Below, piece after piece: positions 1-64,000 of a stretch of 64,000 bases of DNA. The stretch's first letter is position 1, and each line of letters opens with the position of its first letter. The translations under genes were made by a program, and so were the position numbers. The notes beneath the pieces are model-generated. The model worked only from the letters and a program-made list of their open reading frames with translations, was not told where the DNA came from and ran no database searches. The stretch comes from Candidatus Niyogibacteria bacterium (GTDB taxonomy: Bacteria > Patescibacteriota > Minisyncoccia > HO2-45-28): contig CP066691.1 in the NCBI GenBank assembly GCA_016432485.1, forward strand, positions 516,709-580,708. Direction: 5' to 3'.

Positions 1-25
1 AATAATCTACTGGCTTTTTATCCTG

Positions 26-97
26 CGCCCTCAAGAGGATTCGAACCCCTATTACAAGCTCCGGAAGCTTGCGTCCTATCCGTTGAACGATGAGGGC
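26..97 (-). tRNA. tRNA-Arg (anticodon CCG)
   Basis: The reverse complement folds as a cloverleaf: acceptor GCCCTCA/TGAGGGC, T-arm GGTTCGAATCC, anticodon loop TTCCGGA with CCG at positions 34-36. No CCA is encoded. Confidence 0.8.
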
Positions 98-99
98 TT

Positions 100-597
100 T
101 TAGGTATAGCGATCCGCGACCACAAAAGCGGCAACCGCTTCGGGCTTTATGACCGCGTCAAATCCGAAACCTTTAGCCATGCCTAAAACGCTTTCTTTGA
201 ATTCTTTGGTCGGACCCACCTCTCCAACATCAATATGCACTGATATTTTATTGTCCCACAAAAAATCTTCGCCCACCCTGTCTTTTAAAACGCTTCTTAC
301 TTCCTGCGCCAAAGTAATTGATTTCATCGCTTCTTTATAAATCCGGTCTCTTAATGTCGGGCATTGCTCCACCCCGGATTTGGTCCAGAAATACCTTCCG
401 CCGTTTCCGATTTTCCAGATGGCAACGGCGCTTACTATTTCGGTTTCATCCGAAGCCCTGGAATCGGAACCGATCATTAACGAATAATTGCGTCTCGGGT
501 CTAACTGGACATAATTTAAAATCTCGTTTATAAGCTCGGTAAAAGAAATAATTTTATCGGCGGAATGAAATTTTAATTGTGAAAGCTCGGGTGTCAT
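100..597 (-). CDS. RNase H-like protein of the YkuK/DUF458 family
   Basis: 165 aa with motifs IGSDSR, HIDVG and a C-terminal VADRYT that I recall from YkuK-like proteins. This is a recalled family resemblance only. Confidence 0.4.
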   Translation of the reverse strand: MTPELSQLKFHSADKIISFTELINEILNYVQLDPRRNYSLMIGSDSRASDETEIVSAVAIWKIGNGGRYFWTKSGVEQCPTLRDRIYKEAMKSITLAQEVRSVLKDRVGEDFLWDNKISVHIDVGEVGPTKEFKESVLGMAKGFGFDAVIKPEAVAAFVVADRYT

Positions 598-599
598 GG

Positions 600-1181
600 T
601 CAGATAAGCGAAAGCTGCGGATTATCTTTGGCGGGAGCCATAGACCAATCCACTTTTAAAGTTTCCGGCTCCGGAGAATAGCGCGAAATAAATTTAACAT
701 AGCCAAACTCTTTTCCGTGCTCGTAAAGTTTTTTTGTAACTTCGACATCCTTTAAACAATAATCCTTAACTTCCTGAATCCGTCCCTGCCTGAACCATTC
801 CAGCGCTTCAAGACCGTCGGCGCTTTTGGCCAAACCAAGCGTGGTCTTGGCCAGATTATCCAAGCTCACGCGAAAACCGGCGGCATTAATCACGCCGTCC
901 ATCATATCAAGTGCCGTAATTTTTTTCAGGTCTGTTTTTACGTATGGCTGCAAGACAGGCAGGTCAAATCCGCGGATATTGAATCCGATAAGTAATCCGG
1001 CATTCCCGAGCATACTCTCAAATTCCGAAAGTTCTTTTTCTTCAAAAATAAAATACTTGTCAGCCGCGTAAGAATAAGCCCCGAGAACCGACACGCCCAA
1101 AAGTTCGGGGTGCTCTCTGCCCCCGACTTCGGCGAACTCTTTTTTTGTCTCCAAATCAAAAATTATTATATCCTTCGCCAT
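600..1181 (-). CDS. DEDD-family 3'-5' exonuclease (RNase H-like fold)
   Basis: The N-terminal IIIFDLET motif is the Exo I motif of DnaQ-like exonucleases. 193 aa. Confidence 0.5.
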   Translation of the reverse strand: MAKDIIIFDLETKKEFAEVGGREHPELLGVSVLGAYSYAADKYFIFEEKELSEFESMLGNAGLLIGFNIRGFDLPVLQPYVKTDLKKITALDMMDGVINAAGFRVSLDNLAKTTLGLAKSADGLEALEWFRQGRIQEVKDYCLKDVEVTKKLYEHGKEFGYVKFISRYSPEPETLKVDWSMAPAKDNPQLSLI

Positions 1182-1779
1182 TTATTACTTTTACCATATT
1201 CCGGTAAAAAATCAAAAGAGTGACGCAAAATTCATTTTTTGCGACCGCGATGTGTTTGCGGCTCGGCGAGATTGCTTTCTCCGACCGGCCGTTCTTTGCC
1301 CCAGCGAGCAAAGCCGGCCTACGTTCTCGGCGCAAAATCGCCCAGCCCTTTTGGTTAATTCCAAAAGGGCTGGGCGAACCATGCTTTTGCGCCTCCGAAA
1401 GTTCTCCGAAAGCAAACATCGCCTCGCCTTACGCAAACCATCGCGGTCTAAATATCCACTCGAAGCGCCGCAAAATTGATTTTCGTTGGCTTGCGGAGGG
1501 ACTTTGAAAATTAAAGAGTTTTGAAGTGAAAAATAGCGAGTAGGAAATTCCTGAGCGTAGCGAAGGAGGAACGATGGAGCGTTATTTTTCGCGAACAAAA
1601 CGACTATAATTTTCAAGACCCGGAGCACCGTCATAAGAAAACAATTTTGTGACGCTTTGAGGGTCTTGCGAGTTAGGAAAAAATGAATCCCGTTAGAAAG
1701 ACATTAAATAATATTTCTAAATAAAAATATGTTAAAGAAAGTTGGACAAAGGGCTTTCTAACGGGATGAATTTTGCGGC

Positions 1780-2181
1780 TTAAAGAGGTAAATCTATGGC
1801 GTAAGCGCCCGCGCCGGTCAAAACCAAAGAAAGGGCCGCGACCAAAAGCATCAAATCAAACTCATAGCCGCCGACAAAACCCTGTTTCGCTTTCACTTTC
1901 CAAATGGCAACCAGCATATCAATCGCGATAAGCAGAGCCGCAAGCTGGGTTGCAAAACCGACGATCAGCGCGATCCCGCCGAAAAATTCAACGACCCCCA
2001 CCACAAAAACCCAGAATTTAGCGGGCTTAATTCCGACGGATTCGAAAAAGCCGACGGTCTGACTGAACCCGCCGAAAAGTTTCGGATATCCGTGAGCGAC
2101 GAAAATCAAACCAACAATTAAGCGCAACAGGAGGGGCGCGAAAAAACCATAATCAAGAAATCCCGGAAATAAATTCAGCAT
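1780..2181 (-). CDS. DoxX family membrane protein
   Basis: 133 aa with four predicted TM helices and a DoxX-like pattern (GLIFVAHGYPKLFG). Confidence 0.6.
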   Translation of the reverse strand: MLNLFPGFLDYGFFAPLLLRLIVGLIFVAHGYPKLFGGFSQTVGFFESVGIKPAKFWVFVVGVVEFFGGIALIVGFATQLAALLIAIDMLVAIWKVKAKQGFVGGYEFDLMLLVAALSLVLTGAGAYAIDLPL

Positions 2182-2211
2182 AATTTAAATTAAAAAAATA
2201 AAAAACGACCT

Positions 2212-2874
2212 TTAATTTATAAATCCCTTAAGCCAGTTTATTATATCATCCATAAGTTCGGAGTGTGCGCTGAATAAATCCGTGCCGTGTCCGCCGACAT
2301 CATAAATTTTAATCTTTTTGCGGCAATTTGCTGTGTCATAAATATTTTGGGACATTTCATCTGCCGCTCCGCCGGAACGAACATCGTCCTTGGCTGCGAT
2401 AAAAAACGCGCCTTGCTCCGGTCTGATTTTTTTTGCCAACGGCAATGTTTCTATCCCTTTATAATTAAGGCCGGCCGAAAGCAATACGGCCGCCGAAACC
2501 CTATCCGATTCCGCTAAATACTGCAAAACCAGATTCGCGCCGATAGAGGCGCCGGCTAAGAAAATTTTGGAATGCTTTTCGGCGGTCATAAAACCAACGG
2601 CCGCGCGGACATCCTCAATGCTTTTTTGATGATCGGCATCAGAAAAATCGCGATAGCCGTCCGGGCCTCCTTCCGATTCTCCGTGCCCTCTTAAATCAAT
2701 GGCCAGCGCGCCGAACCCGGCCTCGTTTAGTTTTTTGGCAAACCCCGCCCAGCTCTTTTTATCCGCCGGCATCATGTGTAGCATCAAAACGCCCGGGCTT
2801 CCCGCTTCGCCCCGATAGTGGTCACCCGCGATATTTACGTCATCGGCTGTTCTTAAATTTATTCTTTCCGGCAT
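2212..2874 (-). CDS. alpha/beta hydrolase (dienelactone hydrolase-like)
   Basis: Nucleophile elbow GASIG and a C-terminal GGHG motif; 220 aa. Confidence 0.55.
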   Translation of the reverse strand: MPERINLRTADDVNIAGDHYRGEAGSPGVLMLHMMPADKKSWAGFAKKLNEAGFGALAIDLRGHGESEGGPDGYRDFSDADHQKSIEDVRAAVGFMTAEKHSKIFLAGASIGANLVLQYLAESDRVSAAVLLSAGLNYKGIETLPLAKKIRPEQGAFFIAAKDDVRSGGAADEMSQNIYDTANCRKKIKIYDVGGHGTDLFSAHSELMDDIINWLKGFIN

Positions 2875-2911
2875 TTTTTTATTTTACCAAAAAAATACTA
2901 TACTTAAAAAT

Positions 2912-3715
2912 ATGGCTAATGTAATCGGAATAATATTGGTTGTAATCCTGGTCGTCATTTTATGGTTCTCCGGCGGGGGGCTTGTTCAGCTGATCGCACC
3001 TCCGAACGGCGGTCAGCAAACCACGCAAACGGAAAACGACATTCCTCTCGTAGAAACTCCGAGCGAAACTAAAAATATAAGAATATACAGCGCGAGCTCC
3101 AGATCTGACGAACCTGAAAATGAATATATCGAAATACAGGCCGACTATTCGAATACAGTGCCGATAAATATAAGCGGATGGAAACTTCAAAATCGCGATG
3201 GAGACATTTTCATCTTACCAACCGGAGCCGGTTTACCTTATTCAGGGCGAGTCAATATAGAAGAAGCTATAAAATTAAACCCTGGCGAAAGGGCAATAAT
3301 TATAACCGGACGTAGCCCGATTGAAGTTAGTTTCAGGCCTAACGCCTGCACCGGCTATTTCAATCGTCTTTATGAATTTAACCCCCGCCTGCCGGAAAAC
3401 TGTCCGGAGCCCAACGAAGAAAAAGGCGTTGACGACCAAAACGACGCTTGTTTTTCATATCTAAAAACCGTTTCCCGATGTAAAACCCCGGTCGCATCCG
3501 ATATGCCGTCGGATGTTGATTTCGCCTGCCGCGAATTTATTGACCAAAGATTAAGCTATGCCGGGTGCGTTGAAAACCACAAAAAAGACGCGAATTTTTT
3601 TTCGGGCGAATGGAGAATATACCTAAAACAGGACAAAGCAATATGGTCTAATGTCCGCGAGAACATAAAACTTTTTGACCAAAATTCCGATTTGGTCGCG
3701 GAAACCTCCATATAG
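2912..3715 (+). CDS. membrane-anchored lamin-tail-domain (LTD) protein with cysteine-rich C-terminus
   Basis: N-terminal TM helix followed by EYIEI...NISGWKL...GDIFILP, which resembles the LTD signature. The C-terminal half has several Cys pairs. Confidence 0.4.
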   Translation: MANVIGIILVVILVVILWFSGGGLVQLIAPPNGGQQTTQTENDIPLVETPSETKNIRIYSASSRSDEPENEYIEIQADYSNTVPINISGWKLQNRDGDIFILPTGAGLPYSGRVNIEEAIKLNPGERAIIITGRSPIEVSFRPNACTGYFNRLYEFNPRLPENCPEPNEEKGVDDQNDACFSYLKTVSRCKTPVASDMPSDVDFACREFIDQRLSYAGCVENHKKDANFFSGEWRIYLKQDKAIWSNVRENIKLFDQNSDLVAETSI

Positions 3716-3719
3716 CCGG

Positions 3720-4511
3720 CTATTTTATCTCAAAAGTTATATTAACCGAACTTGTTATCTCATTCTCTCCGGTCGGAGTGGACGGAACCACCGCGCCCGA
3801 AATGTCTCCACCTTTACCAAATGCTTCTACGGCAAAAATCGGTATGGGAGAGGAAGAAAATTCGTTAAACGAAACTATTTTGCCCAAGCGAACACCGAGC
3901 GAATCTGCCAAAGTCCGCGCTTTTTTCTTCGCTTCAGCTACGGCCTTATCACGAGCTTCTTCTTTTGCTTTATCCGGATCGTCAAGCTTAAAAACCAGCG
4001 AACCAACTTCATTAACTCCAACTTTCGCAAGACCGCTCAAAAACGACCCCGTTTTATTAAGATCCCTGATTTTTAGCTCCATAGTTTGGCGCACCTGATA
4101 ACCCAGGAAAACGCGGCGGCCCTTAGGATAATCATAAACAGAATTGATTGTGTACGAAGTTGTTTTTAAATCTTTATCTTCAACTCCGGAATTCTTGAGA
4201 AACCCCACGGCATCATTGATAACGCGCGCGGAATTCTTTTGGGCGTCAGCCACGCTTGCTTCTTCGGATTCAACGGAAAAAGAAACCAGTCCGATATCCG
4301 GCCGAACAAAAACGCTCCCCTCCGCGCTTATTGAAACGGTCGGGGCGGAAAGCGAGGGGCGCGTGATGTCTTTGACTTCGGCGAAAAATTTAGCGCCGAT
4401 CCAAAAAGTCAAAACAACTGTAAAAACTATTAAAGTGTAACAACCGGCCTCGCAATGAGCCAATAGGTCACCGGACCAAAAAGGTTTTTTCCCGTTAGAC
4501 ATTTTAGTCAT
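3720..4511 (-). CDS. SIMPL/DUF541 family periplasmic protein (YggE-like)
   Basis: Signal anchor followed by a typical SIMPL domain pattern (VSFSVE...AQ...V..L...GV....L.T.SY...P.Y). Confidence 0.6.
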   Translation of the reverse strand: MTKMSNGKKPFWSGDLLAHCEAGCYTLIVFTVVLTFWIGAKFFAEVKDITRPSLSAPTVSISAEGSVFVRPDIGLVSFSVESEEASVADAQKNSARVINDAVGFLKNSGVEDKDLKTTSYTINSVYDYPKGRRVFLGYQVRQTMELKIRDLNKTGSFLSGLAKVGVNEVGSLVFKLDDPDKAKEEARDKAVAEAKKKARTLADSLGVRLGKIVSFNEFSSSPIPIFAVEAFGKGGDISGAVVPSTPTGENEITSSVNITFEIK

Positions 4512-4621
4512 TTTTTAAAATTACTTTAATTGGTAATCAAGCTTAAATAGATTATACAACAATTTCTGAAATTTATTATCCACACTCTGCGCGTTTTAAA
4601 AAAATAGAGCTCGGGGGAGCC

Positions 4622-5023
4622 CTATTCAATATGAAAGATGCCGTGGAGCTTTGTCGGCCGACCCAGAGATAAAAACAAGTTTAAAAAAGATTTCAGATCA
4701 GCCACCGCTTGTTCAAACAAAAATTGCCCCAGAGACGGTGAAGGCATTTTTATTATGGCTATCCGGCTTTCCTGATAATCAAATTCGGTTCCTTCTTCAA
4801 AACTTTGATCGTGAGTCAAAACAAAAACTCTGCTCTCCCTATAATCTTTAGCAGCCATGGTTTCAAAACGTCTGAGAAGTTTTCTATCGGACAGACGATT
4901 AAAATTATCGCCATCATGAACTATTTTCACCAGCGGACTAAAGCCTTCAAGCTCGCGTTTTATTTCCCCGGCGTTGACATCAAGGAAAATCACGATTCGG
5001 TATTGACCCGCCGGTTTCGGCAT
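4622..5023 (-). CDS. hypothetical protein
   Basis: 133-aa ORF with reasonable amino-acid composition. A terminator-like hairpin GGGCTCCCCCGAGCTC plus T-run lies downstream. No family recognised. Confidence 0.35.
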   Translation of the reverse strand: MPKPAGQYRIVIFLDVNAGEIKRELEGFSPLVKIVHDGDNFNRLSDRKLLRRFETMAAKDYRESRVFVLTHDQSFEEGTEFDYQESRIAIIKMPSPSLGQFLFEQAVADLKSFLNLFLSLGRPTKLHGIFHIE

Positions 5024-5117
5024 CGACGCTCCTTTTATGAAAAAACTCTAATTATAGAATACCTTCAAATAAAACAGCACGCAATGCGGGCTGTTTTATT
5101 TGGAGACGCAAAAACAA

Positions 5118-5327
5118 TCAATCAAACCTGTTTTCGTCGGAATGTTTTTTTATCTCGGCGACAAGCATCGCGATATGAGCATCATCGTCATCTTTCATTT
5201 TCTGCCACATTGCGGTGCAGGAATCGCATCCCTCTGCGTTTTTCAAATACTCTTTTTCATATCGCCAGACGGCGTCGTTTTTTTCCGAAAGCGCGTGAAC
5301 TAAATCGTGATTATGGTTTTTTAACAT
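5118..5327 (-). CDS. hypothetical small protein (69 aa)
   Basis: Balanced composition; the overlapping plus-strand ORF is Arg-rich. No SD sequence seen. Confidence 0.3.
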   Translation of the reverse strand: MLKNHNHDLVHALSEKNDAVWRYEKEYLKNAEGCDSCTAMWQKMKDDDDAHIAMLVAEIKKHSDENRFD

Positions 5328-5373
5328 GCCAAAAATTAAGGAATTAATTTATTAACGACTATAATTTTTGAGC

Positions 5374-5437
5374 ACCCTCACACCCATTGTTCAATGCGCG
5401 AAGCGCAAACGAAGTGTTGAATATTGGGTGTGAGGGT
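5374..5437. repeat. palindromic element A1: ~20-bp stem enclosing a short GC mini-hairpin and an A-rich spacer
   Basis: Arms CACCCTCACACCCATTGTTCAA / TTGAATATTGGGTGTGAGGGT with loop GCGCGAAGCGC-AAACGAAG. It is preceded by CGACTATAATTTT. It is related to the element at 26319-26387. Confidence 0.7.
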
Positions 5438-5448
5438 CTCGGCTCGCT

Positions 5449-5631
5449 TTAGCTCGCCTCGACCTTTGTTGAAAGTTTATTGTTTTTATTATACCCCGCC
5501 TCTTTTACCTTTTGGTAGAGCTCCCCGATTTCTTCTTTTTGTTTATCCAAATCCAGAATTCTCCGCCTTATTTTTGCTTTTTCCATGCGGATAAATTTGC
5601 GGATTGATTTCGGCAATCGTTTTCTCGGCAT
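5449..5631 (-). CDS. hypothetical small basic protein (60 aa)
   Basis: Lys/Arg-rich N-terminus and a coiled-coil-like C-terminus. Palindromic element A1 lies immediately downstream and could act as its terminator. Confidence 0.35.
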   Translation of the reverse strand: MPRKRLPKSIRKFIRMEKAKIRRRILDLDKQKEEIGELYQKVKEAGYNKNNKLSTKVEAS

Positions 5632-5720
5632 ATATAGGCCTCATAATACTTTTATCCTCTGACAACCGCAACCCCATTTCCCCAAACCCGTAAAGAAAAA
5701 ACGCACGCAATGCGCGCGCG

Positions 5721-6560
5721 TTATTTTTTAAGCCGGCCGATAACGTCTCCGAAAATCATCACGTCTTCAACGATAATAAGCGTCGGAGTAAGGCAGGCAT
5801 CCGCCCAAATGCGGCCGCGAACCGATTTCTTATCGTCAAAAAGTCCCGCGGGAACATCAATGAAAACAAGCGTGTTCAAATCAAAATCCGCTTTATCTTC
5901 AGCGCGATAATCTGATTTTTCTTTTTCAGTGGCGATATGAATCGTGAAGCGGTCAATTTTCTTGCCTTTATCGCGACCGTACTTTTTTGGAAAAGGAACG
6001 GTGTGTAAAATTATGTCGCGACCGGCTAAAAGCGGCCCGTAAACTCCATTCCTAAGATTATAAAGAGCTGAAAGCAAATCCTCATACCGGCCGATTCCTT
6101 TCGGAATTACCATATCCTCAACAAGCTCAACTGTTCCGTCTATTTCAGAACGCCTCATTATCACGCGCTTTGATTCGTCAAATACAAATCTGGTTGAACG
6201 TTTTGTCGGTGAAAAAAGGCCCCAGATAACGTCCTTTCTGAATTCTATGCTCAACAAATGATTCCCCTCCTCATCAAAACGCATTAAAGAACGATAAGTA
6301 TGTTCGGTACTGCGCAGTAATCCGACAAAACCCCTGGTCTTTGCCTCCAATACCGCCTCGTACCATCGGCTGCTGTCTTTATCGGGCCGTCTATGAATTG
6401 TGAGTACGGCATCGGCAGCACGACTAAATATCAAAAACGAAATGTCGTAAGAGAGCTCTTCATTGAGAACTTCACTATTACATTCAGATGCGGCGGTCGT
6501 CATTGCGGGAAAAACGGAAAACAACAAAAAACACAGAAAAATCCCCGCTGTTTTTATCAC
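5721..6560 (-). CDS. secreted hypothetical protein (DUF3108-like)
   Basis: N-terminal signal peptide (MIKTAGIFLCFLLFSVFPAMTTAAS). The DUF3108 resemblance is recalled and weak. Confidence 0.3.
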   Translation of the reverse strand: MIKTAGIFLCFLLFSVFPAMTTAASECNSEVLNEELSYDISFLIFSRAADAVLTIHRRPDKDSSRWYEAVLEAKTRGFVGLLRSTEHTYRSLMRFDEEGNHLLSIEFRKDVIWGLFSPTKRSTRFVFDESKRVIMRRSEIDGTVELVEDMVIPKGIGRYEDLLSALYNLRNGVYGPLLAGRDIILHTVPFPKKYGRDKGKKIDRFTIHIATEKEKSDYRAEDKADFDLNTLVFIDVPAGLFDDKKSVRGRIWADACLTPTLIIVEDVMIFGDVIGRLKK

Positions 6561-6657
6561 GCGCCCTCTCCAAAAAACGCTCAGACAATCTCAAACCATA
6601 AAAACATAATAAAACTCAAAAAGCAAACCGAGGCCGGTCTAAGTGCCTGCAAAATCG

Positions 6658-8481
6658 TCACTCCGCCTTAATCGGCAGCGTGAAATAGACAGTCGTGCCT
6701 CGCTCCTCCTCGCTTTCCACCCAAATTTTGCCGCCATGGCGTTCAATAATGCTTCGAGCGATAAAAAGACCCAGCCCCGAACCTTCGGTCTGAATACGGA
6801 TTGCGTTTCTTCCTCGAGCAAACTTGTTAAAAATGCGCCCTATGTCGTCTTTTGAAATGCCTATCCCCGTATCGCTAATCCGAATCTCCGCGAGACCGCC
6901 CTTGCCGGATATATATATGTCCACCTTGCCGTTTTCACGATTATATTGAACCGCGTTATCAAGGATATTTGAAAAAGCAAGATTGAATTTTTTGCGGTCA
7001 ATCATCAACGGCTGCAGTTTTTCTTTTGGCATATGGACCATCAATATAATGCCGCGCTCTTTGGCTAAAGCCATAAATTTATCCGCCGTTTCTTTTATGA
7101 TTCCGACCAAATCCTCTTTTTGAAAAACGAAGCCAAGCTGTCCCTCTTCTATGCGCGAAACATCCAGCAAGTCATTAACAAGATTAATCATGCGGTCGTT
7201 AGTCTGATTGGTCCGACTGACCAATTCTTTTTGCTCTGTTTGGAGTTCGCCGGCATCGCCGTCAAGAAGCGCGCGAAAAGCCCATTTTATCGCCGAGAGC
7301 GGTGTACGAAGCTGATGGGCCGCGATGGTGACGAAGTCTGACTTTTCTCGGCTCAAAAGCCGCTCGTGTTCGCGGACTTCCTTTATGCGAACGCGCATCC
7401 GATTAAATTCGTCGGCCAAGTCCTCCAATTCGTCGTTAGTTTTTACCTGAATGGCGTAATCCAGATTATCCAGCCCGATTTGCTCGGCCCCCTTCTGAAG
7501 TTCTTCTATGGGTTTAATTACGCGGCGAGCAAGAAGAATCGCGGCCCCCATTGCCACAGCCAATATGCCGGCAAGAATAATCAAAGAGAAAAAAGTAATT
7601 TCCCTGACCGCGGCCAAGGCGATGGCGGCCGGCAATTCGGCAACGATAAACCAGCGGGTTTTCTCCGCGCTTCCGGAGGCACCCTCAAAAGGAATAACAA
7701 TTCTGGCGCCGGACCCCAAGACCTCTTCTTGAATTTCGTTTTCATAAATATCCGCGAATAACGGTTCGCCGTTATCTTCTATCAAAGATTTTACCACCGG
7801 AATCGCGGAAAAATTTTTTTCGGAAAGTACTTGCGAAATGTCGGGGTGGGCTACGACAATTCCGTTTTTATCCACGATGTAAGCCCGGCCCTCCTCTTTA
7901 GCCACGGAAAGGTCTTTTACCACCGCCTGCATAATTCTGGAGTCAATTTGAGCGAAAACCGAGCCGAAAAATTTTCCGCGAGAATCAAAAATCGCCCGGC
8001 CTATCAGAAAAAAGGGCCTGTTTTTTTCCCAGAAAATATCGCTGATAAACCGACCCTCGTTCTTAGTCGCTATAAATTCTTCGTTTGCAGACCTGTTAAT
8101 AAAGTCCTCCGGGACTACGGTTACGAATTTGCTGACGCGGGCGGTTTCCATGCCATTTTGGTTGACAATTGACACTTCCACGAAACTATCATTGGTAAAT
8201 AGGGTCCTTTCAATGAAAGTTTTCTGAAGATCAGGCTGTTCAATGAGCGAAGGAAAAATGCTTTCCATGGCGGCCAGTTGCCCGAATTGATGGCTGATAA
8301 ATTCGGAAATTTCAAGACTCGCGAGAGCGGCGACATGTTCCGCGTGTCTCACGGCGTTCCTTTTTTGGATGTCCTGCAATTTGACCGTAGCTACGGTCAT
8401 GGCAAAAAAGAAGGGCAGGGAAGCTATGCCGATTAAAACCAGAATAAACTTTAGGCGCAATCTTTTTCTTAAAAATGGCAC
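6658..8481 (-). CDS. sensor histidine kinase with extracellular Cache-like domain, HAMP, HisKA and HATPase_c
   Basis: Two TM helices flank a ~250-aa extracellular domain. H-box IAAHQLRTPLSAI, N-box NLLDNAVQY, G-boxes DTGIGI and GSGLGL are present. Confidence 0.85.
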   Translation of the reverse strand: MPFLRKRLRLKFILVLIGIASLPFFFAMTVATVKLQDIQKRNAVRHAEHVAALASLEISEFISHQFGQLAAMESIFPSLIEQPDLQKTFIERTLFTNDSFVEVSIVNQNGMETARVSKFVTVVPEDFINRSANEEFIATKNEGRFISDIFWEKNRPFFLIGRAIFDSRGKFFGSVFAQIDSRIMQAVVKDLSVAKEEGRAYIVDKNGIVVAHPDISQVLSEKNFSAIPVVKSLIEDNGEPLFADIYENEIQEEVLGSGARIVIPFEGASGSAEKTRWFIVAELPAAIALAAVREITFFSLIILAGILAVAMGAAILLARRVIKPIEELQKGAEQIGLDNLDYAIQVKTNDELEDLADEFNRMRVRIKEVREHERLLSREKSDFVTIAAHQLRTPLSAIKWAFRALLDGDAGELQTEQKELVSRTNQTNDRMINLVNDLLDVSRIEEGQLGFVFQKEDLVGIIKETADKFMALAKERGIILMVHMPKEKLQPLMIDRKKFNLAFSNILDNAVQYNRENGKVDIYISGKGGLAEIRISDTGIGISKDDIGRIFNKFARGRNAIRIQTEGSGLGLFIARSIIERHGGKIWVESEEERGTTVYFTLPIKAE

Positions 8482-8503
8482 AGAGTTGTTTTTTTTATCC
8501 GCT

Positions 8504-9553
8504 TTATTTGCCTATTTTTTCATCGGCTATGGAAAGCATTGATTCCGGAAATGTCAGGCCGTCTTTATCGGCGCGGCCAATATGCAAAATTAGGGAATTT
8601 TTTTGGGTGAATTCTATGGGTATATCGGTTGGTTTTTCGCCCTTGAATATTTTGTCTACCAGTCGGGCCATTTGTTTTCCGGCCGTAAAATAATCGCTTG
8701 AATAAGCAAAATGGCCGCCGGTCGGCAAATCTTCAATTGGAGCGACGTGAGGCACCCCCAAACGATTCGCCAATTCGGCTTCACTTGTTTCCTGCGCGTC
8801 AAAAAAATGTCCGGGAATATGGTAAATGGCGTCTATATCTCCGGCTTTAATTCCGGAAGCGATCTTACGCCAGGCAGATTCAGCGCCGGGAGGAGCGGTA
8901 GTTGTTTTATACTCCACCAATTGAAATCCTAATTTCGGCGCCAGCGCTTTCAACTGGGCGTACATTTCTTCCCCGACATTGGGAATCATAAATCCGTCGC
9001 TAAAGACCCCTATTTTTTTGCCGGCCGGATTTATTTTTTTTATAAATTCCAACTGTTTTCCTATGACATCCGTAAGTTGAGAAGCAATGCCCGTTAAATT
9101 ATTCCCCGAGGATTGGAATGATTGAACGATGCCGTAAGACACCGGGTCATGGAATTGAGCGAGAAATACGACCGGAATGTCGCTTTTCAGCTCCTGCATA
9201 ACGAGCCGAATGTCTTTAGCCGTAATTTCAGACGGAATAAATAATAAATCCACGCCTTCGGCAATCATTTTCCGGACCGCCGCTTGGGCGTCAGCTTGAG
9301 CCGTAGGCCCCAAAGTGAATAACTCTTCTTTATAACTAATCCGTTTATAACCCAAATCTTTTAATCCTCGTTTGACGCCCTCCACCGTTTGAAGCTGTTG
9401 CCTGATGAGAATGGAGCCGATTGTTTTTGGTTCTTTGAGTACTGCCGATTCGGCCGGACCGGAAATACGTATGTCCCTGAATATTCTGAAGAAGCCGAAG
9501 CCGACGACTACAGCAAGAATTACAATTAATAGAATTATTGTTTTTTTAGACAT
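8504..9553 (-). CDS. ABC-transporter-type substrate-binding protein (ABC_sub_bind family), paralog 1
   Basis: N-terminal TM anchor and conserved blocks EYKTTTAPPGAESAW, IKAGDIDAIYHI, EDLPTGGHF. Clearly paralogous to the adjacent gene. Confidence 0.6.
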   Translation of the reverse strand: MSKKTIILLIVILAVVVGFGFFRIFRDIRISGPAESAVLKEPKTIGSILIRQQLQTVEGVKRGLKDLGYKRISYKEELFTLGPTAQADAQAAVRKMIAEGVDLLFIPSEITAKDIRLVMQELKSDIPVVFLAQFHDPVSYGIVQSFQSSGNNLTGIASQLTDVIGKQLEFIKKINPAGKKIGVFSDGFMIPNVGEEMYAQLKALAPKLGFQLVEYKTTTAPPGAESAWRKIASGIKAGDIDAIYHIPGHFFDAQETSEAELANRLGVPHVAPIEDLPTGGHFAYSSDYFTAGKQMARLVDKIFKGEKPTDIPIEFTQKNSLILHIGRADKDGLTFPESMLSIADEKIGK

Positions 9554-9556
9554 GTA

Positions 9557-10609
9557 TTACTTTTCTATTTTAACATTCGCTATTCGCGCCATTGAATCCG
9601 GGAACACGATTCCGTCATCAATCGCCCGTTTTGTATAGAGCACCAGAATATTTTTCTCCTCAAAATCAATCGGGATATCCGAGGGCTTTGCGCCGCCGAA
9701 TATTTTATCGGCTATCCTGGATGCCTGCTCGCCCGAAGCGGTAAGATCTCCGGCGTAACCGAAATGACCTCCGGTTGGCAAGTCCTCCAAAGGAGCCACC
9801 ATCGGAATTCTTAATCTGGAGGCCAGTTCGGTTTCCGCGGTCTCCTGCGCCTCAAAAAAATGACCGGCTATATGATATATGGCGTCAATATCTCCGGCTT
9901 TAATTTTGCTGGCAGTTTGATACCAGGCAGATTCAGCTCCCGGAGGAGCGGCGGTTGTTTTATATTCCACGATATCAAAGCCCTGTTTTTTGCCCTGGTT
10001 TTTTACTTCCTCCAAAAACTTATCTCCAACGTCCGGAACCACAAAACCGCTCCCGAAAACGCCGATTTTTTTAATGGCCGGATTTATCGCTCTTAAAAAT
10101 TCCAGATGTTTTTGCACTACCTCAACCAAATTTATTGAAATTCCGGTCGCGTTATTGCCGGAAGATTTAAAAGATTTTATAACGCCGTACGCCACCGGGT
10201 CATGGAATCTGGATGAAAATACTATCGGGATATCGCTTCCGGTCTCTTTCTCTATTTCCAATGCCGCCAGGGCTATATTTTCTTGAGTCGCGAATATCAA
10301 ATCCACTTTGCCTTGAATCAATTCTCTGGCGGAGTTTTCTATGTCAAGCGGCAAAGTCGGAGAAGAAGTAAAAACCCCTTTGTCCTCAAAAGAAACTTCC
10401 GCGTATCCCATATTCTTAAAACCCTCTTTAAAACCCTGAACGGCTTCTATGTGCTGTCTTGGAAAAATTATCCCTATTCTTTTCGGTTCTTTTAAGTGGG
10501 ACCTATCGGGGGCAAAAAATGGAAAGCCCCTTAATATCTGATAAAGGCCGAAGGCCACCGCCGCGACGATAATCGCCAGAATCAGGATGTTTAATGGTTT
10601 TTTAAACAT
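9557..10609 (-). CDS. ABC-transporter-type substrate-binding protein (ABC_sub_bind family), paralog 2
   Basis: Same architecture and motifs as 8504-9553; the two genes form a tandem pair. Confidence 0.6.
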   Translation of the reverse strand: MFKKPLNILILAIIVAAVAFGLYQILRGFPFFAPDRSHLKEPKRIGIIFPRQHIEAVQGFKEGFKNMGYAEVSFEDKGVFTSSPTLPLDIENSARELIQGKVDLIFATQENIALAALEIEKETGSDIPIVFSSRFHDPVAYGVIKSFKSSGNNATGISINLVEVVQKHLEFLRAINPAIKKIGVFGSGFVVPDVGDKFLEEVKNQGKKQGFDIVEYKTTAAPPGAESAWYQTASKIKAGDIDAIYHIAGHFFEAQETAETELASRLRIPMVAPLEDLPTGGHFGYAGDLTASGEQASRIADKIFGGAKPSDIPIDFEEKNILVLYTKRAIDDGIVFPDSMARIANVKIEK

Positions 10610-10685
10610 AATTTTTTATTGAGATTTTAATAATAAATTAAGGACTCTGCTCTATATTTCATTTTATAACGCGGAGTCCTAAATA

Positions 10686-11939
10686 TCAAAAGTGTGGCTC
10701 TGGTTTTTTTAACCGCAATGCCTCGCGCGCGATTTCGCGGTCATCCCAAGGAATTTTTTGTCCATTTGGACCCATCATCCAGGGTTCGGCGCCCTTGCCG
10801 GTGATGATGACAACATTTCCCTCTTTCGCGTCCGAAATCACCCTTTCAATCGCCTCGCGTCTATCCAAAATTTTTCGGATTTCGGATTTCGGATTTCGGA
10901 TTTGAGAAAACCCAGCCGCAATTTCTTCCAGAATTGCGGCTGGGTTTTCGTCGTAGGGATCCTCATTCGTCAAAATTATTTCATCGCAAAATTCCGCGGC
11001 GATCTTGCCCATTTCCGGCCTCTTCCATTTATCTCTTCCTCCGCCGGCAGAGCCCAAAACGCAAATCAGCTTGTAGCTTGTAGCTTGTAGTTTGTAGTTT
11101 TTTACGGCTTCGTAAACTTTACGGAGCGCGTCTGGGGTGTGAGCGTAGTCCACAATAACCGCGAACGGCTCATGCTGGATGAATTCCATCCGGCCGGGCA
11201 CACCTTCAATTTTTTCGGCCGCGCGTTTAATAACTTCCGCCGGAATACCGAGGACTTCGGCTGTTTTTACGGCGGCTGCCAAATTGTAAAGATTGAATTC
11301 TCCCAAAAGTTTTTCGTTTTTCGGAGCGTCATTTTTTGAATAAGTTATTTTTTTATCGGCGTCGTATTTCAAAAAATGTTCGGCCGAGGGGTCATCTATG
11401 TTTACAATTATTGTTTTTGGCGTATCGGGTTTACGGAATGTTTTTGAAAGCCCGGCAAAAACTTTTTCTTTTGCCGCGCGGTATTTTTCAAATGAACCAT
11501 GGGATTCAATATGTTCGGGCGTGATATTGGTCAAAACCAAAATATCCCAATCAATGTTTTTATGCCGAAATTGCTTTACGCCTTCCGAGGTAATTTCCAA
11601 AACGGCGTGGGTCGCGGCGCTATTAAGCGCGCGACGCAGAAATTTTTGAAGAAAAAACTTTCCGGGCATAGTCATTTTCAGCATATTTTTCTCCATTTCA
11701 TCGCCGATACGGAAATACAGCGACGAGACCGAGGCCGCTTTAATATCCGCTTCCCTCAAAATCTGAAAAATAAATTCAACCGCGCTGGTTTTGCCGTTGG
11801 TGCCGGTAACGCCGATAACTACCATTTTCCGCGACGGCCGGCCGTAAAAAATAACGGCTAAAGCCGAAAACAGCCGGTGATAAAACGGCTGTAAAAAATT
11901 AAAAATCGGCGCGGGAATAATTTTTTTAAAAAATTTCAT
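10686..11939 (-). CDS. Mur ligase family protein, MurE-like (short N-terminus)
   Basis: P-loop VIGVTGTNGKTS, DYAHTPDAL, and GSAGGGRDKWKRPEMG matching the MurE central and C-terminal domains. It contains two in-frame heptamer-repeat insertions. Confidence 0.7.
   Translation of the reverse strand: MKFFKKIIPAPIFNFLQPFYHRLFSALAVIFYGRPSRKMVVIGVTGTNGKTSAVEFIFQILREADIKAASVSSLYFRIGDEMEKNMLKMTMPGKFFLQKFLRRALNSAATHAVLEITSEGVKQFRHKNIDWDILVLTNITPEHIESHGSFEKYRAAKEKVFAGLSKTFRKPDTPKTIIVNIDDPSAEHFLKYDADKKITYSKNDAPKNEKLLGEFNLYNLAAAVKTAEVLGIPAEVIKRAAEKIEGVPGRMEFIQHEPFAVIVDYAHTPDALRKVYEAVKNYKLQATSYKLICVLGSAGGGRDKWKRPEMGKIAAEFCDEIILTNEDPYDENPAAILEEIAAGFSQIRNPKSEIRKILDRREAIERVISDAKEGNVVIITGKGAEPWMMGPNGQKIPWDDREIAREALRLKKPEPHF
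10876..10903. repeat. heptanucleotide tandem repeat (CGGATTT)x4 inside murE
   Basis: Four exact tandem copies encoding SQIRNPKSEIRKI in the murE frame. Confidence 0.9.
11068..11100. repeat. heptanucleotide tandem repeat (AGCTTGT)x3 plus degenerate copies inside murE
   Basis: AGCTTGTAGCTTGTAGCTTGTAGTTTGTAGTTT, encoding KLQATSYKL. The stretch sits between the conserved DYAHTPDAL and GSAGGGRD blocks. Confidence 0.9.
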
Positions 11940-12514
11940 TATTTCCCCCTCCCCAAAATATTAAGCGCGGATTTGATACGGTCGGAAACGCCCTTAACTT
12001 CGGGCGGAACTTTGTTTAGTGCCTCTCGCGCCTCACGTAAAGAATATCCGAGCGAGCGCAAAGCATCTAATGCGTCTTCTTCGTGACGGAATTCGTCAGA
12101 CCCTTCAACCCCCTTGCCCATTTTTTCGCGAAGCTCAATTACTATTTTTTCAGCGGTTTTGCGGCCGATTCCCGAAACTTTGGTCAGGTAAGAAGTTTCG
12201 CCCGCGGCTATCGCCCGTTTCAAAGTATCAACCGGCGCGATGCCCAAAACGCCGAGAGCTGTTCTCGGCCCCACGCCAGGCACATTATTCAGTGTTTCAA
12301 AAAGTTCCATTTCGGCCAAAGTCATAAATCCGTAAAGTTCCATCGCGTCTTCTCTGATGTAAAGAGAAGTGAAAATCTTGATTTTACCTTCGTTTTGTGA
12401 TAATTTTTGAAGCGTTTCGGGTGCGACAAAAACTTTGTAGCCGATACCACCCGCTTCAAGAATGACATAACGCAAACCCTTAAAAGTTATTTTGCCTTCA
12501 AGCGATATAATCAT
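11939..12514 (-). CDS. ruvA: Holliday junction branch migration protein RuvA
   Basis: MIISLEGKI...GIGYKV N-terminal OB domain, HhH motifs (VPGVGPRTA, VSGIGRKTAEKI) and a C-terminal domain III. Confidence 0.9.
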   Translation of the reverse strand: MIISLEGKITFKGLRYVILEAGGIGYKVFVAPETLQKLSQNEGKIKIFTSLYIREDAMELYGFMTLAEMELFETLNNVPGVGPRTALGVLGIAPVDTLKRAIAAGETSYLTKVSGIGRKTAEKIVIELREKMGKGVEGSDEFRHEEDALDALRSLGYSLREAREALNKVPPEVKGVSDRIKSALNILGRGK

Positions 12515-12605
12515 ATGCCAAATTTATACGAACATAAGTGAGTAAATAAATTTGAGCATCCGCCGAAGCTTTATGCGAAGGCGGATATACACATATTATA
12601 CAATT

Positions 12606-14624
12606 ATGGACTTTAAATTACATTCTCCATATAAACCAGCCGGCGACCAACCGCAAGCCATAGAAAAATTGAACGCGGGGATAAACGCCGGAAAAAAATT
12701 CCAGACCCTTATGGGGGTTACCGGCTCCGGCAAAACTTTTACTATGGCGAGCATTATCGCGCGCTTAAATCGGCCGACGCTCGTGATTTCTCACAATAAA
12801 ACCCTGGCGGCGCAACTCTATCAGGAATTCAAAGAATTTTTTCCGGAAAACGCGGTTCATTATTTCGTCTCTTATTACGATTATTACCAGCCGGAGGCCT
12901 ATTTGCCGGCCACCGACACATACATAGAAAAAGACGCCAAAATAAACGATTTCATTGACCGTCTTCGCCACGCCTCAACCGAATCGGCGCTAACTCGGCG
13001 CGACTTCATCATAGTCGCTTCGGTTTCCTGCATTTACGGAATCGGCGACCCCGAAGAATACGCTAAAATCGCGCTGGAACTGAAAATCGGGAGAGTATTT
13101 AAACGGGGGGATTTTTTAAAACGCATGGCTGATATGCAATATGCCAGAAACGACATAGATAAAATACACGGGACTTTTTCGGTCAAGGGTGATGCGGTTG
13201 AAATCGTATCTCCCGATGGAGAGACAATAATACGCGTTGATTTTTTCGGCGACAAAATAGAATCGCTTTCCGAGCGCAAAAACTCTCCATTGTCTAATTC
13301 GCGCGAATTAGACAATAGAAAAATCTTCCCAGCCAAGCATTTCATCACGGAAAAAGAAAAGCTGGGTGTCGCGATAAAAAACATAAAAATCGAACTTGAC
13401 GAACGATTGGAGGAGCTCGGAAAAGCCGGCAAAATACTTGAGGCCGAACGGCTGCGTCAGCGCGTCAACTTTGATATGGAGATGCTGGAACAAACCGGCT
13501 ATGTTTCCGGCATTGAAAATTACTCGCGCCAGCTCTCTTTTCGTAAAGCCGGCTTGCCGCCTCAAACGCTTCTGGATTACCTGCCCAAAGACGCGCTTAT
13601 TTTTATTGACGAATCGCACATGTCCATGCCGCAAATACGCGGGATGTTTGAGGGAGATAAAGCAAGAAAACGGGTGCTCGTGGATTACGGATTTCGTTTG
13701 CCTTCCGCCTTAGACAACAGGCCGCTTAAATTCAATGAATTTGAAGAAAAAATCGGGCAAACCGTTTTTATCTCGGCGACCCCAGCCGATTTTGAAATAA
13801 AAAAATCCGGAGGGGAAATTGTGGAACAACTTATTCGGCCGACGGGACTTTTGGAGCCAAAAATAGAAATACGCCCCGCCTCCGCTTCCGCCTTCGCTAA
13901 AGCTTCGGCGGACAAGAAAGCTACGGCGGGCAAGCCCGCAAAGGGCCAGATAAAAGACGCCGAAGAAGAAATCGCAAAAGCGGCAAAAAATAACGAACGG
14001 GTTTTATTGGTTACGCTGACCAAACGGCTCGCGGAAGAAATAGCGGATTATTTGAGGGAAAAAAATATAAAAGTTGAATACCTTCATTCGGAGATCAAAA
14101 CAATAGAGCGTTCAAAAACATTGCAAAATTTACGCAAGGGCGATTTTGATGTGCTGGTCGGAATAAATCTTCTGCGCGAGGGGCTTGATTTGCCCGAAGT
14201 CGGACTTGTCGCGATATTGGATGCCGATAAAGAAGGTTTTTTAAGAAATTTTACTTCGCTGACGCAAACAATCGGACGCGCGGCGCGTCATCCTAACGGA
14301 AGAGCGATACTTTACGCAGACACATTAACCCTCTCAATTGAACGAACCATCAAAGAAACGGAGCGCCGAAGAAAAATCCAAGAGGACTATAATCGCATCC
14401 ATAAAATCACGCCTCAAGCGATTAAAAAAGAAATAAGGCCTCCGTTTTGGCTGGAAGAAAAAAGCCAAAAAGACGAATTGGCCGAAACCCTAAAACAACT
14501 GCAAAAAGAATTCCGCGACCCGGCGCGCGTAAAAGCCGAGCTTGAACGCCAAATGCTGGAAGCCGCCTCCGAACTTCGTTTTGAAGAAGCGGCTAAATTA
14601 AGAGACCTCTTGAAAATAATTTAA
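12606..14624 (+). CDS. uvrB: excinuclease ABC subunit B
   Basis: [17 protein letters not shown] start, Walker A GVTGSGKT, helicase motifs and a C-terminal UvrB/UvrC interaction region. Start chosen at the internal Met matching the canonical UvrB N-terminus. Confidence 0.93.
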
Positions 14625-14644
14625 GAAGGGCTTATTATCTTTGT

Positions 14645-14914
14645 ATGCCAATAATCAAATCAGCCAAAAAAGCAATAAGGCAGACGGAAAGGCGGAGGCG
14701 CAGAAACATCGCCCGCAAAGACGCCGTAAGCGAAACCGTAAGAAATATCAAAAAACTTGTGGCCGATGGGAAAACGAAAGAGGCCTTAGCACTCTTGCCT
14801 CTGGCCTATAAAGCTCTGGATAAAGCGGCCAAAACAAATGTTATTCACAAAAACGCCGCCAGCCGCAAAAAATCACGCCTGACAAAATTCATAAAAAAAT
14901 CAGGCAAGCTCTAA
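14645..14914 (+). CDS. rpsT: 30S ribosomal protein S20
   Basis: MPIIKSAKKAIRQ... is the canonical S20 N-terminus; 89 aa, basic. Confidence 0.9.
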   Translation: MPIIKSAKKAIRQTERRRRRNIARKDAVSETVRNIKKLVADGKTKEALALLPLAYKALDKAAKTNVIHKNAASRKKSRLTKFIKKSGKL

Positions 14915-15790
14915 AATCAGGCGCTCAAGGCCGGATTCCAGATCCGCGCTTCCTTCTCTTGAGTCCCGCCAAAGGGCGAATAGTTCGTCCCAGATTTTGA
15001 CAAGCTCTTCTTTTGAAAATCGCGAAAGGGCGGATAAACTTTTCTGTATGACAAACGGATGCAAACCTGTGCTCGACTTAATTTGAAAATTATTAAGGCC
15101 TTTTTGCTTTTCGGCCGAAACAGCAAGTAAGGTTTTAATCTGCCACCATAGTTTCCAGAACATTTCTTCGGCCGAAACTCCGCTTGCCAAATCAGCATAA
15201 AAATATTTATAGGCCTCGCGCCTTTTTTTAAGAGTAAACAAGTCCGTCAGACCAAAGGGGTTGTATAAAAATTTACGGACATCAATTTCTCCCCCCAAAC
15301 TTTTAAGCTCAAGGACTTGTGAAATGGTCCAAAGATTTGACTCAAAATCAGAACTTAAAAAACCGATTTCCTGTTCTGACAGAGCCAGCTCCCTGACTTT
15401 TGCCTCATTTATTATCCAGGCCTTTGTTTTGTCGGCCGAAAGCTTGTCCAATTTCAGCGTTTTTTGGGCGAATTTTGATATTTTTTTTACGAGTTTGCTG
15501 TCCGGTTTATTTTCCAAAATAATATAAACATTTTTGGACTCATGCATTTCTTTCGCGCGCTTCGTCAAAAAATCGGCGTGAACTTCCAAAAGCCCGTCAA
15601 AAACGGCGGCTGATTTTCGGCCAAAAAGATTTTGTCCGGCAATCAAGTCGGCTATTTTTTCTTCGTTTGAATTTTCCGGAGTAAGTCGGTGAATCTCCGC
15701 TCCCGGATCGCGGAAAACAAGATTCGCGGTTATTTCACGGACATTTTTTCTAGCCCTATATGAATCCTCTCCGTAAATTAAATACAGCAT
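14900..15790 (-). CDS. holA: DNA polymerase III subunit delta
   Basis: N-terminal LYLIYGEDSY, 296 aa, with a HolA-like domain pattern. Confidence 0.6.
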   Translation of the reverse strand: MLYLIYGEDSYRARKNVREITANLVFRDPGAEIHRLTPENSNEEKIADLIAGQNLFGRKSAAVFDGLLEVHADFLTKRAKEMHESKNVYIILENKPDSKLVKKISKFAQKTLKLDKLSADKTKAWIINEAKVRELALSEQEIGFLSSDFESNLWTISQVLELKSLGGEIDVRKFLYNPFGLTDLFTLKKRREAYKYFYADLASGVSAEEMFWKLWWQIKTLLAVSAEKQKGLNNFQIKSSTGLHPFVIQKSLSALSRFSKEELVKIWDELFALWRDSREGSADLESGLERLILELA

Positions 15791-15801
15791 GCAACAAAAT
15801 T

Positions 15802-15830
15802 TCTAATTTCTAATTTCTAATTTTTCTAAA
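15802..15830. repeat. heptanucleotide tandem repeat (TCTAATT)x3 at the polA 3' end
   Basis: TCTAATTTCTAATTTCTAATTTTTCTAAATT; it encodes the polA C-terminal tail LEKLEIRN. Confidence 0.85.
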
Positions 15831-18154
15831 TTGGCCCAGTTGGGTCCCGCGCTTAGTTCAACCTTTATCGGGACATCCGATTCCAAAACGCCTTCCATAA
15901 TTTCTTTGATTTTTTTGCCCGCGGATTTTAAAATCTCTTCGTCAACTTCAAACAAAAGCTCGTCGTGAATCTGCAAAATCATATTCGCTTTTCCTTTAAA
16001 ATTTTTATCTTTGTTTAACAAATCGTGAATCTTAATCATTGATATTTTAATCATGTCCGCGGCAGTTCCCTGGATAGGCATATTGACGGCCATTCTTTCC
16101 GCCTCGCGCCTGATAAACTCCAAATGCGAATTGATTTCCGGCAAAAGCCGTCTGCGTCCGAAAAAAGTGGAAACAAAACCTTTCTCGCGCGCCTCCTCAA
16201 CGATTTTTTGGGTATAATTCCTGACGCCTTCAAAGTCGCTGAAATATTCATGGATATAAAGCCCGGCTTCTTCCTGACTGATGCCCAAATTTTCAGCTAG
16301 GGCCCGCTTCCCCATGCCGTAAAGTATACCGAAATTTATTATTTTGGCCCGTCTTCTCATTTCGGGCGTAACTTCATTTTCTTTGACATTAAAAATTTCG
16401 CCGGCGGTGGCCGCGTGAATATCCTTTCCGGCCAGAAAAGCGTCTTTAATTTTTTTATCATCCGAAAGAATGGCTGCGATCCTTAATTCTATCTGGGAGT
16501 AATCCGCCGCCAGAAGAACTTTTCCGGCCGGCGCGTAAAATGCCCCCCGCACCTCGCGGCCGAGCTCCGTTCTGGCGGGAATATTCTGAAGATTCGGATC
16601 GCGAGACGCCAAACGGCCGGTTACGGTGCCGGTCTGCAGAAAAGTCGTATGCAGTCGTTTGTCGGAGCCGACCAATTTAGGAAGCGCGTCCACATAAGTT
16701 GATTTTAATTTCGCCAGCTCCCTGTATTTTAGAATTTCATCAATTATGGGATTTGAACCCCTGAGTTTCAAAAGTTCGGAAAATCTGGTTGATTTTTCGC
16801 CTCCTCCGGTTTTTTTAATGCCCCTGGCCTCAAGCCCCAATTTTTCAAAAATGATCCGGCGCAATTCTTTGGTTGAATTTATGTTGAATTTTTCGCCCGC
16901 GATTTTATGTATGGCCTCCGTAAGACGCAGAAGTTCTTTATCATATTTTTTGGAAAGCTCTTTTAAAATTTTAATATCAAGCGCGATGCCGGTTTCGCGC
17001 ATTTCCCACAAAACACCTATCAAGGGCAGTTCAATATCCTGAAAAATCTTGAGAAGTCCGGCCTTTTCCATCTCAAGTTTAAGCGACACGTAGGCTTCGG
17101 ACGCGTCTTTGACGCCCATTGATTTAACTACTTCCTCGGCTGAAACATTCAGACGGCGCGAATCCAAAAGCCAAAAAGCCAATTCTATTTTTGACGCAAG
17201 TTCGGCGTTTATTTTGCCTCTCTCTGTTTCTTCTTCTTTCCCGCCCGTCGCCTGAGAAATGCGTTGGATCAAGCTGGCAAAACCGAGTTCCCGAAAAAGA
17301 TTTTCAATCTCTTTCGGTTTAAATCCTGACCAGCGGGCTTTATCCAGGTCAAATTTAATTTTCGCGTCTTTACGAATAGTCGCCAATGTCTTTGAAAACA
17401 GGGCTTCTTCTTCGTTTTCAGCCAAAAGTTTTATTATCCGGTCTTTGATTCCGGCGGATTTTAATTTTTCCGGTTTATTTTTGGCTAAATCCAAAATATT
17501 TTCAAGGGAGCCGAATTTTTGGATTAAATCCTTGGCCGTTTTTTCGCCGATGCCTTTAACTCCGGGGATATTATCCGACGGGTCGCCGACCAGACCTTTA
17601 TAGTCCGGAACAAATTCCGGGCCGAAGCCGTATCGTTTTTCCACTTCTTTCTGGTTGTAAATAAATTCCTCCTTGCCTTTTTTCAAAGTATAAACTCGAA
17701 CTTTATCCCCGCTGACCAGCTGCAGGGTGTCTAAATCGCCGGAGGCAATCACAATATTTAAATCTTTGGATTTTTTATTTTTTTCGGAAACAGTCCCGAT
17801 TATGTCATCCGCTTCGTATCCGGCTTCTTCATAAACCGGAATGTTGAAAGATTTTAAAATTTCCCGCGAACGATTAAATTGCGGAATCAGTTCATCGTCA
17901 ACTTTGGCTCTCGTGGCTTTGTATTTTTCGAAAGCCAAATGGCGAAAAGTCGGCTCAGCCATATCATAGGCCGCGGCGATATAGTCCGGTTTTAACTCGC
18001 GGATTATTTTTAAAAGCATTGTTGTAAATCCGTAAAGCGCTCCGGTCGGCTCGCCCTTAGGAGAAGTAAAGGGCGGCAAAGCGTGATAAGCCCGATGCAA
18101 AATCGCGTGAGCGTCAAGAATCACAAGCAGTTTTTTGGTTTGTTTTTTGGCCAT
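15803..18154 (-). CDS. polA: DNA polymerase I (5'-3' exonuclease plus polymerase domains)
   Basis: 5'-nuclease N-terminus and polymerase motifs RRRAKIINFGILYGMG and QIHDELLFE. The C-terminal tail is encoded by a heptamer repeat. Confidence 0.93.
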   Translation of the reverse strand: MAKKQTKKLLVILDAHAILHRAYHALPPFTSPKGEPTGALYGFTTMLLKIIRELKPDYIAAAYDMAEPTFRHLAFEKYKATRAKVDDELIPQFNRSREILKSFNIPVYEEAGYEADDIIGTVSEKNKKSKDLNIVIASGDLDTLQLVSGDKVRVYTLKKGKEEFIYNQKEVEKRYGFGPEFVPDYKGLVGDPSDNIPGVKGIGEKTAKDLIQKFGSLENILDLAKNKPEKLKSAGIKDRIIKLLAENEEEALFSKTLATIRKDAKIKFDLDKARWSGFKPKEIENLFRELGFASLIQRISQATGGKEEETERGKINAELASKIELAFWLLDSRRLNVSAEEVVKSMGVKDASEAYVSLKLEMEKAGLLKIFQDIELPLIGVLWEMRETGIALDIKILKELSKKYDKELLRLTEAIHKIAGEKFNINSTKELRRIIFEKLGLEARGIKKTGGGEKSTRFSELLKLRGSNPIIDEILKYRELAKLKSTYVDALPKLVGSDKRLHTTFLQTGTVTGRLASRDPNLQNIPARTELGREVRGAFYAPAGKVLLAADYSQIELRIAAILSDDKKIKDAFLAGKDIHAATAGEIFNVKENEVTPEMRRRAKIINFGILYGMGKRALAENLGISQEEAGLYIHEYFSDFEGVRNYTQKIVEEAREKGFVSTFFGRRRLLPEINSHLEFIRREAERMAVNMPIQGTAADMIKISMIKIHDLLNKDKNFKGKANMILQIHDELLFEVDEEILKSAGKKIKEIMEGVLESDVPIKVELSAGPNWANLEKLEIRN

Positions 18155-18279
18155 TTATTATTTAATTGTAAAGAAAAATAACCCTCTCTACGAGGGGCTT
18201 GACTTTTTAACGGTAAAATGCTACTTATACTGTAGGCGTAAATTACGCAACACACGAACATTCACAAAAGGAGAGAGGC

Positions 18280-18894
18280 GTGAACAACACACAGCTAAAC
18301 AGAACTCTGGATGATTTTATGGCCAAAAAAGTGAAATCAGACCAAGAAAATCTCCGCGTCGAGGAACTTGAAATAGCTTCCGAAGCAAGAAAACGGTGGA
18401 ATATTGAAACCTTTTCGGACGAAGAATTTCTGAACCTTATGATCAAAAAGAGCGTCTCTGTCAGAGATGTTAAATCTATGCTATTTACCGAAAGAAAACT
18501 AAACGCCAAGAACCGCCTTAACCGTGACGAGGAAAAACACTGGTCAAGAATTAATTTTTCAGCCGCCGAAAACGTAAGGAAAAAACTGGTACTCTCGTCC
18601 ATGTCCAAAGCAAATGCTGTCGAATCTTATAAAACATGGCTGCGAGGTTTTTTGGAAAGAGGCGGACGATTAACGAATTCTTACAATTATCCAATGCCAA
18701 GCGTGTTTTTTGTGGCAAAGGAAGATTTCGTAATGATTCCTTTGTATGGCTCGTCTTCCATTAATGTCATAGTCCCGGCCAACATTCATTTTTTGGGCGG
18801 CTCACTTGGACACTCCGGTCTTTTCTTAACGGATAAATTCGAGGTTGTCGGCGGAACCGGGCGGGTCCCGATTTATAGCGATATCAGATTCTAG
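18280..18894 (+). CDS. hypothetical protein (GTG start)
   Basis: Strong SD AAAGGAGAGAGG 5 nt upstream of GTG; 204 aa with no recognised family. Promoter-like TTGACT upstream and a terminator-like GC hairpin plus T-run downstream. Confidence 0.45.
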   Translation: MNNTQLNRTLDDFMAKKVKSDQENLRVEELEIASEARKRWNIETFSDEEFLNLMIKKSVSVRDVKSMLFTERKLNAKNRLNRDEEKHWSRINFSAAENVRKKLVLSSMSKANAVESYKTWLRGFLERGGRLTNSYNYPMPSVFFVAKEDFVMIPLYGSSSINVIVPANIHFLGGSLGHSGLFLTDKFEVVGGTGRVPIYSDIRF

Positions 18895-18953
18895 ATCTTA
18901 GCTCGTTCAATTTGCCCTGCGGCTTTTTCAAGCCCGCGGGGTTTTTGTTTTTT

Positions 18954-19409
18954 TTACTTATTGCCAAACTCTATTCTTCTTTTGTTTTCGGAAATATGTT
19001 GGAAATTTATATCAAAATGGTCTTTGGGCAAAATTTTCGCGATGTGACGCGCCCATTCCACGACAATTATATTTTTTGGATTTTTAACAAGCTCTTTCCA
19101 GCCGAGGACCAAAATGTCTTTCGGTCTTTTGAGGCGATAAGCGTCAATATGCGCGAACAGCTTGTAGCTTTTAGCTGGTAGCTTATAGATTCTCATTATT
19201 AAAAAAGTCGGGCTTTGGATTTTGGAACGAATGCCGAGGCCCCGAGCAAAACCCTGGACGAAAGTCGTTTTCCCGCTACCTAAATCGCCCGAAAGCGCCA
19301 AAATTAAAGCGTGTTTTTGAAGACAAACTTTAATCAATTCGCCGGCCAAAATTTTGGCTATCTTTTGAGTTTCTTTCGCCGAATTTGTTTTAAAAGAAAC
19401 GCTGCTCAT
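18954..19409 (-). CDS. tsaE: tRNA threonylcarbamoyladenosine biosynthesis protein TsaE
   Basis: P-loop LSGDLGSGKTTFVQG and a HIDAYRL motif. An in-frame degenerate heptamer repeat encodes YKLPAKSYKL. Confidence 0.85.
   Translation of the reverse strand: MSSVSFKTNSAKETQKIAKILAGELIKVCLQKHALILALSGDLGSGKTTFVQGFARGLGIRSKIQSPTFLIMRIYKLPAKSYKLFAHIDAYRLKRPKDILVLGWKELVKNPKNIIVVEWARHIAKILPKDHFDINFQHISENKRRIEFGNK
19159..19188. repeat. degenerate heptanucleotide tandem repeat (AGCTTNT)x4 inside tsaE
   Basis: AGCTTGTAGCTTTTAGCTGGTAGCTTATAG. It shares the 13-mer CAGCTTGTAGCTT with the murE repeat. Confidence 0.8.
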
Positions 19410-19440
19410 TAAACCAATTTTATCGAAAATTTAGGCAAAT

Positions 19441-19487
19441 ATAAAATATCCCGCCAAACAGAGCTTACGAGCTCTGTCTAGCGGGAC
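19441..19487 (-). terminator. intrinsic terminator of the lipoprotein gene
   Basis: Hairpin CCCGCC...CAGAGC-TTAC-GAGCTCTG...GCGGG followed on the minus strand by ATATTTTAT. Confidence 0.55.
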
Positions 19488-19491
19488 GTTT

Positions 19492-20019
19492 TCACTTTCC
19501 TGACAAAAGCCGAGACGCGATATGGGCCGCGACCCTGAAAGAACTTAACCAAGCGCCGGCGTAAATCCCGCTATCGCCCCTAAACTCATGTTCTCCAACC
19601 GAAGCGGCAATCACGCGTCCGGCTTGATCAATCACCCGGACAACAATCATAGCCCTGCCTTTATAAAGATACAAGTTCCCAAAGACATTGCTTTTATCCC
19701 GTATCCGCGAGGCGCAAACCAGGGCCTCAAAATCAGGTAGCGCCCAACGCTTGCGCGGCCAACGATCGCGCACGCCCTCAACCACTACGATGGCACCCCG
19801 ATGACGCAAACCCCTCTCAATTATGGGCGCGATAATCGCGACATCCTCGCCGGTTCCGCGGGCATAACATTGCCCAACATTGTAACGAATCAAAACAGTA
19901 CTATTGCGGATTTGAGGAACGGGCCTCCACCTCGGAAGTTTGATGGCCTTTGGACTGGAAGCGCACCCGAAGATAAAAATCGGCATAAACGCACAGAAAA
20001 TCCACAGGATTCTCTTCAC
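19492..20019 (-). CDS. putative lipoprotein (GC-rich, Arg-rich)
   Basis: Signal peptide with lipobox FGCASS; GTG start with SD AAAGGAGG; local GC about 52% against about 45% background. Confidence 0.5.
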   Translation of the reverse strand: MKRILWIFCAFMPIFIFGCASSPKAIKLPRWRPVPQIRNSTVLIRYNVGQCYARGTGEDVAIIAPIIERGLRHRGAIVVVEGVRDRWPRKRWALPDFEALVCASRIRDKSNVFGNLYLYKGRAMIVVRVIDQAGRVIAASVGEHEFRGDSGIYAGAWLSSFRVAAHIASRLLSGK

Positions 20020-20059
20020 TTTTCCGCCTCCTTTAAGAGTTTTTCAACAGGTAATTAAC

Positions 20060-20088
20060 TGCCTATTGGATTATATCACTATTTGTTT
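20060..20088 (-). promoter_or_regulatory. near-consensus sigma70 promoter TTGACT-N17-TATAAT for the lipoprotein gene
   Basis: The minus strand reads TTGACTtgggaaacaaatagtgaTATAAT about 40 nt upstream of the SD. Confidence 0.6.
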
Positions 20089-20159
20089 CCCAAGTCAAAT
20101 AATATATTTACCTAAAACACAAACAATAAAGATTCGAATCTTGCTTCTTTGCGCCGGAA

Positions 20160-21287
20160 ATGATAAGAAATAATAAAGTGACCCAAAATCAAGAAACGTT
20201 AAAAAATCTTATAGACTCAAGCGTCAAAATTTTGCTCGCAAGCGAACCTTCGGCCGACGAAGCAACGAGGCTGGCTATGTTTGCCTTAAAAAATGTGCTG
20301 GAGAGCCTGGGTAAAGAAGTTTTTTTACATCCCGCTCCGGGTGAAAAATTCAAAGAAAAATTCAAAGAAATTCTCCCCGAAAGGTTTGAGAGAGAAATCC
20401 CGCAGAAAATAAAAATAAAAATCCCAAAATCCTCCATAATTGATGAGCTGCGCTACGAAGAAGAAGAAAATTTCTTAAGCGTGGTCGTCTTGCCGAAAGG
20501 AAAAATTGAGCCGGCAACTATTCAAATTGAAAAATCGCCCTATGACATGGACGCGGCTTTTTGCTTTTTTGCGCCACAAGACTCCTCTCTCGGCGAAGAC
20601 TATGAATCCGGATGGCGTAAAATCGCGGCCCCGACGGCAAAACCGCCCGGAGAAAAAATAGTCTACCTCGTTAACGGCGAAAAAACTCTTGCCGGAAAAA
20701 TAAGTGACATTCACGAAGCGATGGACGGCTCTCAGTCTTTGCCCCCACTAACGGCAACTCTTTTGATGGCTTCGCTTGTTTATGAAACCGAGAATTTCCA
20801 AGGACGATGCGGACCGGAAGCATTCAAACTCGCAAATTTATTGCTCGAACTCGGCGCCGATAAAAAGACCTTAGACAAAATATTGCTCTTGGAAAAAGAC
20901 CCTCGATTTGTCCAGATTGTGGGCCGGGCGCTGGCGCGAACGGCGTCTGAAACAGAACTTAAAACCAGCTGGACATACCTCACCAAAAAAGACTTTGAAA
21001 AGACCGAATTGGAATCAACGAAAGAAAATCTGCTTTTTATTTTACGAAAGATTCGGGCCGGCATTATGCCTCACCGGTCCTCAATAATATGTTACGAAAG
21101 CGGCGGCGGAATAGAATCGCTCATTTTTAACGAGGACAGAAAAATTCTAAACGTCATGGCCGCGGTTTTGGGAGCGGAGCCCGAAAGCCTGTATTTTTTT
21201 ACTTCCGGTTTTAAAAATTTTTCGGAAGCCGAAACAAAAATACGCCAATTGTTGAAAGATAACATTTCGGATAGAATGAAAGAATAG
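20160..21287 (+). CDS. DHH/DHHA1-like protein with degenerate catalytic motifs (NrnA-like)
   Basis: Overall NrnA-like layout, but DHH is replaced (DMDAAF) and GGGH is GGGIE. Contains a short 12-nt tandem repeat (AAATTCAAAGAA) encoding EKFKEKFKE. Confidence 0.35.
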   Translation: MIRNNKVTQNQETLKNLIDSSVKILLASEPSADEATRLAMFALKNVLESLGKEVFLHPAPGEKFKEKFKEILPERFEREIPQKIKIKIPKSSIIDELRYEEEENFLSVVVLPKGKIEPATIQIEKSPYDMDAAFCFFAPQDSSLGEDYESGWRKIAAPTAKPPGEKIVYLVNGEKTLAGKISDIHEAMDGSQSLPPLTATLLMASLVYETENFQGRCGPEAFKLANLLLELGADKKTLDKILLLEKDPRFVQIVGRALARTASETELKTSWTYLTKKDFEKTELESTKENLLFILRKIRAGIMPHRSSIICYESGGGIESLIFNEDRKILNVMAAVLGAEPESLYFFTSGFKNFSEAETKIRQLLKDNISDRMKE

Positions 21288-21288
21288 A

Positions 21289-22953
21289 ATGGCAAAAAAT
21301 AACGATATTGAAACGAAACTGGAAGAATTCAGGCAAAGAGAAGCCGAGGATTTGGCGCGGCTCCTTTCTGAAAAACACGGCCTGCCCTACTCGGATTTAT
21401 CCCGAATGACTATTAATCTGGATGCCCTTAAGATTGTTCCCGAAAATGAAGCCAGGGAAGCTAAAATGGCCGTGTTCCAAAAAGTGGCTAAACGTCTGCA
21501 GGTTGCGGCGTTAAATCCGGACCTCATCAAAACCAAAGATATTTTAAAAAGGCTCGCCGATGAAGGTTATACGGTTGAGCTTTTTTTTGTTTCGGAGGCA
21601 AGTCTTAGGCGGGCGTGGTCAAGATATGCCGAAATTCCGGCTTTTGAAGAAATAGAAACGGGCTTGATAGATATATCGCCCCAGCGCCTTGAAGAATTTC
21701 AAAAAGAAGTCAAAAATATTCAAAGCTTGCAAAAACTCATTGAGCCGCATCTTACGGCTCAAAAAATAAGAAAAATATCGGAGACCGTTGAAGTGATTCT
21801 GGCGGGAGCCATGGCTCTGGATGCGTCAGATATCCACTTGGAACCGAGAGAAAAAGAAGCGCGGATACGCTTTCGCCTTGACGGCGTACTAAACGACATT
21901 TCTTCTTTCGGCATAGCATCTTACGGCCCGATTATTTCAAGGCTGAAGCTTTTGTCTGAAATGAAACTGAATATCCACGACCGCGCCCAAGACGGCAGAT
22001 TTACCATAAGAACCAAAAACGCGGACATAGAAGTGCGGTCCTCAATCCTACCCGGGCCCTACGGCGAAACCGCGGTTATGCGAATACTCAACCCGAAAAC
22101 AATATCAATAACTTTGGAGGATTTGGGTATGCATCCGGAATTTCTGAAAGTGATGGAAGAAGAACTCAAAAGGCCCAATGGGATGATTCTGACCACCGGC
22201 CCCACCGGATCCGGAAAAACCACGACCCTCTACGCTTTTATTAAAAATACGGTTCGGCCGGGCATAAATATAGTAACCATAGAAGACCCAATAGAATATC
22301 ACATCACCGGAATCAACCAGACGCAAGTTGACGCGAAAAAAGGATACGATTTCGCAAACGGCCTTCGCTCCATATTGAGACAGGATCCGGACGTAATTCT
22401 GGTCGGAGAAATTCGCGACCTGGAAACGGCTCAAATTGCCATGCACGCTTCGCTGACCGGCCATCTGGTATTTTCAACTCTGCATACCAATAACGCCGCG
22501 GGCACCATACCGCGCCTGATAGACCTCAAAGCCGACCCGACAATCATTGCTCCGGCAATAAACGTAACCATGGCTCAGCGTTTGACGCGAAAATTGTGCC
22601 CAGAATGCCGGAAAAAAGACAAACCAACGGCCGAAGAAGAAAAAATCATTAAAAAATCCCTACAAGAAACTCCGGCAAAATATAAAAAAACCGCGCCGAA
22701 AAACTTAGTTTTGTGGCGCGCCGTCGGATGTGAAAAATGCAATAATATCGGCTACAAAGGACGAATCGGCATATTTGAAGCTTTTTTGGTAGATGATGAG
22801 GTTGAAAAAATGATTTTAAAAAAACCGGCCGAGGCCGATCTGAAAGCGGCTATGAAAAAACAAGATATGATGACGATGTTTAATGACGGGGTGTTAAAAG
22901 TTTTATCCGGCGCCACATCACTTGAAGAATTAAAGCGGGTGGCATCCGAATAA
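21289..22953 (+). CDS. PilB/GspE-family secretion ATPase (type IV pilus / type II secretion)
   Basis: Walker A TGPTGSGKTT, Asp box, His box, a C-terminal CxxC...CxxC zinc motif and an N-terminal GSPII_E_N-like domain; 554 aa. Confidence 0.85.
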   Translation: MAKNNDIETKLEEFRQREAEDLARLLSEKHGLPYSDLSRMTINLDALKIVPENEAREAKMAVFQKVAKRLQVAALNPDLIKTKDILKRLADEGYTVELFFVSEASLRRAWSRYAEIPAFEEIETGLIDISPQRLEEFQKEVKNIQSLQKLIEPHLTAQKIRKISETVEVILAGAMALDASDIHLEPREKEARIRFRLDGVLNDISSFGIASYGPIISRLKLLSEMKLNIHDRAQDGRFTIRTKNADIEVRSSILPGPYGETAVMRILNPKTISITLEDLGMHPEFLKVMEEELKRPNGMILTTGPTGSGKTTTLYAFIKNTVRPGINIVTIEDPIEYHITGINQTQVDAKKGYDFANGLRSILRQDPDVILVGEIRDLETAQIAMHASLTGHLVFSTLHTNNAAGTIPRLIDLKADPTIIAPAINVTMAQRLTRKLCPECRKKDKPTAEEEKIIKKSLQETPAKYKKTAPKNLVLWRAVGCEKCNNIGYKGRIGIFEAFLVDDEVEKMILKKPAEADLKAAMKKQDMMTMFNDGVLKVLSGATSLEELKRVASE

Positions 22954-22963
22954 CATGCCTCAA

Positions 22964-23102
22964 GGTCTCTAGGCAGGAGCTCGCAGTATGGGGAACCACA
23001 AGCCAAGGATTTGCCGATGAAACGGCCAAGCTTTGACCTCAACAAGGAGGCGGCCAAGCCGCCCTAGCGGTCAAAACCAAAATATAAAGTTGCCTAGAGA
23101 CC
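22964..23102. other. structured GC-rich intergenic element closed by a 12-bp inverted repeat (candidate small RNA)
   Basis: GGTCTCTAGGCA ... TGCCTAGAGACC enclose ~115 nt containing GCCAAG repeats and the hairpin GGCGG-CCAAG-CCGCC. No convincing ORF. Confidence 0.3.
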
Positions 23103-23154
23103 CTGGGGCACGTGAAAATAGCTTTCGGAAGAAGTATAGCAAATAAAATATGAT

Positions 23155-24177
23155 TTGTCAAGTATAAAAATGATAAACCCGTCTTTCAATAATAAAAATG
23201 AAGATTCCGGTTTGGAACAAACCCTGCGTCCCGCAAGGTGGGATGATTATGTCGGACAAGAGCCGATTAAAAAAAATCTGAAAATACTGATGCAGGCGGC
23301 GCACGAAAGAAACGAGGCGCTGGAACATATACTGCTTCACGGCCCGGCTGGCCTTGGCAAAACCAGTCTGGCTCATTTGATAGCCAAAGAAATGTCCAGC
23401 CAGATAAAAATCACTTCGGGCCCGGCTATAGAAAGAGTCGGAGACCTTGCTTCCATCCTGACCAATTTGTCCGACGGCGATGTTTTGTTTATTGACGAGG
23501 TACACAGGCTGAATAAAACAATAGAAGAAGTGCTTTATCCGGCAATGGAATCGGGGAATCTTGACATTATTATCGGCAAAGGACCCGGAGCGCGTTCAAT
23601 CCAGATAGACCTCCCGCCTTTTACTCTCATCGCCGCAACCACGCGCATAGCTCTTCTTTCAAATCCTTTGCGCTCGCGATTTTCCGGAGGAACTTTTAAA
23701 TTGGATTATTATTCAACGGATGAACTAATTAAAATAATAAAGCGTTCTGCCGAAATACTGAAAACCGAGGTCGCCGCCGGAGCCGCCGAACTAATCGCTT
23801 TACGTTCCCGTTTTACTCCGCGCATAGCCAACCGCCTCTTAAAACGCGCCAGGGATTACGCCCAAGTGCATAAAATTTCAACAATAAACGAAAACGCCGT
23901 AACCAAAACGCTTGAACTTTTAGGCATTGACCACAAAGGCCTGGAAGAAACCGATCGGCAAATCCTAAAAGTTTTAATAAATAAATTCAGCGGAGGCCCG
24001 GTGGGTCTCAATACTTTAGCCGCGGCAACCTCCGAAGACCCGGCTACGGTTGAAGAAGTCTACGAGCCGTTTTTACTGCGCCTCGGCTTTATTGAGCGCA
24101 CTCCGCGAGGCCGCATGGCCACTCCGAGCGCCTACAAACATCTGGACATTAAAGCGCCTCAGGCAAAATTGATTTAA
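23155..24177 (+). CDS. ruvB: Holliday junction DNA helicase RuvB
   Basis: Walker A GPAGLGKTSLA, Walker B LFIDEVHRL, sensor motifs and a C-terminal winged helix. Confidence 0.93.
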   Translation: MSSIKMINPSFNNKNEDSGLEQTLRPARWDDYVGQEPIKKNLKILMQAAHERNEALEHILLHGPAGLGKTSLAHLIAKEMSSQIKITSGPAIERVGDLASILTNLSDGDVLFIDEVHRLNKTIEEVLYPAMESGNLDIIIGKGPGARSIQIDLPPFTLIAATTRIALLSNPLRSRFSGGTFKLDYYSTDELIKIIKRSAEILKTEVAAGAAELIALRSRFTPRIANRLLKRARDYAQVHKISTINENAVTKTLELLGIDHKGLEETDRQILKVLINKFSGGPVGLNTLAAATSEDPATVEEVYEPFLLRLGFIERTPRGRMATPSAYKHLDIKAPQAKLI

Positions 24178-24191
24178 AGTATAATAAAACA

Positions 24192-24422
24192 GTGCAAGGA
24201 AATATAAAAATAATCATAATTCTGGGACATTTTGCTTTTTTGCTGGTATATGCCACGCTCGTGGCCGCGCTCCTTTGGCATTACCAAAAATACAGTTTGC
24301 CCCGCGACCGGGCGCGCTGGATTATCGGGTTATTTTTAACAATCGCTTCTATCTTGGCCGTCATTTCCACGATTTTAATATTTTCCGTGCCGTGGGAAAA
24401 AATCGCGAATTTAAAAGTTTAA
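24192..24422 (+). CDS. small membrane protein (2 TM)
   Basis: 76 aa with two hydrophobic helices; reads as an operon with the next gene. Confidence 0.4.
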   Translation: MQGNIKIIIILGHFAFLLVYATLVAALLWHYQKYSLPRDRARWIIGLFLTIASILAVISTILIFSVPWEKIANLKV

Positions 24423-24437
24423 ATAAAATCTGAAATC

Positions 24438-24962
24438 GTGCTTGAACTGCAAAAAGAAGAAAAAGTCATAATCGCCTTTCACCGCCATTGGATAGTGGTG
24501 GCAAATAAACTGACTTTTGCCGCTCTCGCTTTAATCCCGCCGATTGTCGTGCTTATTCTTATGCCGACTTTTCAAATCGGGGCGGAATTAAATCTTTTGA
24601 TCATCTACGCCGTGATCGTGTATCTTTTGGCGTCTCTTATGGCCGCCTTCGTCATTTGGTTTGATTATTATCTTGATGTCTGGATCGTAACCGATAGGAG
24701 AATAATTGATGTGGAACAAATAGGCATGTTTCGCCGTCAAACCTCGGAATTTATGCTTTCCCGCGTTCAAGACGTCACTGTGGAAATTCCCGGCTTTATC
24801 GCCACCTTGCTCCATTACGGAAACATTCGTGTGCAAACGGCGGGGGAACAAGGTTTTGAAGCCAGCGATATCCCCAACGCGGATAAAATCAAAGACATAA
24901 TTCTTGAGGAGGCCAGAAAGACCAACGGACATAGACCCGAGGAGACAACCAATCACTTATGA
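24438..24962 (+). CDS. YdbT-like membrane protein with bacterial PH domain (bPH_2/DUF304)
   Basis: Two N-terminal TM helices and a C-terminal domain, VWIVTDRRIIDVEQ...VQTAGE, which I take to be a bacterial PH fold. Confidence 0.5.
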   Translation: MLELQKEEKVIIAFHRHWIVVANKLTFAALALIPPIVVLILMPTFQIGAELNLLIIYAVIVYLLASLMAAFVIWFDYYLDVWIVTDRRIIDVEQIGMFRRQTSEFMLSRVQDVTVEIPGFIATLLHYGNIRVQTAGEQGFEASDIPNADKIKDIILEEARKTNGHRPEETTNHL

Positions 24963-25498
24963 GCGGACATTCCAAGTGGTCTCAAATCAAACATAAAAAG
25001 GCTCTGACTGACGCCAGAAAAAGTAAAGAGTTCGCGAAACTGGCGAAACAAATAACCGTTGCCGCGCGCGAAAAGGGGCCTGATCCGGCGTCAAACCCGT
25101 CTTTAAGGGCGGCCGTGGAAAAAGCCCGCTCTTTCAACATGCCCTCCGACAACATTGAGCGGGCGATAAAGCGCGCGACTTCGAAAGACGAAAACGCTCT
25201 GGAGGAAGTTTTGTTTGAGGCCTACGGGCCCGGGGGCAGCGCGATATTGATTGCCGGAATTACAGACAATAAAAATCGCACGACGCAAGAAATAAAGCAT
25301 CTTCTTTCCGAAAACGGCGCGAAGCTCGCCTCTCCCGGATCCGCAAAATTTTTATTCCAAAAAACCGAAGACGGCTGGCAGCCGATCGCGAACATAACAG
25401 TTGACGAAAAAACAAAAGAGGCGCTCTCAAAAATTTTTGAAGCGCTTGATGAAAACGACGACATAAACGACATATATACCAACGCAGATTTTACTTAA
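24959..25498 (+). CDS. yebC: YebC/PmpR family DNA-binding regulator (shortened)
   Basis: MSGHSKWSQIKHKKA... plus ANPSLRAAVEKA and EAYGPGGSAILI are canonical YebC blocks. 179 aa, so the C-terminal domain is shortened. Confidence 0.8.
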   Translation: MSGHSKWSQIKHKKALTDARKSKEFAKLAKQITVAAREKGPDPASNPSLRAAVEKARSFNMPSDNIERAIKRATSKDENALEEVLFEAYGPGGSAILIAGITDNKNRTTQEIKHLLSENGAKLASPGSAKFLFQKTEDGWQPIANITVDEKTKEALSKIFEALDENDDINDIYTNADFT

Positions 25499-25522
25499 TC
25501 AATGTCCTTATTTGAATTAAAA

Positions 25523-25552
25523 CAGCCCACGACAGCAAAGCCGTCGTGGGCC
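25523..25552 (-). terminator. intrinsic terminator of the GC-rich inserted gene
   Basis: GCCCACGAC-GGCTTTGCT-GTCGTGGGC followed by TGTTTTAATT on the minus strand. Confidence 0.7.
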
Positions 25553-25581
25553 GAGGGTCAAGGATTCAATAATCCAAGTCC

Positions 25582-26151
25582 CTACTTGCGGGAAACGACG
25601 CGAGAGCCGGCACTCCACCCGAACGGGTGCTTGACCGAGCGGGCCGCAACGTCCCAGTAGCGATCGACGGAGAACCAGCACGCGCGCACAGCCCAGAGCT
25701 TTCCTTTCTTGTCCCTGATGTAGGCGATGCACCACCCGCCATTTTGGTTCTTGAGGAAATTCAGAAAGTGAACAAGGTGGATTTCTTCCTTGTCTCCCAG
25801 CTCTTTCCGGATAGGCTGGTCCACGGACGGTTTCTTGAGCTTGTGGATGTTCAGCTCCGTAGCCGAGACGTTCTCCTCGACCTTACCCTTGAACAGGCGA
25901 TCGAAGTTGGAGCCCGTCCATCCGACATTGGCCTTTTTCAGGGCCTCGTCGTCGCAGACAAACCTTTCCGCGCCGTCCACTCGAACCGTGCCGACGAACT
26001 TGAGGAGGTCGAATTCCGGACTGAGACCGCGAAGGTACTCCTGGAGCCCCTGCGGGTCGTCAATCCATCTCTGCATGGCCTCCTTGTTCATTTCCGGCAG
26101 GTTTTCTGCGATTCGAGAAATGAACTTTCCTGTCTGTTTCTGTCTGTCCAT
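25582..26151 (-). CDS. hypothetical protein in a GC-rich (~56%) islet between yebC and ruvC
   Basis: Start placed at the internal Met with a perfect SD AAAGGAGGAAAAATCGCC-ATG. Lys-rich N-terminus, no recognised family. The overlapping plus-strand ORFs look like antisense artefacts of the high GC. Confidence 0.5.
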   Translation of the reverse strand: MDRQKQTGKFISRIAENLPEMNKEAMQRWIDDPQGLQEYLRGLSPEFDLLKFVGTVRVDGAERFVCDDEALKKANVGWTGSNFDRLFKGKVEENVSATELNIHKLKKPSVDQPIRKELGDKEEIHLVHFLNFLKNQNGGWCIAYIRDKKGKLWAVRACWFSVDRYWDVAARSVKHPFGWSAGSRVVSRK

Positions 26152-26290
26152 GGCGATTTTTCCTCCTTTGGGTTTTCGCCATTTTCGTTTGCCAGAGGGC
26201 CGTCCCAATGACAGCCATAGCCAGAAAATCTTAATTTTTAAGGCCTTTTGGCTATGGCCGCCGGTAAAAAATTTTAAGAACTATGCGTGC

Positions 26291-26319
26291 ATTATACACC
26301 CACCCTATTCGTTTGTCCC
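26291..26319 (-). promoter_or_regulatory. sigma70-like promoter GGGACA-N17-TATAAT for the GC-rich gene
   Basis: The minus strand reads GGGACAaacgaatagggtgggtgTATAAT, directly abutting palindromic element A2. Confidence 0.45.
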
Positions 26320-26387
26320 CCCCCACACCTATTGAGCAATAGCGCCTGAAGGCGCGAAAAAACAAAATTGCTCAATAGGTGTGGGGG
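26319..26387. repeat. palindromic element A2 (perfect 20-bp stem, GC mini-hairpin and A-rich spacer in the loop)
   Basis: CCCCCACACCTATTGAGCAAT / ATTGCTCAATAGGTGTGGGGG with loop AGCGCCTGAAGGCGC-GAAAAAACAAA. The arm sequence is related to A1 (CACACCYATTG...CAAT). Confidence 0.75.
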
Positions 26388-26429
26388 TCAACCCCTTCTT
26401 TTTGGGCTGAATCGTGTCAAAATTAAGTA

Positions 26430-26882
26430 ATGGGCAGAAAAATTTTAGGAATAGACCCCGGATACGGACGATTGGGATACGCCGTTTTGGAAAACGGCGC
26501 GCTTTCGGATGCGGGCTGTCTTGAAACGCCCAAGGAGATGGCACACGAGGAGCGGCTGAGGGTTGTGGGCAAGCATTTCAAAGAATTAATCCGCGCTCAC
26601 AAGCCAGAGGTCCTCGCGATGGAAAAATTATTTCTAAACACCAATCAAAAAACCGCCATGCGCGTGGCGGAAGCCAGAGGAACCATGCTCTACCTTGCCG
26701 ACGGCCTCGAAATACGGGAATTTTCGCCGCCGGAGATCAAGTTGGCCGTATGCGGATACGGCCGGGCAGACAAAAAACAGGTAGAACGGATGATCCGTAT
26801 GATTTTCAAAACCCGCGAGGCACTAAATGACGACGCGATTGACGCTGTGGCGGTAGCGTTTACCGCGTCCGGACGGATTTAA
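26430..26882 (+). CDS. ruvC: crossover junction endodeoxyribonuclease RuvC
   Basis: ILGIDPGYGRLGYAVLE N-terminus, catalytic Asp/Glu pattern, 150 aa. Confidence 0.9.
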   Translation: MGRKILGIDPGYGRLGYAVLENGALSDAGCLETPKEMAHEERLRVVGKHFKELIRAHKPEVLAMEKLFLNTNQKTAMRVAEARGTMLYLADGLEIREFSPPEIKLAVCGYGRADKKQVERMIRMIFKTREALNDDAIDAVAVAFTASGRI

Positions 26883-27153
26883 AGTTTTCCACAGCCCATT
26901 ATTTAACTACTTTACAAGCCCAAACATAATTGATAAAAATGAATCCAGCCCCCCGATACTCATCGGAGGGCGGTCGCATAAATCTTTATAAGCAAATTCT
27001 AAAGAACCATGCGTTATCAAGACGAAATCTTGGGACTTTACGCGCAGGATGAAGACGCAGACGCCGGAGAAGTAGAAGGGGTAGAAAACGAATTGCCCGT
27101 AGAGGAAACCACGGAGGAAGAGGAAAATCTTGAATAATAATAGGATATAAAAA

Positions 27154-27187
27154 CCAAAAACCCCGCTTCGACGGGGTTTTTGGTTTA
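27154..27187. terminator. bidirectional intrinsic terminator (tyrS and the region downstream of ruvC)
   Basis: AAAAACCCCG-CTTCGA-CGGGGTTTTTGGTTT, with an A-run before and a T-run after. Confidence 0.7.
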
Positions 27188-27192
27188 TCGAT

Positions 27193-28389
27193 TTAAACTA
27201 TTTTTATTTTAACAAAGCGTTTCTTGCCCGCGCGCATTATCCCGCCCCGCTCAAATTTGGCGCCGATATCTTTCACAATCGCGCCGTCAATTTCAACCGC
27301 TCCGGCTTTTATCAGCCGGGAGGCCTCGGATTTGGAAGAAACTAATCCCGAGCGCGCGAGAACATCTTTTATCATTTCGCCTTTCTTAACGATAACGGTC
27401 GTTGCGTCCTGCGGAAGATTCTTTTTCTGGAATGTTTCAACGAAAAAATTTTTAGCGTCCTTCGACTCATCAGCTGAATGGTATTTCAAAACCACTGCTT
27501 CAGCCAGCTCCATTTTAGCATCTTTAGGGTTGATTTTTTTACCTTGCAGACCGCGCTCTATTTCTCTGATGCGGACAAGAGCCGTGTCGCTATAAACTTC
27601 AAAATATTGAATTATCAGGTCATCCGGAATGCTCATTATTTTTCCAAACTTCTCGCGAGCCGAATCCAAAAGCCCTATATAATTGCCGAGGCTTTTAGAC
27701 TGTTTTTCGCCGCCGCGTATTCCGGGAGTAATTTTAGTGGTAATAATGACCTGGGGAGATTGCCCGAATTTTTGCTGCAAATCCCGCCCCATCATTTCAT
27801 TAAAAAGCTGGTCCGATCCGATTACGGTTAAATCCGACTCAAGCATAATCGAATCGTAGCCCTGCAAAATTGGATAGATAAGTTCGTTTTCAAAAATGTC
27901 CTTGCCTTCCTTTATTCTTTTCTGAAACATATCGCGCTTAATCAGTTGGGCGTTGGTAACCAGCGACATAAGTTCAAGCAGTTTTTCGGTTTTCATTTTG
28001 GAATACCACTCCGAATTTTTACGGATTTCAAAGACTTTTTTGTCAGTCAAAAGAATCCTGGAAACTTGCTTAATAAATTCTTTCGCTCCCCTTTTTATGT
28101 CGGCTTCGGAAATTTTCGGCCGCTTTTCGTTTCTGCCGGTGGGGTCGCCTATGCGAGTGGTAAAATCGCCCACCAAAAAAACAATTTTGTGTCCTTCTTC
28201 CTGAAAAGCGCGCATCAGCCACAAATTAACCGCGTGCCCCAAATGCAAAAATGGAGATGTAACATCAACCCCGTATTTTATGCGGAGTTTTTGCCCGGAT
28301 TTCAACCGTCCTTCCAGTTCTTTTTCGGTGATTATTTCCTCCGAAAGACGCGATATTTTTTCATTTAATTTAGAACTTGGGCTTGTCAT
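27193..28389 (-). CDS. tyrS: tyrosine--tRNA ligase
   Basis: HIGH motif HLGHAV, KMSKS-like KQSKS and a C-terminal S4 RNA-binding domain. Confidence 0.9.
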   Translation of the reverse strand: MTSPSSKLNEKISRLSEEIITEKELEGRLKSGQKLRIKYGVDVTSPFLHLGHAVNLWLMRAFQEEGHKIVFLVGDFTTRIGDPTGRNEKRPKISEADIKRGAKEFIKQVSRILLTDKKVFEIRKNSEWYSKMKTEKLLELMSLVTNAQLIKRDMFQKRIKEGKDIFENELIYPILQGYDSIMLESDLTVIGSDQLFNEMMGRDLQQKFGQSPQVIITTKITPGIRGGEKQSKSLGNYIGLLDSAREKFGKIMSIPDDLIIQYFEVYSDTALVRIREIERGLQGKKINPKDAKMELAEAVVLKYHSADESKDAKNFFVETFQKKNLPQDATTVIVKKGEMIKDVLARSGLVSSKSEASRLIKAGAVEIDGAIVKDIGAKFERGGIMRAGKKRFVKIKIV

Positions 28390-28467
28390 TTTTAAAGAAT
28401 AGCATAAACGCAGCGGTTTTTCATAATCATTGAAAAAGCGCTGAAAACAAGATATTATAAAATCTTA

Positions 28468-31032
28468 ATGGCAGGAAAAAGAAACCTCCTCAAAAAGACA
28501 AAAAAGATATTCTTTTACGGAATAGCCGCGGCGGTTTTGTTCGTTGGCTCTCTTTCCGTGTGGGCTTTAACTTTGGACATTCCGGACTTTGAGGCCTTTG
28601 ACCAGCGCAAAGTCGTGCAGTCAACAAAAATTTACGACCGCTCGGGCGATATTCTTTTATATGACATACATAATGACATACGAAGAACCGTGGTCGCTTT
28701 TGGCGAAATACCGCCCGGCGTCAAAAACGCGACCGTGGCCATGGAAGATTCTAATTTTTACAACCACTACGGCATAAGCTTTCTCGCGATTATGCGCGCG
28801 GCTTTTGTTGACGTGATTTACGGCGGCGTGCACCAGGGCGGATCAACCATAACCCAACAGCTGGTCAAAAAAGCTCTTCTGACCGACGAACAAACCATAA
28901 CCCGCAAACTCAAAGAATTGGTGTTGGCACTCAAGGTGGAACGCGCTTTCAGCAAAGAACAAATCCTGGGTTTTTATCTCAATGAAATACCCTACGGATC
29001 TTCGGCCTACGGAATCGCGGCGGCCGCCGAAACTTTTTTCGGCAAAAAACTGCGGGACATAACTTTAGCCGAATCGACCTATCTTGCTTCTCTCCCCAAC
29101 GCGCCGACTTTTTATTCGCCGTACGGCCCGCACCAAAAAGAACTTAATGAAAGAAAAAATCTGGTTCTTAAAAGAATGTTGGACCTCGGCTTCATAACCC
29201 AAGACGAGGCCGATAAAGCCGAGAGGGAGGAAGTTAAATTCATACCGCGCGGCAATGAAACGTTGAAAGCGCCGCATTTTATATTCTACGTCCGAGATTA
29301 CCTCACTGAAAAATACGGGGAAGAGGCCGTGGAATCTGGCGGACTTAAAGTGGTAACGACTCTTGATTGGAATCTTCAGCAAAAAGCCGAGGACTTAACG
29401 GAAAAATTTGTTGAGGATGAAGAAGAAAAATTTAATGTTTATAATGCCGGCCTTATCGCTACCGACCCTCAAACGGGCCAAATACTGGTAATGGTCGGCT
29501 CAAAAGATTGGTTTTCTGAGCCCAAACCCGAAGGATGTTCGCCGGGCTTAAACTGCAAATTTGAACCGCACGTAAATGTGACCGCTTACGCCTCGGGCCG
29601 CCAGCCCGGCTCGGCTTTCAAACCATTTGTTTATGCGACTGCTTTTCAAAAGGGCTTTACTCCCGAAACCGCGGTCTTTGATTTGCCGACCGAGTTTAAT
29701 CCGTCTTGCGACCCGGACGCGGCCAAGGCCCTTGCCCGAGAAGAAGAACAAAACGAAGAAAAAAAAGATAATTGCTATCACCCGAGAAACTATGACGGCG
29801 TCTTTCGCGGGCCGATAATTCTGCGGGAAGCGCTGGCTCAATCCATCAACCTGCCGGCAGTCAAAACTCTTTACCTTGCCGGCCTTTCGGAATCGCTTAA
29901 AACCGCGAAAAAACTGGGCATTACAACCCTTAATGATCCCGACCGTTATGGATTAACTCTGGTTTTAGGCGGAGGAGAAGTTAAATTGCTGGAAATGGTC
30001 GGAGCATACGGGGTCTTCGCTAACGATGGGGTACGTAATCCCTTAACATCAATCCTTAAAGTGGAGGACGCGAAAGGGAACATTCTTGAAGAATTCCAGC
30101 CAAAACCCGAAGAAGTTCTTGATAAGCAAACCGCCCGTCTTATAAACGATGTGCTCTCGGATAATGAAGCCCGAACTCCGGCTTTTGGCGCGGCCTCTCC
30201 CTTATATTTTCCGGGCTGGGATGTCGCGGCTAAAACCGGAACCACCAATGATTCCAGAGATGCCTGGGTGGTGGGCTATACTCCCAATCTGGCCTGGGGA
30301 GTGTGGTTTGGCAATAACGACAACTCGGAGATGGTCAAAAGTATTGCCGGATTTATCGCAGCACCATTGTGGAATGCTTTTTTTCAGGAAGCATCGCGTA
30401 CCCTTGAGAAAAAAGAATTTATTTCTCCGGCACCGACCGAACCTAAAAAGGCGGTGCTTAACGGCGGGTGGCGCGGAAGCCGAACTTACACCATTGATAA
30501 GATTTCAAAAAAATTAGCGACTGCTTTTACGCCGCAGCAGTATAAGGAAGAAAAACCGCTGATTCAGATACATTCAATTCTTTACTGGCTGGATAAAAAT
30601 AATCCGGACGGGCCCATCCCTCAAAATCCATCAGACGACTCCCAATTTTCTTTATGGGAATATCCCGTAAGAAAGTGGGCCGAATCAAAAAATCTCCGCG
30701 AAGAGAGCGAAAGCGACATTCCGACGCAATATGATGACGTTCATCTTCCTCAGTACGCGCCGGAGATTTCGTTTGTTGTTTCGCCTCCGGATGAGTCCAC
30801 GTATTCCGGTTCGATATCATTCACATTGTCGGCTAGTTCCCGCTATCCCATAAGTCAGATGGACGTTATCTTTGGCAACAGATTTATCGGCTCCATTAAA
30901 AACGCGCCGTACTCGTTTTCCATTGATCTTGCAAAAATAAAAGACCTGCGTCCCGAAGAAACTCTGGTCATAAATGTTTACGACAGCGTCGGTAACAGTT
31001 CTTCACTTGAAAAAACCATCCGTTTGAGATAG
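28468..31032 (+). CDS. class A penicillin-binding protein (glycosyltransferase plus transpeptidase) with C-terminal extension
   Basis: GT51 motifs (EDSNFYNHYGIS, RKxxE), transpeptidase SAFKP (SxxK), SxN and KTG triad; 854 aa. Confidence 0.9.
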   Translation: MAGKRNLLKKTKKIFFYGIAAAVLFVGSLSVWALTLDIPDFEAFDQRKVVQSTKIYDRSGDILLYDIHNDIRRTVVAFGEIPPGVKNATVAMEDSNFYNHYGISFLAIMRAAFVDVIYGGVHQGGSTITQQLVKKALLTDEQTITRKLKELVLALKVERAFSKEQILGFYLNEIPYGSSAYGIAAAAETFFGKKLRDITLAESTYLASLPNAPTFYSPYGPHQKELNERKNLVLKRMLDLGFITQDEADKAEREEVKFIPRGNETLKAPHFIFYVRDYLTEKYGEEAVESGGLKVVTTLDWNLQQKAEDLTEKFVEDEEEKFNVYNAGLIATDPQTGQILVMVGSKDWFSEPKPEGCSPGLNCKFEPHVNVTAYASGRQPGSAFKPFVYATAFQKGFTPETAVFDLPTEFNPSCDPDAAKALAREEEQNEEKKDNCYHPRNYDGVFRGPIILREALAQSINLPAVKTLYLAGLSESLKTAKKLGITTLNDPDRYGLTLVLGGGEVKLLEMVGAYGVFANDGVRNPLTSILKVEDAKGNILEEFQPKPEEVLDKQTARLINDVLSDNEARTPAFGAASPLYFPGWDVAAKTGTTNDSRDAWVVGYTPNLAWGVWFGNNDNSEMVKSIAGFIAAPLWNAFFQEASRTLEKKEFISPAPTEPKKAVLNGGWRGSRTYTIDKISKKLATAFTPQQYKEEKPLIQIHSILYWLDKNNPDGPIPQNPSDDSQFSLWEYPVRKWAESKNLREESESDIPTQYDDVHLPQYAPEISFVVSPPDESTYSGSISFTLSASSRYPISQMDVIFGNRFIGSIKNAPYSFSIDLAKIKDLRPEETLVINVYDSVGNSSSLEKTIRLR

Positions 31033-31033
31033 T
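31008..31033. repeat. 26-bp direct repeat, left copy (3' end of the PBP gene)
   Basis: TGAAAAAACCATCCGTTTGAGATAGT is identical at 32693-32718. Confidence 0.9.
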
Positions 31034-31821
31034 CATTCGGATGTCGTATTTTTAAGTTTTTCTTCCTCCTCCCTGTCATATCTCTCTGCCCTTTCCCAGG
31101 CCAGTTCGTAAAGTTTTTTCATGGCCTCGGCAATTTCGCGGCCTTCAATAACTACTCCGAATTTTTCAGCTAAAGACATAAAAACGACCTTGTTATCATA
31201 GATGTATATTTCGGGCGATATGCTGAATTTTTCATGAGGTACCAAAAGCGCGGTGCGCAAAAACTTTTCTCCGACGCGTTTTAAATGAAGGCCGTATTTT
31301 TCCGTGGGAATAATGGTGCGAATTGGTATTCCTTTTTCAGTGCGGCGGCGGAAATAGTTCTCGGCGTATGAGCCAAGCACTTTTTTAATGTCATGTGTTG
31401 AGCTGTAGCTTAAAATCGTTTCGGAGCTTGTCAAACTGTCTTCATAAAGCGAGGTAACGCCGTCAAACCCCTCATAATAACGCACTTGGGGTTTGTCTTT
31501 GCGCAAACTATGAATGGAGAGAAGTTGGGGCAAAAGTTTTTTAGCCGCTTCTAACCGCTTTTTGTTCTTACTCAGGTCGTCTTCAAGCCGGTCCACCAAA
31601 ATGTACGGGTCTTCGGCGGCATAAATCTTCCTCCCTCTTCTGTCTTGGGATTGACTGACCAGCTTCTTTGCCACCAAACCCTCCAAAACGTTATAGCCAC
31701 TAGTGCGATTTATACCTGCTTTTCGAGCAATATCAGCCACAGCTGATGACCCCAGCTCTAAATTTGCCGCATAAACTCGGGCTTCATTTTCAGAAAAACC
31801 CAATTCTTCCAACTCACGCAT
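31033..31821 (-). CDS. TrmB-family transcriptional regulator
   Basis: N-terminal wHTH (ELEELGFSENEARVYAANLELG...IARKAGINRTSGY) and a C-terminal TrmB-type domain. Start taken at the Met preceded by GGAGGT. Confidence 0.7.
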   Translation of the reverse strand: MRELEELGFSENEARVYAANLELGSSAVADIARKAGINRTSGYNVLEGLVAKKLVSQSQDRRGRKIYAAEDPYILVDRLEDDLSKNKKRLEAAKKLLPQLLSIHSLRKDKPQVRYYEGFDGVTSLYEDSLTSSETILSYSSTHDIKKVLGSYAENYFRRRTEKGIPIRTIIPTEKYGLHLKRVGEKFLRTALLVPHEKFSISPEIYIYDNKVVFMSLAEKFGVVIEGREIAEAMKKLYELAWERAERYDREEEEKLKNTTSE

Positions 31822-31830
31822 TATACCTCC

Positions 31831-31862
31831 ATTATACACCTACAGTATTTTGTGTCAAGACT
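31831..31862 (-). promoter_or_regulatory. perfect-consensus sigma70 promoter TTGACA-N16-TATAAT for the TrmB gene
   Basis: The minus strand reads TTGACAcaaaatactgtaggtgTATAAT-GGAGG-tataATG. A second TTGACA and a CAAGACTCTTG palindrome lie just upstream and are candidate operators. Confidence 0.65.
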
Positions 31863-31918
31863 CTTGCACAGTTTGTCAAGAGCAGTATGTTTTACAACAA
31901 TTTTCTTGTCCCTACTAC

Positions 31919-31946
31919 TTGACAAGGTGTCTGTTTGATGTATAAT
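31919..31946 (+). promoter_or_regulatory. perfect-consensus sigma70 promoter TTGACA-N16-TATAAT for the membrane protein gene
   Basis: cTTGACAaggtgtctgtttgatgTATAAT; the -35 lies inside the palindromic CTTGACAAG motif that is shared with the divergent promoter. Confidence 0.65.
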
Positions 31947-32010
31947 GGGGACAGGAAGTCAGTAGTTTCCTTGAAACATAAACCAGTACAAACAGAAAGG
32001 GAGAAGAAAA

Positions 32011-32585
32011 TGTATACCTGGATTGGCGTGCCGGCTTTGGTATTCGTGTTTATATGTTTGGGCGTGTGGCTCAACGAAAAAACCAACTGGAATCTAAGAG
32101 ATATCCTAAAAGCAATGGCTGCTGCAGCATTGATTACACCGTTCATTGGGGCCTGCGTTGCAGCGGTCGCTGACGTCATAGCGTCTCATGTATCCGAAAG
32201 CCGCTTGGTTCTTGCGGAGACAAAGCCTTTAGTCCGGACACAAAACAAGGGATTGGTCACAGTATGGTTCGTCACAGAAAATGCCAGCGCCTTGGTCAAC
32301 GATCCGCAGGAACGTGCCTATCTCGTCTTTTTCACCAGAGAAAGCGGCGGCAATACGACGCTCAATAAACTCCCTTTGCGTCTGGGCCGTAACGTGGAGA
32401 TCGTGGAGGAAAAACGCGCAGGTGGGATTTTAGAACTCTATGAGTGGCGGTTTGTAAACCCTGCTACAGCCATAAGATGGACGCTCATTTCGGGGGCTGC
32501 AGCATTTTCAGGCCCAAAGTGGGTTCTCCGTATTCCAGAAGGATCAATCGAAACGAGCCGGAATCCACGGCTAAAAACAAAATAA
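32011..32585 (+). CDS. hypothetical membrane protein (2 TM) of atypical composition
   Basis: SD AGGGAG upstream of ATG; 191 aa; ~50% GC; followed by a strong terminator. Confidence 0.5.
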
Positions 32586-32605
32586 CCCGAGAAGCGACAA
32601 GTAAA

Positions 32606-32640
32606 AAACCGCCGGGAGGCAAGCTCCTTCCGGTGGTTTT
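32606..32640 (+). terminator. intrinsic terminator
   Basis: 13-bp stem AACCGCCGGGAGG / CCTTCCGGTGGTT with loop CAAGC, followed by TTTTTAATT. Confidence 0.75.
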
Positions 32641-32644
32641 TAAT

Positions 32645-32689
32645 TATTTAAGAACTCTTCATCGGCATTACCAGATAAAGATACGAAAC
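32645..32689. repeat. degenerate duplicate of the dnaN 3' end (encodes DVSYLYLVMPMKSS-stop on the minus strand)
   Basis: About 85% identical to 33002-33042, the true dnaN terminus. Confidence 0.7.
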
Positions 32690-32692
32690 ATC

Positions 32693-32718
32693 TGAAAAAA
32701 CCATCCGTTTGAGATAGT
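32693..32718. repeat. 26-bp direct repeat, right copy
   Basis: Identical to 31008-31033; in frame it would encode EKTIRLR-stop, the PBP C-terminus. Confidence 0.9.
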
Positions 32719-32990
32719 TATTTAAATAAAATTTTTTGGGGGGCTCTATTTCCGAATTTTTTTCTTAATTCGTCGAGCAAAGAATTCTGCGAAGTAAATA
32801 TAAAGGTTTTAACCGCCATGTTCTTCGTAGAAATTATTATATTAGGCTGGCGAACTTTAATTTCCAGGTCATTCCCGCTTAAATTGTTTTTTTTAAAACA
32901 CCACTCCAAAATATCTTTTTCAACTATCTGGCTATGTGATTTTAATCCGTCAAATTTTTTTAGGAATTCAAAAATCTGCTTAAAAGGCAT
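32718..32990 (-). CDS. small protein downstream of dnaN, possibly DUF721/DciA-like
   Basis: 90 aa immediately 3' of dnaN. The DUF721 assignment rests only on genomic position and a loose recalled pattern resemblance. Confidence 0.3.
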   Translation of the reverse strand: MPFKQIFEFLKKFDGLKSHSQIVEKDILEWCFKKNNLSGNDLEIKVRQPNIIISTKNMAVKTFIFTSQNSLLDELRKKFGNRAPQKILFK

Positions 32991-33001
32991 ACCAAATTCC
33001 T

Positions 33002-34111
33002 TTAGCTTTTCATCGGCATAACCAAATAAAGATATGAAACGTCGCGCGGGTTTTGGATTAGAAGAGGTTTGCTTGCTCCCGAAAAACGCAAAATAACGTC
33101 TTCGGAATTTACGGGCTCCAACCCCTCAAGCAAATATCTCTGATTAAAAGACGCTTCAAGATTTTCTCCGGTAATCTGAGCCTTAAGCTGACCGTTGTGC
33201 TCGCCGAGCTCGCTGTCACTGGTGGTTATCTCAAAAATATTGTCCCCGGCGTAAGCGCGCAATTTTACTTCTTTCAGGCGGCCGGAAAAAACGCCGGCTA
33301 ATTTAAGGTTGTCCGTAAGTTCTTTTTTATTCAGAGTAACTTCGGTGCTGAATGCCGACGGAATTATTTGCTCGTAATCGGGGAAGTTTCCCTCAATCAA
33401 TCTGGTAAAATACGAAAAAGAGGGGTGAAGCGCGAAAAGATGCTGGCGGTCAAACTCCAATTCTACGTCTCCTTCAAAATTCTCAATTATTTTTATGAAA
33501 TCAAGGGCTGATTTTCCGGGAAAGAGAAAAGAGTCTATTTTTTCAGTTTTTGAATCAAAGGATTTTTCAGCCAGACGGAAAGAATCGGTGGCCGCCATTT
33601 TAAAAAATGAGCCCGGATTGTTTTTGCTGCCGGAGGAAAAGAAAACGCTTGATATTTCCGGTTTGATATCGGATTCGGAAGCGGCGAAAATCACGCTTTT
33701 CATGTTTGAAAACAATTTTTCCGCGTTGAAAACCAATTTTTGCCCGTTTTTTATTTTAGGCAGTTTCGGAAAGTCTTCCTGATCATAAGCTTTTATTGTG
33801 GTGGAGGTATTTTTAGTAGTCAGATTAATGTTGTTATTTTTTGATTCTAAAAATATTTTTTCGTCGTTTACTGACGATAAAAGAGAAATAATGGGTTTAG
33901 CCTGAATAACCAGTGTTCCTTCTTTTTTTACTTGAGCCGGTATTTTTGTCTCAAAACCGCTGTATAAATCGGTTGACCTGATAAGCAGATGATTTTTTTC
34001 GGCTTTTAAAAATATTCCGTTTAAAACCGGATTGGCGTTTCTCTGATTGGTTTGCCTTTCGGCCAATTGAATACTTTTTTGGAAATGAGTTTTAAAGCAA
34101 GACAACTCCAT
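33002..34111 (-). CDS. dnaN: DNA polymerase III beta sliding clamp
   Basis: 369 aa with a three-domain layout and MELSCFKTHF...N-terminus. Lies immediately downstream of dnaA. Confidence 0.85.
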   Translation of the reverse strand: MELSCFKTHFQKSIQLAERQTNQRNANPVLNGIFLKAEKNHLLIRSTDLYSGFETKIPAQVKKEGTLVIQAKPIISLLSSVNDEKIFLESKNNNINLTTKNTSTTIKAYDQEDFPKLPKIKNGQKLVFNAEKLFSNMKSVIFAASESDIKPEISSVFFSSGSKNNPGSFFKMAATDSFRLAEKSFDSKTEKIDSFLFPGKSALDFIKIIENFEGDVELEFDRQHLFALHPSFSYFTRLIEGNFPDYEQIIPSAFSTEVTLNKKELTDNLKLAGVFSGRLKEVKLRAYAGDNIFEITTSDSELGEHNGQLKAQITGENLEASFNQRYLLEGLEPVNSEDVILRFSGASKPLLIQNPRDVSYLYLVMPMKS

Positions 34112-34319
34112 AATAATAAATTTAATTAATTAAACTGTAGTTGTAGATGTTAGCGTGCATAAGTGTAAAAACCATTTATGTGTTTAGTTTAAACCCTTTT
34201 TAACTATAAAACTGTTTATTTTCTTGTTGATAAATCGTGGAAATGATTTTGATAATTTTCAGTCCGAATTCTTTTTTATAAATCATCAACATTTTTTCAA
34301 CATAATTTTCATAAGATAC
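34112..34319. other. AT-rich dnaA-dnaN intergenic region with DnaA-box-like motifs (candidate oriC part)
   Basis: TGTTGATAA (= TTATCAACA), TTTTGATAA and TCATCAACA are present in a >75% AT region. Confidence 0.4.
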
Positions 34320-35684
34320 TCACTGTTTTTCTTCCTCATATAATTGGGCCCGGATTGTTTTTATTTCTTCTTTGAGGCGGTCGTCTCTTTTAATCTCGTT
34401 GGTTATTTTAGTATAGGCGTGAATGGCGGTTGTATGGTCTCGGCCGCCGAATTTTTGTCCGATATAAGGAAAAGAGCCGTTAAAATCTTCTCTTAGAAGG
34501 TACATCGCTACTTGTCTCGGCTTGACTACCTCCTTCCTTCTGGTTTTCTCAAAAAGAAATTTTTCCTGAATGTCGTAAAATTGCGCGATCTTTCTTATTA
34601 TCTGCTGAGCGCTTAGAACTTTCCTCGGTTTTTCGTTTTTGGTCAGTATTTCTTTTACCTCGGACAAATCCAGAGGCCGCTTTTTCATTTTTGAGCGCAC
34701 GATCACGGAATTAAGCGAACCCTCCATCTCCCTGATATTGGATTGGACGGCTGATGCTATGTATTCCAGTATTTCAAGCGAGGGCTGGTATTCTTGGTTT
34801 GGAGCTGTTTTGGACTGCAGTATTGCCAGCCTGGTTTCGTAGTCCGGTTCTACTATGTCGGCTATCGTGCCTCCCTCAAAACGCGATCTAAGGCGGTCTT
34901 CAATGTTTGGTATTAATTTGGGAGGCCTGTCGGAAGAGAAGATTATTTGTTTATTCGCCTGATGCATGGAGTTGAAAGTGTGAAAAATTTCTTCCTGGGT
35001 AGCGGCTCCGCGGCTGGCAATGAACTGGATATCGTCAATTATCAAAACGTCAAAAGAGCGGTACTTATCTTTAAAAAAGACGGTTTCGTTATTGCGGATT
35101 GCCGCGACCAATTCGTTGGCAAAACGTTCCGCGCTGACGTAATAAACTTTTTTATCGGGATAGTCGGCTTTCATTTTATTTCCTATTGCCTGCATTAAGT
35201 GGGTTTTTCCCAGCCCGACTCCGCCATAAATAAAAAGAGGGTTGTAGAGAACGCCCGGGTTTTTTATTACCGATAGAGCGGAGGCATGAGCCAGCTCATT
35301 GAATATCCCTACGATAAAATTATCCAGAGTATATTTAGGATTGAGGTTTGTTTCGCGGTCGGTGTATATATCGCGAAAATCCATTTGTTCTTCCGTTGAT
35401 TTAGGCTCTGCTTTTTTCTCCTGGACCGTGCCGAACGTCGCTATCTTGAATTCGATTGAACGCACTTCGGGCGAGCGAGCCCGGAGGCATTTTAAAATAT
35501 GTTTTTGGTATTTATCCTCCAGCCACTCTTTAATAAAAGCCGAGGGGGTCCCTATGATTATTTTCCCTTCGTCCTGGTCGGCTATGAACGTATTTTGAAA
35601 CCAAGTCGCGAAATTGGCTTTCGAAACGGTTAATTCTAATTCTCTCAAAATCTCCTTCCAGAGCTCTTCTTTAATCATAATCAT
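34320..35684 (-). CDS. dnaA: chromosomal replication initiator DnaA
   Basis: AAA+ Walker A GGVGLGKTHL, Walker B LIIDDIQF, a C-terminal DnaA-box-binding HTH and an N-terminal domain I. Confidence 0.93.
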   Translation of the reverse strand: MIMIKEELWKEILRELELTVSKANFATWFQNTFIADQDEGKIIIGTPSAFIKEWLEDKYQKHILKCLRARSPEVRSIEFKIATFGTVQEKKAEPKSTEEQMDFRDIYTDRETNLNPKYTLDNFIVGIFNELAHASALSVIKNPGVLYNPLFIYGGVGLGKTHLMQAIGNKMKADYPDKKVYYVSAERFANELVAAIRNNETVFFKDKYRSFDVLIIDDIQFIASRGAATQEEIFHTFNSMHQANKQIIFSSDRPPKLIPNIEDRLRSRFEGGTIADIVEPDYETRLAILQSKTAPNQEYQPSLEILEYIASAVQSNIREMEGSLNSVIVRSKMKKRPLDLSEVKEILTKNEKPRKVLSAQQIIRKIAQFYDIQEKFLFEKTRRKEVVKPRQVAMYLLREDFNGSFPYIGQKFGGRDHTTAIHAYTKITNEIKRDDRLKEEIKTIRAQLYEEEKQ

Positions 35685-35833
35685 CTAAGTTTTTTAAACG
35701 ATTTCTATATTATATCTTTAATGTTTTTTATTTACGAACCACCAAAATTTTACTAAACCCTACTCTGATGTTAATAAGCTGTGGATGATTTGTGAATATT
35801 GTTTAAATTAAAAATATGTGTAAGAATAATCAT
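35685..35833. other. AT-rich region upstream of dnaA / rpmH with DnaA-box-like motifs (candidate oriC part)
   Basis: TGTGGATGA and TGTGAATAT are near-matches to the TGTGGATAA box; the flanking genes are divergently oriented. Confidence 0.4.
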
Positions 35834-35974
35834 ATGTCGCCAAAAAGAACTTATCAGCCCAAAAAACGCAAAAGGAAAAAGACTCACGGTTTCCGAAAAC
35901 GCTCCAGAAGCGCCGGGGGCAAGCGTATTTTGAAGGGCCGGCGCCGGAAAGGCCGCAAGAAGCTTACGGTTTGA
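35834..35974 (+). CDS. rpmH: 50S ribosomal protein L34
   Basis: [23 protein letters not shown]... is the canonical L34 sequence. At 46 aa it falls below the 60-aa cutoff of the ORF track. Confidence 0.9.
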
Positions 35975-36324
35975 TGGCCGCTTTTAAGCGCAGCCGGCGG
36001 CTTTACGATAAAAAAGCGATTAGTCAAGTTTTGCGCCGCGGCCGAAGGATTGAGCGCGGTGGCCTCGTTGTCTATTTTCAAAGTTCTGATAATTCCGCAT
36101 CGCGTCTCGCAGTGGTCGTTTCAAAGAGCGTTGATAAAAGAGCGGTGAGGCGCAATAAAATTAGGCGGCAGATAAGTGAGATAATGCGGGGGCTCATTTT
36201 CGGAATAAAAAAACCCTTGCGTATAATCGTAAGGGTTTTGCCCGAAGCTTCCAAGGCGGACTTTGGGCGGCTGAAAAACGCGCTGGAAGAAATATTCGTA
36301 AATATAAACAATCTAAAAATTTAA
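35974..36324 (+). CDS. rnpA: ribonuclease P protein component
   Basis: Basic ~115-aa protein directly after rpmH, with a KRAVRRNKIRRQI motif. Confidence 0.85.
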   Translation: MAAFKRSRRLYDKKAISQVLRRGRRIERGGLVVYFQSSDNSASRLAVVVSKSVDKRAVRRNKIRRQISEIMRGLIFGIKKPLRIIVRVLPEASKADFGRLKNALEEIFVNINNLKI

Positions 36325-36334
36325 GAATCTTATA

Positions 36335-37111
36335 ATGGCCTGGCTATTAGTAATTTTTAACGAGATTTTTTATCGCCCGCTTTTAAATGCTCTGGTGTGG
36401 CTCACCGGTTTTTTGCCGTTCAATGATTTGGGACTTGCGGTTATTGTTTTGACCGTAGTGGTTAGAATCGTGCTTTTTCCTTTGACCCACCGTTCAATTA
36501 AAACCCAGAACAAAATGAAGCAGATTGAGCCCGAGCTTAAAAAAATAAAAGATAATTTTAAAGATCGCCAGGAACAAGCGCGCCGCACTATGGAACTCTA
36601 TCGCGCTCACGGTATCAATCCCCTTTCCGGAATCCTTTTGCTTTTTTTACAGCTTCCGATTCTTATTGCTCTTTATTTGGTTTTCCGAGAGAGCGTTAAC
36701 ATAGATGCCGCCTATTTATACGGTTTTATCGCCGTTCCGGAGCATGTCAATACGATGTTTTTGGGTTTATTTGACCTTAGTCAGGGGAGCATGATACTTG
36801 CGGCCGCGGCCGCTTTATCGCAGTTTATGCAGATAAAACTTGCTAAGCTGCCTTCCATCGCCCGCAGTTCCTCCCCCGGCGCGAAATCAATGGATTTTGG
36901 CAAGATGATGTCCTGGCAGATGACTTATTTCATGCCGCTTTTGATATTTTTTATAGCCATGCGTTTTCCGTCAGCAGTCAGTCTTTATTGGACAACGCTC
37001 AATATTTTTGCTACAGTGCACGAAGGGATAGTAAGAAAAAAAGCCCAAAAAATTTATGCCGTCGAAGGAAACAGTTCAAAGGATACAAATTCTGATTCAA
37101 AACCTTCTTGA
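36335..37111 (+). CDS. yidC: membrane protein insertase YidC (short form)
   Basis: YidC/Oxa1 core helices (PLTHRSIKTQNKMKQIEPELKKIK, LQLPILIALY). Confidence 0.88.
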   Translation: MAWLLVIFNEIFYRPLLNALVWLTGFLPFNDLGLAVIVLTVVVRIVLFPLTHRSIKTQNKMKQIEPELKKIKDNFKDRQEQARRTMELYRAHGINPLSGILLLFLQLPILIALYLVFRESVNIDAAYLYGFIAVPEHVNTMFLGLFDLSQGSMILAAAAALSQFMQIKLAKLPSIARSSSPGAKSMDFGKMMSWQMTYFMPLLIFFIAMRFPSAVSLYWTTLNIFATVHEGIVRKKAQKIYAVEGNSSKDTNSDSKPS

Positions 37112-37520
37112 AAGAATGGGGTGTTCCGGCTCTGTTGATTTTATTGAGTACCCCGAAAATTTATTTTTCAGCGTGCATACTTCCGACGGCGGAATTTTGA
37201 TAGGAGAGTCTGGTGAAAGACTGAAAGCCATCAATCACATTATTCATAAAATGGCAGAGCGCGAATTCCCCGCGGACTACCCTAGTTTGAAGTTTTTTGT
37301 TGACGTTAACGATTATCAAAAGCAAAAAATAGAAGAACTAAAGGACTTGGCGCGGCTTTCCGCCCAGCGCGTGCGTTATTTTAAAAAAGAAATTGAAATG
37401 CAGCCGATGACCTCTTATGAGCGTCGCATTATTCACGCCACGCTTACCGAGTATCCGGATATTTCCACCCAGAGCACGGGCGTCGGCGAAGAAAGAAGAG
37501 TGGTAATTAAACCTCTTTAA
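37056..37520 (+). CDS. jag: Jag/KhpB-type RNA-binding protein (KH plus R3H)
   Basis: C-terminal R3H motif (SYERRIIHATL). The true start may be the internal ATG at 37116, which would remove the overlap with yidC. Confidence 0.75.
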   Translation: MPSKETVQRIQILIQNLLERMGCSGSVDFIEYPENLFFSVHTSDGGILIGESGERLKAINHIIHKMAEREFPADYPSLKFFVDVNDYQKQKIEELKDLARLSAQRVRYFKKEIEMQPMTSYERRIIHATLTEYPDISTQSTGVGEERRVVIKPL

Positions 37521-37527
37521 AAAATCT

Positions 37528-38691
37528 CTAATTTATAATTTCTAAACTCCAAAGTGAGCCGCTGTTTTTATCTATGAAGAATAGAAAGACGCCGTCGTAT
37601 GATACGGTTATTTGTTTTATGTTGAACGGCAAGGTTTCGTCAAGCAGACGTTTTTGTCCGGTTTCAAAATTTATTTCCCATAATGTATCGCTGGTTGAAA
37701 TAGAGCCTTGCAGCCATTCATCGGGGTAAACAGCCGCTTGCAGACCCTGATCTAGGCCGCAATAAACAAGACCGGCGTTTTTTCGGGTAAAAGAGCATTT
37801 TTCAGCCAGGCCATCGGTTTGGATATCGACAGCCGTTTTTTTGTTCAGGTCGTAAATGAAAAGCCGAGGTTTTTCCGAGGCGGCGTCGTAGACGGAGTAA
37901 ATGACTTTCTGGCCGTCATCTGAAAATTTTATCTGCAGTCCTGCCAGGTCTCCCAAAATTTTGTTAAGAGTCCCCCGCTGGAGGTCGTATTTAAACAGAA
38001 ATCCTTCGGCAACTCCGGACGGACGGCTTAACAGATAAACGGAATTTTTTTCGGGCCAATAAATATCAAAATCTCCGAAAGGAAAAGACGCGACATCAGT
38101 CTGTCTGGAATTATCGGGGTCGGCGGCAATAAGACGCGAGCCGTTCGGCGTCGGTACGAGATAGAGGAGGCGTTCTCTATCCGGCGCGAACGCGAATGAA
38201 ATTATATTTTGGGGCAGAACCGTCGCCCTTGTTGAGGTCGCTATAAATTCGGCCGAAACTGTCCGGATATTGTCATTCTCAATATATTTAAAAATTATTT
38301 TTGAGGCATTTTGGGACCACGATGTTTCAAATATTTTCGGTATGGTCGTGTTTGAAACTCGAGTTTGGTCTTCTCCACGCGGCCCGATGTCCATTATATG
38401 TCCGTCTTGTTTCAAGAGGTAGCGCAGACCGGTTTCTTTTATTGAAAAACTTTCAACCGGACCCTGGTCAAGCATTAAAAGCGCCAGTTCTTCCGCAATC
38501 GGCGCGGGCGCGGTTTCGGGTGAAGGCTGAGCTGGCTCCCCTCCTCCGAAAAGACCGAAAGGAAATCTTTGTAAAAATCCGCGCTCCGCTTCTTCAGCTA
38601 ACGGCGCCGGTCTGACCGCAAGCCAAATCGCCCCGGCGGCGATTACGAGGATGAAAAATATGATTAATCCTATAGCTAATGGTTTATTCAT
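37528..38691 (-). CDS. membrane-anchored beta-propeller (TolB/PD40-like) protein; last gene of the T4SS-like block
   Basis: N-terminal TM helix followed by a repetitive beta-strand-rich sequence with PD40-like patterns. Confidence 0.35.
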   Translation of the reverse strand: MNKPLAIGLIIFFILVIAAGAIWLAVRPAPLAEEAERGFLQRFPFGLFGGGEPAQPSPETAPAPIAEELALLMLDQGPVESFSIKETGLRYLLKQDGHIMDIGPRGEDQTRVSNTTIPKIFETSWSQNASKIIFKYIENDNIRTVSAEFIATSTRATVLPQNIISFAFAPDRERLLYLVPTPNGSRLIAADPDNSRQTDVASFPFGDFDIYWPEKNSVYLLSRPSGVAEGFLFKYDLQRGTLNKILGDLAGLQIKFSDDGQKVIYSVYDAASEKPRLFIYDLNKKTAVDIQTDGLAEKCSFTRKNAGLVYCGLDQGLQAAVYPDEWLQGSISTSDTLWEINFETGQKRLLDETLPFNIKQITVSYDGVFLFFIDKNSGSLWSLEIIN

Positions 38692-38699
38692 AATTTATT

Positions 38700-39542
38700 T
38701 TAACAATTTGTGCCTAACCATGAACATAAAAATCCTTTGGATTGTTGAGACGATTGTTGCTGGGTTGTCTGTTGCTGTGTTTTGGCGGAGCCTACGCAAA
38801 CATAATATCTGGCAGCGCCACTTATATTGCCGCTTCCGGGGAATTGCGACAGGAGACCGAACTCGCCGCCCGCCCCCGAGCATTTTTGCTCCATATTTTC
38901 TATGGCTTTTCTTCTTTCATTGATGTCGTTTGTGCCGAAACTCATCAAATCAATAAATTCTTCAATTTTTAACTTTTTACCGTAAACAGACAGTTTTTGA
39001 TTGATGTTTTCCACGGTTTTAGCCGTATCTCCCGGTATATTAGGACTGGGCGGTATAACTTTTTTCGTTGCGTTCTTTACGATTTCTTGTGTTGATGGTT
39101 CGACTCCGAATAACACATCTTTCCAATCCGGACATTTTCCCTCCGGACATTCTGATGTAAAGGCGCTTGGCGTTTTCGGATTCACAAAAACCGGATTTAT
39201 GGTGTTTAAAGTTATCCATGAAAGAAGAGCCACTGCTAATCCTAGAACAGACGCGGCAATGCGGTTTTTGGCCGCTTCAACCTGCGGAGGGGAGATTGCC
39301 CCTGCCATCCACTGAAAACCCGCGAATATAATGGAAAGAGTAGCGATGACGGCAGCTGAGGCAATCATCAGAGGGAAAAGCCATTTTAAAAAACCGATAA
39401 AACCGTCCCGGGTTTGATTCCATGTGGTGAACTGCTGGGCTGCCTGTTTATCTATCGTGTAATCAGCCGCCTCCGTTGTTATTGCGGCAAACGATATAAA
39501 AAGCGCGATTATTATTGATATGTAAATAATTTTATAAAACAT
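38700..39542 (-). CDS. secreted membrane protein with VirB2/TrbC-like hydrophobic hairpin (candidate pilin) and Q-rich C-terminal extension
   Basis: Signal peptide followed by two long hydrophobic helices (LFPLMIASAAVIATLSIIFAGF / AASVLGLAVALLSWITL), then a ~150-aa soluble tail. Confidence 0.3.
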   Translation of the reverse strand: MFYKIIYISIIIALFISFAAITTEAADYTIDKQAAQQFTTWNQTRDGFIGFLKWLFPLMIASAAVIATLSIIFAGFQWMAGAISPPQVEAAKNRIAASVLGLAVALLSWITLNTINPVFVNPKTPSAFTSECPEGKCPDWKDVLFGVEPSTQEIVKNATKKVIPPSPNIPGDTAKTVENINQKLSVYGKKLKIEEFIDLMSFGTNDINERRKAIENMEQKCSGAGGEFGLLSQFPGSGNISGAARYYVCVGSAKTQQQTTQQQSSQQSKGFLCSWLGTNC

Positions 39543-40536
39543 TTATCGTAAAAGTTTGCCTGGCTTCTTGTAAGATGTTGGAGGTGTTTTTAATTAAAAT
39601 TTCCACCACCGAACTGCCGCCGGCATCGGCCGCGGCCCCGAGGTTTAAAATGTTTTGCGGAGCTTCCTGGCCGGCTCTTCGGCCGTCCACCGACCAGACG
39701 TATTCAAGGTTTTCGCGGCCGCGATCCAGCGAGAAAAAGAACGGATGAGCTATAAAAGATTTTTTCTCTCCGGCAAAAATTACATCATTCCTTCGGTCTT
39801 GAAAAGCGAAATCGTTTTTGGGTCCCGAGAGCGCGTCGTTTTCGTAAACTAGAATAGAAGGATTTAAGACGCCGATATCTATTGATTTTTTGGCAGTGAT
39901 GTTTCCGTCCAGATTTGAAACTTCAAGGTTAACGATATGCGTGAGGTCGGAAGAAAATCCCGCGCCGAAAGTGAAAGTATTTCTGCCCGCGCCTGATTGC
40001 GCCTGTTTGAAATCATTGTCAAGCGTCCAGCGATAAATCAGGCCGGATGCCGGAATTTTTCTGCCGCCGGAAACCAGGTTTGGGAAAGCGCTTGCGGTTA
40101 TTGCTGATTTCGGCGAAGCCAGAGCTTTTCCTTTGTACCAAAAAGGAATTGATGTCGCGGCCCGCCATAAGATGTCAACATCGGCTATGACCAGCGAGAA
40201 TTCTGTTTCGTGGCGTATGCCGTTTACGTCTATTGCGACGACGGTTAATATTTCTGATTTTCCGACATCTCCGGTTGTGAATCCGTATTCTTTAAGGCCG
40301 GTTCCGCGGAGCGCGACCGCGCCGTTATGAATCCATGTAATTTGTGAGCTGTTTAATTCAAAAGAAAACGCCGAAACGCGGGCGATAATGTTTTGATTGG
40401 GACCCGGAGCATCGGTTGGGATCAGCTCTATAAAAAAGTTTTCCGTTCCCGTTCCCAAATCAATCTGGGCTCCGGCAGGAAAAATCGTCAGAAAAGCCAG
40501 AAATAAAACCGTTGTTAATAAAAATTTATTTCGCAT
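39532..40536 (-). CDS. secreted hypothetical protein
   Basis: Cleavable signal peptide (LFLAFLTIFPAGAQ) and a beta-rich sequence; 334 aa. Confidence 0.4.
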   Translation of the reverse strand: MRNKFLLTTVLFLAFLTIFPAGAQIDLGTGTENFFIELIPTDAPGPNQNIIARVSAFSFELNSSQITWIHNGAVALRGTGLKEYGFTTGDVGKSEILTVVAIDVNGIRHETEFSLVIADVDILWRAATSIPFWYKGKALASPKSAITASAFPNLVSGGRKIPASGLIYRWTLDNDFKQAQSGAGRNTFTFGAGFSSDLTHIVNLEVSNLDGNITAKKSIDIGVLNPSILVYENDALSGPKNDFAFQDRRNDVIFAGEKKSFIAHPFFFSLDRGRENLEYVWSVDGRRAGQEAPQNILNLGAAADAGGSSVVEILIKNTSNILQEARQTFTINVL

Positions 40537-40540
40537 ATTA

Positions 40541-40924
40541 TTATTCTCCGAAAAACGTCCTAAATTGCGGACTCTTATTGTAAAAGTATAGAAACACCAC
40601 CATTCCGGTATAAGCCGGCAGAAAAGGTATGAATCCCGAAGCCCCGCTTAGGTGAAAGGCCCACGGTTTTTTAAGTTCGCGGGCTTGTGTCCACGCGAAT
40701 ATAGTAAACCAAGCTATACCGTCTATTATAAAACCGACAAGGGGTACTTGGCTAATTAAGTCGCAAAACGAAGCAAAACCAATCATCATTCCGAACTCGG
40801 ACTTGCTTACCATGGGACCGGCCACGGCGGCCGCTTTTTGCGTCGCCAGGCCTTCATTTTTACGGGATTCCTGAAGTTTCAAGTTTCGTTCGCCTTCCTC
40901 GGTTGTAATATTTTCATCAGCCAT
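40541..40924 (-). CDS. small membrane protein
   Basis: 127 aa with 2-3 hydrophobic helices. Confidence 0.4.
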   Translation of the reverse strand: MADENITTEEGERNLKLQESRKNEGLATQKAAAVAGPMVSKSEFGMMIGFASFCDLISQVPLVGFIIDGIAWFTIFAWTQARELKKPWAFHLSGASGFIPFLPAYTGMVVFLYFYNKSPQFRTFFGE

Positions 40925-40932
40925 GTTTTAAA

Positions 40933-42750
40933 TTATTTTTCCTGCGCTATTCCCTGCTTCGCCTTTTTAATCGCTAATAATTGCTGGGGGTCGGAAGTTA
41001 TAATTTGGTCTTCGGTGTAAGACGATATTATTTTGATGGCCACATGTTTGAGGCCGGCGAAAAACAACCCTTCGCCGATATCGGACTCCAGTATCAGGAA
41101 TTTTTCTTCGTCGGTCAGGTTGAAAGTTTTTTGGAGAAGATCAATGGTCGCGGGCGACTGTTTTAAAAGAATCTGGATTGAAGAGTTTGTAATGATGGGC
41201 ACGCCGTAAGGGGAGCGCAAAAAATCGCCCACGTCTTGAGTAATCGTCGCCACTCCCAAAAAATATTTTCTCGCGCGCTTGGCTATGCCGAATAAGAATG
41301 AGGCGCCCTGTTCTTCTTTCATAATCCACCAGGCTTCGTCTATGACCAGAATTCTCTTTTTTAAATTTTTTCGGACAGCGTTCCAGATATGGTGGGTTAT
41401 CAAATACATTGCCACCGGACGCAGTTCGTCCTCCATGTCTCTTACCGAAAAAACCACCAGCTTTTTATTTATATCAACATTTGTAGGCTGGTTGATGAAG
41501 CCGGCCCAAGTGCCCTGGGTGTATTTGCGCATGCGCTGGGCCAATCCTTCGCCGCCTTCCATATTGGCTAAAATCAATTCAAGATCCGAAAGTATCGGCG
41601 GAATTTTTGAAGAAAAATCAGATTCCGGAGTAATGTCGCGCGAAGCGTAAGTTTCGGTGATGGCCCGGTCTAAAATGGAATCCTCTTCCGGCGTAAGTCC
41701 GCCGAGCATTATGCGGAAAAGTCCGACTAAGTTTATGATGTTAGACCTTAAAATATCCGAGGGGTCTTCGTCTTCGCGGGGTTTGGGCAGGTCAAAAGGA
41801 TTAATATGATGCTGGGAAGAAAGAGAGATGTTGAAATATCGGCCGTCAACGGCCTCCGACAGAAATTCATATTCGCGTTCGGGGTCAATCACTATGACAT
41901 CGGTGTCAAACATTAAAGAGCGAAGTATTTCAAGTTTCGTGGCATAACTTTTTCCCGCTCCGGCTTTGGCGAAAATGACCGAATTGTAGTTTTCAAGCGA
42001 GAATCTGTCAAAAAGAACCAGGCTGTTATTATGGCGATTTACGCCGTAAAGAATGCCTCGGTTGGAAGTGAGGTCAAATGAAACAAAAGGGAAAAGACTT
42101 GATATCGGCGAGGAATTAAGTTTGTTGTTGACTCCCAGAATGTCCCGTCCCAGGGGGAAAACAGTCAGGAGGCCGTCATCCTGCTGGAAAAGAGCGGGTT
42201 TGGCGTAAACCAGACGGGATTCAAGCATTGACCTTATTTCCGTTTCGTCCCGGTTGAGTTCTTCCAGAGTGTCGGCATAGATTGTCATATAAAGGCCGAA
42301 AGAAAAAAGTTTTTCCTGCGCCTGTTGCAGTTTGTCGCGCAGTTCCTCCAGGTTTTGATAAGCGGCATCCAGCATCGGGTCCCTAACCAGGCCTTTTTCT
42401 TCGCGCATGTGGATTTGAGACTGGACTTCGGCGACCTTTTTCTGGAGCTGGCGTAAAACTCCGGCCGTATCCATCGGATGGATGTAAATAGATATGTCAA
42501 AAACCTTGTCGAGATTTATGATTGAGCTGAACCAGTTCACGGCCAGATATTTGGGATAGGAGAAAATAAAAATGGTGCGGGCTATTTTTTCCCCGATTTT
42601 TACGTAATTTGAATTTACTTCCAAAGCTGACGGCGCGATGATGTCTTTCAATTCCAAAACCGCGGCCTCGTAAATCTGTTCGGGCTGAATCGCGATTATC
42701 TCGTCGTTTGCCCCCACCTCCTTCTTTTTGAATAAGTCTCCTAAAGCCAT
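40933..42750 (-). CDS. VirB4/TrbE/CagE-family type IV secretion ATPase (C-terminal ATPase part)
   Basis: Walker A FAKAGAGKSYATK, the VirB4-type Walker B LVIDEAWWIM and downstream motifs; 605 aa. Confidence 0.7.
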   Translation of the reverse strand: MALGDLFKKKEVGANDEIIAIQPEQIYEAAVLELKDIIAPSALEVNSNYVKIGEKIARTIFIFSYPKYLAVNWFSSIINLDKVFDISIYIHPMDTAGVLRQLQKKVAEVQSQIHMREEKGLVRDPMLDAAYQNLEELRDKLQQAQEKLFSFGLYMTIYADTLEELNRDETEIRSMLESRLVYAKPALFQQDDGLLTVFPLGRDILGVNNKLNSSPISSLFPFVSFDLTSNRGILYGVNRHNNSLVLFDRFSLENYNSVIFAKAGAGKSYATKLEILRSLMFDTDVIVIDPEREYEFLSEAVDGRYFNISLSSQHHINPFDLPKPREDEDPSDILRSNIINLVGLFRIMLGGLTPEEDSILDRAITETYASRDITPESDFSSKIPPILSDLELILANMEGGEGLAQRMRKYTQGTWAGFINQPTNVDINKKLVVFSVRDMEDELRPVAMYLITHHIWNAVRKNLKKRILVIDEAWWIMKEEQGASFLFGIAKRARKYFLGVATITQDVGDFLRSPYGVPIITNSSIQILLKQSPATIDLLQKTFNLTDEEKFLILESDIGEGLFFAGLKHVAIKIISSYTEDQIITSDPQQLLAIKKAKQGIAQEK

Positions 42751-42761
42751 AATGTTAAAGT

Positions 42762-43415
42762 TTAAGTTCTAATTTGCGGCGCGTGTCCTTTTTCCAATTC
42801 CCCCGGGTTGAATAATCCGTAGAAGAGTTCAACCGCCTCTTCGGTGTTTAGGGGCGCGGTTCGCGTTCCGGTTGAAGCAATGGCTCCCGAAACCGTTTCG
42901 GCTCTTTGCCAGAGTTGATTTTTATGTTCCTCAAATTTTTCATCGCTTAGTTGTTTGTCTTCTTTTTTTACGCCGAAAAGCCCTTTGAATATCCCGCCCA
43001 GTCCGTTTTTTTTGCCGATCTCAATTAAGGGAGGGGCAAAAGAGACGACGATGTAGAAATTTTTGGTCACGATTTTTGTGGTTTCAACAAAAGTTCTGAT
43101 GAATTCAATGTATTCGCGTGTCTGTATTTTCAATAATTCATTAGTCTGGTCGCGTTCTGTTTCGCGCAGAGTTTCAAGGTAGGGTTCAATATTGAGCCTG
43201 CGTGACTGGATCACGATTTGCACCGAGAAATCCAGCGCGTTTAAAAAGTTTTGATATTGCGCGGTAATGGCCTCTTGCTCCTCGTTTGACCTTAAGGCGA
43301 AATTCAAAGACGAAGCCATCAAAACCATATGTAGGCTTTTATCTTCGGTGATTATTATGCCGTCGCGTATTTCTCTTATCGGCACGAATTCCTGCGCTGA
43401 TAGTGGTTTTGCCAT
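42762..43415 (-). CDS. probable N-terminal domain of VirB4 encoded as a separate ORF
   Basis: 217 aa ending 11 nt before the ATPase ORF. Combined length of 822 aa equals a typical VirB4. Confidence 0.4.
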   Translation of the reverse strand: MAKPLSAQEFVPIREIRDGIIITEDKSLHMVLMASSLNFALRSNEEQEAITAQYQNFLNALDFSVQIVIQSRRLNIEPYLETLRETERDQTNELLKIQTREYIEFIRTFVETTKIVTKNFYIVVSFAPPLIEIGKKNGLGGIFKGLFGVKKEDKQLSDEKFEEHKNQLWQRAETVSGAIASTGTRTAPLNTEEAVELFYGLFNPGELEKGHAPQIRT

Positions 43416-43820
43416 TTACTTAATTTTCTCTTTAACATCTAAAGACCAAGCCAGGTCCTTTAATTTGCTTTCGGTGGTTTTAGGTAAAACGAATTCTTGT
43501 TTGGGAGCCGAAATTTTTTGGGCTTTGGGTTTTTTGGTCTCGCTTCTTTTCCAGATATAAAGTTTTGATTTGGTGTAATATGATACGGCGTTGGCCATTA
43601 CGTTTATGAAAGGCTGATTATGCACTTTATAAAATGCCAAAGCCAAAGCCAGCCCGGCGACCGGCAAACCCAGAAGCACTGTCAGAAAAAAGGGCAGAAA
43701 AACATATATTATGAAAACCGTAGCGACGCCCCCCAGAAGATAGATAAACTGCTTCAGGGTCAGCGGCCCGAAAATTTTGTCTTCAACCTCTATGAATTGC
43801 GGAACGCTAAATTGTCTCAT
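43416..43820 (-). CDS. VirB3/PrgI-like small 2-TM protein
   Basis: 134 aa with two TM helices, located immediately upstream of VirB4, which is the conserved VirB3 position. Confidence 0.4.
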   Translation of the reverse strand: MRQFSVPQFIEVEDKIFGPLTLKQFIYLLGGVATVFIIYVFLPFFLTVLLGLPVAGLALALAFYKVHNQPFINVMANAVSYYTKSKLYIWKRSETKKPKAQKISAPKQEFVLPKTTESKLKDLAWSLDVKEKIK

Positions 43821-43822
43821 AT

Positions 43823-44452
43823 TTATTTTGGGGGCTCTTTATAAGGGTCGGCTTTATCCGGATAACGATTTTCTTTTCGGGCTTGCTCTGTTTCTTCGGA
43901 CAATGATTCCCCGGGCATAAAAACTTTTTCTTCAAGCCTGGTTTCAAACGGCGAAGTTTTTAAACTTTTAAACTCTTCTGTCCCCTTTATTTCACGATTC
44001 GGAGTTTGCGTCTCGGTTTCAACTGATTTTTCGGGAGGAACGGCAGGAACATGGGAAATAGGAGCAACAGGAGAAACGGGTGGGACAAAAGGAGTGGGCG
44101 CGGTCGGCGTTTCGGAAATAACTTCCTCACCAACCGCGTGTATTTTTTTCAGAGATTCTTTGACTTTTGAAAAAATCTGCGCGTTTATCTCCTGCGCGAT
44201 TTTTTTAGTCGTTTCCGGATCGGTTCCGAGACGTCCGGTTAAATTAGAAATGAAATCGCGCGGATGCGTGACTCCAAGCATCAGAAGTCCGGTTTCATCG
44301 TCCAGTTCTCCCATTTTGTCAATTTGGAGGCCGTATTTTTTGCCAATCGCCTGAACAATATCAGCTGTATCTATGCTGGTGATGGCATTTTGCAGTTCTT
44401 TCGGCAGGCCTTTATATTTTTCAAAAATTTGTTCGTTAGTTAGTTGAGACAT
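43823..44452 (-). CDS. hypothetical soluble protein with Pro-rich linker
   Basis: 209 aa; the stop overlaps the next gene's start; contains PTAPTPFVPPVSPVAP. Confidence 0.4.
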   Translation of the reverse strand: MSQLTNEQIFEKYKGLPKELQNAITSIDTADIVQAIGKKYGLQIDKMGELDDETGLLMLGVTHPRDFISNLTGRLGTDPETTKKIAQEINAQIFSKVKESLKKIHAVGEEVISETPTAPTPFVPPVSPVAPISHVPAVPPEKSVETETQTPNREIKGTEEFKSLKTSPFETRLEEKVFMPGESLSEETEQARKENRYPDKADPYKEPPK

Positions 44453-46140
44453 TATTTATTCTTTTTTTCTTTATCTGATTCGGCCTTTTGCTTAGACATT
44501 TTTTCTACTTCCTCCAGACTTTCGTTCATGGCATTTATTTTTTCCCCGACAGTAGCCTTGGGATTATTTAAAATTGCCGCTCTTTTTGCCTTCCTGCTTC
44601 TTTCGTCCAAAACTTTTTCAATTGCTTCTCGTCGCGCTCTATTCAGGAATTGCAGCCTAGAGGTCTTTAAGTTTTTAAGGGTGTCTGTGCTGTAAGAAGA
44701 GTATTGTTGCGTGTAGCGTTTTATTTCGGGTTGATCGAGCGTTGATGCTTTAGTTATGCCGCGCCCGACAAATGGCATGGAGCGCACAAACTTCGCGGCG
44801 CGCGTTTCACTTTCAGCAATAGTTTTGGCGATAGGCGCGGTGTATCTTTTGCCGACCGTTCCGGCATATCCGACAGCCCACTTGCGGGCGGATTTTACTC
44901 CTTTTTCGGCCCATTCGGCGGCTTTGCCGCCCATTTGTTTGGCCACAAGAACGCTTGCCATAAGCATTATGATTAAAAGAAGGTAGTAAGCAATCATTGA
45001 AAAACTGGTAACAAAGGCCGTGCTTTCGGCTTGCCCGCCTTTTATTCCCGTCAGCAGGTCTTTGGCTTTGCCCGAAGCAATCATTTCAACCGTAACGCCA
45101 AAAAGGAAGAAAAACGCCGGCGCGAAAAATGCCTGTTTGAGCAAAGTTGACCACCATTGTCTGGCATAAGAATCCAATCCCGGGATTGCGTAGAATAGAA
45201 ACGCGACGGGAGAAAGAATCATTAAAAACCATAAAATTACCACCCGGATTAAAAGCGATAGTCCGGCAAAAGCTAGCGCAAATATGGCGACAAGAATAAA
45301 AACCGTTACGCCGAGCATTGCCACTGTCATCTGAATCAGAGTATTAGGCAGGTCTTTTTGCGCGGTTTCAAGCTTTTTTCGCAGGCTTTCTTCCTCACTG
45401 AGGAGTTTTTTTATTCCGGGATCTTCCGGAGCGCTCTCGCCGACAATAAGCTTTTCCGTCACGCTCGCCAATTGTTCCTGTATTTTCGATATGTCGCTGA
45501 ATCCGAACTTGGCGCTTTTAAACATCTGATTCGGATTTAATCCGGCAAGAAATTTGACCGAGAGGGACGCCGAACTTTTTCCCTGCGCCCCCCCCGGCAG
45601 AAAAAATCCGGTCATAAGATTTGAAGAAAAGACAACGTATTGCGTAAGCAAAAACGAAAAGTTGATGAAGAGGGCGGCTATTATCAGGCGGGGCAGAAGT
45701 TTTTTGACTCCGAACGTATCTACCTGCAGGATGGTCGCGATGGCGATGGTTAAAAGTATAAAAATGAAAAAGAGGTTCGCGCTGTCGCGGGCTATGGTCC
45801 ACCCCTTGTAGATGGCGTCAAGATTATAGGTTGCCGGATCAAGCGTGAATGCAGTTACCAGGTCAAAGATAATTCCGAAAACCTGAAACATTGCTGATAC
45901 GAACATGAGTGCCGCGAATACCATCCAGCTTACTGCGGTAAGAATTGGGCAGCCGAGAAACCAGCCGACCCCTGACAAATCAGCACAAGATGCTTTTGAA
46001 AGTTCGGCGGCAACGCCGGTGTTTTGAGCGTAAGCGGCTGCGGGCTGCAAATACAGAATTGAGATTATCAGCATTAAAATCGCTACCGTTATTAAAGCGG
46101 CCGATTTCTTACTTTTTAATTTCTTTTTTAAAAAATTCAT
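44452..46140 (-). CDS. polytopic membrane protein, VirB6/TrbL-like
   Basis: Signal peptide then at least 8 TM helices over ~400 aa and a ~130-aa charged C-terminal tail; sits in the T4SS context. Confidence 0.35.
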   Translation of the reverse strand: MNFLKKKLKSKKSAALITVAILMLIISILYLQPAAAYAQNTGVAAELSKASCADLSGVGWFLGCPILTAVSWMVFAALMFVSAMFQVFGIIFDLVTAFTLDPATYNLDAIYKGWTIARDSANLFFIFILLTIAIATILQVDTFGVKKLLPRLIIAALFINFSFLLTQYVVFSSNLMTGFFLPGGAQGKSSASLSVKFLAGLNPNQMFKSAKFGFSDISKIQEQLASVTEKLIVGESAPEDPGIKKLLSEEESLRKKLETAQKDLPNTLIQMTVAMLGVTVFILVAIFALAFAGLSLLIRVVILWFLMILSPVAFLFYAIPGLDSYARQWWSTLLKQAFFAPAFFFLFGVTVEMIASGKAKDLLTGIKGGQAESTAFVTSFSMIAYYLLLIIMLMASVLVAKQMGGKAAEWAEKGVKSARKWAVGYAGTVGKRYTAPIAKTIAESETRAAKFVRSMPFVGRGITKASTLDQPEIKRYTQQYSSYSTDTLKNLKTSRLQFLNRARREAIEKVLDERSRKAKRAAILNNPKATVGEKINAMNESLEEVEKMSKQKAESDKEKKNK

Positions 46141-46163
46141 TTATGGCGAAATTTTTATGATTT

Positions 46164-47507
46164 TTATGACCCCGGACACGCCTGAAGTTCTGAAAGAAGC
46201 GAATCAAGTTTTTCCTGGAATTCGTCTGCTTGTTGGTTGGCCGCGTCTATATCGTCTTGCGATGCCGATTGGTTTGCCGAATCAACCGCCTGCGTCCCGA
46301 CATCGCTTAATTCCTGGGGACTGTTTGTCGTTTCCGCTTTTACTCGCGAGTTTTCGTAGTCGCTAAGCGCGGCGCGAGCCGATTTAAGTTCGCTTTTTAT
46401 GTCATCAAGGTTTTTTTGCGCTTCGGCAATTTCTTCGTTTCGCGGTTGCGTCCCGCAGCTATGTAATTTGTTAAGCGTCTGAATTGTTTGAGTCAGTGTA
46501 TTTGATGACCGCTCTTTTGCTTTTATGTAGCCGTTCGTTAGGTTTATGGCATCAGTTAAGAGGGGGGTTATTCCCTTTCGGCTGTTATTGAGAAGTCCGG
46601 AATAGTCCGGATTGGATGACCCGCCCGAAGACAGTATGCCGTCTCTGCCGGTGCCGCTTAGGGCGCTATTTAAAAGTTGTACTACGACCGTTGAGATAAG
46701 TTCGTTTATTTCATCCGACACTGCTGTTTTGATAGCTGTGTATTCGTCCGGAAGTTCAAGTTTTTTAGCCACATAACTTCCCGGCGTTACGGTTTCTTCC
46801 CTTAAGCAGGGTTTGTCAGTGCCCGCGGCTTCGCTAAAAGCGATTTCTTTGGAATACTCCGCGCATCTTTTCCAGCTGAGAAATCCTCCGGACGCTTGAG
46901 ATTCAAGTTTCAGGCCGGTTACCTTTTCAAGTATGGCCCGCTGCGTCTGGTCCATTTGGATTAGAATGGAGCCGAAAGCGTTGTTGGCCACATTAGCGGT
47001 GGTAATTGAAATAAAGCCGGTCCAGCCGTAGGTTTCAAAGGTGTTATAGAGCGCGTCCACATTGGCAATAAACCTATCAAGAGTACAGACTGCTTGTTGT
47101 CTTTGAGCCGAGACCAAACCCAGAACAATGTCTATTCTAAAAGGACTGCAGATATTCGGCGCGCCATTAGCGATAAGGCCATCAACAAAAATACCAAAGG
47201 CTTCGTTTCCGGCTTTTCTTAAATATCCTTCCCAGTCGGTTACGAAAAGAGGTTTGCCGTTAAAGCCGTTTCGTATCCAGCTTTTTATGTTGTCGGACAT
47301 AGTCCTGATTAGAGCGACTCCTATAGCGTTGACCAACGGATCAAGGACATAATCTTTGACCGCCTCTGATCCAGCCGGCAGCTCTATTGTAAAAAATGTT
47401 ACAGCCTCGGCTTTTGGCGGCGAAAAAGGAAATAGTGTAGCGAGCAGAATCGCGACAATAACCGGGACAATATATTTTTGAAATCGGACGCTTCGCTTAA
47501 AAATCAT
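46164..47507 (-). CDS. secreted protein with C-terminal coiled coil
   Basis: N-terminal signal/TM and a C-terminal ~120 aa with heptad-like Q/E/K-rich sequence. Confidence 0.4.
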   Translation of the reverse strand: MIFKRSVRFQKYIVPVIVAILLATLFPFSPPKAEAVTFFTIELPAGSEAVKDYVLDPLVNAIGVALIRTMSDNIKSWIRNGFNGKPLFVTDWEGYLRKAGNEAFGIFVDGLIANGAPNICSPFRIDIVLGLVSAQRQQAVCTLDRFIANVDALYNTFETYGWTGFISITTANVANNAFGSILIQMDQTQRAILEKVTGLKLESQASGGFLSWKRCAEYSKEIAFSEAAGTDKPCLREETVTPGSYVAKKLELPDEYTAIKTAVSDEINELISTVVVQLLNSALSGTGRDGILSSGGSSNPDYSGLLNNSRKGITPLLTDAINLTNGYIKAKERSSNTLTQTIQTLNKLHSCGTQPRNEEIAEAQKNLDDIKSELKSARAALSDYENSRVKAETTNSPQELSDVGTQAVDSANQSASQDDIDAANQQADEFQEKLDSLLSELQACPGS

Positions 47508-48532
47508 TGCAGAGCGATTATTAAATTAATTAACGCGAAGCCGGCTTCACTCGGCTTAAAGACCAGATTGTCTTTTTGAATTAAAACGCCCGCCGTCAAA
47601 AGCGCGTTTTTGACATTTTTAGATTCATTCAGGTATTGCTGCACGGCGCCAAGTCCGGTTACTGGGTCGGACATAAATTGTGAAAACGCTTTATTTATTT
47701 TCGCGAGATTGTTTAAGGCGTTTAAATATTTTAAATGCGCGGAAATGTAAGTTTGCGGCACCATCAGTTTTGATATTTCAAGTGCCGCGTCTTCGTATGC
47801 CCGGGCGTAAATTTTAAATTCGTCAAACGAATTGAAATTGTCTTCGGAGTTTGACTGCTGGATTAAACGCGTCAGCAAATCCAGTTCATTTTCTTTTATC
47901 TGCCCGCTGTATTTGTCGGATATTTCCGCTAAGCCATTTATATAAGCTTTGGCGTTTTCCGGAGAGGCGCTTGTTACGCGCGCGTTATTGAGCGAGAAAT
48001 CATTTTTGAAAACCGCGGCGGGATTGTCGTTTAAAAGAGCGTCCACGACTTGACTCGCGGTTTCTTTGGGGTCAAGGCCGGCATTTCTTTGCTGGATGTA
48101 CGAGGCAAAAAGGTCTCGGGTTATTCTTTGGGTCGGGTTATAGGGTTCGCCGGCAGGCGCGCCATCGGACATTTGATTTTCGTCATTACTGGACGCGCTT
48201 GACGAATTCAATAAATCATCCGGGCCTTTTTTCAAAGGGTCGCGCCCCAATTTTATTTCTTCTCCGTCGGGCGCTTGGTCGCCGTCGGTGTCAGGATTTA
48301 GCGGGTCAGTACCCCAAAGTTTTTCTTCCCAGTCCTTTAAGCCGTCACCGTCAGAATCCGGAGATTCAATGGCCGTTTTTTCTCCGGAAATCGGCGTTAT
48401 ATTTACTCCGGAAGCCATTTTTTTGACATCGGGTTTTTTGGAAATCCAAAAAGCGCCCGCAGCTATGGCTAGCGCGAGAATTATTGCGAATATTGTTCTT
48501 TTATTTCCTAAAAATGCCAAAATCGCAGGCAA
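47504..48532 (-). CDS. membrane-anchored protein with calcium-binding-like DxDxDG repeats (TTG start)
   Basis: TM helix, then DSDGDGLKDWEE...DPLNPDTDGDQAPDGEE, which resembles thrombospondin type 3 repeats. TATAAT and AAGGCG lie upstream. Confidence 0.4.
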   Translation of the reverse strand: MPAILAFLGNKRTIFAIILALAIAAGAFWISKKPDVKKMASGVNITPISGEKTAIESPDSDGDGLKDWEEKLWGTDPLNPDTDGDQAPDGEEIKLGRDPLKKGPDDLLNSSSASSNDENQMSDGAPAGEPYNPTQRITRDLFASYIQQRNAGLDPKETASQVVDALLNDNPAAVFKNDFSLNNARVTSASPENAKAYINGLAEISDKYSGQIKENELDLLTRLIQQSNSEDNFNSFDEFKIYARAYEDAALEISKLMVPQTYISAHLKYLNALNNLAKINKAFSQFMSDPVTGLGAVQQYLNESKNVKNALLTAGVLIQKDNLVFKPSEAGFALINLIIALQ

Positions 48533-48581
48533 TACGCCTTACAATAATTATAGCATTTTACTTTTTCTATTGATTTTTATT

Positions 48582-49445
48582 TTATTTTCTGCTGTGGATA
48601 TCTGTTCTTTTTGTCAGACATGCCCAATTTTTAAGGGAAAGTTCCTCTGCGCGCGCATTCTTGGCTATTTTGCATTTTTTGAAACTTGAGACCTGAAACT
48701 TGAAATTTTTTAAGTTATTTTTTAAAAGCTTGCGCGGGTGGCGGAATCCGGTTTTAACCAGTTTAAAAAATGCTTTTTGGCCGATTTTATGCTGACGAAA
48801 AAAATCAACCCCCCGTTTTTTAAATATAACTACAGCCGAATCAACTTTCGGCTGGGGCCAAAAATTGCCTTTTTTAACCAAAAAGGCAATTTTTGGCTTT
48901 ACGAAAACTTGCACCGAAATAGCCAGCAAGTTCATTTTAAATCCGAACTCGGTTCGGACCCGAACCGAGTTCGGATTTAAACTTGAACATATCCGTTTTG
49001 CTACCTCTTTTTGAAGCATTATTACCAACAACTTTGTCTTAAGCAGACCACGAGATACTTGGGGCAAGATGAGGCGCAGAAGCTGGCCGGTAAGATAATA
49101 AGGGATATTGGCTACAACCTTGTTTATTCCGATTCCGAACTCGGTTCGGATTCGGACGCCGAACCGAGTTCGGAATCGGACAATGTCGCGGATGTCAGCG
49201 TTGAGCAAAACCAGCCGTCCGGCATCTATAAAAACCCTGAATTTAGAAGTCAAAATGTTGAAAAGCTTAATATCTTTTTCAACTGCGATTACCTTCGCGC
49301 CCGTTTTTAAAAGTTCTTCGGTCAAAATTCCCTTACCGGGCCCGATTTCCAAAATAGTATCCTTTGGCCCGACTTCGGCCGCAAGGACCATTTTGCGGGT
49401 GATATTTTTTGAAGTTAGAAAGTTTTGTCCGAGTTTTGTCGGCAT
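48582..49445 (-). CDS. ksgA: 16S rRNA (adenine1518/1519-N6)-dimethyltransferase KsgA/RsmA carrying three in-frame palindromic insertions
   Basis: LGQNFL start, SAM motif EIGPGKGILT, NIPYY and PKVDSAVV. Three palindromic DNA elements add extra residues within its loops. Confidence 0.8.
   Translation of the reverse strand: MPTKLGQNFLTSKNITRKMVLAAEVGPKDTILEIGPGKGILTEELLKTGAKVIAVEKDIKLFNILTSKFRVFIDAGRLVLLNADIRDIVRFRTRFGVRIRTEFGIGINKVVANIPYYLTGQLLRLILPQVSRGLLKTKLLVIMLQKEVAKRICSSLNPNSVRVRTEFGFKMNLLAISVQVFVKPKIAFLVKKGNFWPQPKVDSAVVIFKKRGVDFFRQHKIGQKAFFKLVKTGFRHPRKLLKNNLKNFKFQVSSFKKCKIAKNARAEELSLKNWACLTKRTDIHSRK
48857..48897. repeat. perfect 18-19-bp hairpin inside ksgA
   Basis: GCCAAAAATTGCCTTTTTT-AACC-AAAAAGGCAATTTTTGGC; it encodes LVKKGNFW, inserted in the conserved PKVDSAVV neighbourhood. 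Confidence 0.85.
48940..48977. repeat. TCCGAAC-family palindromic element (38 nt) inside ksgA
   Basis: AATCCGAACTCGGTTCGGACCCGAACCGAGTTCGGATT; it encodes SVRVRTEFGF. Confidence 0.9.
49129..49178. repeat. TCCGAAC-family palindromic element (50 nt) inside ksgA
   Basis: CCGATTCCGAACTCGGTTCGG-ATTCGGACG-CCGAACCGAGTTCGGAATCGG; it encodes RFRTRFGVRIRTEFGIGI. Confidence 0.9.
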
Positions 49446-49446
49446 A

Positions 49447-51396
49447 TTATATTTCTATGATTTTTTCTTCGTCTGCGTTCTCCATCAGTTCTGGTGGAAT
49501 ATCCGAAAGAAAACGGGAGGGCATATTGGCTTGTTTTTCACCGAATATTGTTCTGAAAAAAGCCATTGAAAGAAAAACTTTTTTTCGGGCGCGGGTTAAG
49601 GCGACGTAAAAAAGCCGGCGTTCTTCCTCCAGCCTTAATTTTTCGTCTTCGCTTGCGATGGTAGTGTGGGGAAAAAGTCCGTCTTCAAGCCCGGATATGA
49701 AAACATAATCAAATTCAAGCCCTTTGGCCGCGTGAACCGTAGTCAGAGGAATGCCGTCTTTTCTGCTGCCGATGGCATCCTGGTCGGACATTAAACTTGC
49801 CTCTTCCAGCATATTCATCAGGCCGTCCGGCGGCTTTATTTTATCAAATCTGACGGCAAGACTTACCAATTCTTTGATATTTGCCAAGCGCATAACGCCT
49901 TCTTCGGTTCCGGCAGATTCAAACAGGTCAAGATACCCGCTTTCTTTGAGCGTCGCGGCAACCGCGCGCGACGCCGGAAGATTTTCAGCGGCGGACTTTA
50001 TTTTATTAAGCGTTTTTTCAAAAATTGATATTTTTTCAGCTTCTCCCGATTTCAATCCGACTGCCGCGAAGTATTTGGCAAGGGTTACTTTGCCTATGCC
50101 GCGCGCGGGCTGGTTGATTATTCTTTTTTTGCTCAAAAGATCATTTGAGTTGAGGGAGGCGCGGATATAGGCCAGAATATCTTTTATTTCTTTGCGGTTG
50201 TAAAACTTTACGCCGACCACGTAATGCGGCAGTGTGTATTCCAAAAATTTTTCCTCCAGAACTCTTGATTGGGAGTTGGTGCGGAAAAGCACGGCTATTT
50301 CTTCGGGTTTGGCTCCGCCGGCAATGAGACTTTGGGACTCGGCCGCTACGAAATACGCTTCGTCGTTTTCCGTTTCCGCGGCGTATATTTCCAGTTTTTC
50401 GCCGCCCTTTTTTCTGGTAAAAAGATTTTTTGGCAGACGTTCTTTATTTTTGGCTATCACGGCGTTGGCCGCCTCCAGTATCTGTTCGGTTGAACGGTAA
50501 TTTTCTTCAAGCGTTACGATTTTGGTTTCGGGATAGGTTGCCTCAAATTCCAGGATGTTTCTGAAATCAGCTCCGCGGAAGCCGTATATTGATTGGTCTA
50601 GGTCGCCGACCACGCAGATATTCTTGTGAAGGGCGGCAAGTTGCTGGCTTAAGCGGCTCTGGACATGGTCGGTGTCTTGATATTCGTCTATCAAAATGTA
50701 TTGCCAGAGGGATTGGTATTTGGCAAGAATTTCCGGATGCGATGAAAAAAGAACAACAGTTTTCACCAAAAGATCGTCAAAATCCAGACTGTTTGAAGAT
50801 TTCAATTTTTGCTCGTACAAGCTCCAGATTGAGGCCAATTTTTTTGAAAAATAATTTTCGTCTTCGGACAAAAAATCGTCGGCGTTTGCCAGATCGCATT
50901 TTTTCCCGGAGATTATCTTTCTGATTTTTGATGGCTGGAACTGTTTGGGGTCTATTTCCAGCTCTTTAATTGATTCTTTGATTAAAGATAAAGCATCTTC
51001 TTCATCTATGATTGAAAAATTCTTTTTAAAGCCAAGCGCCGCGGCTTCGCGGGGCGCGGCCTTGCGTCCCGCTTCACGTCTTAAAATCCAGGCGCCAAGA
51101 GAGTGAAAGGTGCCGACCCAAGGAGAAGCGTTTGAATCGTGCGGGCGCGGCGGCTGAACATTTTGAACAAGTTTTGCGATGCGTTCTTTCATTTCGTTTG
51201 CGGCTTTGTTGGTGAATGTTATTGCCAGAATTTTTTCCGGTCGGACGCCGGTCGAGATCAGATGAGATACGCGATGAGTCAGAACTTTGGTTTTGCCCGA
51301 CCCCGCGCCGGCCACAACCAAAATAGGGCCGTTTATATGCAAAACCGCATCAATTTGAGCCGTATTCAGGCCGGAGAGATGACTTGGGTTTGACAT
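49447..51396 (-). CDS. ATP-dependent DNA helicase UvrD/PcrA family
   Basis: Walker A GAGSGKT and superfamily 1 helicase motifs I-VI; 649 aa. Confidence 0.9.
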   Translation of the reverse strand: MSNPSHLSGLNTAQIDAVLHINGPILVVAGAGSGKTKVLTHRVSHLISTGVRPEKILAITFTNKAANEMKERIAKLVQNVQPPRPHDSNASPWVGTFHSLGAWILRREAGRKAAPREAAALGFKKNFSIIDEEDALSLIKESIKELEIDPKQFQPSKIRKIISGKKCDLANADDFLSEDENYFSKKLASIWSLYEQKLKSSNSLDFDDLLVKTVVLFSSHPEILAKYQSLWQYILIDEYQDTDHVQSRLSQQLAALHKNICVVGDLDQSIYGFRGADFRNILEFEATYPETKIVTLEENYRSTEQILEAANAVIAKNKERLPKNLFTRKKGGEKLEIYAAETENDEAYFVAAESQSLIAGGAKPEEIAVLFRTNSQSRVLEEKFLEYTLPHYVVGVKFYNRKEIKDILAYIRASLNSNDLLSKKRIINQPARGIGKVTLAKYFAAVGLKSGEAEKISIFEKTLNKIKSAAENLPASRAVAATLKESGYLDLFESAGTEEGVMRLANIKELVSLAVRFDKIKPPDGLMNMLEEASLMSDQDAIGSRKDGIPLTTVHAAKGLEFDYVFISGLEDGLFPHTTIASEDEKLRLEEERRLFYVALTRARKKVFLSMAFFRTIFGEKQANMPSRFLSDIPPELMENADEEKIIEI

Positions 51397-51693
51397 TATA
51401 GAGCGATTTTAGCATTTTTTATGGTTGTGGACAGGGTAGTAGGTCTGCGCGGCGCGACTGCTGCCCTGTGGATAAATATGTTCGCCAGGTTGACTTTCGG
51501 TTGCCGCGGGTATATTATTAAGGATGTTCCGGTATGCGTTACCGGATTTGTTGTTGAAAGGCCGTCTATCTGTTTTTCCCCTTAATTTAAGCCTATTTTA
51601 GAGCCTAATCAAAGGAAAACCTCTTTTAAAATCCCTTCGGGACTCAAGGGCTTTTTAGCCGTTTTAGCCGTCTCGGCTCTATTTTTTACCGGC

Positions 51694-52650
51694 TTGGACA
51701 GGGCAGATGCCGGTTTTTTTGATGTTTTGAAAAGTATTTTCGGCGCCGGAGACTCTGCCGGACAGACCGCGGCGTTAAATTCCCAGAATATGCCGCTTCT
51801 TATGGCTCCGAATAATACTGACCCTTTGGCCGGAACCGGCGGCGGGGATATTACCATAGTTCAAAACAGCGCCCTACTTTCTGTTTCTGGGCCGTTGGGT
51901 AGTTTGGCTGATGTAGAGGTTGAGTCGCGAAAAAGCGATCAAATTTCCATTTATATCGTCCGCGAGGGAGATAATCTTTCAAGTATTGCTAAAATGTTTG
52001 GCGTTTCAGTCAATACCATTCGGTGGGCCAACGATCTGACAACTTCAACCGTCATAAAGCCCGGGCAGACCTTAATAGTGTTGCCTATAAATAGCATTCA
52101 GCACACGGTGGCTAAAGGTGAAACGCTTAAAGGGATTGTTAAAAAATACGGCGGCGACCTCAATGAGACCCTGGCTTTTAACGAATGGCCGGCCGGTTAT
52201 GAGCCGGAAGTCGGGATGATTGTTATTGTTCCGGACGGGGAAGGCGAGCCATTGGTAAATTACGGCAGCAAGACAGTTCGGGGCACGGGCGGCCCGGTTT
52301 ATGCCGGATATTATATCCGTCCGATAAACGGCGGAAGAATATCCCAGGGTTTGCACGGGCTTAATGCCAAGGATTTCGCGACTTACTGTGGCGCCCCGAT
52401 TTTTGCCTCCGCCCGGGGAACGGTTATCATTGCGCGTTCGGGCGGTTGGTTCAGCGGTTACGGTTCATACGCGGTTATCGCGCATCCGAACGGGACCCAG
52501 ACGCTCTATTCCCATATGAGCAGGATTGCCGTAACACCCGGATGGAATGTGGTTCAGGGACAGGTGATCGGCTATGTGGGTTCTACCGGCAATTCCACGG
52601 GATGCCATGTGCATCTTGAAATCCGGGGAGCCGCGTTTCCCAATATCTAA
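51694..52650 (+). CDS. LysM-domain M23 metallopeptidase (TTG start; possible N-terminal extension)
   Basis: Two LysM repeats and an M23 HxH motif (CHVHLEIR). An in-frame upstream signal-peptide-like segment has no ATG, GTG or TTG. Confidence 0.7.
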   Translation: MDRADAGFFDVLKSIFGAGDSAGQTAALNSQNMPLLMAPNNTDPLAGTGGGDITIVQNSALLSVSGPLGSLADVEVESRKSDQISIYIVREGDNLSSIAKMFGVSVNTIRWANDLTTSTVIKPGQTLIVLPINSIQHTVAKGETLKGIVKKYGGDLNETLAFNEWPAGYEPEVGMIVIVPDGEGEPLVNYGSKTVRGTGGPVYAGYYIRPINGGRISQGLHGLNAKDFATYCGAPIFASARGTVIIARSGGWFSGYGSYAVIAHPNGTQTLYSHMSRIAVTPGWNVVQGQVIGYVGSTGNSTGCHVHLEIRGAAFPNI

Positions 52651-52656
52651 CCCATT

Positions 52657-54174
52657 TTAGAAATTGCTTTTTGGCCTATATTGGAGGGCTTCCAGAATAT
52701 GGCTCTGTTTTATTTCGTCCTCGTTTTCAAGGTCGGCTATGGTCCGGCTTATTTTTATCACCCGATGATAAGCTCTTGGCGATAAATCCATTTGTTTAGC
52801 CGAAATATTAAGGATGTTTCTGGCATCGGGCGATAGGGGCGCGAAATTTTCAAGGTTGCGCACCCCCAGTTCGCTATTGGAAACTAGGCCCAGCTTTTTG
52901 AATCTGCGCTTCTGGCGGTCGCGCGCGGCGATTACTTTTTTACGTATATCAGCCGATGTTTCCAGCGCGTCTTTTTTTGAAAGTTCTTCATGGTCAATGT
53001 TAGAAACCTCCATCCAGAGATCAATACGGTCGGCTATGGGTCCGGAAACCTTTCTTTGATAGCGGAAAAGCGAAGAGGGGGTGCAAAGACACATTTTGTT
53101 TTTGGAGCCGAGATTTCCGCAGGGGCACGGGTTCATTGCCGCGACCAGCATGAATCTGGCAGGAAACCTAACAGTGCCCCTGGAGCGGGCAACGGTTATT
53201 ATTCCGTCTTCAAGCGGTTGGCGAAGCGATTCAATGACTCGGCGTTCAAACTCGGGAAACTCGTCGCAAAACAGCACTCCGCGATGGGCCAGCGTTATTT
53301 CGCCCGGTCTTGGCCACACGCCCCCGCCGACCATAGCGACATAAGACGCGGTATGATGGGGAGACCTGAAGGGCCTGTATCTGGCAAAAGAGCCGTCAAG
53401 AGAGCCGGCAATGCTGTGGATGGCGGTCACTTCAAGCGCCTCTTCTTTTGAAAGGGGAGGAAGAATTGACGGCAGAGCTTTAGCCAGAAGGGTCTTGCCG
53501 GTTCCGGGCGGACCCGACATTAAAATATTATGGTTGCCGGAGGCGGCAATCATTAAGGCCCGTTTTGCGGTTTCTTGGCCCCGTATGTCCGATAGGTCGT
53601 GGCTCGCCGCCTCTGTTTGCGGCGAAAGTTTTGTTTTGGGCAGGATTTCAAGCGCGGTTTCTCCTTTAAGATGCAGAAGAACTTGATTCAGATTTTCGAC
53701 TTCCCGCGCGGATATGTTTTCAATTAAGGCCGCCTCTTCTCCGTTGCCTTTGGGCACATATATTTCTTTAAAGCCCGCTAAAGACGCTTTTTGCGCAAGC
53801 GCCAGAACTCCTTTAATCGGACGCAATGTTCCGTCTAAAGCCAATTCGCCCAAAAATATTTTATCTTTTGTTTCAAATTCGGCTTGATGTGAAGCCAGAA
53901 TATATCCAAGAGCGATGGCCAAATCAAAAGCCGACCCCTCTTTTTTAAGGTCAGCCGGCGCGAGTGACACGATCACTTTTTGGTTTTGTTTGTGCGGGGG
54001 CTTGAGCCCGATATTTTTAATGGCGTAAGATATTCTTTCTTTGGCTTCATCCACGGCTTTATCCGCAAGCCCGACAATGGTAAAAGACCGCAAACCCTTT
54101 GAATAATCAACTTCAACGTCAATTATTTCGCCGTCAAGTCCCATTATTTCGGCCGCGTGCAATTTTACCGACAT
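52657..54174 (-). CDS. YifB/ComM family Mg-chelatase-like ATPase
   Basis: Lon-like N-terminal domain, AAA+ Walker A GPPGTGKT, and a C-terminal Mg-chelatase domain. Confidence 0.88.
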   Translation of the reverse strand: MSVKLHAAEIMGLDGEIIDVEVDYSKGLRSFTIVGLADKAVDEAKERISYAIKNIGLKPPHKQNQKVIVSLAPADLKKEGSAFDLAIALGYILASHQAEFETKDKIFLGELALDGTLRPIKGVLALAQKASLAGFKEIYVPKGNGEEAALIENISAREVENLNQVLLHLKGETALEILPKTKLSPQTEAASHDLSDIRGQETAKRALMIAASGNHNILMSGPPGTGKTLLAKALPSILPPLSKEEALEVTAIHSIAGSLDGSFARYRPFRSPHHTASYVAMVGGGVWPRPGEITLAHRGVLFCDEFPEFERRVIESLRQPLEDGIITVARSRGTVRFPARFMLVAAMNPCPCGNLGSKNKMCLCTPSSLFRYQRKVSGPIADRIDLWMEVSNIDHEELSKKDALETSADIRKKVIAARDRQKRRFKKLGLVSNSELGVRNLENFAPLSPDARNILNISAKQMDLSPRAYHRVIKISRTIADLENEDEIKQSHILEALQYRPKSNF

Positions 54175-54197
54175 AATGGCTAGATTCTAGCGCATCT

Positions 54198-54243
54198 TTA
54201 ATAAAAAGAAAATCCCACCCTCTCCCCGAAAGGAGAAGGTGGG
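54198..54243 (-). terminator. intrinsic terminator of the small GC-rich gene
   Basis: CCCACCTTCTCC-TTTCGG-GGAGAGGGTGGG followed by ATTTTCTTTTTATT on the minus strand. Confidence 0.7.
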
Positions 54244-54260
54244 CGGCTTGCCCGTGTTGT

Positions 54261-54467
54261 TCAACGCTTCTTGAGGTCCTCCAGGGTCTTGACGATTTTG
54301 TCGGTGGCCTCTTTGATCTCGTCGATGAAGGGTTGGAACACAAGGGCCATCATGATGATGAAGAGGCCGAAGAACGCCACCGCCAGGAAAACCCCGATTG
54401 AGTTGCTGGCGACCGACGCGAAAAAGGTGGAGACAGTGAGACAGACAGCGGCCAGAGGTAGCCTCAT
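54261..54467 (-). CDS. small hydrophobic membrane protein (68 aa) in a GC-rich islet
   Basis: SD AAAAGGAG 7 nt from ATG; perfect consensus promoter upstream and terminator downstream; local GC about 55%. Confidence 0.5.
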   Translation of the reverse strand: MRLPLAAVCLTVSTFFASVASNSIGVFLAVAFFGLFIIMMALVFQPFIDEIKEATDKIVKTLEDLKKR

Positions 54468-54556
54468 GTGAATTCTCCTTTTCTGTTGGGGGTTTCAGAA
54501 GCGCCTGCTTCATAGTCCTGAAGCAGGAAAACACCTGTTTTTAACTTACTCCCTTC

Positions 54557-54585
54557 ATTATATCAAATAAGAATATGCTTGTCAA
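54557..54585 (-). promoter_or_regulatory. perfect-consensus sigma70 promoter TTGACA-N17-TATAAT
   Basis: The minus strand reads TTGACAagcatattcttatttgaTATAAT. The 5' UTR contains the hairpin CCTGCTTCA-GGACTAT-GAAGCAGG. Confidence 0.65.
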
Positions 54586-54618
54586 TACCTTCGTAATGGT
54601 TCAACAGTGTGTAAAATT

Positions 54619-54981
54619 CTATTTCCCGGCGTGCTCCACGCAGGTTTTTGCCGCGGGGTTGGCTTCAAGGCGCCTTGGGTCAATAGGTTTTTGGTCGATC
54701 GCGCAAAGGCCGTAGGTCCCCTTTTCAATACGCTCAAGCGCAGAATTTATTTCATTGAGTCTTGTCTCCAGTTCAACTTCGCGCGCGGCGCGATTTCCCA
54801 TTTCTTCAAACAAGTCGGCCATTTCGCTTTGCTCTGACGCCTGGGTATTTAAATCCGGCGGAGTCGGCTGCCAATCCTTGGGGTTGTCCGGCGATATTTT
54901 GGCAATAGTCTGGAGCTCGCCTTCCACACGCAGGCGTTCTTCGTCAAGTTTTTTTCTGAAATAATTTAGGTCTAAAGACAT
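54619..54981 (-). CDS. DksA/TraR-family protein (possibly zinc-less variant)
   Basis: Coiled-coil N-terminus and a C-terminal region with only two Cys (GLCAIDQKPID...KTCVEH). Confidence 0.45.
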   Translation of the reverse strand: MSLDLNYFRKKLDEERLRVEGELQTIAKISPDNPKDWQPTPPDLNTQASEQSEMADLFEEMGNRAAREVELETRLNEINSALERIEKGTYGLCAIDQKPIDPRRLEANPAAKTCVEHAGK

Positions 54982-55030
54982 GTTTGCATATTAGCATTAT
55001 TTTTTATCTGCCCAAACTGTCCGACTCCAA

Positions 55031-55066
55031 GTCCGAACCGAGTTCGGATCCGAACTCGGTTCGGAC
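55031..55066. repeat. TCCGAAC-family perfect 36-nt palindrome (intergenic)
   Basis: GTCCGAACCGAGTTCGGATCCGAACTCGGTTCGGAC, abutting the stop codon of the gene at 55066-55932. Confidence 0.9.
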
Positions 55067-55932
55067 TATTGCGGGGGCAGGGTGCTCATTATTCTGATAA
55101 TCGCTCCGACGGCTTGTTCTGATTGGGCGATTATGAGAAATTGTTTATTGAATATGGAATATCCGATTATGGGTTTTCCGGTGCGGTTTCGCAGAAAACG
55201 AGCGTCGTTATTTTCCACGACCGAATCCAGAAAGACGTTTTCTCCGCGATCGTACGACAAATCCGGTTTAAGAAGTTTCGCGAAGTCCGCGGTCATTTTT
55301 TCTTCCCATTGAAGCAGGCCGGCGAAAGCCGAAGAATACAAATTGATTTCAATTATAAAAACGGGTTCGTTCCCCAAAGCAGTGTCTATGATTCCGAAAG
55401 TTGAACGCGGCCCCATTCCGTTTTCAAATAAAGGCGGCGGCGTAATTTCGACCAGATTAAAAATATCTTTCGCGTCCAAAAATTCATTTTGGCTCTGGTC
55501 AAAAGTTTTCACATAAATAAATTCTCGCGGCCGAAGCTGGGAGTCCAGAAATTTCTGCCATAAATCCAAAAATGTTTTTTGGTTCCGCGTTTCCAGCTCT
55601 ATGGCAACTTCGCGGTCCGCGCGGATTATGGGCGGCGGGGATTCTGCCGCCGTCCCCGCGCTGGGCCCCTGAATTGTTCTTTTGAGCCAAAATGCCCCGA
55701 AAGCCGCGACAATTATTATAAGCAAAGCGATAAAAACATAAATGGCCGGCCTTATCTTTGACATTGGAGATTCAAATGCGGCCGCGGTTTTTCTTTCCTG
55801 CTTCGCGCTGACGAGTTCACCCAGGGAGAATTTTTTTCCGCTGGCATATTCCCGGACGTCCGAAATCATGGTTCTTATGCCGGGCTTTTTAGGCTCGTTT
55901 TTTTCAGGAACATTTTGACTGCCGCCGTTCAT
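55066..55932 (-). CDS. hypothetical single-pass membrane protein
   Basis: 288 aa with a TM helix near residue 70; no recognised family. Confidence 0.4.
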   Translation of the reverse strand: MNGGSQNVPEKNEPKKPGIRTMISDVREYASGKKFSLGELVSAKQERKTAAAFESPMSKIRPAIYVFIALLIIIVAAFGAFWLKRTIQGPSAGTAAESPPPIIRADREVAIELETRNQKTFLDLWQKFLDSQLRPREFIYVKTFDQSQNEFLDAKDIFNLVEITPPPLFENGMGPRSTFGIIDTALGNEPVFIIEINLYSSAFAGLLQWEEKMTADFAKLLKPDLSYDRGENVFLDSVVENNDARFLRNRTGKPIIGYSIFNKQFLIIAQSEQAVGAIIRIMSTLPPQ

Positions 55933-55941
55933 TTTTATTTT

Positions 55942-58044
55942 TTATTTTGTTTTTTCGCGGTATTGGGAAGATTGTTTGATTGAAAGATTGACTCTGCCGA
56001 GCTCGTCAATGCTGATTATTTTCACCGGCACTTCGTCGCCGATGTTGACTATATCGCGCACTTTGTTGACCCGATACGGCGCGAGCTCCGAAATATGCAC
56101 CAGTCCTTCCTGTTTCGGTCCGATTTCAACCATGGCTCCGAATTCAAATATGCGGCTGACTTTACCCATAAATTCCTCGCCCACTTCGTATTCACGAGTC
56201 AGATTTCTGATGGCTTCGGCTGCCCTTTCGGCCGATTCCTGATTTTTGCCGGTAATGAATATCTCGCCAGTCTGTTCAATGTCTATCTCGGCTCCGGTTT
56301 CGTCAATTATTTTATTTATGGTCTTTCCTCCCGGACCGACCACGTCTCTTATTTTGTCGGGATTTATGTTGATGGTTATGATTTTCGGAGCGTGGGGCGA
56401 AATGTTTTCGCGCGGTTTGGGCAGGACTTTAAGCATCACTTCCATTATTCTGATTCTTGCCTCCCTCGCGTCTTCAAGGGCTTTTTTAAGCATCTCAAGC
56501 GTTACTCCATCCACTTTGACGTCCATTTGAATCGCGGTTATTCCATTTTTAGTGCCCGCGGCTTTGAAATCCATATCGCCGTGATGGTCTTCGGGACCCT
56601 GAATATCGGTCAGAACTTTGAAGCGGCCGTCACTGTCCATCATTAAGCCCATGGCAATTCCGGCGACAGGCTCTTTAATCGGCACGCCCGCGTCCATCAA
56701 AGACAGGGTTGAAGCACACACCGATCCCATTGAGGTTGAGCCGTTTGAAGACATTGTTTCCGAAACCAGACGAATGGTGTAGGGGAAAATTTCTTTTGGA
56801 GGAATGACGGCTTCCAGCGCGCGCTCGGCCAAAGCGCCATGTCCGATTTCTCTTCGGCCGGGCGAGCCCATTCTCCCTGTTTCACCGGATGAAAAAGGCG
56901 GAAAGTTGTAATGATGCATAAAGCGTTTTTTGGTTTGCGTTTCCATTCCTTCTATCAGCTGAACATCTCCGGGAGCTCCGAGCGTTGTGACGGATAAGAT
57001 ATGGGTTTCCCCTCTGAAAAATAAAGATGAGCCGTGATTGCGTTTAAGCAAACCGATCTCGGCGTATAAAGAGCGTATTTCATTGAGTTTGCGGTGGTCC
57101 GGCCTTTTTTCGCGTTCAAGTATGTTTTTATGGACTATTTCGTCAATTGCTTTTTCATAAAGGTCGTCGGCTTCGTTTACAAGGCCGCTGAATTGTTCCT
57201 GAACCGCGTCCATCCATTCTTTTTTGAGCTCTCCCAGTCGCGTGTTGCGCACGGGCTTTTCGGTTATATATATGTAATCTTCAAGGCGCGGCTTGATGTG
57301 GCTGGTAAAAAGTTCCAGAAATTCCGCCGGCTCTTCCGGAAATTCAAGTTTCATTTTTTCTTTGCCGACCTCCGCGATTATATCCCTCTGGAATTTTTCA
57401 ATTTTCGCGAATTCCGGCAGAGCGCTCTTGAGAGCCTGCATTATTTTTTCTTCAGGAATTTCTTTGGCCCCTGCTTCAATCATATTTATTTTTCCATTTC
57501 TGGCACAGGCGACAAGATCCAATCCCGATTCTTCTTTTTCGGCGTAAGTCGGGTTGAAAATAATTTCGTTGTTTTTAATGCCCAGTCTTAACGGGCTGAC
57601 CGGACCGTCCCAGGGGATGTCCGAGGTTGCCACAGCCAAAGAGGCCGCGAGTATTCCGGGAACATCGGGGTCATTTTCGCCGTCTATTGAAAGAGCCATA
57701 ATCACCACGTGTATTTCGTTTCGCGATTTTTTATTGAAAAGCGGGCGGAGGGTTCGGTCAATCAGCCGGCCGTTAAGCACTGCTTCATCAGACGGCCGGC
57801 CCTCTCTGCGAACAAAGCGGGAACCCAGAATTTGCCCTGCGGCGTAGAATTTTTCTTCGTAGTCAACCGAAAGCGGGAAAAAATTTATTCCGGTTCGCGG
57901 GCTTTTGGCCATTGTAGCCGTGGCGAAAACAGTGGTTTCGCCGTAACGCACCAGAACCGAGCCGTTAGCCTGGGCAGCCAAATCCGAAAACTCCACTTCC
58001 AATTTGCGTCCGGCTATATCGGTTGAGTATTTTTTGCCCTGCAT
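55942..58044 (-). CDS. pnp: polyribonucleotide nucleotidyltransferase
   Basis: Two RNase PH domains, a KH domain and a C-terminal S1 domain. Start set at MQGKKYS to avoid overlap with the upstream gene. Confidence 0.93.
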   Translation of the reverse strand: MQGKKYSTDIAGRKLEVEFSDLAAQANGSVLVRYGETTVFATATMAKSPRTGINFFPLSVDYEEKFYAAGQILGSRFVRREGRPSDEAVLNGRLIDRTLRPLFNKKSRNEIHVVIMALSIDGENDPDVPGILAASLAVATSDIPWDGPVSPLRLGIKNNEIIFNPTYAEKEESGLDLVACARNGKINMIEAGAKEIPEEKIMQALKSALPEFAKIEKFQRDIIAEVGKEKMKLEFPEEPAEFLELFTSHIKPRLEDYIYITEKPVRNTRLGELKKEWMDAVQEQFSGLVNEADDLYEKAIDEIVHKNILEREKRPDHRKLNEIRSLYAEIGLLKRNHGSSLFFRGETHILSVTTLGAPGDVQLIEGMETQTKKRFMHHYNFPPFSSGETGRMGSPGRREIGHGALAERALEAVIPPKEIFPYTIRLVSETMSSNGSTSMGSVCASTLSLMDAGVPIKEPVAGIAMGLMMDSDGRFKVLTDIQGPEDHHGDMDFKAAGTKNGITAIQMDVKVDGVTLEMLKKALEDAREARIRIMEVMLKVLPKPRENISPHAPKIITININPDKIRDVVGPGGKTINKIIDETGAEIDIEQTGEIFITGKNQESAERAAEAIRNLTREYEVGEEFMGKVSRIFEFGAMVEIGPKQEGLVHISELAPYRVNKVRDIVNIGDEVPVKIISIDELGRVNLSIKQSSQYREKTK

Positions 58045-58048
58045 TTTA

Positions 58049-58573
58049 TTATTTTGTTGATTTATGCGGAAGATCCAATAAAAATTTTGACGATTCTCCC
58101 AGGTCAGTAAATTCATCGGCTTCCTCCTTGAGTTTTCCTGAAGCCGAGCGGCCAAAGGCCATGATTTCGACTCGCATGCCGTACGTTCCTTTTAAATAAT
58201 CAACAAGCGGCATGAAGTCTCCGTCTCCGGTTATTAAAACTACGGCGTCTACGCTCGGGGCGAGACATACGGCGTCAATGGTTAGTCCGACATCCCAGTC
58301 GGCTTTTTTCATTCCGCCGGCGAAAATCTGCAAGTCTTTGAATTTCGGCTCAATTCCTATTTTTTCCAGCGCTTCAAAGAAGGCCGATTCCTCTCCGGAT
58401 TCCGTTTTTATAACATAGCCGATAGCGCGCACCAGCTTTCTGCCGGCAACGGCCGCTTTCAGGACCTCTTTAAAATTGACGCGCTTGCCAAAGAGGTTGC
58501 GCGCCGAGTGATACATGTTTTGAACGTCAATTAAAATCGCCACTCGCTGTTCGCGATGTTTTATCACTGCCAT
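58049..58573 (-). CDS. NYN/LabA-like domain protein
   Basis: VAILIDVQN ... VLITGDGDF are the Asp-bearing NYN motifs; 174 aa. Confidence 0.6.
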   Translation of the reverse strand: MAVIKHREQRVAILIDVQNMYHSARNLFGKRVNFKEVLKAAVAGRKLVRAIGYVIKTESGEESAFFEALEKIGIEPKFKDLQIFAGGMKKADWDVGLTIDAVCLAPSVDAVVLITGDGDFMPLVDYLKGTYGMRVEIMAFGRSASGKLKEEADEFTDLGESSKFLLDLPHKSTK

Positions 58574-58579
58574 GTTCTT

Positions 58580-58849
58580 TTATTTTTTTAAACCTATTTT
58601 TTTAATAATATTTGAATAGCGCTTCTCGTCTTCTTTTGAGAGGTAGTCCAATAGGGATTTTCTCTTTGAGACCATTTTTAAAAGCCCGCGCCTTGAATGA
58701 ATATCTTTGGGGTGGTCTTTTAAATGCTGGGTCAGGCGTTTTATTTCTTCGGTCAAAAGCGCGATTTGGACCTCCGAAGACCCGGTGTCCTTTTCGTGCA
58801 GTTTATATTTTTCCACCACTTTTTGTTTAGTCTTTACAGCTAACATCAC
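58580..58849 (-). CDS. rpsO: 30S ribosomal protein S15
   Basis: 89 aa with [32 protein letters not shown]; lies in the classic rpsO-pnp arrangement. Confidence 0.9.
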
Positions 58850-58937
58850 CTACATCCTAGCATATATCTGTTTTTTATTCAAGCGCTTCTTTACAAGACA
58901 AAGAAGGCGTGTTAATTTTTAAAACTAACCATTAATT

Positions 58938-60065
58938 ATGGATGTTCAAATTAAAAAATTGCCGAAATCAGAAATTGAAATATCCGGAGAAATTCCCGCG
59001 GACGAATTTGAGGCGCATTACCAAAGCGCTCTTAAAGAACTGAACGAAAAATCATCCGTTGCGGGGTTCAGGCCCGGGCATATTCCGGAAAATATGCTTG
59101 TTGAAAAAATAGGCGAAGATTCGGTTTTGGAACACGCGGCCGAACACGCGCTTGAGGAGGCATATCCGAAAATACTTGAAGAAAATAAAATTGATGCCTT
59201 GGGACAACCGCGAATAACCATAACTAAAATAGCGCGTCAAAACCCCCTGGGTTTTAAGATTCAGACCGCGGTTTTGCCCGAAATAAAACTTCCCGACTAT
59301 AAAAATATCGCCGCAGGCATTAGCGCCCGCATAGATGAGATAAAAGTGGAAGAAAAAGAAATTGAAGAGGCACTTAACTTTTTAAGAAAATCCAAATCCA
59401 AAAACACCGAGAACACCGAGTCGCAAAACACCGAGTCACATGATTCGGACGGCCGTCCGAATCAGATTACTGGGACGAATCAGATTACCGAGACGAAAAA
59501 ACCGGAGGGATTGTCGGAGGGATTGTCGGAGGGGCCGGAAAGCGACGATGAATTCGCAAAAAGTTTCGGACAACAGGACCTTAATGGTTTAAAAAAACTT
59601 CTTGAAGAAAACATAAGACAGGATAAAACAACTAAAGCGCGAGAGTCGCGTAGAATGGAAATAATGGATAAAATTTCGTCCTTAGTCGTTGCGGAAATTC
59701 CCCAGATTTTAATTGATTCAGAAAAAGAAAAAATGTCAGCCGAACTTCGTTCCTCAATTGAAAATATGGGTATGAAATGGGAGGACTATTTGAATCACAT
59801 TAAAAAAACAGAAGAAGAATTAAAGAAAGATTGGGCGGGCGAAGCCGAAAAACGCGCCCGTTACGCTCTGATTTTAAGAGAGATCGCGAATGCCGAAAGC
59901 ATCGCGCCGTCAGACGAAGAATTAAACGGTTTTGTCGTAAGTTCTCTCGCACAATATCCCGCGCCCGAGCGCGCCAAAATTGACAAAGAGCGTTTTAAGG
60001 ACTATGCTTACGGTATATTAAGAAACGAAAAGGTTTTTAATTTTTTGGAATCCAAAACTAAATAA
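58938..60065 (+). CDS. tig: trigger factor (with internal low-complexity repeat insertion, short C-terminus)
   Basis: N-terminal ribosome-binding domain (GFRPGHIPE). The central region contains tandem-repeat-encoded [11 protein letters not shown] and GLSEGLSEG plus a palindrome. Confidence 0.75.
59398..59535. repeat. cluster of short tandem repeats and a 22-nt perfect palindrome inside tig
   Basis: (AACACCGAG)x3, (GAATCAGATTAC)x2, (GGAGGGATTGTC)x2, and GATTCGGACGGCCGTCCGAATC, which is related to the TCCGAAC family. Confidence 0.85.
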
Positions 60066-60067
60066 AA

Positions 60068-60676
60068 ATGGACGAAGAATACTATAATTATTTAATTCCG
60101 ACCGTAATTGAAAAATCGCAATTCGGCGAGCGGGCTTACGATATTTATTCCAGACTTTTGAAAGAAAGGATTGTTTTTGTTTCGGGGCCGATTGCCGACC
60201 CGATTGCCAATACCGTAATAGCCCAGCTTTTATTTTTGGAATCGCAAGACCCCAAAAAAGATATTTCTCTTTACATAAATTCTCCCGGGGGTTCGGTTTC
60301 GGCGACCTTAGCTATTTATGACACTATGCAGCATATTAAGCCGGATGTTTCAACCATCTGCGTCGGATTTGCCGCATCGGGCGCGGCCATTCTTTTAGCC
60401 GCGGGCGCCAAAGGCAAGCGTTTTTCCCTGCCAAATTCGGAAATAATGATTCATCAGGTTATAGGCGCGGCCGAAGGGCAGGCGACCGAAATTGAAATAT
60501 CCGCGCGCCACATTTTGCGAGTCAAAGAAAAGTTAAATAAAATTCTGGCCGAGCATACTAACCAGCCATTGGATAAAATAGAAAAAGACACTGACCGCGA
60601 CTTTTTTATGGATGCCGATGAAGCCAAAAAATACGGCATTCTGGACAAAATTGTAAGGTCAAAAAACGGAAAATAA
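60068..60676 (+). CDS. clpP: ATP-dependent Clp protease proteolytic subunit
   Basis: Catalytic Ser in GFAASGAA, His in MIHQ, and Asp; 202 aa; in the tig-clpP arrangement. Confidence 0.92.
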
Positions 60677-60685
60677 AAAATAAAG

Positions 60686-60738
60686 CCCCCTCCAGCATGC
60701 GTCTGCTGGAGGGGGTGCCCCCCCATTGGGGGGTTTTG
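60686..60738 (+). terminator. tandem intrinsic terminator after clpP
   Basis: CCCCCTCCAGCA-TGCG-TCTGCTGGAGGGGG followed by CCCCCCATTGGGGGG and TTTT. Confidence 0.7.
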
Positions 60739-60970
60739 GGCGGCCCACTCTAGTCGTGCAGCACGGGTTCACCTTCTCTCTCACAAGGATCGAGAAGCTG
60801 TGAGATCCCGAGGGCCACAGACAGTTGTGGACGGCCCGATGGTATACTACGCCTGGCCAGCCGCAACGCGATTTAGCCAGGGAAGAGCGGGTGACCGGCA
60901 GACCTTGATTTGACTCTGGTCTACGCGACCTTGTTTACAAGGTCTGCCGGTTCCCCCCGCGGCGCCGTGG

Positions 60971-61057
60971 TCAGGCGGCGGTCATGCCGTCGTGGACGAG
61001 GGCGGTCATCTTGGGGTAAATGGTGCCCTTGGCACCGGTGGGTGATCGTGACTGCAT
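60971..61057 (-). CDS. candidate 28-aa mini-ORF (MQSRSPTGAKGTIYPKMTALVHDGMTAA) inside a GC-rich structured locus
   Basis: Perfect SD AAAGGAGGAAAAATG; a consensus promoter lies 120 nt upstream. No homology is assessable, so it could equally be part of a non-coding RNA. Confidence 0.25.
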   Translation of the reverse strand: MQSRSPTGAKGTIYPKMTALVHDGMTAA

Positions 61058-61181
61058 TTTTCCTCCTTTTCTCCCCCCGGATTTCTCCTCTTTATAGGGG
61101 GATTAGACGGCGTATGGGCCTACTTTCCCTCGCGCAAGGCCTGTCCTTGCGGGGGGTGCTTCATTCCAAGGTACATCATCC

Positions 61182-61210
61182 ATTATACTCCCGGGCTTTT
61201 AATATGTCAA
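61182..61210 (-). promoter_or_regulatory. perfect-consensus sigma70 promoter TTGACA-N17-TATAAT overlapping the gpmI stop codon
   Basis: The minus strand reads TTGACAtattaaaagcccgggagTATAAT and points into the GC-rich non-coding region at 60720-61180. Confidence 0.6.
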
Positions 61211-62797
61211 GTCCTTGATATTTTCCATTTTATCCGCTAAAGAAATGCCGGTCATCTCCGCGGGTTTTGCCAGACCCAAAAGTTCAAGCGCGGTTGGCGC
61301 GACATCGGTCAAAGTCCCTTTTACCTCATTATATTTTTTCAAAATTTCTTCGTTTGAACGCTCTTTTTTGGATTCAAAATCTTTTATCGCGATAAAAAAC
61401 GGCACGGGATTTGACGTATGTTTGGTTCTTTTTTCTCCGGTTATCCGGTATTGTTTTTCTTCCGCGTTGCCGTGATCTCCGGTCACAATAACCGCTCCTC
61501 TAAGTTCCAAAACGCGCGGAATGATTTTTCCAAGCGCTTCATCCAGCGTTTCAACCGCCTTTACGGTCGCCTCAAAGTCTCCGGTGTGGCCGACCATATC
61601 GGCATTGGCGAAATTAACCAAAATGAAATCGTATTTTTCAAGAGATTCCAGAACTTTGTCGGTTACGGCCTCGGCCGACATTCGCGGGAATTCGTCAAAG
61701 TGGGCGGTTAAAACCGAAGGAATTAAAATTCGGTCTTCTCCCGGAAAAGCTTTTTCCCGGCCGCCGTTGAAAAAATAAGTAACATGCGCGTATTTTTCCG
61801 TTTCGGCTATATGAACCTGCTTTAATCCGGCGTCAGCAATGATTTTAGCCAGCGAGAGTCTGATATCGAGCGGAGAAAAAGCAACCTCGGCTTTAAAAGC
61901 CGGATCGTATTGGGTCATTGTTACAAAAAAAAGATTGTTTATTTTCGTCCTCGGAAATTTGTCAAACCCGTCGGCGATAAAGGCGCCGGTCAGTTCCCGC
62001 GCGCTGTCTTCGCGGTAGTTGAAAAATACGGCGGCGTCATTATCCTGAATTCTGCCCGCGGGCCTTCCGGCTTCAGCTAAAAACCCGGGCTCAATGAATT
62101 CATCGGTGAGGCCCTCTTTGTAGCTTTTTTCTATGTAGAGAGGCGCGTTTTCATAAGGCCGGCCTTTGTCCAAAGCCAAGAGATTATATGTTTTTTCAAT
62201 AAGTTCCCATTGGTTGTCGCGGTCCATCGCGAATCTCCGGCCGATAACTGAAGCGATTTTGGCCTCGGGATAATTCTGAGCCAATCTGGATTCCAGAAAC
62301 GCAAAAAGTTTTGAGGCTTCCTGCGGCGGAGCGTCTCGGCCGTCAGTAAAAAGATGGAGATATAGCTCATCCAGTCCGTTCTTTCGGGCCAGCTCCAGGA
62401 GGGCATAAACATGGTCAATATAGGCGTGCACTGAACCCGAAGAAAAAAGCCCGATCAGATGCAGGCGCGAATTATTTTTTTTGACGTGACTTACGGCTTT
62501 TTTAAAAGAGGGATTTTCAAAAAAACTTCCGTCGCGAATTGCCATTATGATGCGCGGGAGATGAGTGTAAATAACGCGGCCGGCCCCGATGGTCAAATGT
62601 CCAACTTCAGAATTGCCTTCTTCACCCCACGGAAGTCCGACGGCGGCACCCGAGGCCTGCAGGGTGGTGAAAGGGTAAAATTTTTCAAGATGTTCAAAAT
62701 TAGGCCGCTTTGCCAGACGTAAAGGCGACTCGGAAGTTTTGGCGTTCACGCCGTAGCCGTCAAGTATTATAAGTACGACGGGCTTATAGGTCATCAT
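61199..62797 (-). CDS. gpmI: 2,3-bisphosphoglycerate-independent phosphoglycerate mutase
   Basis: VVLIILDGYG start, metal-binding Asp/His/Ser motifs of iPGM, 532 aa. Confidence 0.92.
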   Translation of the reverse strand: MMTYKPVVLIILDGYGVNAKTSESPLRLAKRPNFEHLEKFYPFTTLQASGAAVGLPWGEEGNSEVGHLTIGAGRVIYTHLPRIIMAIRDGSFFENPSFKKAVSHVKKNNSRLHLIGLFSSGSVHAYIDHVYALLELARKNGLDELYLHLFTDGRDAPPQEASKLFAFLESRLAQNYPEAKIASVIGRRFAMDRDNQWELIEKTYNLLALDKGRPYENAPLYIEKSYKEGLTDEFIEPGFLAEAGRPAGRIQDNDAAVFFNYREDSARELTGAFIADGFDKFPRTKINNLFFVTMTQYDPAFKAEVAFSPLDIRLSLAKIIADAGLKQVHIAETEKYAHVTYFFNGGREKAFPGEDRILIPSVLTAHFDEFPRMSAEAVTDKVLESLEKYDFILVNFANADMVGHTGDFEATVKAVETLDEALGKIIPRVLELRGAVIVTGDHGNAEEKQYRITGEKRTKHTSNPVPFFIAIKDFESKKERSNEEILKKYNEVKGTLTDVAPTALELLGLAKPAEMTGISLADKMENIKDLTY

Positions 62798-62896
62798 TTA
62801 ATTTTAACGGGGCGCTGGACAAATTCAAAGGACTTTGATATATTGTAAGTATTCTTTATAAGCCCATGGTTTTAGAGCCAAAAACAAAAAATTATT

Positions 62897-64000
62897 ATGA
62901 TTTTACCTTCAACAGCGCTTATCGCGCTGGCGGCAGGAGCGTTCGGTCTTGTGGCCGGATACGTTTTACGCCAGATTATCGCCCAACAGCGCCGAAACTC
63001 AATAGAGTTAAAAATTAAACAGATACTTCTTGACGCCAAATCCGAAGCCCAAAAAACATTAGACGAAGCGAAACTTAAAGCCGATTCCGTACTTGAATCG
63101 GTAAAACGCGAAGAAAAAGAAAGGGAAACGGCGCTGCGCAGGCTGGAAGAAAGGATCGGCCAAAAAGAAGAGTCGGTTGAAAAAAGGAGAGCCGACATAG
63201 AACGCGAAACAAAAGATGTCGTCAAGCAGAAAGAAGACCTCAAGCGCCGCTATGAGTCGCTGGAGTCGGTTGAAACCGAGCGTCGGAAAGAATTGGAAAA
63301 ATTATCAGGGTTATCGGAAGAAGAAGCAAAGTCTGCTCTGATGACGAGCGTTGAAAAAAAATACGAATCGGACATTTTGACCCGTATGCAAAAACTTGAA
63401 AATTTCGGACAGGAAAAGCTTGAGCAGCGCGCCCGTGAAACCATTGCCTCGGTCATTCAGCGACTGGCGTCTTCAACCGCATCCGAAATAACCACGACCT
63501 CGGTCGCGATACCGTCGGACGACATCAAAGGAAAAATAATCGGAAAAGAAGGCCGTAATATCCGCGCGCTTGAAAAAGCGGCAGGAGTTGAGGTGATTGT
63601 TGATGATACTCCGGGTTCAATCATCATTTCAAGTTTTGATCCGGTCCGGCGCCACGTTGCCAAAGTAGCTCTTGAGAATTTAATTCTTGACGGCCGGATT
63701 CAGCCGACCAGAATTGAGGAAATGGTTGAGAAAGCGCGGGCCGAAGTTGAAAAGATAATGAAAGAAGCGGGCGAAGCGGCCATCTACGAAGTCGGCGTTT
63801 TTGATATTGATGCAAGACTGGTTAATCTTCTCGGCCGCCTGCGTTTCCGCACAAGTTTTGGGCAGAATGTTTTACAGCATTCAATTGAAATGACGCATCT
63901 TGCCGGAATGCTCGCATCCGAACTGGGCGCGGACGTTCAAATATCCAAAAAGGGCGCCTTGTTTCACGATATAGGCAAGGCGATGGACCATGAAATACAG
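62897..64000 (+). CDS. rny: ribonuclease Y (3' truncated by the window edge)
   Basis: N-terminal TM helix, coiled coil, KH motif IGKEGRNIRALE and the HD domain start (FHDIGKA). The ORF is open to the end of the window. Confidence 0.88.
   Translation, partial: MILPSTALIALAAGAFGLVAGYVLRQIIAQQRRNSIELKIKQILLDAKSEAQKTLDEAKLKADSVLESVKREEKERETALRRLEERIGQKEESVEKRRADIERETKDVVKQKEDLKRRYESLESVETERRKELEKLSGLSEEEAKSALMTSVEKKYESDILTRMQKLENFGQEKLEQRARETIASVIQRLASSTASEITTTSVAIPSDDIKGKIIGKEGRNIRALEKAAGVEVIVDDTPGSIIISSFDPVRRHVAKVALENLILDGRIQPTRIEEMVEKARAEVEKIMKEAGEAAIYEVGVFDIDARLVNLLGRLRFRTSFGQNVLQHSIEMTHLAGMLASELGADVQISKKGALFHDIGKAMDHEIQ

Follow-up and report, generated by a model that had tools for sequence, protein, structure and literature searches.

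A lineage-specific, GC-rich insertion between clpP and gpmI of a Candidatus Niyogibacteria bacterium: a candidate transcription unit for an orphan structured RNA

The gap between the convergent genes clpP and gpmI of a tiny groundwater bacterium, Candidatus Niyogibacteria (Parcubacteria/CPR; 837 kb, densely coding genome), carries an inserted element that we tentatively read as a horizontally acquired, self-contained transcription unit, most likely producing an orphan structured sRNA that is maybe bifunctional via a mini-ORF. The reading builds on the anatomy of the locus, its absence from relatives, its foreign composition and the strand-specific fold of its 3' part. In genomes as compact as those of CPR/Patescibacteria, a promoter-bearing non-coding unit of 0.5 kb is conspicuous, and hardly anything is known of the regulatory RNAs of these bacteria. 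If expressed, the RNA would be among their first candidate sRNAs or dual-function RNAs, and the locus would exemplify how an SD-less host takes up an entire foreign expression cassette (sigma-70 promoter, Shine-Dalgarno (SD) site, terminator). Since conservation is nil and transcription only inferred, a claim of a new RNA class cannot rest on this locus. All positions refer to the 64-kb stretch of the 837-kb genome that was analysed ("the window"). The features of the locus are as follows.

60677..61222, no strand: lineage-specific insertion of ~520-545 bp between convergent clpP (plus strand) and gpmI (minus strand)
61199..61222, minus strand: C-terminal extension of gpmI (..ENIKDLTY*), from C-terminal comparison and the list of open reading frames; contains the -35 box
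61182..61210, minus strand: sigma-70 consensus promoter TTGACA-N17-TATAAT, 12/12 match
60684..61176, minus strand: predicted primary transcript of ~490 nt, from promoter and terminator positions
61069..61176, minus strand: 5' segment ("leader"), containing C/G runs and one hairpin of 7 bp (61151-61133); z = -0.97
61062..61068, minus strand: SD-like AAGGAGG, 4 nt upstream of an ATG
60971..61057, minus strand: 28-codon ORF MQSRSPTGAKGTIYPKMTALVHDGMTAA, GC3 ~0.8, no homologue found
60889..60956, minus strand: long hairpin, 14-bp perfect stem plus extension (14-17 bp), pair probability 1.0
60853..60880, minus strand: 11-bp hairpin CUGGCUA..UGGCCAG, pair probability 0.92-0.97
60738..60837, minus strand: irregular rod hairpin of 100 nt, ~33-35 bp with several G-U pairs, pair probabilities ~0.9-1.0
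60718..60737, plus strand: CCCCCC-AUUG-GGGGGG hairpin followed by UUUU, read from the sequence
60677..60715, minus strand: intrinsic terminator, 12-bp stem (9 GC pairs), 6-nt loop and CUUUAUUUUUU tail, pair probability 0.99

An insertion of foreign composition

From the clpP stop (60676) to the gpmI stop (61199) the gap measures 522 nt and has a GC content of 59.8% (0.598) versus 45.2% in the window, in agreement with the ~60% given in a preliminary description of this DNA; the other features named there were also recovered at their places and exceed what chance predicts. Fourteen non-coding stretches in the window are 150 nt or longer, and the only two with a GC content of 50% or more lie inside this gap. 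Third codon positions in the ORF frame have a GC content (GC3) of 0.8-0.87 versus 0.42-0.49 in host genes. The AAGGAGG site is likewise atypical for the host, only 4 of whose 60 genes use an SD. The element thus looks foreign in GC, in GC3 and in having a strong SD in a host that hardly uses any, and it was probably acquired horizontally. A further GC3-rich orphan ORF of the window is found at 25582-26208.

On the gpmI side the insertion adds seven residues to the gpmI C-terminus compared to relatives, so that the protein runs into the insert; its left boundary is placed with ~10 nt uncertainty. Both junctions are spanned by five independent Logan assemblies in which the element is identical, and this excludes an assembly artefact or chimera. 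The loci of closer relatives were obtained by exact-protein look-ups, and the element is missing from the syntenic site in all those fetched. In the closest relatives (gpmI ~77% identical) the stop codons of clpP and gpmI are 5 bp apart (L073 and L075), or the spot has 293 unrelated nt (L088) or is occupied by unrelated genes (L089 and L078/79). With the syntenic site empty or differently filled in the nearest relatives, this site is variable and the element an insertion specific to its lineage. Its absence from relatives fits neutral junk DNA equally well.

Searches for homologues came back empty throughout. In 62 GTDB loci (gpmI relatives of at most 51% identity) no similarity was detected by blastn, nhmmer or tblastx, and phages and plasmids gave only chance 30-mers in blastn. 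Viral contigs yielded no match in five exact-pattern scans, and metagenomes in one such scan a single chance match, located in coding DNA of 66% GC; as exact-match searches, these scans would let homologues below ~95% identity escape. A single-sequence covariance model of the 3' rod, run against the window and 51 CPR loci (478 kb), found only itself, and no second copy of the element occurs in the window or in any fetched locus. At the protein level no homologue was found with a concatenated six-frame query, nor for the 43-residue stop-to-stop peptide among 5.8e9 or 1.84e9 proteins, where peptides so short are rarely annotated; one cluster member, P0122, proved to be a mis-clustered, unrelated peptide. 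The idea of a coding remnant was dropped: a GC3 periodicity is hinted at only inside the mini-ORF and shortly beyond it, and protein homology is absent. An exact look-up of the 10 internal ORFs showed that none has ever been annotated as a gene. The missing six-frame homology and uncalled internal ORFs count for a non-coding reading, and every annotation examined treats the locus as non-coding, as the preliminary description did. Being absent from the nearest relatives and matching nothing known, the element is a strain-level oddity without conservation rather than a new RNA of universal occurrence.

Predicted transcription unit and RNA fold

The consensus promoter noticed earlier over the gpmI stop codon is indeed complete. 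Its -35 box (61210-61205) is contained in the final codons of gpmI, its -10 box lies at 61187-61182, and the gpmI stop codon (61201-61199) falls in the spacer. Four 12/12 promoters are observed in the window versus ~0.02 expected by chance; with perfect promoters so far above chance, consensus promoters are evidently used by this genome. Transcription is predicted to start near 61175. The intrinsic terminator at 60715-60677, which the preliminary description had not remarked on, is the only one downstream of gpmI, and its shared orientation with the 12/12 promoter counts for a transcription unit. On the plus strand, the hairpin at 60718-60737 is the likely terminator of clpP; the terminator scan did not list it because its T-run is too short. 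The promoter scan gave no plus-strand promoter-like site inside the element.

We infer transcription, the ends of the RNA and any function it may have. In the mechanism that we propose, an insertion of ~0.54 kb, probably horizontal, would have entered the variable spot between convergent gpmI and clpP and would supply the terminators of both flanking genes. Its sigma-70 promoter, with the -35 box in the extended gpmI C-terminus, would drive a minus-strand RNA of ~490 nt that would stop at the strong intrinsic terminator. The 5' third of the RNA (~200 nt) would be mRNA-like, with an unstructured leader, the AAGGAGG site and the 28-codon ORF, and the 3' part (~290-300 nt) would be strongly folded into the 14-17 bp hairpin, the 11-bp hairpin, the 100-nt rod and the terminator. 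Such a layout would resemble a 3'UTR-embedded sRNA with an internal promoter, possibly bifunctional through its mini-ORF, and would belong to no known RNA family.

The whole predicted transcript has a minimum free energy of -233 kcal/mol and z = -6.1 against dinucleotide shuffles, which control for composition, high GC by itself raising hairpin potential. Structure beyond chance is limited to the 3' 300 nt: the leader gives z = -1.0 and the ORF segment z = -0.5, and segment 60847-60981 reaches z = -4.35. The 13-bp inverted repeat of the preliminary description (CCGGCAGACCTTG / CAAGGTCTGCCGG) is real and extends to 19-nt arms (60889-60907 and 60938-60956); inside the loop of the long hairpin at 60889-60956 lies a 7-nt alternative pairing partner, CAAGGUC, as a direct repeat. 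For the 3' rod, z is -4.07 on the minus strand versus -1.43 on the plus strand. That this rod is significantly folded on the promoter strand only argues for RNA-level and against DNA-level structure. The G-U pairs (7 on the minus versus 19 on the plus strand overall) do not favour the minus strand, and a strand inference from their counts was abandoned as supporting neither strand. The lack of structure beyond chance in the 5' 200 nt counts against a structured-RNA reading. The earlier alternative of a leader plus micro-protein or an unclassified structured RNA holds in part: the anatomy of an autonomous unit and the folded 3' 300 nt speak for it, and the leader and ORF segment are unstructured.

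In the strongest alternative, which we regard as rather unlikely, the element is a neutral remnant of foreign DNA, a high-GC fragment from host, phage or neighbouring organism that was caught in a recombination-prone convergent gap; promoter, SD and hairpins would be donor leftovers or chance, and its only role would be to terminate the flanking genes. Much of what the preliminary description had named as speaking against a functional RNA, a recent foreign-DNA remnant with no conservation, was in fact found: all sampled relatives lack the element, their gaps hold differing unrelated inserts, homologue searches are empty, and GC, GC3 and SD usage are foreign. The second GC3-rich orphan ORF in the window and the contig breaks and variant patches clustered around the element in several samples would also suit a remnant. 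Against a remnant count the 12/12 promoter, of a type truly used by this genome and properly paired with a strong terminator, and the 3' rod folded in a strand-specific manner. Furthermore, 0.5 kb of junk is unusual because the genome is very compact, and the element is identical in many samples.

The mini-ORF and strain variation

The SD and 28-codon ORF of the preliminary description are present: AAGGAGG at 61068-61062 is followed by the ORF at 61057-60971, ~118 nt from the predicted transcription start. If the 28-residue peptide were the main product and the remaining RNA merely its 5' and 3' UTR, the locus would be a micro-protein gene. We consider this improbable. In its favour are the 7-nt SD 4 nt before the ATG, a start codon with its A and U left unpaired in the predicted fold, an mRNA-like, unstructured ORF segment and GC-rich third codon positions like those of real genes in high-GC bacteria. 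As a micro-protein signal, however, the perfect SD stressed in the preliminary description is weak: the host is SD-independent, 28 of the 31 sites in the window where GGAGG precedes a start codon lie away from gene starts, and ~0.04-0.12 such sites are expected by chance per 0.5 kb. Moreover, the predicted fold leaves little of the GGAGG core unpaired (unpaired probabilities 0.01-0.69). The 28-residue peptide, also searched for in other proteins, gave no homologue, and it has no hydrophobic segment or helix and no recognisable motif. A micro-protein gene would also leave the 290-nt strongly folded 3' part unexplained.

Variation among strains touches the same region. L010 has a variant patch at 61041-61066, which implies that a diverged allele exists somewhere in the population. 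Its ORF reads MRSRAPTG..., with 2 of the first 5 residues changed, which tells against the micro-protein; that the frame stays open and that a 3-nt indel falls upstream of the ATG are in line with it. Viewed as a dual-function RNA, the locus has SD and ATG in an SD-independent host, a peptide without homologue and a frame that is open in L010 with residue changes. At the gpmI-side edge, Logan contigs of four samples end at one and the same 30-mer (61174-61203), and no contig breaks occur at the clpP-side edge.

A bolder extension of our preferred reading is that the locus is the first sampled member of undescribed RNA-only cassettes of ~0.5 kb that move between CPR strains, which we think is quite doubtful. 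Such cassettes could each bring along a consensus promoter, a mini-ORF and a folded domain of 300 nt and act as a bifunctional regulator or selfish RNA gene, and this one was perhaps acquired from the episymbiont's host. If so, the L010 patch and the branch at 61174-61203 in four samples would be traces of cassette exchange.

Known RNA families, mobile elements and related systems

The Rfam scan proposed in the preliminary description matched no known family at the locus. At gathering score the whole window contains one tRNA only (26-97). At E<=10, a depth of ~15 bits for the whole 701-nt locus and of 8-14 bits for two sub-regions (131 and 135 nt), nothing meaningful was found. The matches were chance-level hairpin or terminator hits (mir-6012, frnS etc.) far below gathering scores, and SRP RNA, 6S RNA, OLE, ROOL, GOLLD, HEARO, raiA and all other Rfam 15 families were without match. 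For tmRNA (RF00023 and permuted forms), ARAGORN gave no call at default, 95, 90 and 80% thresholds, and the locus sequence has no T-loop of the GGUUCGAnUCC type. The absence of RNase P RNA, tmRNA and SRP RNA hallmarks described earlier is borne out by Rfam and, for tmRNA, by ARAGORN.

Patescibacteria have tRNA genes interrupted by group I introns, and these introns may escape RF00028 (PMC13011429). Searching with introns allowed, ARAGORN found no interrupted tRNA down to 90%, and at 80% only mutually inconsistent calls. The locus does not match RF00028, has its own promoter and terminator and is preceded by the in-frame stop of gpmI, and no exon 2 can be drawn. A type I toxin-antitoxin system was rejected: the peptide forms no hydrophobic helix and the element has no plus-strand promoter-like site. 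A MITE or other non-autonomous transposon was rejected as well, there being no target-site duplication, only ~8-9 nt of inverted similarity at the ends, and a single copy in the window and fetched loci.

In the wider sense of a non-autonomous mobile element (MITE, palindrome-associated or highly diverged intron-like) inserted at this site, mobility is very improbable. It would account for presence and absence among relatives, the subterminal hairpins, the weak inverted similarity of the ends (AATAAAGCCCC versus ATTAAAAGCCCG), a flanking 13-nt inverted repeat (60663-60675 and 61219-61231) and the contig breaks of four samples at 61174-61203, and an intron-like form could evade RF00028 as noted above. 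Nevertheless, the clpP-side arm of the flanking repeat is native clpP sequence present in relatives without the element, and the clpP-side edge shows no breaks. None of the 60 ORFs of the window encodes a transposase, reverse transcriptase or TnpB. The element, with no second copy or target-site duplication, lies outside any gene that would need splicing, and has a promoter and terminator of its own.

That the locus is a housekeeping RNA (RNase P RNA, tmRNA, 6S or SRP RNA) so diverged that standard models miss it is already largely refuted and hardly credible. What invites the idea is that RnpA is encoded in the window (35971-36324), so that the genome must also have a gene for RNase P RNA, that this RNA has often diverged in CPR bacteria (PMC8172020), and that the locus would suit in size and GC content and in its strong promoter and terminator; by eye, GAGGGAAAGUAGGCCC (61131-61116) and GUGAACCCGUGCUG (~60772-60759) resemble the conserved CR-I and CR-V regions of RNase P RNA. 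With RF00010 at relaxed thresholds, Lui et al. picked up all of the diverged RNase P RNAs of CPR bacteria, whereas our locus matches neither RF00010 nor RF00011 even below threshold and none of the tmRNA, SRP or 6S models at E<=10, and a tRNA-like domain is not called by ARAGORN even with thresholds lowered to 80%. Folding also argues against it: the two strings pair as 6 bp with a bulge only, no P2 or P1 partner was found, the P4, P2 and P1 arrangement cannot be drawn, and the CR-V-like stretch is tied up, at a pair probability near 1, in the local rod of 33 bp. The locus shares with the diverged CPR RNase P RNAs (PMC8172020) an RnpA-encoding CPR host, high GC, a length of ~0.4-0.5 kb and being missed at Rfam gathering thresholds, but differs from them in the missing sub-threshold covariance match, the undrawable P4 pseudoknot and its absence from the syntenic site of relatives.

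The GC-IGR and DIMPL pipelines nominate structured ncRNAs by long GC-rich intergenic regions in AT-richer genomes, and candidates become motifs only with conserved structure supported by homologues (PMC6429828, PMC8632094, PMC11109978). As an unusually long, GC-rich intergenic region our locus resembles the unassigned regions of these pipelines; unlike their motifs, it has no homologue that we could find.

The orphan structured sRNA that we favour can be set beside two kinds of described RNA. Dual-function RNAs include S. aureus RNAIII (514 nt, encoding the 26-residue delta-haemolysin), SgrS/SgrT, SR1/SR1P and AzuCR/AzuC. Like these, the candidate would be a long, multi-hairpin RNA, here of ~0.5 kb, in which a tiny ORF falls in the 5' third and the 3' part is large and structured; the likeness is one of predicted layout, in a host whose genes are not normally SD-led, and does not extend to sequence or Rfam similarity. 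The other kind comprises the type I 3'UTR-embedded sRNAs with an internal promoter in the classification of Miyakoshi, Chao and Vogel, such as MicL in cutC and DapZ in dapB. Unlike these, the candidate RNA is far longer (~490 nt), is not conserved with its host gene, being an insertion that relatives lack, and has an SD-led ORF. The layout of the type is nevertheless present: gpmI, the upstream gene, has the promoter within the 3' end of its coding sequence, and the co-directional RNA shares its sole terminator with the gpmI mRNA. With the promoter in the end of gpmI and the terminator shared, the RNA could arise both from its own promoter and from read-through of the gpmI mRNA.

Architecture of the clpP/gpmI insert

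The GC-rich insert between the convergent genes clpP and gpmI may be an acquired, self-contained transcription unit that produces an orphan structured sRNA, a candidate reading that we favor tentatively and at somewhat less than even confidence. It is surrounded by housekeeping genes (pnp, a NYN-domain gene, rpsO, tig and clpP on one side, gpmI and rny on the other), and the nearest GTDB representatives by gpmI product are Parcubacteria/Patescibacteria with at most 51% identity. The gap measures 522 nt at 59.8% GC versus 45.2% for the window, as expected from the preliminary description of a GC-rich locus; the window has 14 non-coding stretches that are 150 nt or longer, and the only two with a GC content of 50% or more both lie inside this gap.

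Features of the locus
58938-60065, plus strand: tig
60068-60676, plus strand: clpP
60715-60677, minus strand (promoter strand): intrinsic terminator of textbook form, a 12-bp GC-rich hairpin with T-run
61057-60971, minus strand: 28-codon mini-ORF, start preceded by a Shine-Dalgarno (SD) motif (AAGGAGG-N4-ATG)
61210-61182, minus strand: promoter TTGACA-N17-TATAAT, 12/12 match
61199-62797, minus strand: gpmI

The minus-strand consensus promoter, the inverted repeat (with arms reaching 19 nt) and the SD motif with its 28-codon ORF were thus all present as previously claimed. Four 12/12 promoters were observed in the window versus about 0.02 expected, so consensus promoters are really used in this genome. 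The other three sigma-70 consensus promoters are located at 31858 (minus), 31919 (plus) and 54585 (minus), two of them forming a divergent pair between the gene for a TrmB-like regulator and an ORF of unknown function. The gpmI C-terminus is seven residues longer than in relatives and runs into the insert, and the -35 box lies in this part. Both junctions are spanned by five independent Logan assemblies in which the element is identical to the window, and an assembly chimera can therefore be dismissed.

Origin and variability of the insert

In two loci from relatives (L073 and L075, gpmI about 77% identical) gpmI and clpP are also convergent, with stop codons only 5 bp apart (L073:6575-6581; L075:6575-6580). 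In a third (L088, gpmI 77% identical) the same gap holds an unrelated non-coding filler of 293 nt (L088:3033-3325), strongly folded (z = -6.4 and -5.6), with no promoter and no match to an Rfam family; the only string it has in common with the element is CCGCAAG(G)ACAGGCC (15/16 nt). In other relatives the place is taken by an M24 peptidase gene (L089:2572-3717) or by an MFS transporter together with an ORF of 114 residues (L078/79; L078:6431-8059). The convergent gap is thus a variable spot with several unrelated occupants, and our element, one of these, is a lineage-specific insertion. Another relative (L080, GCA_964574495.1; 95% nucleotide identity in tig-clpP) has its contig end at window position 60650, 26 nt ahead of the clpP stop and just before the expected start of the element. 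L073 also carries a 44-residue bAvd (PF22296) fragment at 2886-3020, which may derive from a diversity-generating retroelement; nothing comparable lies close to the element of the window.

No homologue was found by blastn, nhmmer or tblastx against all fetched loci, by a six-frame protein query, by exact look-up of ten internal ORFs or by a covariance model built on the 3' rod (a 100-nt irregular hairpin), and a 43-residue peptide read from stop to stop had no match among 5.8e9 and 1.84e9 proteins. Phages and plasmids yielded only chance 30-mers in blastn, five exact-pattern scans of viral contigs nothing, and one metagenome scan a single chance match. This result is provisional because the searches are weak for DNA under about 95% identity.

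GC3 in the mini-ORF frame is 0.8-0.87 versus 0.42-0.49 in tig, clpP and gpmI. An orphan ORF at 25582-26208 (minus; 208 residues, no Pfam match, GC 0.56, GC3 0.73, with a GC peak of 0.62-0.70 at its 3' end, 25550-25700) indicates that the genome carries other foreign-looking DNA. Absence from relatives, a foreign GC3 and SD signature and the missing homologue largely match what the preliminary description had named as evidence against itself, i.e. foreign DNA with no conservation. A neutral remnant of such DNA is the strongest rival reading, though a less likely one; against it stand the 12/12 promoter and the terminator paired with it.

Host gene leaders are AT-rich (28% GC) and essentially without SD motifs (60 predicted starts, e.g. 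58938, 60068, 62797 and 35684); a 5-mer SD core occurs at 4 of the 60. Of the 31 GGAGG-N4-9-start sites in the window, 28 lie away from gene starts, and most of the sites fall inside genes. The SD motif of the mini-ORF is therefore unusual in this host and says little for translation; it fits a donor of high GC content that does use SD motifs. The leader plus micro-protein proposed earlier, read as a micro-protein mRNA, seems improbable.

Compared with the window, other assemblies show eight SNPs, all confined to an 88-nt stretch inside gpmI (61484-61571) and none elsewhere in 5.4 kb; the cluster is a recombination patch. One variant (L010) shows a second patch around the mini-ORF start (61041-61066; five substitutions and a 3-nt insertion), which leaves the ORF open, alters two of its first five residues and requires a diverged allele of the element in the population. 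Such tight patches in otherwise identical DNA are typical of short recombination imports. In four samples the Logan contigs break off at one shared 30-mer (61174-61203, k-1), approached from both sides (L006, L007 and L009 at 61203; L085 and L086 at 61174). This suggests that the population contains a structural branch, which would lie at the gpmI-side edge of the element or at the predicted transcription start. A non-autonomous mobile element might be suspected at so variable a spot but is very improbable; Pfam scans of the 60 ORFs of the window revealed no transposase, integrase, reverse transcriptase, TnpB or Cas genes.

RNA folding and known RNA families

For the predicted transcript of 490 nt, folding gave z = -6.1 relative to dinucleotide shuffles; z was also computed by segment for each strand separately.

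Folding z-scores by segment
5' leader, 61176-61067: minus -0.97, plus -1.20
ORF part, 61066-60982: minus -0.51, plus -0.21
Hairpin region, 60981-60847: minus -4.35, plus -5.16
3' rod, 60846-60737: minus -4.07, plus -1.43

The predicted RNA thus combines an mRNA-like 5' third with folded 3' two-thirds. Being a perfect DNA palindrome, the hairpin region scores just as strongly on the plus strand. The rod differs between strands, and this asymmetry is the best available sign that selection, in this genome or in the donor, may have acted on an RNA fold of the promoter strand. An unclassified structured RNA, as suggested earlier, is supported by the whole-transcript fold and the lack of a known family, not by the leader and ORF part.

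With Rfam 15 the sole match in the whole window was a tRNA at 26-97; with the cut-off relaxed to E<=10, the locus itself and two of its sub-regions gave chance hairpin or terminator matches only, and ARAGORN detected neither tRNA nor tmRNA at thresholds down to 80%, introns on or off. The earlier failure to find RNase P or tmRNA hallmarks is hereby corroborated. RNase P RNA deserved serious consideration because RnpA is encoded in the window and CPR RNase P RNAs frequently escape standard cut-offs (Lui et al., PMC8172020), and two strings in the element are reminiscent of CR-I and CR-V, conserved regions of that RNA. Covariance models gave no match down to 8-14 bits, the CR-V-like string sits inside a local 33-bp rod (pair probability about 1) and a P4/P2/P1 arrangement cannot be drawn; a diverged housekeeping RNA is hardly credible.

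As a putative sRNA unit the element matches the layout of 3'UTR-embedded sRNAs with an internal promoter, and together with the mini-ORF it resembles dual-function RNAs such as RNAIII; both comparisons denote likeness and not family membership.

Elsewhere in the window, the genes at 33002-37520 are of the kind found around replication origins: dnaN and dnaA (minus), a 208-nt gap (34112-34319, 22.6% GC) that is probably oriC, and rnpA, yidC and a jag/R3H gene (plus). At 40541-47507 (minus) a VirB4/TraG-like P-loop ATPase and a protein of the PrgI family cluster with ORFs lacking a Pfam match, and the cluster probably specifies a type IV secretion or conjugation-like system.
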